Below, piece after piece: positions 1 to 64,000 of a DNA stretch of 64,000 bases; within the stretch, counting starts at the first letter, position 1; each line of letters opens with the position of its first letter. Both the position numbers and the translations under genes were made by a program. Source of the DNA: Chloroflexota bacterium (GTDB lineage Bacteria; Chloroflexota; Anaerolineae; JAAEKA01); assembly GCA_034717495.1 (NCBI GenBank), contig JAYELL010000031.1, positions 19,669 to 83,668 on the forward strand, given 5' to 3'. The notes under the pieces are model-generated. The model saw nothing but the letters and a program-made list of their open reading frames with translations. It was not told the DNA's origin and searched no databases.

Positions 1-932
1 ACGATCTGGGCACGCCGATCTCTCTGCTTTTCCCATTTTCGGCCACATGGTACCGAAACCGGGGCTACGGCATGGCAAACTTCAACCGCTACATCGAGAT
101 TCCACCCCGCCTGATTCCCGACTATCCGGAACGTTTGCTCGTGCGCCGCGCAAGGCCGGGAGACCGCTCCAATATGCGTATTCTCTATGAAAACTCCCTT
201 GGCGATCCCCGCAACAACGGCTGGTTATCGCGGGGCGACTGGGAGTGGGAAAACCGGCTCTGGTCCAAAGAGGACTACGAGATAGTTGTGTATGAAGGCA
301 ACGCCGGGGTAGAGGGCTACCTGGTTTACTGGCTGGTCTGGAATGACGACATGAGCCAGGCCAAGGTGATCGAATGGGTATGGCAGAACGACGAGGCCTG
401 GCGGGGGTTGGCAGGATTTCTCTCGGCACTGGGGGACCAGTTCCGGACTGTGGCAATGAACGCGGCTGCCCATGAACCCCTGCTGACGGCGCTTTCTCCC
501 CCCTACGACCCGAGCACCGGTACAGTGGAGTTTGTCTTCTTTCCCAATTCCCGGGTGATCAGCGGCTTTATGCTCCGCGTTGTGCATATAAAAAACGCCC
601 TGCGGCAACGATCCTTTCCCCCCGATGTGACTGCCCACTTCCACCTTTCGATCGAGGACGCTCAACTGCCGGGAAACACCCGGCCACTGTGTGTTCACAT
701 CGCCGACGGCAGTGCCGGCGTACAGGAACTGGACGGTTCCCCGCCCGCCGAAGAGAGGCAGTTAATGGTGGAAACCGACATTGCCACGTTCAGCGAACTC
801 TACACCGGTCTGGTGAGCGCTGAGCAGGCAAGAACGGTGGGCCGACTCCTTGCGACCGACGATGTTTGCAATAAACTTACGTCGTCTTTCCGGACAGCCC
901 CACTGAACATGTGGCCCACCGATTGGTTTTGA
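1..932 (+). CDS. GNAT N-acetyltransferase, Eis-like with SCP2-like C-terminal domain (5' end outside window)
   Basis: ORF track starts at ATG 72, but the same frame is open back to nt 3 (DLGTPISLLFPFSATWYRNRGYG-MANFNRY...). The FPFS..WYRNRGY segment looks like the end of a GNAT acetyl-CoA-binding fold. The following ~280 aa resemble the Eis-type C-terminal extension. The gene is therefore truncated by the window edge. Confidence 0.6.
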   Translation, partial: DLGTPISLLFPFSATWYRNRGYGMANFNRYIEIPPRLIPDYPERLLVRRARPGDRSNMRILYENSLGDPRNNGWLSRGDWEWENRLWSKEDYEIVVYEGNAGVEGYLVYWLVWNDDMSQAKVIEWVWQNDEAWRGLAGFLSALGDQFRTVAMNAAAHEPLLTALSPPYDPSTGTVEFVFFPNSRVISGFMLRVVHIKNALRQRSFPPDVTAHFHLSIEDAQLPGNTRPLCVHIADGSAGVQELDGSPPAEERQLMVETDIATFSELYTGLVSAEQARTVGRLLATDDVCNKLTSSFRTAPLNMWPTDWF

Positions 933-939
933 GCGGCGG

Positions 940-1745
940 TCGGTATTCGGTAAACGGTATTCGGTAATCCGATGGGATTCGACACGGTTCTGGATCGGGT
1001 TACCGATTACTGGTCACGGATGACCTGAAGCGGTGGCCGGTAAACGGTAAACGGTAATCGGTAATCGGTATTCGGTAATCCGATGGGATTCGACGCGGTT
1101 CCGGATCGGGTTACCGATTACTGGTCACGGATGACCTGAAGCGGTGGCCGGTAAACGGTAATCGGTAATCGGTATTCGGTAATCCGATGGGATTCGACGC
1201 GGTTCCGGATCGGGTTACCGATTACTGGTCACGGATGACCTGAAGCGGTAATCGGTATTCGGTAATCCGATGGGATTCGACACGGTTCTGGATCGGATTA
1301 CGGATTACCGGTCACGGGTTACCCTTCCGGTGTTCGGTAAACGGTATTCGGTAATCCGATGGGATTCGACACGGTTCCGGATCGGATTACGGATTACCGG
1401 TCACGGGTTACCCTTCCGGTGTTCGGTAATCCGATGGGATTCGACACGGTTCTGGATCGGATTACGGATTACCGGTCACGGGTTACCCTTCCGGTGTTCG
1501 GTAATCCGATGGGATTCGACACGGTTCTGGATCGGATTACGGATTACCGGTCACGGGTTACCCTTCCGGTGTTCGGTAAACGGTGTTCGGTAATCCGATG
1601 GGATTCGACACGGTTCCGGATCGGATTACCGGTTACCGGTCACGGGTTACCCTTCCGGTAAACGGTATTCGGTAATCCGATGGGATTCGACGCGGTTCCG
1701 GATCGGGTTACCGGTTACCGGTCACGGATGACCCGAAGCGGCGGT
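940..1745. repeat. Nine-copy tandem array of a 75-111 bp hairpin-containing unit
   Basis: Core GGTAATCCGATGGGATTCGAC[A/G]CGGTTC[T/C]GGATCGG starts at 963, 1074, 1178, 1261, 1350, 1425, 1500, 1589 and 1671. Two unit variants: A (copies 1-3 and 9, ...GTTACCGATTACTGGTCACGGATGACCTGAAGCGG) and B (copies 4-8, ...ATTACGGATTACCGGTCACGGGTTACCCTTCCGGTGTTC). Length differences come from a variable number of CGGTAWW heptamers between units. Each unit can form a 10-11 bp stem (GTAATCCGAT / ATCGG[A/G]TTAC) with a 20-nt loop. Lies between convergent genes ending at 932 and 1765. Confidence 0.95.
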
Positions 1746-1764
1746 CCTCGGTTGGCGGTCAACC

Positions 1765-4700
1765 TTATGGTGTCCAGTCGCTCGCCACGATTTGAATGTC
1801 GTTGACGTCCACGTCGCCATCGCAATCCACATCGTGGGCCATGGTGTAGGCCGGGTTGTTGAAGTCCCCGGCCACCAGCTGGATATCGACAATGTCGACG
1901 CTGCCTGATCCGTTGACATCGGTCATGCCGGCGATGCAGGCCACCTCGAAGGCTCCCATATCGTAATCGGAACCTGCCGGCCGGGCCACATTGTCCAGAT
2001 CCGGGGAGTCTCCTCCAGGGCAGGCATCAATGGCCGGTGAGCCGACTCCCAGCCGGTAGTCGCCGCGCGGCGTGGCGGTAAACAGGGGGTCCTCGCTGAT
2101 GTTGCCGGGACCGGTTAGCGCGCCACCTTGCGTGTCGTTGCAGGCTGCCGTAGCCAGGGGGGTGATGATGCCGAAAGAGCCGTTGTTCCAGACGATATTG
2201 TTGTCGAAGGTGCCGGAGGTGCCGGCCGCAAAGTATACGGCGTGACTTATGTTGTCGGCAAAGGTGTTGTGCAGGGCATGAAGTTCCGCCGACGGCCCTA
2301 CCCCTCCGACATCGTAGAGGTGCACGGTGCTGTCATTGATGCCGCTGGCCACATTGTCCCTGATCAGGCTGTTTTCCAGTGCCAGTATGCTGTCATAGAG
2401 TTCAACGGCCGATGCCTGACTGGCCGTATTGCCCAGGAAGGCTGCATGGGATACCAGCCCCGTGCTTTCGCCTTCCATGTGAATGGCGCCCCCTTTGTCG
2501 CCGGCATCGTTGGTCCTGAACTCCGTGCAATAGTGGTCGGCGGGCAGTGCAGATGGATCACATATGACAGGAACCAGGACACGGTTGGTCGGGGAGGCGG
2601 GTGGGGCCTCCACGGGGGCTGGCATGGTCGATGATATCTGGATACCGCTCCCATTTTCGGCGGCGATGCCACCGCCGTTGTCTCCCGCCTGATTGTTGCG
2701 CACCAGGGTGTTTGCCATGAACAAGTCGCTGTCGTCCAGATAGATACCGCCACCGTCGCCGGCGGGCGCTTCATTGCCATTGACGGCACCGCCGATCTGG
2801 GCACCTTCCACCCGGACCGAAGCACTGTCCAGCGCATAGATGCCTCCGCCATTGCCTGTTAGCGCAGTGTTGGTCCATATCTCGGGGATGCGCGTGTTGT
2901 TTTCGTCGTCCAGCCAGAGGGTGGCGCCGCCATCGAGATAGATTCCGCCGCCGTGGTTGTCCGCCTGGTTGCTGCCCATCTGGAGCCAGCCCCAGGAGTC
3001 GACAAGGCCACCACCTGAGGCAAAGATCCCGCCGCCGTTCGCCTGGGCGGTGTTGCTGTTGATCTGAAGACGATAGTCGGAGAGGGCACGAAGCTCAAGG
3101 GTGTTCGAGTTGTCGTAGTAGATCCCACCACCGTTGCCTCCGGCTTGATTGACGCCGACGTAACCTGGCTGGTTGACTGCCTCCACGCGCAGGGTTCCAT
3201 CCAGGTTGTAGATACCACCGCCATGGCTACCGGCCTCGTTCCAACGAATATCGGAATCCAGGATCACCAGCTCTCCGCCAGTCTGGGAAATGGCGCCACC
3301 CATGTGGGCCGCCTGGTTGTATTGCAGGACCGCGTTGTTCAGGTTCGCGCTTCCCTTGCCAATTCCCAGTCCGCCGCCGGAAACGCCATTGGCCCAGTTA
3401 TAGCTTAGGCTGGCGCCGCTGTGGATAGTCAGGGTGCTTTGCCCCCAAAGCCGGATTGCACCGAAATAACCGCTGGCGACGTTGTTGTCTACGGAACTGT
3501 CGTCCACCGACACATCGGCGTTGTCGTCCAGAATGTAGATGCCGCCGCCCAGGTCGCCGGTCAGGTTGTTGTCGATGTGGCTGCCGTTCTGGATGGTCAC
3601 TGTTGGTCCCGCAGCTGGGGCATTTCCGTCCCCCTCCACCGGGGGCGACTCTCCTTCGACAAAGATGCCGCCACCCCGGTCGGTGGCCTCGTTGTCCGCC
3701 ACCAGGGAGCTGCTAATGGTAACGGAGGCACCTCCGGCCACATAGATTCCCCCGCCTCGATAGCTGGCGAAATTGTGCTGAACACCGCTGACGCCATACA
3801 TCGCCAACGTGGTGCCAGGATCGGTCAGGAATATCCCGCCACCGTTGACGGCGTCATTGTTGGCAGTCTCAAATACGTATCCGATATCGGCGCTATCATA
3901 GAGTGACACATCGGCCCCGTCGAAAGCATATACCCCTCCACCGTCATTGGCCGCCACGTTGGATCGGATCCTGCTTGTGTCGTGCATTTGCAGTTCGCCC
4001 CCATCCATGTAGACTCCGCCGCCAAGGTCGGCCGATTCGTTGGGGTCCAGGTAATCGCCGACCCGGCTGTCGTTGCGCATGATCAATGTGGCGTCTTGCA
4101 GCGCAACGCCGCTACCGTCGCCGGAGCCGGTCGTAACATTCTGTTCGATCTTGCTGCCGTTGATCAGCTCCACAGTGCCAGTGGTGTAGACCCGGAGCCC
4201 ACCGCCTTTATTGCTGGCGGACCCATAGGTCAGGTCTGTGTTGTCGAGGATCACCGTGCTGCCACTATCGACGTAGAGAATGCCGCCCAGGGGGTTTGTG
4301 CCGTCGGTCAACCGCAGATTGGCCAGCGTCACGTCGGTGTTAGGGGCCACGTAGGCGACGCGATCGACGTCGTTAGCATCTATTGTGACCCCCCCGGTGG
4401 AATCGCTCAGGCAGTCGCCGGTAGCCGCTGTCAGGGTCAGGTCTGTGTCGATCGTTCCCAGGACCTCAGGATAGGTGCCAGGGGCGATGTAGATCGTATC
4501 GCCTGGACTGGCGGCGGCGATAGCGCCGGTAATCGTGTTGTACTGGCAGAGGGCGCCGTTGAGGCCTACGAAGGCGTAGGCCTCGTCGGCACCTGCATCG
4601 TAGTCGCCGCTGATACGCTCTTCACAGTTGTAGCAGACCAGGCTGAAGTGCTGATCGGTGGGATCGCCGTTGAAGTAATAGGCGTCGCCATTGATGAATT

Positions 4701-7700
4701 CAGCCTCGACCCGTACCGTGTACACGCCGGTCAACGGCGCCTGGATCCAGACGTTCTCCACGTTGTTGAGATCATCGTCCACCGCACCGGTGGCGCTCCA
4801 GCCGTTGCTGCCGAAGCGGTTGCCATACCAGGTAGTGCCATTGGGGGCCACCACGCGCAGGTCCAGGTCGTTGACACGGGCCGGATTGGCGCCAGCAGCT
4901 CCAGGTGCATCGGACCAGACCAGGGTGATGCGCAGTGGCTGGCCGGTGTCGTTGACCTCGATCTCTCGGCTCCAGCTCTGGCCGCTGGCGGTCAACAGAT
5001 CGGGATTCTGATAGTATTGCACAGCAACCTCAGGGTTGAGCATCCGGTCCAGGTTGGCGCGGCCCCAGCCCTGATGGTCATCAGGCCGGCTACCCATGAC
5101 ATTGCCCCAGCCGTCGTCGCCGCCGGCCAGGTCGTCGGTGGTGTTGACCAGCGCTGCCTTGACCATGGAAGGCATGGGATTGATGCTGGTGTCGTTGCGA
5201 AGCCGCCAGAACTCGGTGAAGAGCGCCGCCGCGCCAGCCATGGCCGGCGACGACATGCTGGTGCCCGAGCAGTAGGAATGTTGTGTGGAATTGCCCGGGG
5301 ACGTAGCGCAGGTGATGTCGATCTGGCCGCCAGCCGTGACCACCCGGTTTTCCGTGCTGATGATGTAGGCGCCTGGTGCCATGATATTGGGCAGCAGGCG
5401 GCCATCGATGGCAGGTCCCCGGCTGCTGGAGGAACGCAGGGAGTCGATATCGCCGGTCAAACCCCCGGCCATATCGGACCGCCGGCTAAGACTGTTGCCG
5501 GTGACGATCAGGTTTTTGGCCTCCTTGGGTTCGGTGATCGAGCTCATGCAGGGACCGGGACAGTCGTCACCCGAGTTGCCGGCGGAGAAGACCGTCAAAA
5601 ACAGGTCGCGCACGTTGCCGTTATCGTCGATAGCATCCAAAACGTAGTCGTCCAGGTTGGCAGCATTGAGGGTGTAGCCGGCACCGTAGTTCCCGATGGT
5701 CCAGGAGTTGTTGCTCAGGTCCGCGTTGTCGGCCGAGTCGTAGACCCGCTGATAGATGGAAACATCGGCGGGACGATCCTCGGCAATGGCATCCTGGGCG
5801 TGCAGGGTGGCGCCGGGCGCAATGCCCAGGCCATAAACGAAGCCATCGCCGTCGGCTGTAGCCGAGCCTCCGTCACCGGCCACAATACCGGCCACGTGGG
5901 TGCCATGCCCGGATCCCCTGCCATTATGGTTCAGATCTGGCGCGCCGTCCGATCCCGGCTCGCCTGGCTCGCTGTAGCCACCGTAGTCGGTGCCGGACAC
6001 CACGTTGAGATCAGGATGATCCCAATCAACTCCGGTGTCTACCACTGCCACAGTTACCTCCCTGCCGCGATAACCGGTGGCGTCCAGCCAGTCGGCGTAA
6101 CCTGTCTCAGGTTCGCCGCCTGGCGCGTTGTCAGCGATAATCTGGTTGGACCGTTCATCGTCGATCTCGGAGGGGAACTGCAGGTCAACGACGATGGTCT
6201 GGGCCAGCCGCGCCAGGTCGATAACCCGATCGGCCGCCAGGCTGAATTCAAGGACTGCCATCTGTCCCTGCTCGCCCATGACATGCCGGGGTGCCCTGGT
6301 GAAGATCTCTCCTCCCCAGGAAGCGATTGCCTGTTCCACCTCGGCCAGTCGACCGTCGTCGTAGAAAAGGGCCTGGAGAAAGGGCAGCGTTTCGTCGCCG
6401 GCCAGACTGCGCGCTTCGTTCAGCCTCCCGGTTATTCTATATGCCGTATGAAACTCGCCTGTCCAGCGCACGTTTGGCCATTCCAGCGCGCGATGGAGGT
6501 CCCGCGGACTGCTCCAGAGCAGAAACGCGTTGAAGGGGAAATATTGAAGGATCACCCCTGTCGCCTGCAGCCAGTCGATGTCTTGCTCAGTGGCCGGCGC
6601 CCGCAGTTGGACCAGGAAGAGTCCCTCGCCTTCTGGATTGCGGGCTGACCCATGCAGCAGATCGGTGGAACTGACAGGCTCTCCATCCCGTACCGGATCG
6701 AAGGAGAAGCGGTCGAAGCTGATGACTGCCATGTTTTCGACCTGGTCGAAGGCAACGTCTGATCCGGCAAGCCGGTCAAAGGCCGCCTGATCAAGATCGA
6801 GCCAAAGGTAGGCAGGGTAGACCACCGAGCGAAGCAGGCCGTCAGACAGGTCCACCTGGGCCAGCTTTGCCAGTTCCGAGCGGTCGATGCGTACGCTGTG
6901 GCTCAGCCTTGCAGTGAGTTCGTCCGGATCGAATTCCGCGCCGGTTGGCAGGACATTGGTGACGCCAGGGACATCATAGGGCCGGACCTCGTAATCGATA
7001 TCCCGGGAGAAACCGCTGTCGCAGTGATCGACGGCGGGCGAGTCGCGTCGGATGTGGTAGTTGCCATTGGCGGGGTCGAGGAATTGGGGATCTTGCACTT
7101 CGTTCTTGTTGCCAGGGAAATCCACTTGCAGAATAGAGCAATCGATGGTGGTGTCGCCCGGGCCGGCCACCAGGGCACTACCGGTGTTGTCCCAGACAAC
7201 CAGGGCATCCGCGTCGAGCCGGGCCGATGTGTTGATTCCGAAGGCTCCCTCCGAGTGTCCACTATTTCCCGCCACCGTGCTGCTGCGAACCCAGGCTGTG
7301 GGCGCGCCGCCTGCGAAGTTATGGAGCCTGAAGGCATAATCGCTGCCGGCGTGGCCACCGGTCAGCATGGCGCTGTCCACGAGTACTCTCGTGCCGTCGC
7401 CGCGGCCGTAGATGCCGCTGCCCAGGCTGCCTGCCTGATTGCCCTCCACATACACCGACTCCAGGTCCAACTTGGCGCCGGCGGCGACAAAGGCACCGCC
7501 GCCGTGGGCGCTGGTCGACGTGTTGTCATTCAACTGGGCACATCTGGCCTCGCCACAGAAATAGGCATCGCTGCTGTCCAGGTCGACGGTGGTGCCCGAG
7601 CCGGTGCCGTAGACACCGCCGCCACTGCTGCCGGAAGTGTTTTCGTTGATCGCTCCATTGTCTACCCATACATCGCTGCCGCTGGCAAGGTAGAGGCCGC

Positions 7701-9183
7701 CGCCGTACGTGGTCGCCCGATTTCCCGCCACGCGGGCTTTGCCACCTCTAAGATCGATTCGGCTGGCGTTGATCGCGTAGACGCCGCCGCCGTTGCTGGC
7801 GCTGTTGTCGATGACTCCCGCCATGGAGGCGCCCGAATTGCCATCCAGGAGGAGATCGCAGTTGTCCAGATAGAGACCGCCGCCGTTGCCGTCCGCGTCG
7901 TTGCCAAAGGACGCGAAGAGCCAGAATCCGATGAAGGAGTCGCCCCTCACTTCGATAGAGGAATCGCTGCAGTAGACCCCTCCCCCGTCCCCGGTAGAGG
8001 TGTTTTTCAGCAATCCCGATTGGTCGTCCAGGATCAATGTCGTATCGGGCTCCATGAAGACGCCGCCGCCCTGATCGGAGGTATTCTCGCTGACCGTTGT
8101 GCGCTGCAGTTCGACCTGATGGCCATCGCTCAGTTCGATTCCACCCCCGTGGTTGGAGTCGGTCTCGCCGCCGGTGATCTGGAACAGATCGATGATCACG
8201 CTCACCGATCCAGGGGTGCCGCCATAGATCTCAAAGATACTATCGCCCTGACCAGTGCCATCCAGCACGGTGGCACTCGTTCCCTGGGTCGTGCAGGTGC
8301 TGTCATATCCACCTTTGATGGTCAACGATTTACTGTTGATATTGACGGTGGCGGCGCTTCCGGTATAGGTGCGGCCCTCTACCCGGATGATGTCACCGGA
8401 GTTGGCGGCATCGACCGCAGACTGGAGCGTCGAATAGGTGCAACTGTCGCCCACCGTGCGAACTGCCTGGGGACCCCGGTAATCCGGATCGCCGGCAGGG
8501 GTATTCGACTCCTCGACCGCCGGTTGGGAGACCAGGGCCAGGAGTCGACTGGCAGCTTCCTGTTGTATCAGATCTGAACGCCTGGCCTCATCCTCGATGG
8601 CCTGTTGCAGTTCGAGTTCAGCGGAAACTGGACCCTGGGAAACTATCTGCGATCGTTCAGGCGGGGGAAGCGTGGCGCGGGCAAACCGGGCCACCTGGAA
8701 CAACCTGATCAGGGGAATCTCCTCAACGATATCCGCAAATGCCTGCCAGTCGCGGGCGCTGTGGGCCGCTTCGATTCGATCCCAGAGTGGATCCTGCTGG
8801 CTGTGCGCCGGGACTGCCCTTTCATCGGGGGTTCGCTGGGTTTCGGGGTTGTCGGTCTCGCCTGATTCGGGCGGTCTGGCAAATGTGCGACGCTGGTTCT
8901 TGGCGGCCAGTGCCTCCAGGTGAGCCGGCCATTCGTCGGCCAGTTGCCGATCGATATCCTCTGCCGGTACCCCAGCGTCGAGCATTTCCTGGACCAATTG
9001 GGGATCAAGGTCTCCTGGGGCCGGCAAATTCGTGACGGCTGAATCGGGCCCCTGTTGCGGGGCCTGCGCAGGTGTTGAGGCTGCGCCAGCGCCCAGCGGG
9101 GCGACCAGGGATGCAAGCAACGAAAACAGGACGAGCCAGACGAGCAACTGAGAACTTCTGTGTTTGCGCGTGCGCGTCGACAT
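1765..9183 (-). CDS. Giant secreted multidomain protein: beta-helix (Pmp-like GGGxY repeats), internal subtilase S8 with P-domain, second beta-helix block, C-terminal dockerin-like module
   Basis: 2472-aa ORF. Signal-like N-terminus MSTRTRKHRSSQLLVWLVLFSLLASLVAPLGAGAAS. About 20 GGG[IVL][YF] repeats in two blocks, each ending in a DP(Q/L)F...G(N/D)Y(H/R)...SPA(V/I)D cap typical of right-handed parallel beta-helices. Subtilase motifs lie in the middle and a dockerin-like end at the C-terminus. Confidence 0.9.
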   Translation of the reverse strand: MSTRTRKHRSSQLLVWLVLFSLLASLVAPLGAGAASTPAQAPQQGPDSAVTNLPAPGDLDPQLVQEMLDAGVPAEDIDRQLADEWPAHLEALAAKNQRRTFARPPESGETDNPETQRTPDERAVPAHSQQDPLWDRIEAAHSARDWQAFADIVEEIPLIRLFQVARFARATLPPPERSQIVSQGPVSAELELQQAIEDEARRSDLIQQEAASRLLALVSQPAVEESNTPAGDPDYRGPQAVRTVGDSCTYSTLQSAVDAANSGDIIRVEGRTYTGSAATVNINSKSLTIKGGYDSTCTTQGTSATVLDGTGQGDSIFEIYGGTPGSVSVIIDLFQITGGETDSNHGGGIELSDGHQVELQRTTVSENTSDQGGGVFMEPDTTLILDDQSGLLKNTSTGDGGGVYCSDSSIEVRGDSFIGFWLFASFGNDADGNGGGLYLDNCDLLLDGNSGASMAGVIDNSASNGGGVYAINASRIDLRGGKARVAGNRATTYGGGLYLASGSDVWVDNGAINENTSGSSGGGVYGTGSGTTVDLDSSDAYFCGEARCAQLNDNTSTSAHGGGAFVAAGAKLDLESVYVEGNQAGSLGSGIYGRGDGTRVLVDSAMLTGGHAGSDYAFRLHNFAGGAPTAWVRSSTVAGNSGHSEGAFGINTSARLDADALVVWDNTGSALVAGPGDTTIDCSILQVDFPGNKNEVQDPQFLDPANGNYHIRRDSPAVDHCDSGFSRDIDYEVRPYDVPGVTNVLPTGAEFDPDELTARLSHSVRIDRSELAKLAQVDLSDGLLRSVVYPAYLWLDLDQAAFDRLAGSDVAFDQVENMAVISFDRFSFDPVRDGEPVSSTDLLHGSARNPEGEGLFLVQLRAPATEQDIDWLQATGVILQYFPFNAFLLWSSPRDLHRALEWPNVRWTGEFHTAYRITGRLNEARSLAGDETLPFLQALFYDDGRLAEVEQAIASWGGEIFTRAPRHVMGEQGQMAVLEFSLAADRVIDLARLAQTIVVDLQFPSEIDDERSNQIIADNAPGGEPETGYADWLDATGYRGREVTVAVVDTGVDWDHPDLNVVSGTDYGGYSEPGEPGSDGAPDLNHNGRGSGHGTHVAGIVAGDGGSATADGDGFVYGLGIAPGATLHAQDAIAEDRPADVSIYQRVYDSADNADLSNNSWTIGNYGAGYTLNAANLDDYVLDAIDDNGNVRDLFLTVFSAGNSGDDCPGPCMSSITEPKEAKNLIVTGNSLSRRSDMAGGLTGDIDSLRSSSSRGPAIDGRLLPNIMAPGAYIISTENRVVTAGGQIDITCATSPGNSTQHSYCSGTSMSSPAMAGAAALFTEFWRLRNDTSINPMPSMVKAALVNTTDDLAGGDDGWGNVMGSRPDDHQGWGRANLDRMLNPEVAVQYYQNPDLLTASGQSWSREIEVNDTGQPLRITLVWSDAPGAAGANPARVNDLDLRVVAPNGTTWYGNRFGSNGWSATGAVDDDLNNVENVWIQAPLTGVYTVRVEAEFINGDAYYFNGDPTDQHFSLVCYNCEERISGDYDAGADEAYAFVGLNGALCQYNTITGAIAAASPGDTIYIAPGTYPEVLGTIDTDLTLTAATGDCLSDSTGGVTIDANDVDRVAYVAPNTDVTLANLRLTDGTNPLGGILYVDSGSTVILDNTDLTYGSASNKGGGLRVYTTGTVELINGSKIEQNVTTGSGDGSGVALQDATLIMRNDSRVGDYLDPNESADLGGGVYMDGGELQMHDTSRIRSNVAANDGGGVYAFDGADVSLYDSADIGYVFETANNDAVNGGGIFLTDPGTTLAMYGVSGVQHNFASYRGGGIYVAGGASVTISSSLVADNEATDRGGGIFVEGESPPVEGDGNAPAAGPTVTIQNGSHIDNNLTGDLGGGIYILDDNADVSVDDSSVDNNVASGYFGAIRLWGQSTLTIHSGASLSYNWANGVSGGGLGIGKGSANLNNAVLQYNQAAHMGGAISQTGGELVILDSDIRWNEAGSHGGGIYNLDGTLRVEAVNQPGYVGVNQAGGNGGGIYYDNSNTLELRALSDYRLQINSNTAQANGGGIFASGGGLVDSWGWLQMGSNQADNHGGGIYLDGGATLWLDDENNTRIPEIWTNTALTGNGGGIYALDSASVRVEGAQIGGAVNGNEAPAGDGGGIYLDDSDLFMANTLVRNNQAGDNGGGIAAENGSGIQISSTMPAPVEAPPASPTNRVLVPVICDPSALPADHYCTEFRTNDAGDKGGAIHMEGESTGLVSHAAFLGNTASQASAVELYDSILALENSLIRDNVASGINDSTVHLYDVGGVGPSAELHALHNTFADNISHAVYFAAGTSGTFDNNIVWNNGSFGIITPLATAACNDTQGGALTGPGNISEDPLFTATPRGDYRLGVGSPAIDACPGGDSPDLDNVARPAGSDYDMGAFEVACIAGMTDVNGSGSVDIVDIQLVAGDFNNPAYTMAHDVDCDGDVDVNDIQIVASDWTP
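1768..1944 (-). other. Dockerin-like C-terminal module of the giant ORF
   Basis: Two EF-hand-like loops: DVNGSGSVDIVDIQLVAGDF and DVDCDGDVDVNDIQIVASDW. This matches the duplicated DxNxDGxxxxxD pattern of type I dockerins. Confidence 0.6.
4990..6060 (-). other. Subtilisin-like S8 peptidase catalytic domain inside the giant ORF
   Basis: Catalytic triad motifs read on the minus strand: VAVVDTG (Asp codon 6037-6039), GHGTHVAG (His codon 5896-5898), GTSMSSPAMAG (Ser codon 5257-5259). Followed (4690-4990) by a P-domain-like segment LRITLVWSDAPG...YTVRVEAEF. Confidence 0.85.
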
Positions 9184-9277
9184 GATGTTTTGGTCCTCCT
9201 TGATGCGGATACACCGGCGATTTGATCGAGCCGGAAGACGCTTGGCGGTGCGGATACGGCGAAAGATATTTTGTTTT

Positions 9278-9424
9278 GGTAAAGGTTACTACTCAGTCTC
9301 GGCAGGAAAATGACTTGTTTGCGCTCAGATCAACCACAGATTGCACAGATGTTTTTGTTTGAATCTGTGTCAATCAGCGAAATCTGTGGAAAAACTGAGA
9401 CTGTCTGAGCAGTTACTGGTAAAG
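9278..9424. repeat. Composite nested palindrome in the 5' region of the giant gene
   Basis: Nested inverted repeats: CCACAGATT (9334-9342) / AATCTGTGG (9381-9389); CACAGAT (9344-9350) / ATCTGTG (9363-9369). Outer imperfect arms GGTAAAGGTTACTACTCAGTCTC (9279-9300) versus GAGACTGTCTGAGCAGTTACTGGTAAAG (9397-9424). Confidence 0.7.
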
Positions 9425-9721
9425 ATCGATTTCAATTGATGAAAATGTAATTGCGGGCCGAGACCACTACCAGGTTAAACGAAAAACTTCACAGGATTCC
9501 TCCGTTTTGTGATCGCCGCGAGGTGTACAGTGCCAAAAAACCAGAACCACCGGTCACCCTGAGCCGGCGGTCCCAAAAAAAGGCGGACTACACCACTATC
9601 GAACTTTGTAGACATTTTGTGGACCCCTATCTGCTATCATAGTGGAAACTGGCTTGTCGGGAAGTTGGTTTGGCGTACCCCTTGAACGTAGATTTAGCAA
9701 ACCATTGAGGAGGTAAGTGAA

Positions 9722-10051
9722 ATGGCTTTGAGTATTCTATCCTGGGATTTGCCTCCAGCGGAGCAAATCGAGGCTTACAATGAACAAGCCCGCACAGTAT
9801 GGATTCCAACCGTACTGAAGCAGCCGGGCATCAGGGAATTCCGCGCTTATCGGAATCCTTACGATACGACGCCTCAGGTTGTGGTTCACACTGAGTTTGA
9901 CAGCCTGGCGTCGTGGCTGAAGTTTATCGAATCGGAGGACTATGCGGCCATCACGGCCGGCATTCGCGCTGTGGGTTGTACAAACCTGTCAGCGGAGATC
10001 TGGGGCGCTTCGCCGGTAGTCCCGAAACCTTTGAGGCCGCCCGGCGGTTGA
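9722..10051 (+). CDS. Small hypothetical protein, possibly dimeric alpha/beta-barrel (ABM-like)
   Basis: 109-aa ORF with a strong SD (GAGGAGG, 8 nt upstream of ATG 9722). Size and the FRAYRNPY...HTEFDSLASWLKFIESEDY pattern are reminiscent of ABM/Dabb folds. The family assignment is weak. Confidence 0.45.
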   Translation: MALSILSWDLPPAEQIEAYNEQARTVWIPTVLKQPGIREFRAYRNPYDTTPQVVVHTEFDSLASWLKFIESEDYAAITAGIRAVGCTNLSAEIWGASPVVPKPLRPPGG

Positions 10052-10294
10052 TCGTGTCCAAGCAAGGGGTACGCCACCTTCAGCATGACATCGATAAGGC
10101 CCAAGTCTTGTTGTAGTACCAAGGAGGGTGCAACGAATCACAGGAGGTTGTCAGCGCAGGTTCAGGCCTGCCTGTTGCCATCGGAGAGCTGTTTTTTTTC
10201 AATCGTGCATGTCCGTGATAAAATGGCGGTAGTTGTTGATACCAGGCAACCTGCCTTGTGTACGCCTGAAGTTTCTGTCGAAAAAGAGAGATTG

Positions 10295-10972
10295 ATGAAC
10301 TCGATTGAGAATAGCAGTTTCGGTATGGGGGCTGAGGAATCCGCAGCCGATACCCCAATTACAGCGCAGGAGGACTTCGTCAACGGCGTGTATTCCCTGG
10401 TGGATGAAGCGACGGCATTCGAAATGGATCGGCTGCGAAGCGAAGATGGCATTATTCCAAGCTGTGGATTGGGCTGTTCTCACTGCTGCCGGTTTCATAT
10501 CCTTACGAACATTGCAGAGGCCCACGCCCTGGCGCAATACATCAAGCGGGAATTTTCAGGTGACCAGATTGACGACCTTCGGATGCGAACGCAACAATGG
10601 CATGCCTGGGACAATTCCAGGCCGGGAAGATATCCGCCGGTCAACATCGACGAGCAGATCGATCTTTCCGACTATGACCATTGCTGCCCTCTGCTGGTAA
10701 ATGGCGCATGCAGCGCCTATCCTGTGAGGCCGGTCGCCTGTCGAACGCATTTTGTCTCTTCGCACCCCCTATCCTGCGCCGCAGCAAACGATCCGGAATC
10801 TACAGAAGACCCTCCGGTGGTACTCATGTCTTTTGTGACGGCGACAGGTCCGTTGTCAAGGACAATAGGGGATTATATCGAAAACGAAGGCCTGGATTTC
10901 TCCCGATCAACAATGCTTCTTCCGCATTGGTTGGCGATTGCAATGGGTTGGGAGTTCGCCATATCGCCGTGA
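10295..10972 (+). CDS. YkgJ/UPF0153-family Fe-S (zinc/iron-chelating CxxCxxCC-type) protein
   Basis: Motifs CGLGCSHCC and CCPLLVNGACSAYPVRPVACRTHF match the PF03692-type cysteine pattern. ORF track start 10085 is probably too far upstream. ATG 10295 (MNSIENSS...) is chosen, with ATG 10223 as an alternative. Confidence 0.6.
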   Translation: MNSIENSSFGMGAEESAADTPITAQEDFVNGVYSLVDEATAFEMDRLRSEDGIIPSCGLGCSHCCRFHILTNIAEAHALAQYIKREFSGDQIDDLRMRTQQWHAWDNSRPGRYPPVNIDEQIDLSDYDHCCPLLVNGACSAYPVRPVACRTHFVSSHPLSCAAANDPESTEDPPVVLMSFVTATGPLSRTIGDYIENEGLDFSRSTMLLPHWLAIAMGWEFAISP

Positions 10973-11056
10973 TTTCTCGTAGAAGATTGGGGGATATTGT
11001 CGGCCACAAAATCAGCTGCCAGCTTTCAGGCCTGGTCGATCTGTCTGGGCCGGCTG

Positions 11057-13531
11057 CTACTCCTGGAGTTTCATTCGTCGCAGCCGCAGCGAGTTGCCTA
11101 CCACAAACACGGAGCTGAAGGCCATGGCCGCCGCGGCGATCATCGGATTTAGCCGGTATTGCGGGCCGAGAATGGGTACCAGAACACCGGCAGCGATCGG
11201 AATGGCCAGTATGTTGTAGAAAAAGGCCCAGAACAGGTTTTGTTTGATTCCCCTCATAGTGCGCTGGCTCAACCGGATCGCCTGGGGAACGCTGCGAAGA
11301 TCACCCCGCATGAGCACGATGTCGGCGGTCTCGATGGCAACGTCGGTGCCGGTGCCAATGGCCATCCCTATATCGGCCTGGGCCAGTGCAGGCGCGTCGT
11401 TGATCCCATCCCCCACCATGGCGATCAGAGGAAAATGATCTGTTTCCGAACTTGCGACCTGCGACTCGCGATCTGCGACTTGTAAACGCTTCACCTCTGC
11501 CGCTTTGTCCGCGGGCAGTACTTCGGCCACGACGCGGTCGACGCCCACCTGCCGGGCAATGGCGTCGGCAGTTCGCTGGTTATCTCCGGTTAGCATGACG
11601 ACTTCGATACCCATTTCGTGCAGTTGGTGGATGGCTTCCGTGGAGGTGTCTTTGACCGTGTCTGCAACGGCGATGATACCCTGCGCCTTGCCGTCCACGG
11701 CCACCACCATGGCTGTCTTGGCTTGCGCTTGAAGTTGCAATACCTGCTCACCCAATCCATTGAGCTCAACCTGGTGATCGATCATCAATCGCGGGCTGCC
11801 CACAAAGACCTGATGGCCATCGACGGAAGCTCGAATACCGCCTCCGACAATCGCCTGAAACTCTTCCGGAACCGATAGGCTGACCTGCTTCTGTTGAGCC
11901 AACGCGACAATGGCCTGTCCCAGGGGATGCTCGGACACGCTTTCGGCCGAGGCAGCCAGTTGCAGCAGTTCATCTTCCGACAGGGTGCTTTGAACCACAT
12001 CGGTGACCTGTGGTTCACCCGCTGTAATGGTGCCCGTCTTGTCCAGGGCCACGGTCTTCACTTTGGCGGCCGTCTCCAATACTTCGGCGTTTTTGATGAG
12101 GATACCGTTTTCGGCACCAACCCCTGTGCCTGCCATGACAGCCGTCGGCGTTGCCAGTCCCAACGCACAGGGGCAGGAAATCAACAACACCGATACGGAG
12201 AACAGCAGGGCGGTCGTGAAACCGACACCGCCAATGAAGTACCAGGCCAGGAAAACCAGCAAGGAGAGGATAATGACGGCGGGCACAAAGATGGCGGCCA
12301 CCTGATCTGCCAGTCGCTGGATGGGCGCCTTGGAGCCCTGGGCTTCCTGAACCATGCGCACGATCTGGGCCAACGCGGTATCCCGGCCAACCCGGGTTGC
12401 CTCGAAGCGAAAGCTGCCGCTCTTGTTGATTGTGGAGCCGATGACTTCATCGCCAGGACCTTTTTCACTTGGCAGGCTTTCACCGGTTACCATGCTCTCG
12501 TCCACAGCGGACTGACCGCTGAGGATGATGCCATCCACCGGGATCTTTTCGCCAGGTCGGACAATGACCGTGTCGCCGACTACGACCTCGTCTACAGGTA
12601 CCTCTCTCTCTTCGCTGTCGCGTACAACGCGCGCCGATCGGGCCTGCAAGCTGAGTAGCTTTCGGATCGAGTTGCCTGCCTGGGTTTTGGCTCGGGATTC
12701 AAGATACTTGCCTACCGAGATCAAGGTAATGATCATGGCGGACGACTCGAAATAGAGGTGGCTATCCAGGCCGAGTACCAACACGGCCAAACTGTAGAAA
12801 AACGCAGCCAGCGACCCCATGGTCACCAGGGTATCCATGTTGGCCGTTCGGTTTTTGGCCGCCTTCCAGGCACTGCGCAGGAATGGCTCACCCACCCAGA
12901 ACTGCACGGGAATGGTCAATGCCAAAAGCAACCAACCCCGACCCGGGAAATCGGGGATGAAGCCCAGATCAACGCCCATGCTCAGGATCATGATGATCGA
13001 CGTGAGCACGATGCCTATGGTCAGTCGCCTTTTTCGATCCTGCAGCTCGGCCTGGCGGGCCCGCAGTTCGGCGTCCATGGCGGTCTCACCCAAACCAGCT
13101 TCCGGCTCAATGACCTTGTAGCCGATCTCGCCAATCAACAGTTTCATGTCGCCCACACTGACCTGACTGGGCAGATAGCTCACATGGGCCGTTTCATTGG
13201 CAAAGTTGACGTTGGCCTCCAGGACCCCATCCATGCGCCTGAGATTGCGCTCCACGGTTGCAGAGCAATTGGTACAGGTCATGCCCGCGATGGGCAGGTC
13301 CACTGTGGCCTCGGCAATGCCGTAGCCGATCTCTTCGATGGTTTCCATCATCGCCGGCGGAGCGATGACCGAAGGATCGTAGATGATTTCTGCCCGCTCG
13401 TTGGCAAAGTTAACGTTTGCTTCCAGAATGCCGTCCATGCGCTTCAGATTGCGCGCCACGGTATTGGAACAATTGGTACACGTCATTCCGGTTACCGGAA
13501 TGCTGAGGCGTTTGGTGTCTGGTGTAGTCAT
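11057..13531 (-). CDS. copA: Copper-translocating P1B-type ATPase
   Basis: Two N-terminal HMA domains (GMTCTNCS twice), CPC transmembrane motif ([11 protein letters not shown]), DKTGT phosphorylation site and the GDGINDAP hinge. 824 aa. Confidence 0.95.
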
Positions 13532-13575
13532 GCAGGAAGGCTAAATCAGTCAATGGGCGACACTGGTCTGTGGCG

Positions 13576-14049
13576 TTATGGTGCGTAGCTGGAGAAGATA
13601 TCGGTATGGCCCGAGGAATCGAAGGTGAGCACGTCATAGGGCTGATCCTCGTATCCTTCAACTTCCATGCCGGGTGACCCGATGGGCATAGCGGGCACGG
13701 TCAGTCCAGCGACATCCGGCCGTTCGGCCAAAAGGCGTTCGATGTCTTCGACCGGCACGTGGCCCTCGATGACGTAGCCATCGACGATGGCTGTATGGCA
13801 AGACTGGAGGTTTTTCGGTACCTGATAGCGCTCTTTGATGCCCGTCATATCAGAGACATCTTCGATCTGAACGGCATACTCATTGTTCTCCAGGTACTCG
13901 ATCCAGTCGCCGCAGCAACCTCAGGTGGGTGCCCTGAACACCGTGACGACAGGGGCTTCTTTCTGGGGGGCTTCCTGCACCGGTGCCGGTGCGGCGCAGC
14001 CCACGATCAGTAAGGAGACGACAACGCCCAAAAGAATGACTGGTCTCAT
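13576..14049 (-). CDS. copG: DUF411/CopG-family periplasmic copper protein (lipoprotein) with in-frame TGA at codon 43 (candidate Sec, or pseudogene)
   Basis: Minus-strand reading from ATG 14049 (SD AGGAG 9 nt upstream) gives MRPVILLGVVVSLLIVGCAAPAPVQEAPQKEAPVVTVFRAPT-TGA-GCCGDWIEYLENNEYAVQIEDVSDMTGIKERY..., continuing into track ORF 13576-13848 in the same frame. TGA occupies 13921-13923. Downstream motifs SCHTAIVDGYVIEGHVP and MPIGSPGME are DUF411 hallmarks. Confidence 0.7.
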
Positions 14050-14073
14050 GGTATTATACTCCTGTGGTGTTCG

Positions 14074-14280
14074 TCAGTTCGACGGTGGATAACCAATCTC
14101 GACCAGCATGGCCTGAACCGCGGGCAGCGTTTCCTCGCTGTCAGCTTCAACCAGGACAGTCTTGGTGGCCTCGCTGGCCTTGACGGATTGAACGCCATCC
14201 ACGAATTTCAGCTCGCGCTCGATGGTTTTGACGCAATGGCCACAGCTGATAGCCGGCACTGTGTAAGTCTTGGTAGTCAT
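14074..14280 (-). CDS. copZ: Copper chaperone, HMA domain
   Basis: MTTKTYTVPAISCGHCVKTIE... carries the CxxC metal-binding motif. 68 aa from ATG 14280 with SD GGAGA upstream. The track start 14349 is an upstream extension. Confidence 0.85.
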   Translation of the reverse strand: MTTKTYTVPAISCGHCVKTIERELKFVDGVQSVKASEATKTVLVEADSEETLPAVQAMLVEIGYPPSN

Positions 14281-14317
14281 TTCTGTTTCTCCTGCAGTTC
14301 TTTTGATAGAGGGAAAG

Positions 14318-14599
14318 TCACATTTTCCCGGTTTCATGGAAAACGCCAACGATTTCGTCGATCATCCGCTCGCGTTCGTCTGCGTCGTCGCCGCGGATGG
14401 CGGTGGTGACGCAAGTGTTCAGATGATTCTCAAGGACCATGGCGCTGACGCCTTCCAGCGCTTTTTGCACTGCATGGATCTGTCGCATGACATCGATGCA
14501 ATATTTGTCCTCCTCGACCATGCGTTGAATGCCGCGGACATGCCCTTCAATGCTCTTGAGCCGATTGATAACCACACGCTCTTGATCGGAATCCATCAT
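14318..14599 (-). CDS. csoR: CsoR-family copper-sensing transcriptional repressor
   Basis: RLKSIEGHVRGIQRMVEEDKYCIDVMRQIHAV...ENHLNTC carries the C-H-C ligand signature of CsoR/RcnR (DUF156). Start MMDSDQ at 14599 or 14596, with SD AGAGGA upstream. Confidence 0.85.
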   Translation of the reverse strand: MMDSDQERVVINRLKSIEGHVRGIQRMVEEDKYCIDVMRQIHAVQKALEGVSAMVLENHLNTCVTTAIRGDDADERERMIDEIVGVFHETGKM

Positions 14600-14626
14600 G
14601 GCAGATCCATCCTCTTCTTTGATCTC

Positions 14627-14658
14627 GGACCCCGCCCCCCGGGGGGGAGGGGTGGTCC
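14627..14658 (-). promoter_or_regulatory. G/C-tract palindrome, candidate CsoR operator
   Basis: GGACCCCGCCCCCCGGGGGGGAGGGGTGGTCC. The inner 25 nt (14629-14653) are a palindrome with one mismatch. It lies between the -10 box and the csoR start. Known CsoR operators are C-tract/G-tract pseudo-palindromes. Confidence 0.6.
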
Positions 14659-14660
14659 AC

Positions 14661-14690
14661 ACTATACCACGCATCCGGAAAGGTTGTCAA
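14661..14690 (-). promoter_or_regulatory. Sigma70-type promoter of the csoR-copZ-copG-copA operon
   Basis: Minus strand reads TTGACA (14690-14685), an 18-nt spacer, then TATAGT (14666-14661), immediately upstream of the palindrome. Confidence 0.6.
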
Positions 14691-14819
14691 GAAGCTGCTC
14701 TTGCCGAAGGCAAAAGCGGGAATCCACGCGGTGCCACAACTGGCGATTGCTCCCTGCCACACCTGCACCTGGGTTCGGGCGCAGGTGTTAACAATTGATC
14801 ATTGACCACTGACAAGTGA

Positions 14820-14892
14820 CCATAAACTGCCAGCTTTCTCACGCTGGCAGACGCGCCAGCGCAACCCGGCCGGTGAAACACGGGTTGCGCTG
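14820..14892 (-). terminator. Tandem hairpins terminating the CBM9-like gene
   Basis: Perfect 12-bp stem CAGCGCAACCCG/CGGGTTGCGCTG (14857-14892). Followed by an 8-bp stem CTGCCAGC/GCTGGCAG (14827-14850) and TTTAT on the minus strand. Confidence 0.6.
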
Positions 14893-14916
14893 CGAAAATG
14901 TCTACGACGCCGGGCG

Positions 14917-15702
14917 TTATTGCGCCGAGATGATGGGCAGGTAGAGGGGTTGGGGGATGGCTGCGAAATCCTCTACCAGTTGGAGTTCGCCGTCGGCCTG
15001 GTTCCAGGTGGCATTGCCGGCCCAGATCATGTGAAGATCGTAGTAGCCACCCGTGTCGTCGTCGTGCAAACCCAAGCTAAAGGCCATGGTTTTTCCTGCC
15101 ACCAATGGCGCATTGACACCATAGAGATCCTCGGCCGCAATTCGCACCTCGACATCCCAACCGTCAGGAACCACTGACGTTCCCACTTCGATGGGCACCG
15201 GCGTAGCTGGGATACCGAAATCGGACTTTCGCCCGTCGGCATTGACGGTGTACTGGTGGTCGTCGCCCCCGCCCGGTATCCCGTCGAAGGCGCCGATGAA
15301 CGCCAGCTCGATCTCGTCATCCCACCATACCAGTTCGCTGTCGTTGACGATGACATCGTCATCGATATGGAGGCCAAAGAACAGGTCGGTGCCGGACCAC
15401 ATGGCCCACTGATAGACACTGGCATCGGCCGGTTCCGGCGGCGGATCGCTGTCAGGTTCTACCCGTACGAAGTCGGCGGTGTCCTTGTCCATGTACAGAT
15501 GGGGAAAGAGTCCCCAGTCGCTCAGATCCCCGTCGATTACCGGGGTCTCAACCGCCTGGAAGGCCTGGGCCGGGGGTTGCGCAGATAGAACCGGCGCGCG
15601 ATCTCCCGGTATGTCGACTCCGGGCTGGGCACCCATGGAGATGGTGGCAGTCAGGGTCAAGAGAATTGTGATCAACAGAAATGCAATAGCCAAGGGTTTC
15701 AT
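14917..15702 (-). CDS. Secreted CBM9/DOMON-like carbohydrate-binding domain protein
   Basis: Signal peptide MKPLAIAFLLITILLTLTATISMGA. IDGDLSDW...LFFGLHIDDD...DDEIELAF pattern typical of CBM9-like domains. SD TAGGAG upstream. C-terminus is ...PQPLYLPIISAQ. Confidence 0.6.
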   Translation of the reverse strand: MKPLAIAFLLITILLTLTATISMGAQPGVDIPGDRAPVLSAQPPAQAFQAVETPVIDGDLSDWGLFPHLYMDKDTADFVRVEPDSDPPPEPADASVYQWAMWSGTDLFFGLHIDDDVIVNDSELVWWDDEIELAFIGAFDGIPGGGDDHQYTVNADGRKSDFGIPATPVPIEVGTSVVPDGWDVEVRIAAEDLYGVNAPLVAGKTMAFSLGLHDDDTGGYYDLHMIWAGNATWNQADGELQLVEDFAAIPQPLYLPIISAQ

Positions 15703-15879
15703 GTTCTACTCCTATTTCTTCGATATCCTGCCATGCAGACGCCGGGTAAGGAAGATGACAGGTACTGATCAAATTCCCACCCAGTACCGATGACGTCCGA
15801 CCGGGAAATGGGTCGCGTTCTTTCCCCTTTTTGCTTCATTCCATTGGGAACGATCTGCACCGGGCCAGGCGCAGATCCG

Positions 15880-18800
15880 TTATCGGAGCAGGAGTGGCAG
15901 AAAGATATTCAGCGGCTGCGGAGTCGGTGTCGCGACTGGCGTAGGAGTTGGCGTGCGTGTGACTGTCGCCGTGGGGCTGGCAGTTTGGGTAGCTGTCGCT
16001 GTCGGTGTGTAGGTCGGACCTGGCGTCGAAGTCGACGTGTGTGTTGGCGATGGCGTTCCGGTCGCCGTCGGTGTGTTTGTTGCCCCGGAAGCGCCCGGCA
16101 TGTCATTAACCAGTTGCGCTCTGTCACTAAGCTGGCTACCGTCTCCTTCGCCACTCACCTCTGCCATGTTGACGATGCGGGCAGGTCCGGCAGGTGAGTC
16201 GACATAAATGGCTGCCGAATAGTTTTCGTTTGCACTGAGAGTTCCCAATGACCAGGTGAGGGTATTGCCTGTCACGTTGGTTGGCGGGGGATTTGAATAT
16301 TGGTAGACGAGCTCCAGAGGCAGCATGTCGGTTAAGATAGTGTTTTGCACCGCCTGCCCGGTCATGTTCCGCACTTGCAGCCGGTAGGTGATCGCCTCTC
16401 CTGAAACTGGTGTTTGCAGATCCTTTTCCAGGCTCAGGCGACAGGCCTCGTCGTTGCTCTCACGGTAATGAACGGTGTTGAGCCACAGCTGAAAATCGGG
16501 GTTGCCTGGTTCGCACAGCTCAGAATCTCGGGTATTCAGAGACCACAGGCCGAGCGTTGTCAGGCTTTCCGGCAGGGGACCACTTAAATCGGTATCGGAG
16601 AGGTGCAGTCTTCGGAGGGCGCCCAGGTCTGCCAGCGATGCAGGCAACGGTCCACCGACGGCATTGTGGTCCAGGTAAAGACCCGATAGCTTGCCCAGGC
16701 TGCCCAGAGACTCCGGAATCGTGCCCGACAATTCGTTATGGTGCAGCGCCAGCGCGCGCAACCCGGACAGGTCGCCGAGGGCGGCGGGAAGGGCGTGATC
16801 CAACTGATTGTGTTCCAGGTTCAGCAACTCCAGGTTCGAAAGCTGGCCCAGCTCTGCCGGAAGAGCTCCTTCCAACCGGTTGTTGTCCAGATGAAACCCC
16901 CGCAGGGCCGCCAGGTTGCCAACGGTGGACGGTAAAGGGCCGGAAAGCTGATTGTTGCCAAGATAAAGATATTCGAGGCGGCTCAGGTTTCCCAGGCTGT
17001 CCGGCAAGGGCCCCACAAGTTGGTTGCCCTGGATCGAAAGGTGGCGCAGGCGGGTCAGATCGCCCAAAGAATCGGGCAGCTGTTCCGAAAGTTCGTTGTG
17101 CCCCAGCCACAGGCTTTCCAGGTTGACCAGGCCACCAATCCAATCTGGAATGGATCCCATCAACTGATTGCGGGAAAGGAAAAGATGCTGCAGATAGGGC
17201 AGGTAGATCAGGGACGGGGGCATCGGTCCGGTCAGGCGGTTCTCGGCAAGCTCCAGGGCCTGCAGGTTACCCAGGTATTGCAGCGTGTGGGGAACACTCT
17301 GGAGCAGGTTGGTGCGGACATCGAGCCATTGAAGGTTGTGCAGGTTGCCAAGGGCTTCTGGCAGGGCAGAAAACTGGTTGTAGTGCAGGTCCAGTCGCTG
17401 TAGATTGCCCAGATAGCCGATGGTCGGTGGCAATGTCTGCGTCAGTTGCCGTCCCGCCAGGCTCAGACCGGTCACGGCACAGCGAGTCTGGTCCGGCAGC
17501 ATGACCAGGTCGACGTAATAGTCGAAACCAGCCAGTCCATAGCCGTCCAGGATGCCCTGGATGGTCGGTTGATCGACGGCCTCGTAGGAGCAGGCATGGT
17601 AGGTTAGCCGCAGGTCAAGCTGTGTCCCTGGCGACCCGGGCCGGCGGGCCACCTCCAGATAATAGGTTTCACCCGCGGTCATGCCCAGGTTCAGATTGGA
17701 GGTTCCGGACCACCAGCCTGCATTGTCGTTGCATCCCCGGGCGGTCAGTTCACCTCGTTGACCCTGCCAGGCGGCCACGACGGTGTCGAAATCGCTGCCG
17801 ACGGTGTTGGCCGTGATGAAGCCTGAGTCTGGCGCCACAAAACGGTACCAGACAGTGAGCTCGTTTTGCCCCTCTCCGCAAGCCATGTCAGGATCATCGG
17901 CTGCCATGGTTGCGGCGGAGATATCGAGCGATGATTCATAGGGAAACGCGTCGATGACGATCGCGTCGTCGAAGTCGTCGTTTACCGGCGGCGATTCGAG
18001 GCCATGTCTCTCCACCTGCCTGGATTTTGCCAGACTGCCAGCATCGGTTTCGACCTTGCTCACCTCCACGAAGCTGATCCACTCGTCACCATCGCCCCGA
18101 CTGCGGATTCGGAAATCGTAGCCGTCCAGGCCACCTGAGAACTTTGCATCGGGGAGAAGAAAGCTGGCTTCTTTCCAGTCATCCCGATTGGTTTTCTGGA
18201 CCACTCCGGCCACTTTGAAACTGTTGTCCAGGGCATCATATTGCAGATCCCAACTATCGTTTCCCGCGTTGCGATATATGATGGAGACGCTCACCGGTTG
18301 GGAGCTTGCGCCGTCGAAAAATGCCTCATCCACGTCAAAAAACATATCCGGATTGCCATGGTTCAGATCGGTACGCCGCGTATATCGTCCCCAGGGGTGG
18401 TCGGTGACCTGCCATTCAGGGATGGTGCGGCCTCCCGGTGCATCGTCCTCCTGGGTCAACCAGAAGTCATAGTTGCCCCATTGGGGATACCAACGTGATG
18501 AGCCGCCTGGCTCAGGTGGCGCTGCCTCGCGCAGGGCCACCCACACGCCTGGCGTTGAGTCGACATCCACACCGGCATAACGATCGGCCAGGCGCAGGGC
18601 CCATTGCCGGACGGGGTCCTCGGTGCGAAGCGTATTCTTGCCGATCAACAGGTAGCTGGGATGCTTGTTCATGCCGTTGAGCAGGCTCCACAACAGGTCG
18701 CTGCCCTCCGGATGATAGACCGATTCAGCTTCCCAGCCCATGGGCACCTGTCCGGCGTGTTCGAGCATGGGGTCGTACTGGCCTGTGCGGCAGACATCGG

Positions 18801-19776
18801 GATGAATGGTTGCCGTGTCCGATCGAATCACCTGGTCGTCGTGATCGTCCACCAGCCGGTTGTGTTTCAGGCCCACGCCGACGCTGGCGGCGTAGTCAGT
18901 GTTGTCGCGCCGTTCCTTTCGATAGAGATACCAGGGGGCATATTGGGTCAGCAGTGGTTTTTCGTGCCAGTGTCTGCGGTATATGTCGACGATGCGGTTG
19001 AGGGTTTCCACCCACACCTCGCTGGTCAGCCCCGTGCTTTGAAGACACTGGTCCAACTCACTGTCCAGTTCGGAGGGCGCGGTCTCCCCGTAAATGCCTG
19101 TACTGACTTCGACAAAGGCTACGCGGGGATCGTCCCGATAGCGTTCAGCAGCAGCCCGTATGAAGTTCTCGAAGGCGGTCAGGTAGGCATCCTCCCAATA
19201 CATGGGAATATCTTCCTGATGGAAACCCTGCGTGTCGGTCCAGCTACAGGAAACGAAGCCATCACCATCAGGCCAGGCGCCCTGTTCCGCCTGGAACCAC
19301 CAGGGGGTCTGGTTGCCACCGCAGCAGGTACCCTCGTAGGTATTGAAGGCCAGACCAACGGTTTTCCCCAGGTCGGCCTCGACCGCGATCCATTGATCGA
19401 CAGGGTCCCACAGGTACTCGCCTTCGGCCTGATTCTCGATGTTGCGCCAGGTAAAGACAGTGTGCCCACCGCGAAGCCAGGGGTATTGGTCAGGATCCAA
19501 ATGGGGCCAATCGAAGAACCCATAGAGACCGGCATCGGGAAAGGCACGGTAGCTGCTGGCGGGTGGCGCTTCCCAGGCAGGACAGTCGTTCTCGGGCGCC
19601 TGGTCATGCGCGATGTTCATTGGACCAGTTGCGGCGTTTGGCTCCATTGGGGCATCAGGCAGGTCGGCGCGGGCATCAACCGAAGGGATCACGAGTGTTG
19701 TCAACCCGCCGGCGATCAAGAGAGCAATCCCAATCAAAATTGCAACCGGCATTAGAGTTGGTAGCCTTTGCTTCAT
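15880..19776 (-). CDS. Large secreted multidomain protein: TIM-barrel glycoside-hydrolase-like N-domain, PPC domain, 12 plant-type LRRs, DUF11 repeat, Thr/Pro tail
   Basis: N-terminal TM/signal MKQRLPTLMPVAILIGIALLIAGGL (ATG 19776; the track start 19800 is TTG). Twelve 24-aa repeats of the type LxxLxLxxNxLxGxLPxxLGxL (about 16560-17470). DUF11-like LQVRNMTGQAVQNTILTDMLP (about 16200-16500). TP-rich tail, then ...PQPLNIFLPLLLR at the end. Confidence 0.8.
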   Translation of the reverse strand: MKQRLPTLMPVAILIGIALLIAGGLTTLVIPSVDARADLPDAPMEPNAATGPMNIAHDQAPENDCPAWEAPPASSYRAFPDAGLYGFFDWPHLDPDQYPWLRGGHTVFTWRNIENQAEGEYLWDPVDQWIAVEADLGKTVGLAFNTYEGTCCGGNQTPWWFQAEQGAWPDGDGFVSCSWTDTQGFHQEDIPMYWEDAYLTAFENFIRAAAERYRDDPRVAFVEVSTGIYGETAPSELDSELDQCLQSTGLTSEVWVETLNRIVDIYRRHWHEKPLLTQYAPWYLYRKERRDNTDYAASVGVGLKHNRLVDDHDDQVIRSDTATIHPDVCRTGQYDPMLEHAGQVPMGWEAESVYHPEGSDLLWSLLNGMNKHPSYLLIGKNTLRTEDPVRQWALRLADRYAGVDVDSTPGVWVALREAAPPEPGGSSRWYPQWGNYDFWLTQEDDAPGGRTIPEWQVTDHPWGRYTRRTDLNHGNPDMFFDVDEAFFDGASSQPVSVSIIYRNAGNDSWDLQYDALDNSFKVAGVVQKTNRDDWKEASFLLPDAKFSGGLDGYDFRIRSRGDGDEWISFVEVSKVETDAGSLAKSRQVERHGLESPPVNDDFDDAIVIDAFPYESSLDISAATMAADDPDMACGEGQNELTVWYRFVAPDSGFITANTVGSDFDTVVAAWQGQRGELTARGCNDNAGWWSGTSNLNLGMTAGETYYLEVARRPGSPGTQLDLRLTYHACSYEAVDQPTIQGILDGYGLAGFDYYVDLVMLPDQTRCAVTGLSLAGRQLTQTLPPTIGYLGNLQRLDLHYNQFSALPEALGNLHNLQWLDVRTNLLQSVPHTLQYLGNLQALELAENRLTGPMPPSLIYLPYLQHLFLSRNQLMGSIPDWIGGLVNLESLWLGHNELSEQLPDSLGDLTRLRHLSIQGNQLVGPLPDSLGNLSRLEYLYLGNNQLSGPLPSTVGNLAALRGFHLDNNRLEGALPAELGQLSNLELLNLEHNQLDHALPAALGDLSGLRALALHHNELSGTIPESLGSLGKLSGLYLDHNAVGGPLPASLADLGALRRLHLSDTDLSGPLPESLTTLGLWSLNTRDSELCEPGNPDFQLWLNTVHYRESNDEACRLSLEKDLQTPVSGEAITYRLQVRNMTGQAVQNTILTDMLPLELVYQYSNPPPTNVTGNTLTWSLGTLSANENYSAAIYVDSPAGPARIVNMAEVSGEGDGSQLSDRAQLVNDMPGASGATNTPTATGTPSPTHTSTSTPGPTYTPTATATQTASPTATVTRTPTPTPVATPTPQPLNIFLPLLLR

Positions 19777-19813
19777 CGAGAGAAATCCTGGCCTTGACAA
19801 GGCAACTTTCGAT

Positions 19814-20037
19814 GCTGATCTTTTCTGATGTCTGATCAGCGTTTATCAGCGCAAATCAGCGGTCATGCTTTTTTCTTTTCACCACTGATTACGCAGACCT
19901 CCGGCGCAGATTGCCGCTGATCTTTTCTGATGTCTGATCAGCGTTTACCCTTCGGCTGCGCTCAGGACACGTCGGCGTTGATCCTTCGGCTACGCTCAGG
20001 ACAGGTCTGCGGTCATGTTTTTTTCTTTTCACCACTG
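19814..20037. repeat. Intergenic block of three duplicated short modules
   Basis: R1, 32 nt identical: GCTGATCTTTTCTGATGTCTGATCAGCGTTTA at 19814-19845 and 19916-19947. R2, 29 nt with 1 mismatch: GCGGTCATG[C/T]TTTTTTCTTTTCACCACTG at 19859-19887 and 20009-20037. R3: CCTTCGGCT[G/A]CGCTCAGGACA at 19949-19969 and 19983-20003. R1 contains the inverted repeat GCTGATC/GATCAGC. Confidence 0.85.
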
Positions 20038-20157
20038 CCTGGGATTTTACCGGATTCAGGCCAAAACTACCAAACGGGGTCGGTGGACAATCGGTGTTTT
20101 GCCGGTTTCATAAGTAAACCATGTGCAACGGTGATTATGAACGCCATTCAAAAACCC

Positions 20158-20186
20158 TTGACATCTGATATACCGTGTGATAGAAT
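20158..20186 (+). promoter_or_regulatory. Sigma70-type promoter upstream of the nuo operon
   Basis: TTGACA (20158-20163), a 17-nt spacer, then TAGAAT (20181-20186), about 130 nt upstream of nuoA. Confidence 0.5.
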
Positions 20187-20314
20187 TCGCAATTGTTGTC
20201 GACCACAGGTGTTCGGTACAGGCCCACCGTTGATCCCAGCGCCTGTGCGCAGGGAAAAAACGGGGTTGACAACGTTATCCGTTCCACACCCATCCCTCGA
20301 AACCGGAGACAGCA

Positions 20315-20668
20315 GTGCCAGTTGATTATCTGCCAATTTTCATTCTGATTGTCCTCGCGGCCATATTTGCTGTGATTGCTCTGGTCATGCCTGCTGTTCT
20401 GGGCCCACGGCGACCGAACAAGGCCAAAATGGAGGCCTACGAGTCCGGTGTGTTGCCCTACAGCGATGCCCGGCGGCGTTTTCCGGTTCAGTATTACGTA
20501 GTTGCCGTGCTTTTCATTCTCTTCGACATCGAGGTGATCTTTCTCTATCCCTGGGCCGTCGTCCTGCGCCAACTTAAGCTCTTTGGATTGATCGAGATGG
20601 CAGTCTTCCTGGCGATACTGATCATCGGATTCGTCTATGTATGGCGCAAGGGAGCGTTGGAGTGGTAA
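20315..20668 (+). CDS. nuoA: NADH-quinone oxidoreductase subunit A
   Basis: 117 aa, three-TM NuoA pattern (EAYESGV...FDIEVIFLYPWA). GTG start with SD GGAGA. Confidence 0.9.
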   Translation: MPVDYLPIFILIVLAAIFAVIALVMPAVLGPRRPNKAKMEAYESGVLPYSDARRRFPVQYYVVAVLFILFDIEVIFLYPWAVVLRQLKLFGLIEMAVFLAILIIGFVYVWRKGALEW

Positions 20669-20722
20669 GGGGATCTGATTGAATGTGGACTTGCATGATA
20701 GTTAAACCGGACAGAGGGTTTC

Positions 20723-21247
20723 ATGGGACTTGAGACAAAACTTGGCAGCGATGATGGCATTGTCGTAACATCGCTGGAGAGCATGGTCAACTGGAGCCGG
20801 TCCAACTCGGTCTGGCCTCTATTGTTCGGTCTGGCTTGCTGTGCCATCGAGATGATCGCCAGCGGTACTTCCCGCTACGACATCTCCCGCTTTGGCTCCG
20901 AGCTCTTCAGGGCGTCACCCAGGCAGGCTGACTTGATGATCGTATCGGGCCGGGTCAGCAACAAGATGGCGCCCGTTATCAAGAGGCTGCACGATCAGAT
21001 GCTCGAACCCAAATGGGTGATCGCGATGGGAATCTGTGCCAGCGCGGGCGGTCCCTTTAACAACTACGCGATCGTGCAGGGCGTAGACAAGATCATCCCG
21101 GTGGATGTCTACGTGCCCGGTTGCCCTCCTCGCCCGGAAGCACTCTTCGAGGGATTGATGCTGCTGCAGAGAAAAATCAAGGGTGAGAAGTTCAGCGATT
21201 ACGAGATACAATACATGGAAGCGGCCAGGGGCCGCCAGATGGGTTAG
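20723..21247 (+). CDS. nuoB: NADH-quinone oxidoreductase subunit B
   Basis: [18 protein letters not shown] and GCPPRPEAL, the N2 cluster cysteine motifs. Confidence 0.95.
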
Positions 21248-21275
21248 TACACGCTTGTTTTGATGGACTGGATGA

Positions 21276-23099
21276 ATGACCGATCCCACACCCGCCACGG
21301 TTCAGGATAAAACAGACGACTGGCAGGACAATTTAGCTGACAGGTTGCAGGCTTCTTTCCCGGATGCCCTCCTTGACGTGGAGCGTTTTCGCGGCGAGGT
21401 TGATTTCACCCTCAGGGCCGCCGGTTTTCTGGATGTGGCTCGATTTCTCCGCGATGATCCCGATTGGCAATTTGTACACCTGGCAGACCTGACTGCCCTG
21501 GACCGTAGCGAGTTGCCAGAAGGACAGCGGCGATCTGAAACTGCCGGGTCCGGGCGTTTTGCCGGCATCTATCACCTTTTTTCCATTTCGAATCAGCAGC
21601 GAATCCGCCTCACCGTTCCAGCCGAAGGGCCCGATGACCGGCCAACCGTTCCGAGCCTTTATCCGCTATGGAAAGCCGCCTTGCCGATGGAGCGGGAAGC
21701 CTTCGATCTGATGGGTGTTCACTACGAGGGGCATCCCGATTTGCGGCGTATCATGATGCCGTGGGATTGGCAGGGGCATCCACTTCGCAAGGATTATCCC
21801 CTTGGGGGTGAAGAAGTACCCTTCAGTATGACCTGGAACGACCCGGAATTTGCCTCCTTCGGCAAGCAGATTCGGGATGACTCTCCGGTCCAGGTCCCGT
21901 TGCCCAAGGGGGTTGACTTAAAAGAACACATGGTGCTTAACCTGGGTCCCCACCATCCGGCGACCCATGGTGTGTTGCGGCTGGCGGTTGAGCTCGATGG
22001 CGAGACTCTGGTAAGCGTTTACCCTGACACCGGTTATCTGCACAGTGGCTTTGAAAAGCAGGGCGAGAATGTCCGTTACAAGGACTTTGTTCCTTATACC
22101 GATCGGATGGATTACACCTCCGCAATGAATAACAACCTGGGCTATGCGCTGGCAGTGGAGAAACTGCTGGATGTCGAGATTCCCCCGCGCGCCCAGGCGA
22201 TTCGGGTGGTTGTCGGGGAACTGCAGCGCATTGCCGCTCATCTGGTGTGGCTGGCGACATCTATCCTGGATACCAGCGGGACGGGGATGAGCATTCTCTT
22301 CTACGCGCTCAGAGAACGTGAGATCATTCTGGATATCTTTGAAATGATCTGCGGCGCCCGCATGACCACCTCCTACGTGCGGCCGGGCGGGTTGTGGAAG
22401 GATGTGCCTCCGGCCTTTTACACCAAGGTTGATGAGTTCTGTGAGCTTTTCCCCCACCGGCTGGACGAATACGAGCGTATGCTGACCAACAGCATCATCC
22501 TGCGCAAGCGGCTGGAGGGTGTCGGAAGGCTAAGCCCCGAGGATGCGCTCAGCCTGGGTTTGACCGGCCCCTTGCTGCGGGGAAGTGGCGTCAAGTACGA
22601 TCTGCGCAAGCTGGCTCCCTATAGCGGATATGAGCGCTACGATTTTGAAGTGCCGACCGCCACCGAAGGGGACAGTTACGCCCGCTATCGGGTTCGTATG
22701 CAGGAGATGCGCCAGAGCCTTCGTATAGTCGAACAAGCCATGGAAGATGTCAGGGCCACGGTGGGTGAAGCCTGGATGACAGGCGACAGGAAGGTTGCAT
22801 TACCTGTCCGGTCTGAGCTTGAACATAGCATGGAGGCCCTGATTCACCACTTCAAACTGGTGACCGAAGGTATCAAACCACCACCCGGCGAGGTTTATGT
22901 CGGCCATGAGAATCCCAAGGGAGAACTTGGCTATTACCTGGTTTCCGATGGCAGCGCCCACCCGTATCGCCTGAGGGTTCGGGGTCCAAGCTTCGTCAAT
23001 ATCTTTGCGGCAGACACGCTGGCTCGCGGGCACTTTCTTTCGGACCTGATCACTATCATCGGCTCCATCGATATCGTGCTCGGTGAAGTTGACCGCTAG
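21276..23099 (+). CDS. nuoCD: NADH-quinone oxidoreductase fused subunits C and D
   Basis: 607 aa. The NuoC-like N-half (ERE(A)FDLMGVHYEGHPDLRRI) runs straight into NuoD (NLGPHHPATHGVLRL...SIDIVLGEVDR) in one frame. Confidence 0.9.
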   Translation: MTDPTPATVQDKTDDWQDNLADRLQASFPDALLDVERFRGEVDFTLRAAGFLDVARFLRDDPDWQFVHLADLTALDRSELPEGQRRSETAGSGRFAGIYHLFSISNQQRIRLTVPAEGPDDRPTVPSLYPLWKAALPMEREAFDLMGVHYEGHPDLRRIMMPWDWQGHPLRKDYPLGGEEVPFSMTWNDPEFASFGKQIRDDSPVQVPLPKGVDLKEHMVLNLGPHHPATHGVLRLAVELDGETLVSVYPDTGYLHSGFEKQGENVRYKDFVPYTDRMDYTSAMNNNLGYALAVEKLLDVEIPPRAQAIRVVVGELQRIAAHLVWLATSILDTSGTGMSILFYALREREIILDIFEMICGARMTTSYVRPGGLWKDVPPAFYTKVDEFCELFPHRLDEYERMLTNSIILRKRLEGVGRLSPEDALSLGLTGPLLRGSGVKYDLRKLAPYSGYERYDFEVPTATEGDSYARYRVRMQEMRQSLRIVEQAMEDVRATVGEAWMTGDRKVALPVRSELEHSMEALIHHFKLVTEGIKPPPGEVYVGHENPKGELGYYLVSDGSAHPYRLRVRGPSFVNIFAADTLARGHFLSDLITIIGSIDIVLGEVDR

Positions 23100-23115
23100 A
23101 TCGAACTGGCAAGAC

Positions 23116-25059
23116 ATGCTTCTTTCTGATAAGACACGCGATAAGATAAGAGAATTGATGGCCCGTTATCCTGAGGGACAGCAGCGCTCCGCACTGGGTC
23201 CCGCTCTGGAGGCCGTTCAACAGCAGATTGGTTTTCTTCCCGACGAAGCCATGGAAGAGGTTGCCGCGTTGTTCGATATCGAGCCGGCTGAGGTGCAGGC
23301 CTTTGTCGGCTTCTACCATATGCTCAGGCAGAACAGAGTTGGGACTTACCATGTCGAGGTTTGTACCAACGTGCCCTGTTTGCTGCGGGGTGCCGGTTTG
23401 TGTGCGGACCGGCTCAAGGAAAAATTGGGTGTGGACTGGGGTGGGACCACCGATGATGGCATGTTCACTCTGGATCACATGGAATGCCTTGGGTCCTGCG
23501 CCACGGCGCCCGTGGTCAGTGTCACCAAGCGGCAATCCAACTGGTCTCGCTACTACGAGAATCTCAGTACCGACGAGCGAATCGACGCTGTCCTGAGAGA
23601 ACTTCGCCAATTGGCGGAGGTGCCGGATAACAAGTTGCCGGTACCGGAAAGAAGCGTTCCCCGCACCACATCCAGCCCGTTGCCTGGCCGCGACATTGGC
23701 CCATTTCACCACGATCACCATCCAGAGACAAACTTCATCCTGGCGAGGATCGACCAGGCAGATAGCCACGAACTTGCCGGATACGAAAGGGATGGTGGCT
23801 ATCAGACGGCCAAAGAGGTCGTGGGCATGGGCACGATGAGCGGCGAAGAGGTTAAAACGACAGTACGTGATGCCGGTCTTCGCGGTCGCGGTGGTGCAGG
23901 CTTTCCCGCTGGCGTCAAGTGGGGGTTTCTGCCCGAGGGAGTCTTCCCTCGCTACCTGGTCGTCAATGCGGATGAGAGCGAACCCGGCACCTTCAAGGAC
24001 CGGTTGATCATCGAGTATGACCCCCACCAGTTGATCGAAGGGATCATCCTGTCGGCCTATGCCTGTCAGGCCAACCGCGCCTTCATCTACATTCGGGGTG
24101 AGTACTTCTTTGGCGCCCGGCGACTCGAAAAAGCTATCGCGGAAGCCCGGGATGCTGGCTACATCGGCAAGGGCATCTTCGGCAGCGATTTCGATCTGGA
24201 GATCACGGTGCATCGAGGGGCTGGCGCCTATATCTGTGGCGAAGAGACGGCCTTGCTCTCTTCACTGGAGGGATTTCGCGGCCATCCCAGGCTCAAGCCT
24301 CCTTTTCCTGCAATTGAGGGGCTTTACGCCAAGCCCACCATTGTCAACAACATTGAAACCATTTCCCAGGTCGTGCACATCGTCAAAAACGGATCTGCCT
24401 GGTACCGACAGTGGGGAACCGAAAAGTCACCCGGCTTTGCCTTGTACTGCCTGAGTGGATCGGTCAAAAAGCCCGGCGTCTACGAACTGCCGTATGGGAC
24501 GACGGTGAGGTCGCTGATCTACGACTTTGCCGGTGGCACGATTGACGACCGCCCGATTAAATGCATCATTCCCGGCGGGCTTTCCGCGCCAAGCATGCCG
24601 GTAGACCTGATCGATGAACCCATGGATTTCGAGACGATTGCCTCGTTGGGATCGATGCTTGGCTCCGGCGGTATCATCGTCATTTGCGAAGGGGAAAACA
24701 TCGTCGAGGTGACCCGCCGTATGGTCGGTTTCTACCGCGAGGAGAGCTGCGGGAAATGTTCGCCCTGTCGCGAGGGTGTGGCATGGCTGGAAAAAATCCT
24801 GTTGCGCATTGAACACGGCAGGGGTATCAAGGAAGACCTCGATACTCTGGAACGCCTGACCTATCCCATCGAGCACCAGAGCTTCTGCCCCTTTGGACCG
24901 GCAGCGGTTTGGGGGCTACGCAGCATGCTGAAACTGTTCCGGGATGACTTTGAGCGTTACATCGAAATGAGCAATCCGGAAGGCAAGGCCCCACAATTGC
25001 CAGTGCGGGCGATCTACAGGCCTGATGTTGGCACAGTAGCACCAGATGTGCGAACCTGA
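23116..25059 (+). CDS. nuoEF: NADH-quinone oxidoreductase fused subunits E and F
   Basis: NuoE 2Fe-2S motifs (VCTNVPC, ECLGSCATAP), an ~80-aa linker, then NuoF (GRGGAGFP FMN/NADH site, ESCGKCSPCREG 4Fe-4S site) in one ORF. ATG 23116 is preferred over GTG 23083. Confidence 0.9.
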   Translation: MLLSDKTRDKIRELMARYPEGQQRSALGPALEAVQQQIGFLPDEAMEEVAALFDIEPAEVQAFVGFYHMLRQNRVGTYHVEVCTNVPCLLRGAGLCADRLKEKLGVDWGGTTDDGMFTLDHMECLGSCATAPVVSVTKRQSNWSRYYENLSTDERIDAVLRELRQLAEVPDNKLPVPERSVPRTTSSPLPGRDIGPFHHDHHPETNFILARIDQADSHELAGYERDGGYQTAKEVVGMGTMSGEEVKTTVRDAGLRGRGGAGFPAGVKWGFLPEGVFPRYLVVNADESEPGTFKDRLIIEYDPHQLIEGIILSAYACQANRAFIYIRGEYFFGARRLEKAIAEARDAGYIGKGIFGSDFDLEITVHRGAGAYICGEETALLSSLEGFRGHPRLKPPFPAIEGLYAKPTIVNNIETISQVVHIVKNGSAWYRQWGTEKSPGFALYCLSGSVKKPGVYELPYGTTVRSLIYDFAGGTIDDRPIKCIIPGGLSAPSMPVDLIDEPMDFETIASLGSMLGSGGIIVICEGENIVEVTRRMVGFYREESCGKCSPCREGVAWLEKILLRIEHGRGIKEDLDTLERLTYPIEHQSFCPFGPAAVWGLRSMLKLFRDDFERYIEMSNPEGKAPQLPVRAIYRPDVGTVAPDVRT

Positions 25060-25067
25060 TTCGTGAT

Positions 25068-27686
25068 ATGTCCGAACTTGTTGCCATAACCATTGACGAT
25101 ATCGAGTACCAGGTACCTGCGGGAGTCCCGCTGTCGGAGGCGGCCCGCAAGTATCTCGGCATAGAGATTCCTGTTTTCTGTGCCCATCCCAAGCTGGATC
25201 CCCTGGGCGCCTGCCGCATGTGCCTGGTGGAGATGGAGGGCAGGGGGGGGCGGTGGAGTATCGTGACGGCCTGCACCACCATGGTGGCGGACGGCATGAA
25301 GTTTCGCTACACCAGTGAATCGGCTACCCAGGCCCGAGAGGATACTCTGGAATTCCTCCTCGTCAACCATCCACTGGATTGTCCCATCTGCGACAAAGGG
25401 GGCGAATGTCCTTTACAGGACCAGGTCATGGCTCACGGCTCTGGTGAGTCGCGGTTTTCAGAAGACAAGGTACACAAGCAGAAGCGTTACCCGATCAGTG
25501 ACCTGATTCTGCTCGACCAGGAGCGCTGCATCCTTTGCTGGCGTTGCATCCGTTATCTCGATGAATGGGAAGACAAGCCGCAGCTTGGCCTCTATCACCG
25601 GGGCAGCGAAACGGTCATCGAAAAGTTCTCCAACGAGCCGGTTGACGCCAAAACCAGTGGCAATATCATCGACCTCTGTCCCGTTGGCGCCCTTACCAAT
25701 CGCGTCAGCCGCTTTGGATATCGACCCTGGGAGTTGACAAGCACCGACAGCATTTGCGTGCACTGTTCCCAGGGCTGCAATGTGCGACTGGATACCCGCC
25801 TGCACGAGTTGCGCCGAATCGTCGCTCGCGAGAACATGGCTGTCAACGACGAGTGGATCTGCGACAAGGGACGCTTTGTGCACGGCTTTGTGGATCATCC
25901 CGATCGTTTGAAACAGCCTCTCGTGCGGGACGTCGAGGGCAGGCTTCAGGAGACAACCTGGCAGGATGCGCTGGAGGTAGTGGCCGATCAACTGACTGCC
26001 ATTGTCGAACGCCAGGGCGGCGATGCCGTGGGTGCCATCGGTTCGGCGAAACTCAGCAACGAAGCCGCCTACCTCTTTCAGAAATTTATGCGCAGCCTTG
26101 TGGGCACCAACAACGTGGATCACAAAGGCGGCAGTGCGGTGCTCGCCGATCCTCGAGGGCTTTCCAACCTGCGCGACGTCGAAGACTCGGACGTCATTGT
26201 GCTCGTGGGATTCGATCCTGCCGAAGAGCTGCCGGTGATGGACCTGTTTATTCGCCGAACGGTGGTTCGAAAGGGCGCAAAGCTGGTCGTTTTGCATCCC
26301 CGCAAAATCGAGGACACCCGGTATCCGGCTGCCTATTTGCCCTACATGCCTGGGGCCGAGGTCGAATTGCTGGCCGAGATGAGCCGGGCCTTGCTCCAGG
26401 TCAGCACCATCCGGGAGCGTGTCGCCAAGGCCCATGGATTTGACGACCTGGTTGCCTGGCTGGGGAACGAGCCGGCTGGCCAGGAGGTGTCGGCGGTAGC
26501 CCAGTTGATTGCCGGTGCGGAACGGGCCATCATTTTGTATGGACCGGCACTGGTTAGCGGGCCTGGTGGAGAGAATAACCGGTGGGCTCTGGACAATTTC
26601 GCCCGACTTGCCGGTTGTGCGGACAGGACCTATTATATCGCGCCGGAGGCAAACAGCGTCGGCGTTCGCGACATGGGCTTGCTGCCGCATCAGCACTCTG
26701 GGCACACAGCGGTCACCGACGAAGCAACGCGCGATCGTTTGCGGCGATTGTGGGGCGGTTCCCTGCCGCCCAACGAAGGCCTGTCCTATAGCGGCATGCT
26801 CAACGCCGCCGGCAGTGGTCATCTTGCGGCGCTGTATCTGGTTGGCAGCGACCCGGTCTCAGAAGGTCCTGCCGGACGTTCTGCGATAGAACGCGCTGAA
26901 TTCGTGGTTGTTCAGGATATGTTCCTGACGGAAACCGCCGCCCTGGCTGATGTTGTGCTGCCGGCAGTCAGCTGGGCCGAGAGCGATGGGACCTACACCA
27001 ACCTGGAGCGACGGGTGCAAAGGGCGCCCAGGGCACTGCAGAAGCCTCAGAGCAGGGCCTTGCCCGATTGGCGCATCTTGACCCAGCTTGCCCAGAGCTG
27101 GCCGGGGATGGTCGGCGACATCGCTGACTCCGGAAACCGCAAGGGCAAAAAACGACGTAAAGAGGGCCTGCCGCCCAAACGGTGGACCTATGCCAGCGCC
27201 CAGGCCGTACTGGATGAGATTTCCAAAGCAGTGTCCGGCTACGGTGACATCAGTTGGAGTGAGTTGGGCGACCTGGGCAAACAGTGCAACGGCGGGCAAA
27301 GCGGCGGGCGATCGCAGCGTTTCGTGGTTCCTGGTACCCTGGGCTTCAGGGATGCCGGAAGCGCCGCCACCTACCGGCTGGCCAGCGGAAACGTTCTATT
27401 TGACAGTGGCACATTGGTGCAGGCGACTGAAGCCACTTACGGCATTGCCGCGCCGCTGGTTGTTGGCATCAATCCGGTGGATTCGGCCAGGGAAATGCTG
27501 GCTGGCGGTGAACAGGTGGTCGTTTCGTCCATCAACGGCTCCTTGACTCTCGCCGTTGATCTGGATGAGCGGGTGCGGCCCGGCACCTTGTGGATTTCCT
27601 ATTCGTTGCTGGGAGCCCCCGTGGAGGCGCTTTTGGGCACCGACGACAGTATTGGAATTCCAGTTCAGTTGAGCAAGGCTGAGTGA
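25068..27686 (+). CDS. nuoG: NADH-quinone oxidoreductase subunit G
   Basis: N-terminal 2Fe-2S/4Fe-4S cysteine clusters (CAHPKLDPLGACRMC, HPLDCPICDKGGECPLQ) plus a molybdopterin-oxidoreductase-like body. 872 aa. Confidence 0.95.
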   Translation: MSELVAITIDDIEYQVPAGVPLSEAARKYLGIEIPVFCAHPKLDPLGACRMCLVEMEGRGGRWSIVTACTTMVADGMKFRYTSESATQAREDTLEFLLVNHPLDCPICDKGGECPLQDQVMAHGSGESRFSEDKVHKQKRYPISDLILLDQERCILCWRCIRYLDEWEDKPQLGLYHRGSETVIEKFSNEPVDAKTSGNIIDLCPVGALTNRVSRFGYRPWELTSTDSICVHCSQGCNVRLDTRLHELRRIVARENMAVNDEWICDKGRFVHGFVDHPDRLKQPLVRDVEGRLQETTWQDALEVVADQLTAIVERQGGDAVGAIGSAKLSNEAAYLFQKFMRSLVGTNNVDHKGGSAVLADPRGLSNLRDVEDSDVIVLVGFDPAEELPVMDLFIRRTVVRKGAKLVVLHPRKIEDTRYPAAYLPYMPGAEVELLAEMSRALLQVSTIRERVAKAHGFDDLVAWLGNEPAGQEVSAVAQLIAGAERAIILYGPALVSGPGGENNRWALDNFARLAGCADRTYYIAPEANSVGVRDMGLLPHQHSGHTAVTDEATRDRLRRLWGGSLPPNEGLSYSGMLNAAGSGHLAALYLVGSDPVSEGPAGRSAIERAEFVVVQDMFLTETAALADVVLPAVSWAESDGTYTNLERRVQRAPRALQKPQSRALPDWRILTQLAQSWPGMVGDIADSGNRKGKKRRKEGLPPKRWTYASAQAVLDEISKAVSGYGDISWSELGDLGKQCNGGQSGGRSQRFVVPGTLGFRDAGSAATYRLASGNVLFDSGTLVQATEATYGIAAPLVVGINPVDSAREMLAGGEQVVVSSINGSLTLAVDLDERVRPGTLWISYSLLGAPVEALLGTDDSIGIPVQLSKAE

Positions 27687-27688
27687 CA

Positions 27689-28717
27689 ATGGATTGGGTA
27701 GAACTTCTCCTCATCCCGGCGGTCAAGAGCCTGGTATTAATCGTGGTTTTGCTCCTTGGCTTCGCTTATATGACTTATTACGAGCGGAAATTTCTGGCCC
27801 GGCTGACCACCCGCGTCGGGCCCAATCGGGCTGGTCCGAAAGGACTGCTTCAGCCGATTGCCGATGCATTGAAGGCCATCTTCAAGGAGGAGTTCGTTCC
27901 GGGGCATGTGGACAAGTGGGTGTACATCGTGGCACCCGCGCTGGCGCTCATTCCTGCGCTGGTGGCCTTTGCCGTGATTCCCATCGGGCCTGATATCACC
28001 ATCTTCGGGCACACGATCTCCCTTTATATCGCGGATGTCAACATCGGTTTTCTTTATATTTTGGCTATTGCCAGCGTGGGCACCTACGGCGTGATTCTAG
28101 CGGGTTGGAGCAGCAACAACAACTACTCCATTCTGGGCGCGCTGCGAACGGCTGCCCAGATGGTCAGCTACGAGCTACCTATGGGGATTATCCTCGTAAG
28201 TATCGTATTGCTTACCAGCCTGTCCACGGGGGTTGGCAGTCTCAGCCTGGTCGAACTGGTTGAGGTTGTCACGCCCGATCGTTCCATCTTGCACTGGCTT
28301 TGGCTGTGGGTTGCCTTTCCCATTTTCTTCATCTGTATGCTGGCAGAAACCAGCCGCAGTCCCTTCGATCTTCCGGAGACGGAAAACGAGCTGGTTGCCG
28401 GTTTCCAGACCGAGTATGGCGGCATCAAATTCGCGCTCTTTTTCATGGCAGAATATATCCATGTGATCACTGCCTCTGCCATCATGGTCACCGTCTTCTT
28501 TGGTGGTTGGCAGGGGCCCTTTGTGGACACACTGCCGATCCTGGGTGTTTTCTGGTTTGTAGCGAAGGTCATTCTCGTTTTGGGCCTCTTTATCTGGGTT
28601 AGGGCCAGCGTGCCCCGGGTGCGCTACGATCAGCTGATGAGTTTCTGCTGGAAATTTCTTTTCCCGATCTCTCTGGTGTACCTGGCGATTACCGCGGTCT
28701 TCGTGGCCCTGACGTAG
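27689..28717 (+). CDS. nuoH: NADH-quinone oxidoreductase subunit H
   Basis: Polytopic membrane protein with YERKFLARLTTRVGPNRAGPKGLLQPIADALK and the PFDLPETENELVAGF signature. ATG 27689 or GTG 27683, the latter overlapping the nuoG stop. Confidence 0.92.
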   Translation: MDWVELLLIPAVKSLVLIVVLLLGFAYMTYYERKFLARLTTRVGPNRAGPKGLLQPIADALKAIFKEEFVPGHVDKWVYIVAPALALIPALVAFAVIPIGPDITIFGHTISLYIADVNIGFLYILAIASVGTYGVILAGWSSNNNYSILGALRTAAQMVSYELPMGIILVSIVLLTSLSTGVGSLSLVELVEVVTPDRSILHWLWLWVAFPIFFICMLAETSRSPFDLPETENELVAGFQTEYGGIKFALFFMAEYIHVITASAIMVTVFFGGWQGPFVDTLPILGVFWFVAKVILVLGLFIWVRASVPRVRYDQLMSFCWKFLFPISLVYLAITAVFVALT

Positions 28718-28760
28718 GCAACGGTCTGAGTAGTGAACGAATCGTTTTCACTGTGGAGTG

Positions 28761-29240
28761 ATGATGTCTGGACTTGGTGATGTTGTAAAAGGTGCAGCCC
28801 AAATCGCGCAGGCCATGGGTGTTACGCTGAAATATGCAACCAGGCGGCCCGTGACTCTCGAATATCCTGAAGAGCCGATGGCGGTGTTCCCGCGCTATCG
28901 AGGCCAACACATGTTGCGCCGCTATGACAACGGTCTGGAACGCTGTATCGGTTGTTGTCTCTGTGAAGCTGCCTGTCCAACGGGCGCCATTCTGGTAGAA
29001 GCCGCCGAAAATGATCCCGGGAACCCGCGATCGCCCGGTGAACGTTACGCCAAAACCTACGAAGTTAACCTGTTGCGCTGTGTATTCTGTGGTGACTGCG
29101 AGATAGCCTGTCCGACCGAGGCCATCGTTCTCACTCAGTCGGTGCCGATGCCACAGCGAAACCGGGCAAACTTCATATTGACCCAGGATGTGCTCCTTGA
29201 ACCCAAGGATGCGAACCTGGTTATCCGTCCTGATTCGTGA
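28761..29240 (+). CDS. nuoI: NADH-quinone oxidoreductase subunit I
   Basis: Two ferredoxin-type motifs, CIGCCLCEAACP and CVFCGDCEIACP. Confidence 0.92.
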   Translation: MMSGLGDVVKGAAQIAQAMGVTLKYATRRPVTLEYPEEPMAVFPRYRGQHMLRRYDNGLERCIGCCLCEAACPTGAILVEAAENDPGNPRSPGERYAKTYEVNLLRCVFCGDCEIACPTEAIVLTQSVPMPQRNRANFILTQDVLLEPKDANLVIRPDS

Positions 29241-29285
29241 TGCCACAATGTCATGATGACTTGCTGACATAATCTGGAACCGACC

Positions 29286-29792
29286 ATGGAATTGCTCTTT
29301 TTCATAGCGTTAGGATTTCTCGCCCTCGTCGGTGCGATCGGCGTGGTAGTAAGCCGAAATGCGGTCTACAGCGCGCTGGCGTTGCTGCTCAATTTTGCCG
29401 TGTTGGCAGTGATGTATTTCATGCTGAACGCGCAGTTTCTGGGCGTGGTGCAGGTGATCGTATACACCGGCGCCATCGTCGTTCTTTTCCTGTTCGTTAT
29501 CATGTTGATTGGCGGCCAGCTTGCTCCTGGGTCCACCCTTGCCAGCGGACGCCGCCAGACCCGGGTTGCGGCCCTGATTCTGTCTGTCTTGATGGCAGTC
29601 GGACTGTCGATCGTTGTCGTGTTGGGTGCGCTGGCGCCGACGACTGGCATTGTGCCCGATTTTGGCAGCGTACAGGCCATCGGACAGGTGTTGTTCACCG
29701 AGTATCTCTTGCCCTTCGAACTGGCGTCGGTACTTCTCCTGGTTGCCATGATCGGCGCCGTTGTGCTGGCCCGACGACCAAAGAAACTTTGA
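29286..29792 (+). CDS. nuoJ: NADH-quinone oxidoreductase subunit J
   Basis: 168-aa hydrophobic protein in the conserved operon position. VVQVIVYTGAIVVLFLFVIML motif. Confidence 0.88.
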   Translation: MELLFFIALGFLALVGAIGVVVSRNAVYSALALLLNFAVLAVMYFMLNAQFLGVVQVIVYTGAIVVLFLFVIMLIGGQLAPGSTLASGRRQTRVAALILSVLMAVGLSIVVVLGALAPTTGIVPDFGSVQAIGQVLFTEYLLPFELASVLLLVAMIGAVVLARRPKKL

Positions 29793-29804
29793 AATGTCTG
29801 AATA

Positions 29805-30113
29805 ATGGACACCATACCTACCAACTATTATCTGATACTCTCAGCCATCATCTTCGTCATCGGAGCTCTCGGGGTACTGGTACGCCGTAATGCCCTGATC
29901 ATTTTCATGTGTGTGGAGATGATGCTCAACGCGGTGAACCTGACCTTTATCGCCCTGGCCCGGCAGTTTGGCCAACTGGACGGCCAGATATTCGTGTTTA
30001 TGGTTATGGCAGTAGCGGCCGCCGAAGTGGCTGTTGGTCTGGCGATCGTCATGGCCATGGTGTGGCACCGCGACACGACTAACGTCGACGAGATTGATCT
30101 GCTGAAGGGTTAG
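29805..30113 (+). CDS. nuoK: NADH-quinone oxidoreductase subunit K
   Basis: 102 aa, three TM helices. [11 protein letters not shown] and [11 protein letters not shown] motifs. Confidence 0.9.
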
Positions 30114-30150
30114 CGTCAAATCGAAGATTCACGCACTTTCTGAAACTCAC

Positions 30151-32088
30151 ATGCTCAACTTTGCCTGGCTAATTTTCATCCCACCTCTGGTAGCTCTACT
30201 GATCAACGCGTTTTTCGGGCGACGTCTCGGAAAACCGGGGGCCGGTTATCTGGGCGCGCTGGCTGTCGGGCTCTCCTTCCTGGTGGCTGTCGGCATTTTT
30301 GTCGGTTTGCTTGCCCTGCCGCCCGATGACCGCAGCGTACAGGTTTTTCTCTGGCAGTGGATAACCATCGGCACCTTTTCTCCCGATTTCGCATTGCTGA
30401 TCGATCCCCTTTCGGTGATCATGATCCTGGTTGTCACCGGGGTCGGTTTTTTGATCCACATCTACTCCATCGAATACATGAAGGTCGATGATGAACACCG
30501 GCCTCTGGACGAAGGCCGCTATGCCCGCTACTTCGTCTTTGTAAATTTCTTTATTGTCGCCATGCTCTTTCTGGTGCTTGCCAACAATTTCCTGCTTCTG
30601 TACCTGGGCTGGGAGGGTGTTGGTCTGGCAAGTTTCCTGCTGATCGGCTTCTGGTTCCACAAGCCTTCCGCCCGTGACGCAGGCAAAAAGGCCTTTCTGG
30701 TCAACCGGGTGGGCGATTTCGGCATGGCCCTGGCCATCATGATGATTTTTAAATACATGGGCGATGTGGCAGGCAGCCTGGCCTTCGACGACATTTTCGC
30801 GGCCCTCGAGCAGAATCCTGCCCTGTTGGCGGGCGTTGCTGGTATCATCACGATGCTGCTGCTTCTGGCGGCAACCGGCAAATCAGCCCAGATCCCTCTG
30901 TGGGTCTGGTTGCCCGATGCCATGGAGGGACCCACGCCGGTCAGCGCCCTGATCCACGCTGCAACCATGGTGACCGCGGGCGTCTACATGATCGTTCGCG
31001 TCAGCCCCATTTTCGAGCTGGCGGGCAACACGTTGACCGTGGTTGCCTGGATAGGCGTCCTGACGGCGTTGATGGGAGCCACCATTGCTCTGACCAAGAC
31101 CGATCTGAAAAGAATCCTTGCTTACTCCACCATCTCCCAGTTGGGCTTCATGTTCCTGGCTGTGGGCTCAAGCGCCTACGCCGCGGGCATTTTTCACCTG
31201 ACCACCCATGCTTTTTTCAAGGCGCTGCTTTTCCTCGGCGCCGGGTGCGTGATGCACGCGTTGCACGGGGAACTGGACATCAACAAGATGGGTGGGCTGA
31301 AGGATAAGATGCCAAAAACCTACTGGACCTTCCTCATCGGTGCAGCGGCTCTGGCAGGATTTCCACTGCTGGCGGGCTTCTGGAGCAAGGATGGTGTCCT
31401 GTTTGGGGCCTTCGAGGATGGAGACTATTTGCTCTATGCCATTGGTTTATTCACGGCGTTTTTGACCGCGGTATACGCCTTCAAGATGGTTTTCGTCTCC
31501 TTCTGGGGAAAACCACGGGATAAAAAGCTGTACGATCACGCCCACGACGCGCCCGGCTTGATGACCTGGCCCTTGATCATCCTGGCGGCATTGAGCATCT
31601 TTGCCGGCTTGATCAATATTCCTATCCTGTTACCGGCCCTGGATGGCTGGATGGAGCCAGTGGTGCATGGTGACGAACACCACGTTTCCGTGACTCTGGA
31701 AGTGGGCCTGCTTGTGCTATCGGCCGCCGTTTCGCTGGCGGGAATCTTCCTTGCCTACTGGTTGTATGTCAGGCGGGCAGATACCGGTGAAAGCGTTAGC
31801 GAGAAGTTTGGTTTCATCTACACGCTGGCGGACAATGGTTATTATTTCGACCGGGTCTATGACGAGGCAATCCGAAAACCTTTGTGGGCGTTGGGAGGAT
31901 TCCTCTATGCCGGCTTCGATGTGAACGTGATCGACCGGGCAGTTAACGGCGTTGCTGCCGGCTTTGGCTGGCTGGGCTCCGTCACCCAACGCCTGCAGAC
32001 AGGCTTGGTGGGTACCTATGCCCTGACTCTCTTTTTTGGTGCTGTGGTGGTACTGGGATATTTCCTGTTGGTTGCCCTTTTCGGCTAA
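30151..32088 (+). CDS. nuoL: NADH-quinone oxidoreductase subunit L
   Basis: 645-aa antiporter-like subunit (WLPDAMEGPTPVSALIHAATMVTAG). Confidence 0.92.
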   Translation: MLNFAWLIFIPPLVALLINAFFGRRLGKPGAGYLGALAVGLSFLVAVGIFVGLLALPPDDRSVQVFLWQWITIGTFSPDFALLIDPLSVIMILVVTGVGFLIHIYSIEYMKVDDEHRPLDEGRYARYFVFVNFFIVAMLFLVLANNFLLLYLGWEGVGLASFLLIGFWFHKPSARDAGKKAFLVNRVGDFGMALAIMMIFKYMGDVAGSLAFDDIFAALEQNPALLAGVAGIITMLLLLAATGKSAQIPLWVWLPDAMEGPTPVSALIHAATMVTAGVYMIVRVSPIFELAGNTLTVVAWIGVLTALMGATIALTKTDLKRILAYSTISQLGFMFLAVGSSAYAAGIFHLTTHAFFKALLFLGAGCVMHALHGELDINKMGGLKDKMPKTYWTFLIGAAALAGFPLLAGFWSKDGVLFGAFEDGDYLLYAIGLFTAFLTAVYAFKMVFVSFWGKPRDKKLYDHAHDAPGLMTWPLIILAALSIFAGLINIPILLPALDGWMEPVVHGDEHHVSVTLEVGLLVLSAAVSLAGIFLAYWLYVRRADTGESVSEKFGFIYTLADNGYYFDRVYDEAIRKPLWALGGFLYAGFDVNVIDRAVNGVAAGFGWLGSVTQRLQTGLVGTYALTLFFGAVVVLGYFLLVALFG

Positions 32089-32112
32089 ACCGAGCGATTC
32101 AATTGGCTTCAC

Positions 32113-33666
32113 ATGTCAAATCTAACTGATCTTCCAATCCTGTCGATCCTTCTCCTCCTGCCGCTGTTGGGAGGAATCATCTTGCTCTTCATGCCCGGCG
32201 AACGGGGCATGAAAGGCCTGGCCCTGGCTACGACCCTGTTGACTTTCCTGATATCCCTGCTGCTCTTCTTTGGCTGGCAGACGGGAGATCCCGGTTTCCA
32301 ATTTGTTGAAAGCCGTCCCTGGGCGCCATCGATAGGCATCAACTACATCGTGGGCGTCGATGGTCTAAGCCTGCTGTTGGTTCTTCTCACAACCTTTTTG
32401 ATGCCACTGGTGATACTCTTCTCCTGGGACTCGGTCAAAGACAATGTAAAGACCTATCTGTTCCTCATGCTCATCCTTGAGACCGCCATGCTGGGGGTTT
32501 TTGTAGCGCTCGATCTGATTCTCTTTTTCGTCTTTTTTGAGGCCAGTCTGATCCCCATGTATTTTCTGATCGGTCGTTGGGGCGGACCTCGACGGGTCTA
32601 CGCGGCAATGAAGTTTTTCATCTTCACCGCTTTCGGCAGCGCCCTGTTGCTTGCCGGCATTTTGGTCCTGGGCTACGTTGGCTATCAGGAGACAGGTGTG
32701 CTGACCTTCAGTTTGCCTGCGCTGTACGAGATAGGTGTGCCGGTCGGCATACAGACCTGGTTGTTTTTTGCTTTCTGTATCGCCTTTGCAATCAAGGTAC
32801 CTCTCTTTCCCTTCCATACCTGGCTGCCTGATGCCCACGTTGAAGCACCAACGGCCGGCTCGGTCATCCTGGCGGGCGTATTGCTGAAAATGGGCACCTA
32901 TGGCCTGGTTCGCTTCTCGCTGCCCCTCTTCCCCGAAGCCAGCCAACGATTCGCACCACTTTTCATCGTGCTGGCCATCATCGGCATTCTCTACGGCGCC
33001 CTGATGGCGTTGGTGCAGAAGGATGTAAAGAGCCTGGTGGCCTATTCATCCGTGGCGCACCTGGGATTTGTCGTCCTGGGGATATTCAGTCTTCAATACC
33101 AGGGCGTGTCGGGCTCTGTATTGCAGATGGCTAATCATGGGCTGAGTACGGGCGCATTGTTTTTGCTGGTCGGGTTCCTCTACGAGCGTCGCCATACCAG
33201 AATGCTCGACGACTTTGGTGGCCTTTGGAAGATAATGCCCGTTTTCGCGGCCCTTACCCTGCTCACTGTCCTGTCCAGCGCCGGATTGCCTGGCCTGAAC
33301 GGCTTCGTCGGCGAGTTCACGATTCTGACGGGCGCCATGCTTTCCAACGTTATCTACGCGGTCCTGGGTACGCTGGGAATCATCCTGGCGGCCTGGTACC
33401 TGCTTTGGGCGTTCACTAAGATCTTCCAGGGGCCGCTCAACAATCCAGCCAACGCGGTGCTGAAGGATCTCAACCGCCGCGAGATATTGATCATGGTTCC
33501 CCTGGTAATCATGTTTTTCGTCATCGGCCTCTTTCCCAACCTTTTCCTTGAGAAGATCAATCCTTCGGTGGAAGGCCTGCTGAGCCGCGTGGATGGACAG
33601 GCGTTGGTTCAGGAGATGGACGCCGGACCGCAGGAGAATGGCGGGATAGAACTGGTCAACCGGTAG
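32113..33666 (+). CDS. nuoM: NADH-quinone oxidoreductase subunit M
   Basis: 517-aa antiporter-like subunit (FHTWLPDAHVEAPTAGSVILAGVLLKMG). Confidence 0.92.
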   Translation: MSNLTDLPILSILLLLPLLGGIILLFMPGERGMKGLALATTLLTFLISLLLFFGWQTGDPGFQFVESRPWAPSIGINYIVGVDGLSLLLVLLTTFLMPLVILFSWDSVKDNVKTYLFLMLILETAMLGVFVALDLILFFVFFEASLIPMYFLIGRWGGPRRVYAAMKFFIFTAFGSALLLAGILVLGYVGYQETGVLTFSLPALYEIGVPVGIQTWLFFAFCIAFAIKVPLFPFHTWLPDAHVEAPTAGSVILAGVLLKMGTYGLVRFSLPLFPEASQRFAPLFIVLAIIGILYGALMALVQKDVKSLVAYSSVAHLGFVVLGIFSLQYQGVSGSVLQMANHGLSTGALFLLVGFLYERRHTRMLDDFGGLWKIMPVFAALTLLTVLSSAGLPGLNGFVGEFTILTGAMLSNVIYAVLGTLGIILAAWYLLWAFTKIFQGPLNNPANAVLKDLNRREILIMVPLVIMFFVIGLFPNLFLEKINPSVEGLLSRVDGQALVQEMDAGPQENGGIELVNR

Positions 33667-33707
33667 ACACCAGACATGTCGACTATGTATCACCACGAGA
33701 TGGCGTT

Positions 33708-35234
33708 ATGACGCTTCCGAACCTGAATTTCATAGCAATTCTTCCCCAGACCATTGTCATCGTGATGGCATTATTGGTGCTTTTGCTCGACGCCATAGAC
33801 CGCAAAGGTTCATGGAGCCGGCCCTTGCTTCCCTGGCTGGCTCTGATCGCTATCGTGGCAGCCGGCGCAACCTCAGTTTGGCTGGCGCTGCCGGCTAACC
33901 AGCCTCAAGTCTTCCAGGATATGGCGGTGGCCGATGGCTTCGCCATGATGTTCAACCTGGTGATCCTGATCGCTGCCGGGTTTGGGGTTGCTCTTGCTTA
34001 TGCCACTATTCCCAAGATAAGCGACCAGGTGGGTGCCTACTACGCCCTGCTCTTGCTGGCATTGGCCGGCATGATGACCATGGGGTCGGGCATCGATTTG
34101 ATCGTGATCTTCCTGGCGCTGGAGATATTCTCGTTGGCGCTCTACATCCTGGTGGGCTTCAACCGGGAGGAACCACGCAGCGCGGAGGCGTCGCTGAAGT
34201 ATTTCCTGCTGGGCGCGTTTGCCTCCGGCTTCTTTCTCTACGGGGTGGCATTGCTCTATGGGGCTACTGCCAGCACCAACCTGGTTGAGATCGCAACGGC
34301 ATTGGCCAGCGACAGTAGCCTCAACGCATTCTACCTTTACGCCGGAACAGCTATGTTGATCGTAGGCTTCGGTTTCAAGATCGCCATGGTGCCCTTCCAT
34401 TCCTGGACGCCCGACGCCTATCAGGGCGCACCCACGCCGGTGACCGGTTTCATGTCGGTGGCTACCAAGGCTGCCGCATTTGCAGCATTTGTGCGGGTAT
34501 TCCTGTGGGCGTTGCCGTCGGCCCAGTACGTTTGGGGTTATGCCCTGGCGGGCCTGGCCATAGCGACCATGACCCTCGGTAATCTGGCCGCACTGCGACA
34601 GACCAGTCTGAAGCGCATGTTGGCTTATTCCGGCATTGCCCATGCCGGTTATGCCATGGTTGGCCTGGTGGCGGGAACAAGCCAGGGTGTTTCGGCGGTT
34701 CTCTTCTACCTCTTTGTGTACGCCTTCATGAACCTGGGTGCCTTCGCGGTTGTGCTCGCCATGGAACACCTGGGCGACAACGATGTAACACGCGAGCAGT
34801 TGGCCGGCCTGTCGGACCGGCAACCTCTGCTGGCGGCTGCCATGGCGGTCTTCATGTTCGCTTTGGCCGGTATTCCCCCGTTGGCTGGCTTCTTTGCCAA
34901 GCTCTATGTGTTTGGCGCGGCGGTAGAGGCCGGATGGATCTGGCTGGTGGTGATTGGCGTATTGAACAGTGTGCTGTCCGCTTACTATTACCTGCGGGTG
35001 ACGGCGGAGATGTACTTCCGGCGCGTGCCCGATGAAGGTCTGGCACGCAGGTCGGGCAACATGCCACTGGCGGGGGCGGACGCATCGGCTGAGAGTACCT
35101 TGCTGGCTGGATCTTCGCTTGCGGTTTCGGCGGTCGTTTTCATCGCTGCTGTCGGTACCGTGTTGATTGGAATCTACCCCTACCCCTGGGCGACCTGGTT
35201 CAACGAGGCGGCACGAGCCATGTTCGGTGGCTAA
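33708..35234 (+). CDS. nuoN: NADH-quinone oxidoreductase subunit N
   Basis: 508-aa antiporter-like subunit (PFHSWTPDAYQGAPTPVTGFMS), the last gene of the operon. Confidence 0.92.
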   Translation: MTLPNLNFIAILPQTIVIVMALLVLLLDAIDRKGSWSRPLLPWLALIAIVAAGATSVWLALPANQPQVFQDMAVADGFAMMFNLVILIAAGFGVALAYATIPKISDQVGAYYALLLLALAGMMTMGSGIDLIVIFLALEIFSLALYILVGFNREEPRSAEASLKYFLLGAFASGFFLYGVALLYGATASTNLVEIATALASDSSLNAFYLYAGTAMLIVGFGFKIAMVPFHSWTPDAYQGAPTPVTGFMSVATKAAAFAAFVRVFLWALPSAQYVWGYALAGLAIATMTLGNLAALRQTSLKRMLAYSGIAHAGYAMVGLVAGTSQGVSAVLFYLFVYAFMNLGAFAVVLAMEHLGDNDVTREQLAGLSDRQPLLAAAMAVFMFALAGIPPLAGFFAKLYVFGAAVEAGWIWLVVIGVLNSVLSAYYYLRVTAEMYFRRVPDEGLARRSGNMPLAGADASAESTLLAGSSLAVSAVVFIAAVGTVLIGIYPYPWATWFNEAARAMFGG

Positions 35235-35410
35235 CAACCTGCCGGTACCGGCTCCCCAAAGTCCATTTCTATCCTCTGCCTGATCTGCCCCCACGATCAT
35301 TTGCCCATCCAGTTCCGTAAACTTGATATCGTAGCGTCACCAGGACGAAGCTGGCAACAGACCGCCGGCGAATCGAATGGGGAACATGAACCATTCACCG
35401 AAACAGAGAA

Positions 35411-35442
35411 GGCGGGCGTGTGGTTATGCCACACACCCGCCC
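35411..35442 (-). terminator. Hairpin terminator between convergent nuoN and the PDZ gene
   Basis: GGCGGGCGTGTGG-TTAT-GCCACACACCCGCC, a 13-bp stem with one mismatch. On the minus strand it is followed by TTCTCTGTTTCGG. Confidence 0.5.
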
Positions 35443-35489
35443 AGGTTCATCAAGTCAGGTTAACCCGTTGCTGGCATAGCCAGACCCGG

Positions 35490-36926
35490 TCAAATCGACT
35501 GGGCCTCCGGGTTTTTATCAGGCGTCGGAATCGGCAATTTATCCAGATCGAAGGGAAGCGCATCAAGATCAAAGGGCAACTCATCCAGGTCGAAGGGAAG
35601 TTGGTCCAGATCAAAGGGCATGTGGAAGCGGAAACCCCTCATGTGGTGGCCATCGTGGGGCATATTTTCGAAGTTGAAGGGCATGCCAAAGGGCAGCATG
35701 TGGTGGCCATCGTGGGGCATGTCCTCGAAGTTGAAGGGCATGCCAAAGGGCAGCATGTGGCGGCCATCGTGGGGCATGTCCTCGAAGTTGAGTCGTTTCA
35801 TAGCGAAACCACTCAAGGCAACCCCGAGAAATGCCTTTTCTTCCTCCTCGGGATGTGCGCCCAGAACAGCTTCCAGGGTCAACGGATCTTCTTCACCCTG
35901 GCGCACGACCGTCAGTTCGACGCTGTCGCCCGGCTCCATGCCTGCGATCGTCTCGATTATTGCATCGGGGCCGCTGACCGGTTCGCCATCGATCTCGGTG
36001 ATGACATCGGCCGACTGAAGACCAGCCAGAGCAGCCGCGCTCTCTGCCAGAACCTCGGTGACTACGGCGCCTTGCGTGAGATCAGCTTCGGGGAAATCAA
36101 AGTCAAGGTCTGGCAGGAAGGGTTGGCGTTGGGGGGATGGTCCCTCGAAACTGTCGGGATCGAAGGGCATGGCATTTTGCAGGAAACCGGCCATGGGCAT
36201 GGCTGAGTATCGCACGCCGAGAAAAGCCACGCCATCCAACTCCGGGTGTTCGCCGAGCACAACAGTGATTTCTTCGGTGTCACCATCTTCAGTTGCCGCT
36301 GCGATTTCAAGGATGACACTGTCGCCAGGCTCATGGCCGGCAATGATGTCGGCCAGGTCGCTTTCCGGCGTCAAGGCCTCACCATCCAGGGCAATGATGA
36401 TGGCACCGGCTTCCAGGCCTGCCGCTGCCGCAGGGCCATCGGGGACAACTTCGGCCACGAGCGTGCCGGGCTGGAAGAACTGCATCATCTCCACCTCTCC
36501 TTCGGGCATCGCGGGCAGCATTTGTGGCATGGCCTGGCGGAGCGCTGCCGCGCCCCCAAAGGGGGTCAGACCGAGATAGGGCCGGCGGTTCAACTCACCG
36601 AGTTGGACGCCGACAATCTTCACTTTGTCACCGTGAAGGACCGTGACCACCACTTGCTGGCCTTTCTCAAAGGTACCGAGTTTCCTGGAAAGTGCCAACA
36701 TCGAATCGACTTCTTCACCGTCGACCTCGAGGAGAATATCTCCTCGCACGATCCCGGCGACTGCGGCCGGGCCATCGGGATCCACCTGCACGATGACCAA
36801 TCCAGCGTCAGGATTGATTTCCTGCTGAGCAAAACCGACTGGGCTGGCGGCAGCCACTACGGCGCTGCCCAACAATAGTATGGCAACGGCCAACAGGGCG
36901 ATGCCTGTGATAAGCTGTTTCCTCAT
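35490..36926 (-). CDS. Secreted triple-PDZ protein without a protease domain, with a Met/His-rich and LPFDLD repeat tail
   Basis: ATG 36926 with SD AGGAGG. Signal MRKQLITGIALLAVAILLLGSAVVAAAS. Three PDZ-like cores (GLVIVQVDPDGPAAVAGIVRGD, GTLVAEVVPDGPAAAAGLEAGA, GAVVTEVLAESAAALAGLQSAD). No trypsin-like GNSGG motif. Confidence 0.8.
   Translation of the reverse strand: MRKQLITGIALLAVAILLLGSAVVAAASPVGFAQQEINPDAGLVIVQVDPDGPAAVAGIVRGDILLEVDGEEVDSMLALSRKLGTFEKGQQVVVTVLHGDKVKIVGVQLGELNRRPYLGLTPFGGAAALRQAMPQMLPAMPEGEVEMMQFFQPGTLVAEVVPDGPAAAAGLEAGAIIIALDGEALTPESDLADIIAGHEPGDSVILEIAAATEDGDTEEITVVLGEHPELDGVAFLGVRYSAMPMAGFLQNAMPFDPDSFEGPSPQRQPFLPDLDFDFPEADLTQGAVVTEVLAESAAALAGLQSADVITEIDGEPVSGPDAIIETIAGMEPGDSVELTVVRQGEEDPLTLEAVLGAHPEEEEKAFLGVALSGFAMKRLNFEDMPHDGRHMLPFGMPFNFEDMPHDGHHMLPFGMPFNFENMPHDGHHMRGFRFHMPFDLDQLPFDLDELPFDLDALPFDLDKLPIPTPDKNPEAQSI
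35538..35792 (-). repeat. In-frame coding tandem repeats (3 x 57 nt, then 4 x 18 nt)
   Basis: 35622-35792 encodes NFEDMPHDG(R/H)HMLPFGMPF three times. 35538-35621 encodes (M/L)PFDLD(Q/E/A/K) four times. The DNA periodicity is visible directly. Confidence 0.9.
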
Positions 36927-37161
36927 TGATACAAACCTCCTGAATGATGTTACGTACATCGGAAGACCGTTGACCGAGGACCGCCGACCACGGACCACTT
37001 TGTCGCCGCGTCGCTGACCCCGGCTAACCCAGAAAGGGGGCTACGCACAGCCTCGACTCCTATCGCATTCCCGAGAACCGCCGACCGCCGTCTGCCGTCT
37101 TCTGATGTGCGTAACTTTCGTTCCTAAGAAAAAATCGTTCTCTCGCCAAGTGACAGATCCC

Positions 37162-37551
37162 TCAGGCTGTTTTTGGACGCTTGAAAAATAACTGAACATA
37201 ATCGGTCTTGCCATACAGCGGTTTGCCGTTGCCGGCACCGACCAGCTCCCAGCCATCCTCGCCCAGTTGCTCCATATAGTCGTGGACAAGCGGTGCCTGG
37301 GTCCACCCTTTGATCTCGCGTCCATTGATGTAGCGTGGTCGCCAACCCTGGCTATCACAGAAGGAGATCAGCAGGTGCTGCCAGACCGTAACAGGGGTGG
37401 TCTTGCGCTGAGAGGAGGGTTTTTTCTGCGTCTTTTTGCGGCCTTTTTTTTCCGGGGTGGTCGCTGCCTGGGTTGCCGGTTGCGTTGAGGTTTCTGCCGC
37501 GGTGCCTGCCAAAAGCTCACCCAGGAGATCTGGAGTTTCCTTACGTGCCAT
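37162..37551 (-). CDS. Small ParA-partner candidate: basic disordered N-terminus plus DUF4177-like C-terminal domain
   Basis: ATG 37551 overlaps the parA-like stop (37541-37543) by 11 nt. MARKETPDLLGELLAG, then a K/R/T/P-rich segment (KKGRKKTQKKPSSQRK), then W..LLISF...YMEQLGEDGWELVGAGNG...YVQLFFKRP. No HTH/ParB motifs. Confidence 0.65.
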   Translation of the reverse strand: MARKETPDLLGELLAGTAAETSTQPATQAATTPEKKGRKKTQKKPSSQRKTTPVTVWQHLLISFCDSQGWRPRYINGREIKGWTQAPLVHDYMEQLGEDGWELVGAGNGKPLYGKTDYVQLFFKRPKTA

Positions 37552-38287
37552 CGTTGGCGATCCTTTCTGCAAGCTGCTGGTAATCCTGAGATCCCGCGGA
37601 ACGGGGTGAATATTCGAAGATAGACTGCGCGTAGCCCGGCGCCTCCGAGAGTCGCACGTTGTAGCGGATGGGCTCGCAAGTCTGTTCGGGGAAGGTACTC
37701 GTCAACTGGCCCAGGATCTCCCCCGACTTTTTCACCCGGCGATCCATAAAGGTGGGCAGGATATAGCGCAGGATCAGCTCCTGGTGATATCGCTGGATCG
37801 TGGTCAGGCTCTGCTGGAATTCCAGTAGCCCCTGCAGCGTCATGACCTCCAGAGATACGGGGGAGAGTACCTCGTCTGCGAAGAAAAGCACGTTGACTGT
37901 CAAAACATCCCAGCCGGGCGCGGTATCCATGATGATGTAATCGAAGCGGCTATCAAGCATTTCCAGCGCTTCCGAAAGTGTGCGTTCGCCACCGAAATCC
38001 TTGCGGGCGATGAGGCGCTTCAGCCCGGCGAGGTTTTTGCCGCCGGCCAGCAGCCAGAGATTGTCTCTGACGGCGACCGTGGCCTGGTCCGGGGTGACCT
38101 CTCCGCTAACCAGCTCGGCGAGCCCCACATCAGGTTGCGCACCCAGGGATGTCCCTGCCTGGCCCTGGGTATCCACATCAATCAATAGCACCTGGAAGCC
38201 CTTCAGCGCCAACCCTGCTGCCAGGTTCACAGCAGTGGTTGTCTTTCCAACGCCACCTTTTGACAGGGCCACAGCAATTTTTCTCAT
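37541..38287 (-). CDS. ParA/Soj/MinD-family deviant Walker-A ATPase
   Basis: MRKIAVALSKGGVGKTTTAVNLAAGLA (KGGxGKT with the signature Lys), and DYIIMDTAPG Walker B-like. ATG 38287 with SD AAGGAG. Confidence 0.9.
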   Translation of the reverse strand: MRKIAVALSKGGVGKTTTAVNLAAGLALKGFQVLLIDVDTQGQAGTSLGAQPDVGLAELVSGEVTPDQATVAVRDNLWLLAGGKNLAGLKRLIARKDFGGERTLSEALEMLDSRFDYIIMDTAPGWDVLTVNVLFFADEVLSPVSLEVMTLQGLLEFQQSLTTIQRYHQELILRYILPTFMDRRVKKSGEILGQLTSTFPEQTCEPIRYNVRLSEAPGYAQSIFEYSPRSAGSQDYQQLAERIANDGT

Positions 38288-38524
38288 TGACTTCTCCTTC
38301 AACCGCCTGGACTGAGCCGCCCGGACTTGCAAGTATACCACAGGTGTTCAACCTTTTGCATATCACACGTTGGAAAAAAAGCCGGCCGAACTTCGTTCCT
38401 GAAACACGTTACTTTATTGCAGCAAAACCGTCTGCTCACATAGAGGCGTGTGGGTTCAAAGGGCGCGCTCCGGGTTTTCGCGTCGTCGGTTGTGATCTTG
38501 ATAATCCTGGAAGGAAACAGAAAA

Positions 38525-40342
38525 TTGTCTGGCAATCGTATTGGTGAGCGGATCCGTCCCATTCTTGTTGCGCTTGCGACTTCCCTGCTGTTGGCATCGC
38601 TGTTAGTTGTCAGCCTGTTTCTGCGGCCGGCGAAAGCAGATTCGATTCAGAACTTCTCCGGCCAGCTTCCCACGGTCGCGGCGCAAACGTTGAAGGGAAA
38701 ACCCCTGCCGCCATCCAAACCGGGCAGTCATCTGCCTGAGGAATGCCAGCCAGACGTTTTTGAGTACGATGACACTTCTGAATTTGCCCGCCAGATTTTC
38801 GATAACGGGGTGGCACAAACGCATAACTTCCACCAGAACGGCGACAGGGATTGGCTGATCTTCAGCGCCCAGGCGGGCGTTACCTACACCAGCACTACCT
38901 TCAATCTGATCCTGGACACCGATACAGTGTTGCAGCTTTTCGATACCGACGCCACCACCGTTCTGGCCTTCAGCGACGACCTGCCGGGCAGTCCGGAGCC
39001 ATTGTCATCCCAGATTGTCTGGGATGCGCCGGCAGATGGCCTTTACTACCTGATGATCAAGGAGTTCTTTGATCGCGGCGATTGCCTGGGCTACGATATC
39101 AACCAGATTTCGACCGTTGGCCCGGCGCCAGTCTTGCTGACCTACATGCCATTGATTCTGGCAGGGGTTGTCACGACTCCGACGGAGACGCCGATCAACA
39201 CACCTACCGATACGCCTACCGAAACGCCAACGCCATCGGATACGCCTACGGGCACGCCGACGGAAACACCTACCCCAACCGACACACCTACTTCAACCGA
39301 TACACCTACCAATACGCCGACAGCCACAGCAACCGATACACCGACACCGACCGATACACCCACCAATACGCCAACGCCGACCAACACGCCTACGTCGACA
39401 CCAGCGCCTCCGGTGACACCTGTGCCGGTGCCCGGGCTGGATTCGCCCAATGGACTGGCGGTGAATCCTCTGACCAATCGTATTTACATTTCCAGCCGCG
39501 ATCTGGATGAGCTCTTCGTCATCGATGGCAACAGCAACGGTGTGGCGGCCCGGATTCCTGTCGGCGATTTGCCCTTCGGTGTGGCAGTTAACCCCAACAC
39601 CGGTAAAGTCTATGTTGCCAATTTTGGCAGTGGCACCCTGTCGGTGGTGGACGGGGCGCTGAACCAGGTTGTCAAGACCTTGACCCTTGGTTCGGAAATG
39701 ACGTATGTGGCGGTCAACACCAACAACAACCGGGTCTACGCGATCAGCCATGGCGCAGATCGTCTGTATGTCATCGACGGCATCAGCGATACGGTGATTC
39801 GGGATGTTGCCACCGGTGACCCCGGCTTTGGCGCCTTTGGCGTAGCCGTCAACGAGAATCTGAACCGCGTCTACGTGAGCAATCGCGATAGCCGTAATGT
39901 GGTCACCTTCGACGCTAACGGTAATCCGGTGGCGGGGCAGGTGTTCAAGCCAAGACCGCTCGGCTCTGTACCCTATACGCTGGGCTTCAATCCCAACGCC
40001 AACAAGCTTTACGTCATGGTTGCCGTCAACAACAATGTCGATCGGGTACAGATTTACTATGCCACGGCAAGCGGATTCACCCTGCTTGAGACGATCCGCG
40101 TGGATTCTGGCGGTGCCAATGGCGGCGGTGGTGTGGCCATTAACGAGACCACCAACAACGTCTTTGTCACCAATTCGGCATCCAATACGGTGACGGTGAT
40201 CGATGGTCTGACCGATGTCGAGCTGTGGACGTTCCCGGTTGGGCTGGACCCCTTTGGCATCGCCGCCAATCCGGCTTCCAGCCGGATATACGTCGGCAAC
40301 CGCACGGGAGACGATCTGGCGGTCATCATGGATGGCTTTTAA
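38525..40342 (+). CDS. Secreted PPC-domain / Thr-Pro linker / YVTN beta-propeller protein
   Basis: Likely TTG start at 38525 (SD GGAAGGA), giving the signal-like [41 protein letters not shown]-like domain ([16 protein letters not shown]...LQLFDTD), YMPLILAG, (D)TPT linker, then repeats of the type YV(A/S/T)N....(L/V)(S/T)V(I/V)DG. Confidence 0.8.
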
Positions 40343-40416
40343 TCAACAGGAGTTACGCAGTTTACAATCGACAATGCAACAATTGACCATTGGCTTGTCC
40401 AGGTTAGGAGGGATCG

Positions 40417-42582
40417 ATGAGTGCTTTTCGTAAGTTATTTCCTGTGCTGATCATCTGTGGTGTCCTGTTGAGTTTGGGCGCGCTTATGATCAGCCAGACC
40501 GGAATTTCGGCCGCGTCCCCTGAGGCCATTCTTCAGGACACCCTCATCGTGCAGACCTTCGATGACCTGGATGGCAACGGGGTCCGGGATGGCGGGGAAC
40601 CACCCCTGGCCAACGTCAATGTAGCCTGGGTCAATGAACACGGAGGCAGCGACTCCGACACAACCGGCGTGACGGGAGAGCTGAGCTGGTCGATGTTGGC
40701 GAGCGGAGTGTATACGGTTACTGCTGCGCCCCTGCCCGGTTATGCCCCGACAACGCCCGACGTCCAGGTTGTCTCTGTAACTTCCAACGACGATACGGTG
40801 GTCGAGTTTGGACAGTGGTACAGCGCGGCCTGCATCGACGGTTACAAAGTAGATGACTTTCACATTGGGCTCGCAGGCTGGTCAATCCACGCCCAGTTTG
40901 TCGATGGCTCAGGCCCGATCTACGGTACCAATACCGACGCTACGGGCTATTTCAGGTTCGACGGCCTGCCTTTGGGCGTCTATCGATTGTGGGAAGAGGT
41001 CCAGCCCGGCTGGTTGCCGGTCACCGCGCCCTCGTTTGAGGTGCCGTTGCTGGAAGCCACGGAGCAATGCCTGACTGTTCGCTTCAAGAACAAACAGGGG
41101 ACCCCGACTCCTACGCCGGAAGTGCCGGTGCTCGATTTCTATCTGCCCGTAATATTGAAGGAATACACCATTACCCATTTGGCGCGCGGTGTGGAACAGC
41201 TTGATGCGACAGCAACTCCAGAGGGGGCGGGCTGTGTGGTTGGCCGCAAGGTAGATGACCTCCAGGTCGGATTGCCGAGTTGGGTCATTCGCTTGCAGCC
41301 TGAGCCCGGAGGGGCGGTTAGAAGTGCCTCTACCAACGGTCTGGGCGTCTTCCGTTTCGATGGCGTGCCGCCCGGAGATTACACTATCTGGGAGATCGAG
41401 GAAAGCGGTTGGGCGCCGATCGGGCCCACGGTGTTGAACATCACCGTGCAGGCGGGAGATCAATGCATCGACGTGATATTCCGCAACCGGCAGGCGACGC
41501 CAACGCCCGAGGAGCCCACGCCGACGCCTACCGACACGCCAACGCCTACCGACACGCCAACGCCTACCGACACGCCAACACCCACCGACACGCCCACGGC
41601 AACACCAACGCCAACGGCAACACCAACGACGGCGATCGTCGATATCCCTCATCCCAAGGGAATCGCTGCCAACACGGAGACCAATCAGATCTTTGTTGCC
41701 AGCAAGACGGCTGAGCAGCTGTACAGGATCGACGGCGCCACTGACCTCGTGCAGGTCTTGGCGCCCACCGGGCAGAGTCCCTTCGGTGTGGCGGTCAACA
41801 GCGATACCGACAAGGTTTATGTCGCCAACTACAACAGCAATACCCTGTCCGTGTTCGACGGTTCGACTGGAGCCCTGCTGGCTACCGTCGATTTCGCTGC
41901 TGCTGGCTATAGCAGCCCGGCCTATGTCGCCGTCGACCAAGGGCTCAATCGTGCCTATGTGACCCTCCATGGCAGCGGCCGGCTGGCCGTGGTTTCGGGC
42001 GCCAGCAATCTTCTGCTGACCACGGTGGAAGCCGAGGCGGGAGCCTTTGGATTGGCCGTCCATCCCGGCCTGCGTCGCGCTTACGTGGGCAATCGGGATA
42101 CCCACAATGTAATCGTGGTCGATACGGATACCAATACGCGGCTCTGGCATCAGACCTTTGCCCCCGGCGGTGAGGTATACGCCATGGCGGTGGATGCCGG
42201 CCGCAACCGGCTGTACGTGATCTATGAGGGTCCTGGCGGCACACCAGACCGGGTGGCTGTCTATGTGACCGCCGCCAGTGGAGTCAGCCGGCTGGGCACG
42301 GTTCTCGTTGGCGAAGGTGGTCCCGGGGGAGGCATCGGCATTGCGGTCAATGCAAGCAACGGGCACGTTTTCGTGGCGAACAGTGCCGACGACACGGTCA
42401 CCGTAATCGACGGACCAACCATGTCAGTGATGGCAACCGTGCCGGTGGGTGACGATCCTGGCATGATTGGCGTCAACCACCTTACGAACCGGGTATATAT
42501 CGGCAATCGCGGTGACAATACTGTGCTGGTGATCTCAGACAGCTTTGTACTGCGCCGAATCGATCGATTGAGGTCTCGATAG
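40417..42582 (+). CDS. Secreted Cna-B/SdrD-like Ig-fold domains plus YVTN beta-propeller protein (paralog of the upstream gene)
   Basis: Signal MSAFRKLFPVLIICGVLLSLGALMISQTGISAA. DDLDGNGVRDGGEPPLANV (SdrD B-like). Two duplicated domains (C.(D/V)G(Y/R)KVDD...G(Y/V)FRFDG(L/V)P.G.Y..WE...GW.P). TPTPTD linker and YVTN repeats (YVANYNSNTLSVFDG, FVANSADDTVTVIDG). Confidence 0.8.
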   Translation: MSAFRKLFPVLIICGVLLSLGALMISQTGISAASPEAILQDTLIVQTFDDLDGNGVRDGGEPPLANVNVAWVNEHGGSDSDTTGVTGELSWSMLASGVYTVTAAPLPGYAPTTPDVQVVSVTSNDDTVVEFGQWYSAACIDGYKVDDFHIGLAGWSIHAQFVDGSGPIYGTNTDATGYFRFDGLPLGVYRLWEEVQPGWLPVTAPSFEVPLLEATEQCLTVRFKNKQGTPTPTPEVPVLDFYLPVILKEYTITHLARGVEQLDATATPEGAGCVVGRKVDDLQVGLPSWVIRLQPEPGGAVRSASTNGLGVFRFDGVPPGDYTIWEIEESGWAPIGPTVLNITVQAGDQCIDVIFRNRQATPTPEEPTPTPTDTPTPTDTPTPTDTPTPTDTPTATPTPTATPTTAIVDIPHPKGIAANTETNQIFVASKTAEQLYRIDGATDLVQVLAPTGQSPFGVAVNSDTDKVYVANYNSNTLSVFDGSTGALLATVDFAAAGYSSPAYVAVDQGLNRAYVTLHGSGRLAVVSGASNLLLTTVEAEAGAFGLAVHPGLRRAYVGNRDTHNVIVVDTDTNTRLWHQTFAPGGEVYAMAVDAGRNRLYVIYEGPGGTPDRVAVYVTAASGVSRLGTVLVGEGGPGGGIGIAVNASNGHVFVANSADDTVTVIDGPTMSVMATVPVGDDPGMIGVNHLTNRVYIGNRGDNTVLVISDSFVLRRIDRLRSR
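41518..41589 (+). repeat. Four tandem 18-nt coding repeats (TPTPTD linker)
   Basis: ACGCC[G/A]ACGCCTACCGAC at 41518, 41536 and 41554, plus a diverged fourth copy at 41572. Confidence 0.85.
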
Positions 42583-42605
42583 CTTTTTTGCCGGGGCATG
42601 GCCAG

Positions 42606-42665
42606 CCCTGATCGGTCGGGCGTCCTTGCTGAAAGTTGAAAACGGGCGAGGACGCCCCGATCGGG
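42606..42665 (+). terminator. Possible hairpin terminator after the second beta-propeller gene
   Basis: CCCTGATCGGTCGGGCGTCC ... GGACGCCCCGATCGGG, an imperfect ~14-bp stem with a 24-nt loop. No clear U-tract. Confidence 0.3.
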
Positions 42666-42904
42666 AATTCGGGCAGGTCGTGGACTTTCCGGCTGCAGGA
42701 TACTGCCTTCCAGGCCTGAGGAACCGGCGAGGGGGCCGGCTTCTTGGGCATCAAAATGAGGAGACCCGCTGCTGGAGAAGACGGCGGGTCTCGTCGCGTG
42801 TGGCTCTACCTGGGACGGGTCATTCGTTGACAATTAACCATCGATGATTGACACTGCCCCATTTTGGCATATTGACACTATGGTATTCCCAAGGAGTTTT
42901 CATT

Positions 42905-44230
42905 TTGAGCGACAATACCACGAACGCCATCACCATCCTTGGCCTGGGCCCGGGCGATCCCGGTCTGCTGACGCGGGAGGCCTGGCAGGCATTGTTACAG
43001 GCGGATGAGGTCCATCTGCGGACGGAGCAACATCCCGCGGTCGCGGGCTTTCCCGGGCACCTGGTCGTGCACAGCTTCGATCACCTGTACGTTGCCAACG
43101 ATGATTTCAATGCTGTCTACCAGGCAATCGCAGCCGAGGTTGTCGCGCTGGGACGCCGGCCCCAGGGCGTTGTTTACGCCGTGCCGGGCGATCCATCGGT
43201 GGGTGAGACTACTACCCAACTCATCCGGTGGCAAGCTGAGAGCGCGGATCTTCCGGTGCGCATTATCTCCGGGATGAGCTTTTTGGAACCGGTCTGCCGG
43301 GCACTGGAGATCGATTCCCTGGATCGCGATGGCCTGCAACTCCTGGATGCCATGGTGGTGGCGACCAGCCACGCGCCCCCCTTCGACCCCTCGCGCCCAG
43401 CGCTGCTGGCCCAGTGCTACAGCCGGCCCCTGGCCAGCGACGTCAAACTGACGCTGTTGCACAGCTTCGATCCCCGGCATGTGGTCTTTGTGGTGCAGGC
43501 TGCCGGGACGGCCGATGAGAAACTGTGGGAAATGCCTCTTTTTCAATTGGATCGACGGCCCAACTTCGACCATCTGACCTCTGTTTACCTGCCGCCGGCT
43601 GGCCCGTGTGCTTCCTACGGTCGATTGCAGGAGATCGTTGCCCGGCTGCGGGCGCCCGATGGCTGTCCCTGGGACCGGGAGCAAACCCTTCAGTCCTTGC
43701 GCCAGGATCTGTTGGAGGAGACCTACGAACTGCTGGAGGCGCTCGACAGGGACGACGACGGCGAATTGCTTGAGGAGTTGGGCGATACAACCCTGATGAT
43801 TGCTATGCTGGCCCAGATCGCCTCGGAGGAAGAGCGCTTCCGTTGGCCGGAGGTGATGACTCATATCAACGAAAAGCTGATCCGCCGCCATCCCCACGTT
43901 TTTGGCGACGAGAAGGTGGCTGGCACCGAGGATGTGCTGGCCACCTGGGCCAGGATCAAGTCTGAGGAACGCTCGGCTGCGAACGGGGGAAAGGCGTCGT
44001 CGCCGTTGGAGTCGGTGCCCACGGCATTGCCTGCGCTATCGCTGGCGAGCAAGTATCAGAGCAGGCTGGCTCGTGCCGGCATGGACCTCACTCTGCCGGA
44101 CGGGGAGCCGATCGCCGTGGAGCTCTGGCAGATCGTGGTGCGGGGACGGGAGGTCGGGATCGATGCCGAGACCGTCCTGCGCGAGTTTTGCCAGGCAGTG
44201 GCCGGGGGAGTGGACGCCTCAATGCTGTGA
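42905..44230 (+). CDS. mazG: YabN-type fusion: tetrapyrrole-methylase-like domain plus MazG nucleoside triphosphate pyrophosphohydrolase
   Basis: ITILGLGPGDPGLLT (methylase fold N-terminus) and CPWDREQTLQSLRQDLLEETYELLEAL (MazG EExxE region). TTG 42905 with SD AAGGAG 8 nt upstream is preferred over track start 42848. Confidence 0.85.
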   Translation: MSDNTTNAITILGLGPGDPGLLTREAWQALLQADEVHLRTEQHPAVAGFPGHLVVHSFDHLYVANDDFNAVYQAIAAEVVALGRRPQGVVYAVPGDPSVGETTTQLIRWQAESADLPVRIISGMSFLEPVCRALEIDSLDRDGLQLLDAMVVATSHAPPFDPSRPALLAQCYSRPLASDVKLTLLHSFDPRHVVFVVQAAGTADEKLWEMPLFQLDRRPNFDHLTSVYLPPAGPCASYGRLQEIVARLRAPDGCPWDREQTLQSLRQDLLEETYELLEALDRDDDGELLEELGDTTLMIAMLAQIASEEERFRWPEVMTHINEKLIRRHPHVFGDEKVAGTEDVLATWARIKSEERSAANGGKASSPLESVPTALPALSLASKYQSRLARAGMDLTLPDGEPIAVELWQIVVRGREVGIDAETVLREFCQAVAGGVDASML

Positions 44231-44462
44231 TGTTGGGGGACAATTCCGATCTGGGGCCAACGCATCCAACCGTGTTGGCCCGGGGTGAGAAAGCCCGGAA
44301 TGACGGACCGGCTATTCAGGCTTTTGCAGTTGTTCGCCTAGCTCGATGCAGTCGGCGATCAGCGTGGTCAGGTTGGGCTCGGTGAAGCTGACGCATGGCG
44401 CTGGTTTCCGGTTTTGTTTGAAGCAGGCCAACCCCGTCCTGGGGGCTCCGGTCAGGTCAGGG

Positions 44463-45417
44463 TCAGGCCAAAAGCGCCTCTTCCCGCTCCCGGAAATAGG
44501 TGGCTGTTTGCATAACCATATCGTCCAGCAAGGCTTTGTCCGGCTTGCCGTGCATAGCGGGGTAGGGGTCGCCGCCCGGGCCAAGTGGTTCGGGGGTGAC
44601 GAATTTGCCCGCGGCGTTGAAGCCGATCAGGTACAGCGCCATAATGATAGTGTCCAGATCCATCGACCCCTCGCCCAGAGCGCAGCGATTGCTGTCGGCC
44701 AGATGAAGATTGGCAAGCTGTTCGCCCGCATCCATCAACGCTTCTCCGATGTGTGCTTCCTCCGCCTGCATGTGATACACGTCGCCGTTGATATGAGCCA
44801 CACCTGGATGGTTGACCGCAGCGATGTACTTTTGGGCGTCAGCAATGGTGTGAACAAAGCTGACTTCTGCGGAACGGATCGGTTCGATGGCCGCTTTGAT
44901 GTCGTGTTCAACGAATAGATCGGCCACAAGTTCCAACGTTGCCACGCTTCGCTCGAACTCTGTTTCATCGTAGGGCTGGGGACGGCCAACCGCGCCCGGC
45001 ACGACCAGCAGGTACTTTCCGCCCACGGCGGCGGTAAATTCGATTTCGCGTCGCAGGTAATCAATCGCCGCCTGTCTTTGTACGGCCCGGTTGCTCGACA
45101 GGTCGTTATCGAACGAAAACATGCCGCACACACCCGATACCTCAAGGTCATACTCGCCAAGGATCCTCAGGCTTTCATCGACCCTGTAGCCCAGGTCTGG
45201 CCCGTAGTGATTGCCATGCAGCTCGATGAAGCGGATACCCGCTTTCTGTAAGCGCGCCGCGGAGTCGGCCAGAGTTTCTATGCCAAATCCCCAGTTGCTC
45301 CAGGAGAGGTTCAACCTCTTCTCAAGCCTTTCCGGTCGACTCTTTTTCATATCCAGAAAGGCTGATCTTACTACTTCGGTTTTTTCTTCGAAATTCTGTT
45401 TCTTCACAGTTTTCTCC
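44463..45417 (-). CDS. Sugar phosphate isomerase/epimerase (xylose isomerase-like TIM barrel)
   Basis: IRFIELHG...AAIEPIRSAEVSFVHT...NGDVYHMQAEE...NLHLADSNR, the metal-ligand pattern of the AP endonuclease 2/XI-like TIM family. GTG 45417 with SD AAGGAG. Confidence 0.75.
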
Positions 45418-45965
45418 TTTCGGCACTGCTCACTGAGTAGGATCAACAGGAATCCAGGGGGTATCAGGATGCCTGTCGCCCTGTGCGGCAAGATGCAATC
45501 TTGCCGGGGAAAAATCGCATTTTATCCTACATTTGGTAGCATCAACGAAACTTCGGCTTTATCGGTGTCATGCTGACCGCAAAGGATAGTGTAAACTATT
45601 TTCTGTAAGATGACATCAGGCAGGTCATGGTATATCCCGTGGTGACCACCAATTCACTTGAAAGCGAGAACAGCCATGATCTACCAGGACCATTGTACCT
45701 TACCAGAGGGGTTTTTGGAACAGATCGCCATGCAAGGATTCGATTATCCTTGAGCCACGCTGTATTGGTCGACACCACACCTACATTACTCTTACAGAAA
45801 CAAATTTGCATTATCCAAGTCGAAAAGTTGCTGACTTTGATCCAGATCATAGTCAGGTGATTGCTTCTGTGCTAACATGAGGAAAGAAGGTCGGTTTGCG
45901 GAAAATCAGGCTGCCCGACATTGCATTGGTCTGAATTACCAGCAGTGGGAAAGGACTGAAATCTC

Positions 45966-46682
45966 GTGAATTCCATGCCCAGCCTATGGCCTGTCGTCCT
46001 GCTGGCCACATTGTTGGCGCTGGCGGCCTGTAGCGGTGGGATGCCTGTTGCACAAGAAAGGCTGCCTGTGCCGACGGTGGCTTTCTCCAGCACGCCCATG
46101 CCCCTTCCCACACCTGCATCGACGAGCGCACCCGCGCATACCCCCACGTTCACGTCGACACTCATCGTTACACCCTCTCCCACATCAACGGCGACCTCAC
46201 CACCCGCACCCACACCGACGCCAACGCAGGCACCGACGTTCACGCCCTCTCCGGTCCCGCCTTCTGTCACACCGACGGCTACAGATGTCTCCCTGCCAGC
46301 GACGCCTGTTCCTACCTTCACACCGGCGCCACCGCAGCCACCAGCCAGGCGCTTCGCTGCCATCGGCTCCGCCCAACCTGACTTTTCTCACCCTTGCCCA
46401 GGTTGTCCCAAGGCGCATGGCTACATCACAGGCCGGGTAGTGGATGTCGCCGGCAATCCCCTGTCTGGTGTGCGACTGGTTTGCTTCAATGACTGGCATC
46501 GTTATCCGGTCGTCGCCAGCAAAGGCGGCGGCGAGTATGACTTCCCCATCCTACAGGCCGAGGCGGTCTGGTTTGTGGTGGTTGTCGACGAACATGACCA
46601 GCCGCTGAGCGAAGAAGTTCCCGTCAGATTCAATCCACAGGAAGCTTGCTGGTATCGTCTCGAGTGGCAGCGGACCGACTGA
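45966..46682 (+). CDS. Lipoprotein with Pro/Thr-rich linker and carboxypeptidase-regulatory-like C-terminal domain
   Basis: Lipobox LLALAAC. PT-rich segment. GYITGRVVDVAGNPLSGVRLV, typical of CarboxypepD_reg-like folds. Confidence 0.65.
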   Translation: MNSMPSLWPVVLLATLLALAACSGGMPVAQERLPVPTVAFSSTPMPLPTPASTSAPAHTPTFTSTLIVTPSPTSTATSPPAPTPTPTQAPTFTPSPVPPSVTPTATDVSLPATPVPTFTPAPPQPPARRFAAIGSAQPDFSHPCPGCPKAHGYITGRVVDVAGNPLSGVRLVCFNDWHRYPVVASKGGGEYDFPILQAEAVWFVVVVDEHDQPLSEEVPVRFNPQEACWYRLEWQRTD

Positions 46683-46925
46683 AGCATACCGGTGCTGCAT
46701 CAGCGGCACGGGCGAAAAAGTGGCAGCATTACGCTGACGCAGACCTTCGGGATGTGTGTCGTAGCGGGTCAGCGCGTCAAGTTGGCTGAGAGGGCTCCGC
46801 AGCGCTGCTGACGGGCATTGGGGTTGATGGCCCTGGGGTTGATGGATTCGCCAAAACCCGCAGAACGCTTCCTGACGCCTCCTGGGCCTATTGCAACCGC
46901 TACGAATCCCCCCTTCAACAGCAAC

Positions 46926-46954
46926 TTGCGCCATTTGCGGCATTGGGGTAGAAT
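46926..46954 (+). promoter_or_regulatory. Candidate promoter of the gltBD leader
   Basis: TTGCGC (46926-46931), a 17-nt spacer, then TAGAAT (46949-46954). Confidence 0.5.
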
Positions 46955-47026
46955 AGTTATTCAAGATTGAGCGCCGGCTCTGCCAGCAGCATACTTCGCT
47001 CTAACCCTACAGCAACGAGGCACTGC

Positions 47027-47077
47027 CCCTACCGCAACGAAGCGACTTGGCTTCGTTTGCCCGGTAGGGTTTTTTTT
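47027..47077 (+). terminator. Intrinsic terminator-type hairpin plus T8, 17 nt upstream of the gltB start (candidate attenuator)
   Basis: CCCTACCGCAACGAAGC-GACTTG-GCTTCGTTTGCCCGGTAGGG followed by TTTTTTTT (47070-47077). An upstream near-duplicate of the left arm, CCCTACAGCAACGAG (47005-47019), could compete for the right arm. Confidence 0.65.
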
Positions 47078-47093
47078 CTCCCCATGAGGTGCC

Positions 47094-50000
47094 ATGTTGA
47101 TCGATTCGTCTTCCCGTTTTCCCGGATTGCCAGAAAAGCAGGGTCTCTACGATCCCCGCTACGAGCGGGATGCCTGTGGCGTAGGTTTTGTGGTCAATGT
47201 CAAAGGCCGGAAATCCCACCAGATCATCCAACAAGCCTTGACCATCCTGCTGAACCTGGCCCATCGGGGTGCGCGCGGCGCGGAATCCAACACCGGGGAT
47301 GGCGCCGGCATCCTCTTTCAGCTTCCGCATCTCTTTTTCCAGCAGGTTTGTCCTGCCGCCAACATGGAGTTGCCCATGCCTGGAGAGTACGGCGTGGGCA
47401 TGCTTTTTCTGTCTCCTGACGTCGCCAGCCGCCGCGCGGCAGAAACGGCCGTGGCACAAGTGGTGGAGGAGGAGGGCCAACAGCTCCTTGGCTGGCGCAC
47501 GGTACCCACCGAAGCTGCCTCCCTGGGTGCTACAGCCCGGCTGGCAGAACCGCTCGTGCGACAGGTCTTCATTGGCCGCAATCCCGGCACATTGACCGCC
47601 GGCGATGCCCTGGTCTTCGAGCGCAAACTGTTCGTCATTCGCCGCAGGCTGGAGAACCTGGCGCGCCGGCCCGACTGGGCCGGCGGCCATCCATTCTACT
47701 TCGCCAGCCTCTCCAGTCGCACCATTGTCTACAAGGGCATGTTGCTGTCGGAGCAGGTCAAGGCCTTCTTTCCCGACCTGGCCGACCCGCGCCTGGAAAG
47801 TGCCCTGGCTGTGGTCCACTCCCGCTTCAGCACCAACACCTTTCCCAGCTGGGAGCGCGCCCATCCCTATCGCTACCTGATCCACAACGGTGAGATCAAC
47901 ACGTTGCGCGGCAATATCAACTGGATGCACGCCCGCCAATCGATGCTCGAGAGCGATCTCTTCGGCGACGACCTGCCCAAGATCCTGCCCATCATCGATC
48001 CTGACGGCAGCGATTCGGCCATGTTCGACAATGCCCTGGAGTTCCTGCATCTTGCCGGGCGCACCTTGCCTCACGCGGTGATGATGATGATCCCCGAGCC
48101 CTGGTCGAAGCACCAATCGATGAGCGACGGGAAGAGGGCCTTTTACGAATACCATGCCACGCTGATGGAGCCATGGGATGGCCCGGCGTCTATCGCCTTC
48201 ACGGACGGTGCTGTGGTCGGCGCTGTTCTGGATCGCAACGGCCTTCGACCCTCTCGTTACTACGTAACCGAGGATGACCTGGTCGTTATGGCATCGGAGG
48301 TTGGCGTACTGGATATTCCACCGGAACGGGTGCTGCACAAGGGCCGCCTTGAGCCAGGCCGCATGTTCCTGGTGGATACGGAGGAAGGCCGCATCATCGA
48401 CGACCAGGAATTGAAACAACGATATGCCACGCAGTACCCATATCGCGCATGGCTTGACCAGCATCTGGTTCCCCTGGAGGACCTGCCCGATCCACCGGTC
48501 ATGGATGGCCTTCGGCACACCGACGACATCGACGAGCCACCGGTTTTGCTCCAGGGAGCTGTCAAGACCGGGCATCGAGCCATCGTTCAGATGCAGCAGG
48601 CATTTGGCTACACCTTTGAGACCCTGCGCGTCTTTTTGGCTCCCATGGCGGAGAAGGGCATCGAGCCTCTTGGCGCCATGGGCAACGATACACCGCTGGC
48701 TGTGCTTTCCGACCGGCCCCAGTTGCTCTTTAACTACTTCAAACAGCTCTTTGCTCAGGTCACCAACCCTCCCATCGATGCCATTCGGGAGGAACTGGTG
48801 ACCTCGACCATGGTAATGATGGGCACTGAGCAGAACCTGCTGGAAACTAAACCTGAGAACTGCCATCAGGTTCGGCTGAAGACACCCATCCTGACAAACG
48901 CTGAGATGGCCAGGCTGCGGCACATTCGGGAGCCGGGGTTCAAAGCCAGGACTCTGTCGACGGTTTTCAGGCTGGCCGATGGCGGTGCTGGCCTGGAGCA
49001 AGCCCTCGATGATCTTTGCCGCAAGGCCGAGGAGGCTATCGCCCAGGGTGTTAACATCCTGATCCTTTCCGATCGCGGGGTCAGCCGCGAGTTGGCGCCA
49101 ATCCCTGCGCTGCTGGCCCTTTCCGGGCTACACCACCATCTGATCCGTGAGGAACTGCGCACCCAGGTCGCCCTGGTGGTCGAGTCGGGTGAGCCCCGGG
49201 AGGTGCACCACTTTGCCCTGTTGATCGGCTACGGTGCCACGGCCATCAATCCCTACCTGGCCTACGAGTCCCTGCGCGATATGATCGACGAGGGGCTTTT
49301 GACCGGCGTCGACTACCACAAGGCTGAATCCCAGTACATCAAGGCGGTCGTCAAAGGGGTGGTCAAGGTGCTCTCTAAAATGGGCATCTCGACGATGCAA
49401 AGCTATTGCGGAGCCCAGATTTTCGAGGCAGTGGGACTGAGCCAGGCGCTGGTTGACACCTATTTCACCGGGACGCCATCCCGAATCGAGGGCATTGGCT
49501 TGAACGAGGTCTTCCAGGAAGTGCACACGCGCCACCAGTTGGCTTTCCCGGAGCGCTTCTTCAATGGCAAGACCCTTCCGGCAGGTGGCGACTATCAATG
49601 GCGCCACGGCGGTGAGCGCCACGTGCTCAACCCGCGCACCGTCCATACCCTGCAACGGGCCTGCCTGACCGGCGATCACGACACTTTTCTGGCGTTTGCC
49701 GACATGATGAACAACCAGGAAACGGAGCACAATACGCTGCGTGGCCTTCTGGCGCTCAAGCCCTGCCAGGAGCCGGTTCCCCTGGAGGAAGTGGAGTCGG
49801 TGGACTCAATCTGCCGCCGCTTCAAGACGGGGGCCATGTCCTACGGCTCCATCAGCCAGGAAACCCATGAGGCACTGGCCATTGCTATGAACCGCATCGG
49901 TGGCAAGAGCAACACCGGTGAAGGAGGTGAGGACTCAGCCCGCTTCCCCGCCATGGACCCGCTGACGGGTGAACCTGTTTCCGAAGGAGACAACCGCAGC

Positions 50001-51806
50001 AGCGCTGTCAAGCAGGTAGCCTCGGGCCGGTTTGGTGTTACCAGCAACTACCTGGTGAACGCCCGGGAGCTGCAGATTAAGATGGCCCAGGGCGCGAAAC
50101 CGGGGGAGGGGGGCCAGTTGCCGGGACGCAAGGTTTATCCCTGGATCGCCAGGGTGCGCCACTCGACGCCTGGCGTTGGTCTTATCTCGCCGCCGCCCCA
50201 TCATGATATCTACTCCATCGAGGACCTTGCGGAGCTGATCCACGACCTGAAGAACGCCAACGAGCGGGCACGCATCAACGTCAAGTTGGTGTCAGAGGTG
50301 GGCGTCGGCACCATCGCTGCCGGCGTTGCCAAGGGCCATGCCGACGTGATCCTGATCAGTGGCCATGATGGGGGTACCGGTGCCTCGCCACAGACCAGCA
50401 TCAAACACGCCGGGTTGCCCTGGGAACTGGGGCTGGCCGAAACGCACCAGACACTGGTACTCAACAACCTGCGAAGCCGGGTGGTACTGGAGACCGACGG
50501 GCAGCTGCGCACTGGACGGGACGTCGTCATTGCGGCATTGCTGGGCGCCGAGGAATATGGCTTTGGCACCGTTGCCCTGGTCACTCTGGGCTGCATCATG
50601 ATGCGGGTCTGTCACCTGGATACCTGTCCCGTGGGCGTTGCCACCCAGAACCCTGAGCTGCGCAAGAAGTTTGCAGGCGATCCCCAGTATCTGGTGAACT
50701 ATATGCGTTTTGTGGCCCAGGAGATGCGAGAATTGATGGCCAGCCTGGGTTTCCGCACAGTGGACGAGATGATCGGGCGCACGGACAGGCTGGAGACCCG
50801 TCAGGCTGTAGCCCACTGGAAAGCCCGGGGGCTGGATCTTTCCAGCCTGCTCTATCGACCCGAGGTGCCGGATACGGTGGGCCGTTACCACCAGATCAAC
50901 CAGGATCATGGCCTGGACGACGCGTTGGACAAAAAAGTGCTGCTGGATCTCTGCAAGCCAGCCCTCGATGGCCAGAAAGAAGTACGCGCAAAGCTGCCCA
51001 TCTGCAATACTGACCGGGTTGTGGGCACGATTTTGGGCAGCGAGTTGACCCGTCGCTTCGGCGAGGAGGGCCTGCCCGAGGATACGATCCACCTGACCTT
51101 CCATGGTTCGGCCGGTCAGAGCTTCGGCGCCTTTTTACCGGCAGGAATCACCTTGGCCCTGGAAGGTGACACCAATGATTACCTGGGTAAGGGCCTGTCA
51201 GGTGGCAAGATAATCGTCTATCCGCCGGAGGAATCGGGCTTTGTGGCGGAGGAGAACGTCATTTCGGGCAACGTGGCCTTCTATGGCGCGACCGGCGGCG
51301 AAGCCTACGTGCGGGGGCTGGCAGGCGAACGATTCTGTGTGCGCAACAGCGGCGTCGATGCGGTAGTTGAGGGAGTCGGTGATCACGGTTGCGAGTACAT
51401 GACCGGTGGCCGGGTGGTTGTGTTGGGCAAAACCGGGCGCAATTTTGCCGCCGGCATGTCGGGAGGCGTCGCTTACGTGCTGGACGAAAAAGGCGATTTT
51501 GCCGGTCGCTGCAATCAGGCCATGGTGATACTGGAGCGGCTGCAGGACTGCACAGCGGACGAGATAGCAGGCGTCAAATGCATGATAGAAAAGCACGCCG
51601 AATACACGGGCAGCGCTCTGGCCTGGCGGGTCCTGCTGCGCTGGAATGAGCTGGTAGCCAGGTTTGTCAAGGTTCTCCCCAGGGACTACAAGCGCATGCT
51701 GGAGGCCTTCGCAGAGATGGATGCCGCCGGCCTCGCCGGTGACGAAGCAGTAATGGCGGCGTTCGAGAAGAACAGAGACGATTTGACCCGCATCGGCGGA
51801 CAATAA
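47094..51806 (+). CDS. gltB: Glutamate synthase large subunit
   Basis: 1570 aa. N-terminal amidotransferase CGVGFV after processing-type MLIDSS...ERDAC, FMN domain and GXGXG C-terminal domain (GGKIIVYPP...[15 protein letters not shown]). Confidence 0.97.
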
Positions 51807-51825
51807 GAAAGAGAGGAGACGCTCT

Positions 51826-53310
51826 GTGGGAGAACCGACTGGATTCATGGAACATGAGAGGGAACTGCCGGCCCATCGTCCGCCGCTGGAAAGACTGGCA
51901 GATTGGTCGGAGTTTGATCTGCCCTTTCCGGACGAAAAACTGCAAGTCCAGGGCGCCCGTTGCATGGATTGCGGCATTCCCTTTTGTCACGCCGGTAGAC
52001 TGATCAACGGCATGACCGCGGGCTGTCCCATCAACAATCTGATTCCGGAATGGAACGATCTGGTCTATCGCGGACTCTGGAAAGAGGCTTTGATCCGCCT
52101 GTTGAAGACCAACAATTTCCCTGAGTTCACCGGGCGGGTCTGTCCAGCGCCCTGTGAGGGCTCCTGTACGCTGGGCATCAACGAGCCGCCGGTCACTATC
52201 AAGAGCATCGAACATGCCATCATCGACCGTGGTTTCGAACAGGGTTGGATACAGCCGGAGCCTCCTGCCCTTCGCACCGGACGGCGGGTCGCAGTGGTTG
52301 GGTCCGGGCCGGCAGGGCTGGCATGCGCGGCACAACTCAACATGGTCGGCCACAGCGTCACTGTCTACGAACGGGCCGACCGTATCGGTGGGCTACTGAT
52401 GTATGGTATTCCCAACATGAAGCTGGATAAGGGCATCGTGCAGCGCCGTGTCGATCTGATGGCCGCGGAGGGGATCACCTTTGTCACCAACACCGAGATC
52501 GGCAAGGATATCCCCGGTCAGGAATTGCGAGAGCAGTTCGACACCGTGGTTCTTTGTGGTGGCGCCACAAAACCGCGCGATCTGCCGGTCGAGGGACGGG
52601 ACCTGCAAGGCATTCACCTCGCCATGACATTTTTGCGGGATAACACCAAACGACTGCTGGATGGGGGTGGCGGCGCTGTCCACCTTTCAGCCAGGGATCT
52701 GGATGTGATCGTCATCGGGGGAGGCGACACGGGTACCGATTGCGTGGGCACTTCCCTGCGCCAGGGTTGTCGCAGTGTGGCCCAGTTCGAAATCCTGTCG
52801 GAGCCGCCGGGCGAGCGTCAGCTGGACAATCCCTGGCCGGAGTGGCCTCGAATCCTGCGCGTCGATTACGGCCAGGAAGAGGTCATCGCCCGCGATGGGT
52901 CCGACCCGCGAAGCTATGACATCATGACCAAGACCTTCGCGGGGGACGATCAGGGCCGAGTCAGGGAAGTACACACTGTCCAGGTCGAATGGGTGACCGG
53001 AGACAATGGCAGCCGACCCTATCCCAGGGAGATCCCCGGCACCGAACGGGTGTGGCCAGCTCAATTGGTGCTGTTGGCCATGGGGTTTCTGGGCCCGGAG
53101 GACACCTTGCTCGACCAACTGGACGTTGCACGGGATCACCGGTCCAATGCCAGAGCGGCCTACGGCCATTTCTCCACCAGTGTGGCGGGGGTCTTCGCCG
53201 CCGGCGACATGCGCCGGGGCCAGAGCCTGGTCGTATGGGCGATCAACGAAGGCCGCGGCGCCGCGCGCGAGGTGGACCGCTATTTGATGGGGGAGACCAA
53301 CTTACCCTGA
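51826..53310 (+). CDS. gltD: Glutamate synthase small subunit (NADPH)
   Basis: GTG start giving (M)[24 protein letters not shown] and [12 protein letters not shown] Fe-S motifs. [12 protein letters not shown] dinucleotide fold. Confidence 0.95.
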
Positions 53311-53316
53311 GGGGGA

Positions 53317-53604
53317 TCAACGCCACTCATTGAGCCAGCGCACCTGGCCGGGCCATTGGTTGGCGACAGCTATCGCCTGCACGTGCACTCCCGTGCCCCG
53401 CAGGACGGGCACCGGGATGCCGTTGGCCCCGCGGCGGTAGGTGATGTTTGGGAACTGCGGGTCTCCCAGTTGTGGGTTGAGCGAGCCCACCTTTTCGGCA
53501 GTCGCCCAGAGAATGAATTGATTGAGCGAGATGCCTTGCTTACGCGCCCAGGCTTCGGCCTCTTGTTTCAGTTGCTGGGGAAGATTCAGAGAATATCGCG
53601 CCAT
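53317..53604 (-). CDS. RHH (HicB/CopG-like) antitoxin-family protein with a short DUF433-like C-terminal segment
   Basis: MARYSLNLPQQLKQEAEAWARKQGISLNQFILWATAEKV (ribbon-helix-helix antitoxin pattern), then GIPVPVLRGTGVHVQAIA (DUF433-like). ATG 53604 with SD GAGGAG. Confidence 0.5.
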   Translation of the reverse strand: MARYSLNLPQQLKQEAEAWARKQGISLNQFILWATAEKVGSLNPQLGDPQFPNITYRRGANGIPVPVLRGTGVHVQAIAVANQWPGQVRWLNEWR

Positions 53605-53754
53605 TTCACTCCTCAAAGGTATTCACTCTTGATGTTGTAGAATACATCGTTTCGCACATCGCTCCATGTGTCAATTCTCAAGCCAGCGTTCGGAAATACG
53701 GATGCGTTGAAGATGTTTCTTTGCCTGTCCACTTGACAAGAAGTCGGCAAAGGA

Positions 53755-53790
53755 AAGGCGCTGTGGATATTCTGGGAACCACAGCGCCTT
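53755..53790 (-). terminator. Intrinsic terminator of the cytochrome gene
   Basis: Perfect 12-bp inverted repeat AAGGCGCTGTGG / CCACAGCGCCTT with a 12-nt loop, 33 nt after the stop at 53823. T-rich (TCCTTTG) downstream on the minus strand. Confidence 0.65.
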
Positions 53791-53822
53791 CATGACACAG
53801 CTAAATCGATTTTCTGGCTCTA

Positions 53823-56354
53823 TTATTGTCCGGCAGGCACCGGTCCCGCCCGAGACTGGCTTTCGGTGGGCTCGGGCAGCGGTTCGCGATACAATGGCTG
53901 CTCGAATGCAACCATGGTGGTTCCAACTATCTCGCCATTGCCGGTGATATCGATAGTTTCCAGGAAATACCAATGGTCCCTGCCTGATCGGGCTTTGCGA
54001 TCGATCCAGGCATAGGTGTTGCCCCCGCTGCTGCCCGGTGTCGGGCTCGGAATGAGGGCGGCGTTCAGCCGCACTTTGCGTCCCTCCAACCCGTCAGATC
54101 GATACAGGTTGAAACCCAGGTGATCGATCTCGCTGACGGTCTCCCAGGTCAGATCTATGCCCTTTCTGCCCGGCTTGGCCTCGAAATAGGCCAAATCCAC
54201 CGCCAGGGGAACGCTGTAGATCGTCTGAGTCATCGTGAATGGCTTGGCGCCATCGACCGACATGTTGTGGGCCCACAGCTGCCAGATCGTGTCGCCCCAG
54301 GCCTTGAGCTGGGAAAAGAAGGGGTCGGTCTGAATGATGTACGAATCGTTCTCGGGCGACGGTGGGGGCAATGTCAGGTTGCCTGTGCCGTTGATCTCAT
54401 CCCGCAAGAACTCGACGAACTCGCGACTGGTGGTCTGGTAGTACAACGTGAGCTCCACGTCAGCGGCGCCCTCGCCAATGTTGATTGACACCTGATCGTA
54501 GCCGCCGGCGTTCTCCTCCGCAGTGAAATAGTCCTCGGCATCGTCGCCGTGCCATCGGGGAAGAATGAGCCGTTCCGCGGCTTCGTTCAGATCAAACCCC
54601 CTGGGCGGGATGCGGTTGTCCTTGTAGCGATCATCCGCCAGTACCATGTGGAAGGACTCATCCTCGCCTGTCAGGCTGCTGGAAGGATGCACCTCATAGA
54701 CCAGTTCGTCCACGTAGCGCTGGTTGACCTCAAGGGGTTCAGGAATTGGCACAACAGGTAGTGAAGGAGGTGTTGGATCTATATAGGGATAATTCAATCC
54801 CTTCAAGGTACCGGCAGTGTAGTCATAGGGATTGATTTCCAGAATCAGCTCTCCTGCGGCGTCATATGCCTTGATGTTCACGAACATGCGCCGGCCTTCC
54901 GGATAGCCTGAAATCAGCTTGTGGCCGGTGTAGTTTACGATACGAAAATCCAGGTCGCCGCTGGACCGGCCGTAGGTGACTTGATCGAGGGGAATGGCTG
55001 CGGCCTGCACCAGCTGCTGCCTGGACCGGTCTACCCCATCCAGCAGCATATCAGGGTCCAGTCCCTCGCCGGCGGTCATGTCCAGCGTCAGCACAGCGGG
55101 ACCCTGGTTGAACAAATCGTAGTTGGTCTGATCGTAGTTGGGGGAGCCTGGCACAGCACTGGCCAGCATCCAGGCTACCCAGGCGCTGCCGCCAGTCATG
55201 TCGTGGAACGGCTGACCACTGTTAGGATGTTCGACGCTCTCGGTCGTCGCCGGATCCCCGGTGCGATAGAGGCCTTTTCTGCCGGTACCGGCCCGGCCTT
55301 CCACATCGGGAAGGTGGCAATCCTGGCACTTGGCGATGTAGTTGTTGGCATACGAGGTCTGGAATGTGGCAGGATCGTAGGGGCCTTCCCCGGGAGCGCC
55401 TCCCTCCGCGGCAAAGGCAGATGCCATGAACTCGGAAAAGGTTCTTTCGATGTGAAAGTAACTGTAGGCCGGGTTTACTTCGGACGGCAAGGGCTCGGCC
55501 GGATCCTCTCCCAAATTCGCCAGCACCGGATTGGAGACGTCGTGACAGGAACCGCAGAAATAGCGGCTCTTGTGATAGCGGCTGTAGCCGGGATTGTGGG
55601 ATCGCGATTCAGCATCGGCAAAAGGAGCTCGCTTGAAACTGCTATCTGACGTAACGAAGAATTGACCACCGCCATTCTCATCGTAATCTTCAGGCGGCTG
55701 ATTGTTCTCAAAAAAGGGAGCACCGTTGAAGAACTGGATGCCCTGAGCCAGGGTGGCATCGCTGGCATAGGTGGCGGCTGCGGCTGCGGTCGACGGCGTG
55801 CCGCTGGCGTCGGTTTCATCCCAGTACTGCACCCACTCTTCGGGATCGATCTGGTCGTTGCCATCCAGATCCCCTTCGCGCGCACCGGTGGCTGTCTCAT
55901 CGAAGAACGGATCCCACATACGATGGCAGAAGTCGCACTGGACCCCATCGTAGTCATCACCGGCCATCAGCGAGGCATTGGGCGGATCGGAACGTCCTTC
56001 CAGCCAGCCCTTGGGAAAATGACAGCGTTCACAGAGATCCATGGCGTTGGGTGTGCCGGTGAAGCGGATCGAGTCCTGGCCGGCAACCGTCATGGCGGCA
56101 AAGAACAGGGGGTCTCGGGCCGCCTGTGCCATCATCGAGCCTATCCAGGGGCCGACAGGTTCTACCAGATCCCCTTGATGGCAGTTGGTACACTGGCGAA
56201 GATCCTCCAGAGCCACCTGGTTGGGTTGGGTCCCTGGAATACGGACCAGGGGATCATCCTCGACGGGTATGGGGTCCCAGGCGCCAGCCGCGATCAGGGA
56301 CATCGAAAAAAGTACAAGAACGAGCAACAGGATCAGTGGCGTTTTTCGTACCAT
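53823..56354 (-). CDS. Secreted pentaheme c-type cytochrome with a C-terminal Ig-like domain
   Basis: ATG 56354 with SD GGAGGG. Signal MVRKTPLILLLVLVLFSMSLIAAGA. Five CxxCH motifs (CTNCH, CERCH, CDFCH, CGSCH, CQDCH). C-terminal LAYFEAKPGRKGIDLTWETVSEIDHLGFNLYRS domain. Confidence 0.85.
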   Translation of the reverse strand: MVRKTPLILLLVLVLFSMSLIAAGAWDPIPVEDDPLVRIPGTQPNQVALEDLRQCTNCHQGDLVEPVGPWIGSMMAQAARDPLFFAAMTVAGQDSIRFTGTPNAMDLCERCHFPKGWLEGRSDPPNASLMAGDDYDGVQCDFCHRMWDPFFDETATGAREGDLDGNDQIDPEEWVQYWDETDASGTPSTAAAAATYASDATLAQGIQFFNGAPFFENNQPPEDYDENGGGQFFVTSDSSFKRAPFADAESRSHNPGYSRYHKSRYFCGSCHDVSNPVLANLGEDPAEPLPSEVNPAYSYFHIERTFSEFMASAFAAEGGAPGEGPYDPATFQTSYANNYIAKCQDCHLPDVEGRAGTGRKGLYRTGDPATTESVEHPNSGQPFHDMTGGSAWVAWMLASAVPGSPNYDQTNYDLFNQGPAVLTLDMTAGEGLDPDMLLDGVDRSRQQLVQAAAIPLDQVTYGRSSGDLDFRIVNYTGHKLISGYPEGRRMFVNIKAYDAAGELILEINPYDYTAGTLKGLNYPYIDPTPPSLPVVPIPEPLEVNQRYVDELVYEVHPSSSLTGEDESFHMVLADDRYKDNRIPPRGFDLNEAAERLILPRWHGDDAEDYFTAEENAGGYDQVSINIGEGAADVELTLYYQTTSREFVEFLRDEINGTGNLTLPPPSPENDSYIIQTDPFFSQLKAWGDTIWQLWAHNMSVDGAKPFTMTQTIYSVPLAVDLAYFEAKPGRKGIDLTWETVSEIDHLGFNLYRSDGLEGRKVRLNAALIPSPTPGSSGGNTYAWIDRKARSGRDHWYFLETIDITGNGEIVGTTMVAFEQPLYREPLPEPTESQSRAGPVPAGQ

Positions 56355-56846
56355 GCTAGACTTCCCTCCGATGCGACATACAAAAAAAGGAGCCGATACC
56401 GTACTCCCATTATAGAGGGTGGCAGGATGTTTGTCTATGATCTGGATCATAAAGTATCAAGAGCTTTGTGCGTTGACACACTGGTTGGCCGTAGCAGACC
56501 AACCGACAACTTGATAAATTCCCCGCACACCAGGAGGAGCGACTACGTCGTGGCAGATCAACTCCAGGCTCAACAACCCATTCTGGAACACTTTCGCCTG
56601 GATGGCTGGGTGGCCCTCGTCACCAGCTATTCTGTTTTCCTTGAGCAATGCGGCTTCCAATGATATAATCGTGTCACTTATCGTTCGATCAACGGCGGAG
56701 ATTGGAACCAATTCTACCTGGATACGAGGTCTACACTCCGAACGCTGATCCGATCATGTTTCGTCGGAAATTCGATCTGCCGAGAGTCATGATCGACAAT
56801 TGATTCATCGGCAGATTTGTTGCTCTGAGTGGAAGCAGTTGTGTCG

Positions 56847-57815
56847 ATGCTGACCAAGACAGCGATCTTTCAACAGCAGCTCGATCGGCCCATGACCCAC
56901 TGTGCAACTCTGACCGAGCTGCCCGATGGGACGCTCCTGGCCGCCTGGTTTGCTGGCGCCTATGAAACCTCACCCGATGTGGTGATCCAGTCAGCTCGCC
57001 TCGCACCCGGGTCCAGTGGCTGGTCGACGCCGCAGGTGATGGCTGAACTGCCTGGCCACTCGGTGGGCCAACCGGTGTTTCTCAAACGCCCCGATGGCGG
57101 GCTGTGGTTGTTTTTCGTTGGCATCATGGGCAGGGAATGGACCAGCGCCCAGCCCTTTTTGCAACGCTCGTCAGACGGGGGAGAGAGCTGGAGCACACCC
57201 GGGCGGCTGATCGACTATCCCGGGCTGATGTTCCGCAGTCGTCCCGTGATACTCACAGGACGGATTATATTGCCAGTCTACGATGAGAATTCCTGGAAAA
57301 GCCGAATGATGATCTCCGACGATGATGGAAAAAGCTGGCGGTTGACCGATCCGATAAAAACGCCGCCGGGTAATATCCATCCCTGCGTCGTCCGGCTCGA
57401 CGACGGTCGCCTTCTGGCCTATTTACGTACCGGTGGCAGTGGCGGAGTCATTTGGCGCACCACGTCCGATGACCGCGGTGACACGTGGCACAAACCCCGG
57501 CCAACAGAGCTTGCCAATCCCAATTCCGGTTTGGATCTGCTGCGCCTGCAGGATGGCTCGCTTGTGCTGGCCTACAACCACAGTGACCGGCTGCGAACGC
57601 CCCTGTGTGTGGCGTTAGCGACCGAGAATGAAGCCTGGGGCAGGCCACGCACCATCGAGGATGCTCCGGCTGAGTTTTCCTACCCAACCTTGCTGCAATC
57701 GCAGAACGGCACGATTCACATGGTCTACACCTATCGCCGGCAGCACATCCATCACGCGGCTTTCCCACAGACATGGTTGCATGAGAGGCAGAAGAGCGAT
57801 GAACCAAAACATTGA
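56847..57815 (+). CDS. BNR/Asp-box repeat sialidase-like (GH33-like) protein, no signal peptide
   Basis: Asp-box motifs [18 protein letters not shown] and [10 protein letters not shown]. Start is ATG 56847 or GTG 56829. Confidence 0.75.
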
Positions 57816-58734
57816 AGGCGTGATCGTTCCCATCCTCACCCTGTTCGATGAGACCGGCCAGCTTGACGCGCCCGCGATGACATCGCTGGTCGATTTTCTG
57901 GTCGAGCGCGGAATCAGCGGCCTGTTTCCCGGTGGCACGACCGGCGAGGGACTGCTTCTGTCCACGCGCGAACGGCAACGGTTGGCCGAGATCACGGTTG
58001 AAGCGGCTGAGGCACGTGTTCCCGTCATTGTGCACACCGGCGCCATCACTACCGCCGAAACGCTGGCGTTGACGGAACATGCCCGGGCCATTGGCGCCCA
58101 GGCCGTTGCTATTGTACCGCCCTTCTACTATCATCACTCCGACGAAACCTTGCTGCAACACTTCGAGCAAGTCGCTGCTGCGGTGCCCGATTTTCCAGTC
58201 TACCTGTACAACAATCCAGCGGTTGCCAACAACAGCCTGTCTCCCGCTCTGGTGTTCAATCTGGTTGACCGGTGTTCCAACATTGTCGGCATCAAGGACA
58301 GCAGTGGATCGATAGACTACCTCGCCGCGATGACATCGCTTCGAGGTGGCGCGTTTAACACGGCCAGTGGCAGCGATGGACAGATTCTTGCCGCGCAGGC
58401 GATTGGCTGCCATGCCTGCGTGTCTGGAAACGCCAATGTGGTGCCGGAGTTGGTCGTGTCCCTCTTCGACGCCGCGTCGGCTGGTGATTTGATCCTCGCC
58501 CGCAGACTCCAGCGGCAACTCAACAAAGTGCGCCGGATCGTTGAAGATGGCGCTGATCTTTCCCTGTTCAAGGCGATAGTGGTCCGTCGCGGCCTTGCTG
58601 GTTCATCTGTTGTGCGGGCGCCGCTCAGGGAGATGAGTTCCTCGCAGATCGAAAACCGGTGGCAGGCATTGTCCCGGCTGAACCTGGTGCCATCCCCGGC
58701 CGGTGATCTTCTTTCCGAAAAGGAGGCGCCATGA
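57799..58734 (+). CDS. DapA-family aldolase (N-acetylneuraminate lyase / dihydrodipicolinate synthase family)
   Basis: [23 protein letters not shown]...GGTTGEG...VGIKDSSG (Schiff-base Lys context). ATG 57799 overlaps the preceding gene by 17 nt. Confidence 0.85.
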
Positions 58735-58757
58735 AGTGATTAATTGTCAATGGCGGA

Positions 58758-59020
58758 GGGACCAAGGAAACAAGGACCAGGTAGACAAGGACCAGGGACC
58801 AGGTAGACAAGGACCAGGGACCAGGTAGACAAGGACCAGGGACCAGGTAGACAAGGACCAAGGATCAGGGAAACAAGGACACAAGTAGGTGCCAGGCCAT
58901 GGTGCATCGGCAAACTTGTCTACTTATTTTCTTATCTACTTGTCTACTTCCCACCTATCTACTTATCTACCTGTCTACTTGTTTACTTTTCCACTTCCCA
59001 CCTGTCTACTTCCAAATCAT
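58758..59020. repeat. Convergent arrays of GTAGAYA words upstream of the ABC operon
   Basis: Four 22-nt tandem units GGACCAGGGACCAGGTAGACAA, with GTAGACAAGG at 58781, 58803, 58825 and 58847. These are followed by seven inverted copies ([TC]T[GA]TCTAC at about 58916, 58932, 58940, 58956, 58964, 58971 and 59002). Confidence 0.85.
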
Positions 59021-59042
59021 GTATCACGAAAGGAGCAGAATC

Positions 59043-60413
59043 ATGAAACGCAATTTCACCTGGCTGGGCCTCAGCCTACTGATCGTTCTGAGCCTGTTAC
59101 TGGCTGCCTGTGTGGCGCCAACTGTTCCGGCGCCCGCGCCGGCGGAGCCGGTTGCAGAAGCCCCCGCCGAGGCAGAAGCGCCTGCGGCGGAGGATGTAGT
59201 CACACTGGAATTCTGGGGCGGGTGGACAGGCCCCGACGGCGACATTATGGCAGACCTGGTTGACCAGTACAACGCCGAAAACGATGGCGTAGAGGTCACC
59301 TTGACGCGCCAGCAGTGGTCGCCCCTCTTCGATGCCTTCATCGTTTCGGCCAGTGCCGAGGAGGCTCCCGATATCCTGGCCATGCATCCCCAGGAAATGC
59401 CCCAATTTGCCGAGCTGGGTTTGCTCAAACCTTTGGACGAGATCGTCGCCCAGTCGGATGTGATCAACGCCGGGAACTACCTGGCCAGCGCCTGGGATCC
59501 CAACGTCTACAAGGGTGCTCTCTACGGCACCCCGCTCGACCTGCACATGCATGGTCTTTTTTACAACGTCGATCTGTTCGAGCAGGCGGGTATCGAGGGA
59601 CCACCCGCTACCGGGGATGAACTGCTGGAGACGGCTCGCCTCTTGACGGTCGATGCCAATGGCCTGCATCCCGGTGACGAGGGCTTTGACGCCGAGACCG
59701 TCGAACAGTACGGCATCAACATGCATACCAACCATCACGCCTTCTTCCAGTGGTGGTCGCTGCTGAATCAGCTTGGTGGAACGATTCTCTCTGAGGATGG
59801 TTCAGCCTGCGCCATCGATATCGACAAGGGCACGCAGGCCTGGCAGTGGCTGCAGGATCTGGTTTACGAGCACGGCGTGGCGCCGCAAGGCCAGACCGAC
59901 TATCCCCGTGATTTCCTGTCAGGACGAACGGCCATGATGATCGACGGCCCCTGGCGTATGCCATCCCTTGAGGCCGCCCAGGAGGAAACAGGCTTTAACT
60001 GGGCAGCGGCTCCCTACCCCGTGGTCTTCGACCAGCCGGCTGTATGGGGCAGCGCCCACATCTTCACCTTGCCAACCTTCGCCGATCCTGACAAGGAAGC
60101 GGAGGCGGTGGCGTTCCTGGAGTGGCTGGCTGCCAACTCCAGTGCCTGGGCCAATGCCGGTCAGTTGCCGGCTTTCGCCGCGGTCATGGAGTCGGAGGAG
60201 TTCCTGAACATGCCGGGACGTGCGGCTTTCATCGAGATGATGCCCCACGAGAAGATCTTCCCCAATACGCCCAAGTACAGCGAGATATTCGCATCCAACG
60301 CACCCACCCCCATGATGGTGATGGCGCAGAATATCATGCTTGAACAGGGCGATGCGAGAGCTGCCGTCGAGGCGGCCTGCGCGGGAATCGACGCGATTCT
60401 GTCAACCCCGTAA
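59043..60413 (+). CDS. ABC transporter extracellular solute-binding lipoprotein (family 1, sugar type)
   Basis: ATG 59043 with [31 protein letters not shown] lipobox. A/P/E-rich linker and a typical SBP_bac_1 body. Confidence 0.88.
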
Positions 60414-60510
60414 AGGTTGATCCAAAGACAATTGGCTGGTTCAGCCCGATTGCACCTGATTGGGCTGAACCAGCCGTCGGCGCGCTGTTGTTGAGTTTTC
60501 CGAGACCAAG

Positions 60511-61437
60511 ATGCCAATCCTGCCCCGCCAGAACCCTTCCCAGGGCCAATTGAACGAGGGAAAAACCTCTTCCTCTCGTAGCAGTTGGCGCGCCGCTCCC
60601 TATCTGTTCATACTGCCTTACATGCTGTTCTTCGTGATCTTTCGCCTGGGCCCATCGCTGGCTGGGCTGGGCATTGCGTTTACCAACTGGGCTGCCGTGG
60701 GAACGCCCAAGTGGGTTGGTCTGGGCAATTTCGAAGCCATGGTGCGCGATCCGCTGCTCAAGGACGCGGTGCTGAATACAATCCTGTTCACGGCGCTGAC
60801 GGTGCCGTTGCTGATCGGGTTGGGACTGGGGCTGGCGCTTTTCATGAATCAGCCCTACCGAGGCCGGGAGCTGGGGCGGGTCGCCGTGTTTACTCCCTTT
60901 GTGGTCATGTCTACCGTGGTGGGCGTGTTGTGGACGTGGCTGCTGGAAAAGGATTTCGGCCTGATCAACGTGACCTTCGGGCTTGACATTCCCTGGCTGG
61001 TGAGCAAGGACTATGCCATGTTGGCCATTGTGATGACGACGGTCTGGTGGACGGTGGGCTACAACATGGTGCTATTTCTGGCCGGACTGCAGGATATTCC
61101 CCGGGAGCTGTACGAGGCAGCTCGCATCGACGGCGCGGGCCGTTTCCAGCTGCTGCGGCGGATCACACTGCCCCTACTCGCTCCCACCATGTTTCTGGTG
61201 TTGATGCTGACGATCATCAATACCTTTCAGGTATTTGACCAGGTATTCGTGATGACTTCCGGCGGGCCGGGAACATCAACGCTGACTTTGGTCCAATACG
61301 TGTACACCACCGCCTTTCAGTTCCGCAAGTTTGGCTATGGTTCGGCAGTAGCGGTGTTGCTATTCGCCATTCTTGTGCTGCTGGCCTTGATCCAAACACG
61401 TGCCTATCGGCGCGGCCTCGAGGGAGTCACCGAATGA
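60511..61437 (+). CDS. ABC sugar transporter permease (MalF-like)
   Basis: Six-TM permease with the EAA loop ([25 protein letters not shown]). Confidence 0.9.
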
Positions 61438-62279
61438 GAACGCAAGGCAGTTTGCTGCGTTTCGTCTGGTACATCGCCTTGGTGATCATCGTCATCCTGG
61501 CCCTGGCGCCGCTGATATGGATGATATCCACCTCGCTGAAGCCAGAAACTCAGATCACGACCACCGAGATCCGCTGGATACCTGAAACCATCACGCTGGA
61601 GAACTTCCAGGCTGTGCTGGACCATCATGCCATGCTGCGCTGGACAATGAACAGCCTGATCGTCGCTGTCACCGCGACCGCGTTGGTGTTGGTCCTGGAT
61701 TCACTGGCTGGTTATGCGCTGGCACGTATGCATTTCCTGGGGCGAGATCTGCTTTTCCTGTTGATCCTCTCCATGCTTTTCGTGCCCATTCAGATTACCG
61801 TGGTGCCCTTGTTCCTGCTGTTTTCCAAGATGGGCTTGACGGATAGCCACGTTGCCCTGATCTGGCCGGTGGGAGCGACCGTTACGGGAGTTTTCCTGAT
61901 GCGCCAATTTTTCCTGAGCGTGCCAACTGAGTTGGAGGATGCCGCGCGCGTCGATGGCGCCAACGATCTGCGCATCTGGTGGTCTGTTGTCTTACCCCTG
62001 GCACGACCTGCCTTGACTGCCGTGGCGATAATCACCTTTCTTTCTACCTGGAACAGTTTCTTTTGGCCCCTTATCGTTACTCGCAGCGACGCCGTGCGGA
62101 CCCTGCCTGTGGGGATCGCCCAGTTCATGAGCCTGCGTCCCGGCATGGCCCAGGCCGCGCAAGCGTATGGTCAGTCGATGGCCGGTGCTGTCATTGCTGC
62201 CCTGCCCCCCGTCATCGTCTTCTTCGTTCTCCAGCGCCACTTCATCGAAGGCATTTCGATGACGGGCTTAAAGGGCTAA
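61434..62279 (+). CDS. ABC sugar transporter permease (MalG-like)
   Basis: ATGA overlap with the upstream permease. EAA loop [27 protein letters not shown]. Confidence 0.9.
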
Positions 62280-62297
62280 GGAACAGAGCACCCCACC

Positions 62298-62993
62298 ATG
62301 CAAAAAAGTGAAATTGCAGCCATCATCAGTGCTTCCGACCTGCTAAAGGGCTTAACGTCCGAGGAATGTATGGTGTTTGTCGATGCCGGCAAATTACGCC
62401 ATGCACCACCTGGTACCTTTCTGTTCCATCAGGAAGACTCCGTAGATGCCTGTTTCTTTATGCTGACTGGCAGGGTACGCCTGGCGCAGTTAACACCGGG
62501 TGGCAAGCAGGTGATCGTGGATATCATCTCTCCTGAACGCTACTTTGGTCTTTTCGTGGCTATTGCCGGCATGACGCACCCTGTCTCGGCAGAAACTATC
62601 GAGGATAGTACTGTCTATTGCTGGGAGACGGAAACAGTGCGGGAGTTGATGTTGCAATTCCCCCGCGTTGCGCTGAATAGCGTCGAGTTGATCGCCAAGC
62701 GCTTTGTGCGATTACAGGGCCGGGTGCAAAAACTCGCCACCGAGCGAGTCGAGCAACGCGTTGCCCACACCCTGTTGGATATATCTCGATTCGTGGGCAA
62801 AGAGATCGAGAACGGTGCAATGATCGATCTGGCGCTTTCGCATCAGGACCTGGCAGAAATGGCAGGAACAAATATCTATAGCGTCAGCCGGGTGTTACGC
62901 AAATGGGAGCATGACGACATTGTCTCAATTGGCCGCCAACGCATACTGCTTCGCAACCCAGATCATCTGCGCCTCCTCGTAGAAGGTGGCTAA
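62298..62993 (+). CDS. Crp/Fnr-family transcriptional regulator
   Basis: cNMP-binding-like N-domain and a C-terminal HTH (SHQDLAEMAGTNIYSVSRVLRKWE). Confidence 0.85.
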   Translation: MQKSEIAAIISASDLLKGLTSEECMVFVDAGKLRHAPPGTFLFHQEDSVDACFFMLTGRVRLAQLTPGGKQVIVDIISPERYFGLFVAIAGMTHPVSAETIEDSTVYCWETETVRELMLQFPRVALNSVELIAKRFVRLQGRVQKLATERVEQRVAHTLLDISRFVGKEIENGAMIDLALSHQDLAEMAGTNIYSVSRVLRKWEHDDIVSIGRQRILLRNPDHLRLLVEGG

Positions 62994-63110
62994 TTTCTTT
63001 GACCCCGGTAGAACACTTAGTTCGAGTGAGGATTTTCTCAGAAATAGCCAAAATAGTGCAGTTTGTCTGAAAAGAGTGACGCCTAGCCAGGCAGAAGTAG
63101 CATCAGTCGT

Positions 63111-63150
63111 CCCCCACACATGTACAAAGCATGTTGGGGGGCTTTCATTG
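63111..63150 (+). terminator. Candidate intrinsic terminator after the Crp/Fnr gene
   Basis: CCCCCACACATG-TACAAAG-CATGTTGGGGGG (5+5 bp with an internal loop), followed by CTTTCATTG. Confidence 0.4.
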
Positions 63151-63293
63151 TCCGCTGGATTATATCAAGACTCTGAGAGTTTGTCATTCTCCACGAACTT
63201 CGGCGCGTCTCCACAACTCCTCCACAATCGCCTGTTATTCTATGGTCGTCAGCGAAAAAGTCGCCGACCACTCAACTCAAGGAGACTAGGATC

Positions 63294-64000
63294 ATGAAAA
63301 CTATAAAAACACTCGCATTCAGTTTTTTCGCCGGGCTTCTAGCCCTGACCATCGTCACCGTCAGCACCCCCATCTCTGCTGAAGCAGCAACAGAAGTCGC
63401 TGCTACCACTGTCGTCCAGGCCCCCGCAGATGAAATCACCGACCAAGAAGCTTTGGACTTGCAGTTCATGGTAGAGGAAGAGAAGCTGGCCCGCGATGTC
63501 TATCTGACACTCGACGAGGAATGGAACTTCCGCATTTTCCAGAATATCGCCAGGGCTGAGCAGACCCACATGGATGCCATCCGCACCCTCCTCACCACCT
63601 ACGGCGTCGATGACCCGACCGTTGGCAATGACATCGGCGTGTTTGAAAACGACGACCTGCAGGCGCTCTACGACCAACTGGTGGAAACCGGCAGCCTATC
63701 GTTGGCCGATGCCCTACTCGTCGGCGACGCCATCGAAGAAATCGACATCCTCGACCTGGAAGAACGCATTGCCGAAACCGACAAGGCCGACATCCTGCAG
63801 GTCTACGAAAACCTGCTGAAGGGTTCTGAGAACCACCTGCGGGCCTTCGTTTCCACTTATGAACGCCAGACAGGTGAAGACTACGAACCCCAGTATCTGG
63901 AGCAAGACGCTTACGACGCCATCATCAATGCGGATGCTGAAACTGGCGGCAATGGCCAGGGTGGCAGCAACAACGGTGGTGGTGGCAATAACGGTGGTGG
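63294..64000 (+). CDS. Secreted DUF2202 (ferritin-like) protein, 3' end outside the window
   Basis: Not in the ORF track because there is no stop before the window end. ATG 63294 with SD AAGGAG. MKTIKTLAFSFFAGLLALTIV signal. EEEKLARDVY...IARAEQTHMDA...EEIDILDL...GSENHLRAF match the DUF2202 pattern. Ends in a Gly/Asn-rich tail. Confidence 0.8.
   Translation, partial: MKTIKTLAFSFFAGLLALTIVTVSTPISAEAATEVAATTVVQAPADEITDQEALDLQFMVEEEKLARDVYLTLDEEWNFRIFQNIARAEQTHMDAIRTLLTTYGVDDPTVGNDIGVFENDDLQALYDQLVETGSLSLADALLVGDAIEEIDILDLEERIAETDKADILQVYENLLKGSENHLRAFVSTYERQTGEDYEPQYLEQDAYDAIINADAETGGNGQGGSNNGGGGNNGG

Follow-up and report, generated by a model that had tools for sequence, protein, structure and literature searches.

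The copG-like gene in the window (the whole 64-kb stretch of Chloroflexota DNA analysed here) very probably encodes a selenocysteine (Sec)-containing CopG, in which an in-frame UGA at 13923..13921 is decoded as Sec and the C-x-C-C motif becomes U-G-C-C. From sequence, the stop codon in the gene is almost certainly read in this way, because more than 130 other genomes and metagenome contigs keep a TGA at the same copper-binding Cys. Sec-containing CopG is apparently a selenoprotein family that has not been described before. No DUF411 selenoprotein is listed in the searchable catalogues, reviews or NCBIfam models, so that an earlier sequence-only reading, which did not count DUF411 among the established selenoprotein families, is borne out across the searchable literature and NCBIfam. 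Taken jointly, the results make it reasonably probable that DUF411/CopG has a large uncatalogued Sec branch, with a selenolate substituting for a thiolate in an extracellular multinuclear copper cluster, and that Sec is inserted in Chloroflexota without a canonical SECIS, which would point to a distinct SECIS class or a distinct mode of SelB recognition.

Read directly on the minus strand, 14049..13576 is a DUF411/CopG lipoprotein gene that is intact save for one in-frame TGA (Table 1). Its translation runs as MRPVILLGVVVSLLIVGC..., ...VVTVFRAPT, TGA, GCCGDWIEYL..., with no further stop and no frameshift, and the 90-aa open reading frame (ORF) at 13576..13848 forms the last part of this frame. 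When the TGA is read through, the full product has about 157 residues before signal-peptide cleavage. The export signal, judged by eye from the hydrophobic N-terminus and the lipobox IVGC, is joined in frame to the DUF411 domain only if the TGA is translated. The start codon, the Shine-Dalgarno sequence upstream of it and the lipoprotein signal had been recognized in the sequence-only reading and were found again at the same coordinates; the TGA and the continuation of its frame into the 90-aa ORF were confirmed by translation.

Table 1. Features of the copG-like gene and its operon in the window.
Feature	Position	Strand	Basis or remark
csoR, copper-sensing transcriptional repressor, first operon gene	14318..14674	(-)	Pfam Trns_repr_metal, 99.3 bits
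copZ-like HMA copper chaperone, normal CGHC motif	14074..14280	(-)	Pfam HMA, 54.9 bits
Shine-Dalgarno AGGAG	14059..14063	(-)	9-nt spacer to copG start codon; sequence reading
copG start ATG	14049..14047	(-)	sequence reading
lipoprotein signal peptide, lipobox in MRPVILLGVVVSLLIVGC	13996..14049	(-)	translation; homologs share N-terminal signal and Cys there
linker and first beta-strand (..APVVTVFRAPT), ahead of motif	13924..13995	(-)	translation, homolog alignment
in-frame TGA, proposed selenocysteine codon (first Cys of CxCC, giving UGCC)	13921..13923	(-)	translation, alignments
hairpin GGUUGC-UGCG-GCGACU of the sequence-only reading (+4..+19 after U of UGA)	13905..13920	(-)	-7.6 kcal/mol
degenerate remnant of canonical SECIS register (+18..+34, loop CGAGU)	13890..13906	(-)	+1.9 kcal/mol, thermodynamically unstable in the window; register taken from covariation table
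rest of CopG/DUF411 domain (GCCGDW...SCHT...EGHVP...MPIGSPGME...)	13576..13920	(-)	Pfam DUF411; 6WIS/6WJE alignment
copG terminator TAA	13578..13576	(-)	same frame as ATG and TGA
copA, P1B-type copper-exporting ATPase, two N-terminal HMA domains, last operon gene	11057..13531	(-)	Pfam E1-E2_ATPase, Hydrolase, HMA x2

With Cys placed at the TGA, the window protein matches Pfam DUF411 with 97.1 bits (E=4.9e-28, cutoff 27). Its residues 34-155 align with the P. aeruginosa CopG structures 6WIS/6WJE (E=1.5e-30), and the TGA falls on the first Cys of CGCC in these structures. In the alignment of full-length homologs, the TGA column is occupied by Cys in 34/34 sequences, and all 24 of the 24 invariant columns are kept by the window protein, which also carries the CopG motifs U-G-C-C (TGA first), SCHT, EGHVP and MPIGSPGME. 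Residue 57 is Glu, at a position where Gly is conserved to at least 90% in the alignment; other intact members may have Asp, Asn, His or Lys there. The DUF411 hallmarks, and the placement of the stop exactly at the first Cys of CxCC, are thus supported by Pfam, by the PDB structures and by the 34-homolog alignment, as the sequence-only reading had it. The predicted gene product is consistent with a CopG-type exported lipoprotein that would bind a copper cluster and serve in copper resistance, with which the csoR/copZ/copA context is also consistent.

The csoR-copZ-copG-copA operon proposed earlier is present in the window, but this close grouping of copper genes is peculiar to the window: CopA lies within the fetched block in only 11 of 128 Sec-form loci. 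A copper operon conserved throughout the family was not found, the neighbours elsewhere being unrelated housekeeping genes. The mechanical ORF of the copZ-like gene reaches a TTG at 14349, and its start is likely the ATG at 14280. For the neighbouring HMA and CopA proteins, no Sec forms were found.

The occurrence of TGA at the motif codon was surveyed by two scans. A degenerate DNA pattern was run against one genome per GTDB species, and since 120 matches were listed, the counts are lower bounds; at least 108 DUF411 genes among these 120 matches have TGA at the motif codon, and 103 of them are complete in the fetched block. According to the record titles, the at least 108 genes comprise 33 from Chloroflexota, 30 from Acidobacteriota (18 of them Vicinamibacterales), 22 from Gemmatimonadota, 7 from Rokubacteria/Methylomirabilota, 6 from Beta/Gammaproteobacteria, 4 from Deltaproteobacteria, 2 from Binatia, 1 from Tectomicrobia, 2 with an ambiguous label and 1 from a cultured isolate, Helicobacter brantae MIT 04-9366. 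The other scan, of metagenomes, was unbiased with respect to the motif, the query being only the 110 residues downstream of it. Among the 79 relatives retrieved, the motif codon is TGA in 27, TGC in 35 and TGT in 17 (52 TGY), and TGA in 7/7 of the closest ones (57-67% identity). The two scans together gave 129 complete orthologous TGA-form genes in at least 8 phyla. The carrier lineages are those of soil, sediment and wastewater (Vicinamibacterales, Gemmatimonadota, Rokubacteria, Chloroflexota and others), together with the cultured Helicobacter.

The two nearest relatives of the window protein overall (71% and 68% identity) are TGA forms, and the nearest Cys forms share 63-67% identity with it. 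For a random stop among the 157 codons, the chance of hitting one of the 4 conserved Cys codons is about 2.5%; the recurrence of TGA at one column in 129 complete orthologs therefore cannot be explained by chance. Both Cys and TGA are thus found at this column in other genomes, in the proportions given above, which clearly favours Sec.

Both flanks of the TGA are under purifying selection at the protein level. Across 26 independent pairs of Sec-form orthologs, the 12 codons upstream of the TGA have a pN/pS of 0.33, and on the downstream side the ratio is 0.28 in codons 1-20 and 0.22 in codons 21-100. In the listed complete genes, all four third bases occur in the Gly codon that immediately follows the TGA. 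The Sec interpretation put forward from the window alone is accordingly strengthened: the closest relatives have TGA, the frames are intact and both flanks are constrained. TGA is the commonest stop codon of the window, closing 13 of its 27 annotated genes, and among the matches listed it is also the terminator of 40 of 104 DUF411 genes themselves. A genome-wide reassignment of TGA is excluded by this use as a normal terminator.

The published bSECIS model specifies a loop of 3-9 nt with G in the first two loop positions, a stem of 4-16 bp, a spacing of 16-37 nt and an MFE of at most -7.5 kcal/mol. It is passed by 76/97 (78%) of the canonical-type Sec forms versus 17/45 (38%) of the Cys forms (Fisher p=3.9e-6), while the Chloroflexota-type subgroup, with 5/32 (16%), lies below these Cys controls. 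In the non-Chloroflexota members, the canonical hairpin consists of a 7-12 bp stem, coded by x-x-Trp-Val and His-Leu-x-x codons, and a 3-nt loop at a distance of 21 nt from the UGA; the loop is G-first in 79 of 103 genes, and the energy of the whole hairpin goes down to -27 kcal/mol. The same hairpin is also present in three Anaerolineae members (L041, L106 and L113). Its stem pairs are commoner in Sec forms than in Cys forms (62% versus 25% for pair 18-34, 41% versus 7% for pair 17-35, and 98% versus 64% for pair 21-31), with several pair types at each in the covariation table. The z-scores from synonymous recoding are weak even for clear canonical hairpins, because conserved residues dictate most of the stem sequence.

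A check of the window against the bSECIS model, suggested in the sequence-only reading, gave no qualifying hairpin 3′ of the UGA, and folding of the 70 nt that follow the UGA is not stronger than that of shuffled sequences (z=+0.98). The short hairpin drawn directly 3′ of the UGA in that reading does form on paper, but a role as SECIS is excluded by its position, with the loop beginning 6 nt after the UGA instead of the required 16-37 nt; moreover, it is missing from the MFE fold and unconserved in relatives. The 150-nt fold of the window has z=-2.6, and the extended stem at +19..+119 was rejected as a SECIS on the ground that folding is just as good in 15 Cys forms of the same clade (p=0.32-0.99). 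Over every interval tested, Chloroflexota-type Sec forms fold no better than Cys forms of the same clade. A Chloroflexota-type signal at +45..+91 (z about -0.9) resolves to complementary Gln-Val and Asp-Leu codons, and global folding energy, tried as a SECIS test, discriminates poorly between Sec and Cys forms (p=0.07, 0.65). The Rfam SECIS models had no match in the window, nor in one canonical-type locus. Since about 12.6% of accepted selenoprotein genes fail the model and have no canonical SECIS (BSepDB; review), a bSECIS is rather a typical feature of selenoprotein genes than a strictly defining one.

Genes for selA, selB, selD and tRNA-Sec are found neither in the 64-kb window nor in the 200 fetched loci. 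In the window and all the loci, tblastn with E. coli SelA, SelB and SelD returned a single weak match to a GTPase domain, and no tRNA-Sec was detected by ARAGORN in the window or the fetched loci. A possible SelD beside the Helicobacter brantae gene, a neighbour with AIRS and AIRS_C domains, turned out to be PurM (TIGR00878, 385 bits). The Sec-decoding trait is documented for Chloroflexi, Acidobacteria and Epsilon-, Beta- and Deltaproteobacteria (PMC1794560; PMC5322559).

We propose that a rise in Cu(I) would lead CsoR to release the operon, upon which CopZ would pass Cu(I) to CopA for export. The lipoprotein CopG(U), anchored in the membrane on its outer face, would then capture copper in its thioredoxin-like site, with a selenolate in place of one thiolate, and either oxidise it or hand it on. 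In P. aeruginosa CopG, the thioredoxin-like site holds a tetranuclear copper cluster; a selenolate is softer as a ligand than a thiolate, can be re-reduced more readily and has the lower pKa of the two. SelB and Sec-tRNA(Sec) would presumably carry out the decoding with the help of an mRNA element located 3′ of the UGA, which in most lineages would be the clear hairpin with its 3-nt, G-first loop 21 nt after the UGA.

Could the TGA of the window be a lesion or an artefact instead? A recent nonsense mutation, by which the TGC/TGT of a Cys form became TGA and left a young pseudogene resembling the Sec forms, would need only one transversion, and the window is only slightly more distant from Cys forms than from the nearest Sec forms; it is also devoid of a recognisable SECIS and has Glu at residue 57. 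Nevertheless, the stop would have had to fall on the single codon that is naturally TGA in about one third of the relatives and in all seven closest ones, in a gene whose invariant residues are all kept, which has no other stop or frameshift and whose Shine-Dalgarno sequence, signal peptide and operon are all intact. The canonical SECIS is likewise missing in 27/32 Chloroflexota-type members that conserve the TGA, so the window is not singled out by its absence, and residue 57 is variable in intact members. We therefore hold a nonsense mutation to be highly unlikely. A sequencing or assembly error, with C or T as the true base at 13921 and an ordinary Cys-form CopG as the product, draws on the fact that the window apparently stems from a metagenome-type contig of 93.5 kb in a single assembly, and its own TGA rests on that one assembly because no relative more than 71% identical to its protein was found. 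An erroneous substitution is very unlikely to have struck this one codon and to have reproduced the very state found in over 130 further assemblies, which were made in many projects with many technologies and among which are complete chromosomes and one isolate.

The absence of a canonical SECIS might also mean that the Chloroflexota-type UGA is recoded to something other than Sec, by a UGA-reading Cys tRNA or by near-cognate read-through. UGA-to-Cys recoding by selC-like tRNAs is known in a few bacteria, and the low bSECIS pass rate of the Chloroflexota-type subgroup, together with the lack of a Sec-specific folding signal relative to same-clade Cys forms, would fit such a scheme. Against it, the recoded site is precisely a redox/metal-binding Cys, the hallmark of Sec/Cys pairs; clear SECIS hairpins exist in other phyla of the family and in the three Anaerolineae members; accepted selenoprotein genes may do without a canonical SECIS, at the rate given above; Chloroflexi are known Sec users; and general read-through is unlikely given how often TGA truly terminates genes in the window. 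Recoding to another residue thus seems quite improbable. The remaining alternative is a split gene, in which translation ends at the TGA after a 42-residue peptide and an internal start gives the C-terminal domain separately. Gene callers do annotate 90- or 108-aa products, public gene calls start after the TGA (P0001, 108 aa; P0121-P0123, 81-109 aa), and an ATG is present at 13848. Such a product, however, would be without the signal peptide and the CxCC motif, which define CopG function (PMC7558416). Furthermore, the 20 codons between the TGA and a plausible restart are under selection, encoding the conserved GCCxxW while synonymous variation is free, and the first 20 window codons after the TGA include no ATG, GTG or TTG, which leaves the split gene with a very slight probability indeed. 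Decoding of the UGA as Sec remains the preferred reading.

If this reading is true, the bacterial selenoproteome would gain a widespread family, carried by phyla in which the use of selenium has received little attention, and because one carrier is culturable it could be tested directly. It would also mean that, in an exported protein for copper resistance, selenium naturally ligates a multinuclear copper site, link selenium availability to copper tolerance, and provide a natural Sec/Cys pair for comparing Cu-Se with Cu-S cluster chemistry. Annotation is affected systematically, TGA-form genes being called as fragments of 81-109 aa or dropped. Reviews acknowledge 'distinct classes' of bacterial SECIS without characterising them (BSepDB; review), and the approximately 30 Chloroflexota orthologs, with a conserved Sec-UGA and no canonical SECIS, offer material for defining them.

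Compared with the bSECIS consensus, of which E. coli fdhF is the archetype, the non-Chloroflexota hairpins meet all the published constraints, whereas the window and most Chloroflexota-type members fall outside the model. With P. aeruginosa CopG (6WIS, 6WJE; PF04214) the window protein shares homology and the motifs x-G-C-C-x-x-W, SCHT, EGHVP and MPxGSPGME, and CopG-like proteins are exported and copA-linked as in the window gene (PMC7558416). They differ in that the window has a TGA (Sec) codon for the first cluster Cys. In addition, the window protein is a lipoprotein of a Chloroflexota-type csoR-copZ-copG-copA operon, while the reference CopG is soluble and periplasmic and belongs to a Gram-negative pco/cus/cueO cluster; copper binding by the U-x-C-C site is a prediction from sequence.

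Several selenoproteins that handle metals are on record, namely a cation-transporting E1-E2 ATPase (UxxC), CopZ-family 2Fe-2S proteins (GxUC, CU), the SO_0444 Cu/Zn efflux transporter (UxC), and MerT-like and mercuric-reductase-like proteins (PMC13188914). In these, likewise, Sec replaces Cys in a metal-binding Cys motif of a protein for metal resistance, and Sec and Cys forms coexist in each family; unlike the window protein, they are of unrelated fold and family, and the table of that study has no entry with PF04214 or a UxCC motif and none for DUF411. The thioredoxin-fold selenoproteins (UxxC/CxxU: thioredoxin-like Sec.1/Sec.2, DsbA-like, Prx-like and ArsC-like) do share their fold with Sec CopG. 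In each, Sec is N-terminal in the active-site Cys motif after beta-strand 1 and evolved from a redox-active Cys. The motif of Sec CopG is a three-thiol(ate), cluster-binding U-x-C-C with a predicted function in copper handling, whereas that of the thioredoxin-fold selenoproteins is a dithiol redox pair serving disulfide exchange.

The DUF411/CopG gene on the minus strand of the window opens with an AGGAG and a start codon, and carries an in-frame TGA ahead of its TAA terminator (see table). With the TGA read as Cys, the product scores 97.1 bits against Pfam DUF411 (cutoff 27) and matches the P. aeruginosa CopG structures 6WIS/6WJE with E=1.5e-30, the TGA falling opposite the first Cys of CGCC. 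All 34 full-length homologs aligned with it have Cys in this column, and the window protein keeps all 24 invariant columns. The same-strand neighbours are a CsoR repressor, an HMA chaperone and a P1B-type ATPase. Every detail of the sequence-only reading on this point, namely a TGA at the first Cys of CxCC with intact frame, AGGAG and operon, was confirmed by translation, Pfam and the structure alignment. The gene very probably encodes a selenocysteine-containing CopG with the motif U-G-C-C.

Features of the window and of one compared locus, L204
Feature	Coordinates	Strand	Description
copG start ATG	14049	minus	AGGAG at 14063..14059, spacer 9 nt
copG frame before stop		minus	MRPVILLGVVVSLLIVGC...APVVTVFRAPT, translated from ATG 14049
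In-frame TGA	13923..13921	minus	then GCCGDWIEYL..., same frame
Position +12	13912		third base, second Cys codon of CC
Position +117	13807		third base, Leu codon of LQSCHT
copG terminator TAA	13578..13576	minus	end of frame opened at 14049
2472-aa secreted protein	1765-9183	minus	numerous Gly/Asp-rich repeats resembling a right-handed beta-helix; subtilisin-type protease signature inside the protein, DTGVD...GHGTHVAG...GTSMSSP; dockerin-like C-terminus
295-aa Cys-rich ORF	10085-10972	plus	..CGLGCSHCCRF..CPLLVNGACSAYPVRPVACR..; no Pfam match
261-aa protein	14917-15702		secreted, CBM9-like; adjoins 1306-aa protein
1306-aa protein	15880-19800	minus	long leucine-rich-repeat block; Thr/Pro-rich C-terminal tail
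Complex I (nuo) operon	20723-35234	plus	fused NuoC-NuoD (607 aa), fused NuoE-NuoF (658 aa)
Sialidase-like group	56829-62279	plus	BNR sialidase-like protein, DHDPS-family (N-acetylneuraminate lyase-like) enzyme, ABC sugar transporter
L204 copper context	11-472 (of L204)	plus	same-clade Cys form

In the protein database, the window gene is represented only by P0001, a 108-aa fragment beginning after the TGA, and its nearest annotated proteins, none of them above 67% identity, are Cys forms without exception. Entries P0121-P0123 of the Helicobacter group, gene calls of 81-109 aa, likewise begin after the TGA; a full-length NCBI protein for the Helicobacter brantae gene was not found, such truncated calls coming from other sources only. 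Public gene calls systematically mis-annotate the TGA-form DUF411 family. Because gene callers truncate at the TGA, protein databases cannot reveal other TGA forms, and DNA was therefore searched directly with the degenerate pattern P-T-TGA-G-C-C-x-x-W, one genome per GTDB species, which returned at least 120 loci. Among the 120 loci listed, translation around each match placed a TGA at exactly this codon of a DUF411 gene in 108, the other 12 being chance matches. Within the fetched block 103 of the 108 genes are complete: a signal peptide precedes the TGA and the entire domain follows it. Judged by record titles, with taxonomy checks, carriers comprise at least 33 Chloroflexota (Caldilineae, Anaerolineae, Ardenticatenia/Promineifilaceae), at least 30 Acidobacteriota (18 of them Vicinamibacterales), at least 22 Gemmatimonadota, at least seven Rokubacteria/Methylomirabilota, at least six Beta/Gammaproteobacteria, at least four Deltaproteobacteria, at least two Binatia, at least one Tectomicrobia and at least two with ambiguous labels; Helicobacter brantae MIT 04-9366 is a cultured isolate carrying the TGA form. 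Motif variants among TGA forms are U-D-C-C, U-S-C-C and S-P-G-U-G-C-C, the last having Gly where Thr normally precedes the Sec codon (metagenome loci L129, L131, L161, L145, L163).

Metagenome contigs were scanned with the 110 residues that follow the motif and nothing else, so that TGA was not selected for. At this codon, the 80 best loci have TGC in 35 cases, TGA in 27 and TGT in 17 (including the mis-registered locus L135), with one locus cut off; the seven most similar of these loci (57-67% identity) all have TGA. When 398 sequences were aligned jointly, the two closest to the window gene, at 71% and 68%, were TGA forms, and the TGA/Cys state is the same in the nearest neighbour for about 95% of sequences, a figure to which sampling contributes. 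The proposed comparison of this column in other genomes thus found the TGA kept in at least 108 genome loci as well as in 27 of these metagenome loci, and supports the selenocysteine interpretation.

In the published bacterial SECIS model, the loop measures 3-9 nt and the upper stem 4-16 bp, there is a G within the first two loop positions, the loop lies 16-37 nt from the UGA, and the MFE is at most -7.5 kcal/mol (PMC13188914). A textbook hairpin is present in most lineages, where the x-x-Trp-Val and His-Leu-x-x codons pair to close a 3-nt loop; this loop starts 21 nt after the UGA, and its first base is G in 79/103 genes. Examples are L018 (10 bp) and L005 (12 bp), at about -27 kcal/mol. The inner 5-6 bp occur in Cys forms too, because the amino acids dictate them. 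The stem is nevertheless longer in Sec than in Cys forms (pair 18-34, 62% vs 25%; 17-35, 41% vs 7%; 21-31, 98% vs 64%), with several pair types at each of these positions, and the model is passed by 76/97 canonical-type Sec genes, those outside the window's subgroup, versus 17/45 Cys-form genes (Fisher p=3.9e-6).

The window gene is a member of the Chloroflexota-type subgroup, defined by U-G-C-C-G-D-W-I/V-x-Y/H-L/M, in which only 5/32 Sec genes pass the model. No hairpin downstream of the window UGA meets it, and Rfam detected no SECIS in the window or in a canonical-type locus. Folding of the 70 nt after the UGA is no stronger than that of shuffled sequences (z=+0.98), and what remains of a hairpin in the canonical register is not stable (+1.9 kcal/mol). 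The hairpin drawn directly 3' of the UGA in the sequence-only reading is stable (-7.6 kcal/mol) but has its loop 6 nt after the UGA and lacks conservation, and was not upheld as a SECIS. Chloroflexota-type genes show a synonymous-recoding signal at +45..+91, counted from the U of UGA, and, over +19..+119, an extended stem formed by the Trp, Tyr-Leu, Gln-Val and Leu-Gln codons. Compared with nine same-clade Cys-form genes and six metagenome Cys forms, these genes showed no difference in folding energy in any of the intervals (p=0.32-0.99); both structures were therefore rejected as SECIS and are by-products of conserved protein motifs. Between Chloroflexota-type loci (e.g. L056, L003, L049, L117) and same-clade Cys forms, two synonymous positions differ: +12 is U in 21/30 Sec versus 2/9 Cys forms and +117 is C or U in 27/30 versus 3/9, which could reflect RNA-level constraint or a phylogenetic artefact, and is only a hint because the controls are few and non-independent.

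The missing hairpin weakens the window case and does not overturn it, since about 12.6% of accepted bacterial selenoprotein genes are without a canonical SECIS (BSepDB) and distinct classes of bacterial SECIS must exist (PMC13188914). A recoding of UGA in the Chloroflexota subgroup as something other than selenocysteine is unlikely. Reassignment of the code is excluded, TGA being in ordinary use as a stop: it is the commonest in the window (13/27 annotated genes) and terminates 40/104 DUF411 genes themselves.

Relatives could show either a decaying gene or a conserved TGA with conserved flanks, and the latter was found. Taken over 26 independent pairs of related genes of the TGA form, pN/pS comes to 0.33 in the 12 codons upstream of the TGA, 0.28 in the first 20 codons downstream and 0.22 in the remainder; a young nonsense lesion in the window gene is quite unlikely. 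The codon right after the TGA always encodes Gly, although each of the four bases occurs at its third position, and the window gene has no ATG, GTG or TTG in the 20 codons after the TGA. These observations, with the low pN/pS on both sides, indicate that both flanks are translated in one frame. A gene split at the TGA is highly improbable, and the same holds for a sequencing error at this codon.

The Sec-decoding trait is documented at phylum level in Chloroflexi, Acidobacteria and Epsilon-, Beta- and Deltaproteobacteria (PMC1794560, PMC5322559). The 64-kb window has no tRNA genes, and no tRNA-Sec was found in 1.4 Mb of fetched loci; tblastn with E. coli SelA, SelB and SelD against both gave nothing beyond one weak GTPase-domain match. 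These negatives are uninformative, the window being a small fraction of the genome. Pfam annotation of 30 further window genes brought out the nuo operon, glutamate synthase, the sialic-acid cluster and two giant surface proteins, and no sel genes. An AIRS-domain neighbour in H. brantae was rejected as SelD, being PurM. The grouping of sialidase-like, DHDPS-family and ABC sugar transporter genes suggests a sialic-acid utilisation cluster.

No pairing of DUF411 or CopG with selenocysteine was found in the literature searched. DUF411, PF04214, CopG and UxCC have no entry in the May 2026 review table of prokaryotic selenoprotein families (PMC13188914), the family is not among the selenoproteins of the 2022 review or deep-Sep, nor in the main text of BSepDB, and no NCBIfam model matches the window protein. 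The sequence-only reading, in which DUF411 is not known as an established selenoprotein family, agrees with these sources, and the family appears undescribed as a selenoprotein within the literature searched, which lay outside subscription papers and database tables.

A tight copper operon does not characterise the TGA forms as a family: CopA lies within the fetched block at only 11/128 Sec-form loci, and five sampled Sec-form loci have unrelated housekeeping genes as neighbours. At L204, the DUF411 gene lies directly downstream of a small cupredoxin-like protein, a copper context unlike the window's. At L101 (Gemmatimonadales UBA6960), the CopA gene adjoining a TGA-form DUF411 has an in-frame stop (..RSIQ*AQGAL..); it was rejected as a Sec candidate, the stop being at a non-Cys position, and is probably pseudogenised or misassembled. 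The 295-aa Cys-rich ORF of the window, convergent with copA and just past its 3' end, could encode a metal-binding or Fe-S protein tied to the copper locus.

As summarised in PMC7558416 citing Hausrath et al. 2020, CopG-like proteins have a thioredoxin-like fold and hold a tetranuclear Cu cluster by means of CxCC plus two methionines. By the same account they play a part in copper resistance under anaerobic conditions, and their presumed activity is oxidation of Cu(I) or delivery of copper to other proteins. In the window protein, a selenolate would replace the first cluster thiolate. Whereas the CopG-like proteins of the literature are periplasmic, the window CopG is a predicted lipoprotein encoded between copZ and copA under CsoR, an arrangement consistent with its handling exported Cu(I) on the outer side of the membrane.
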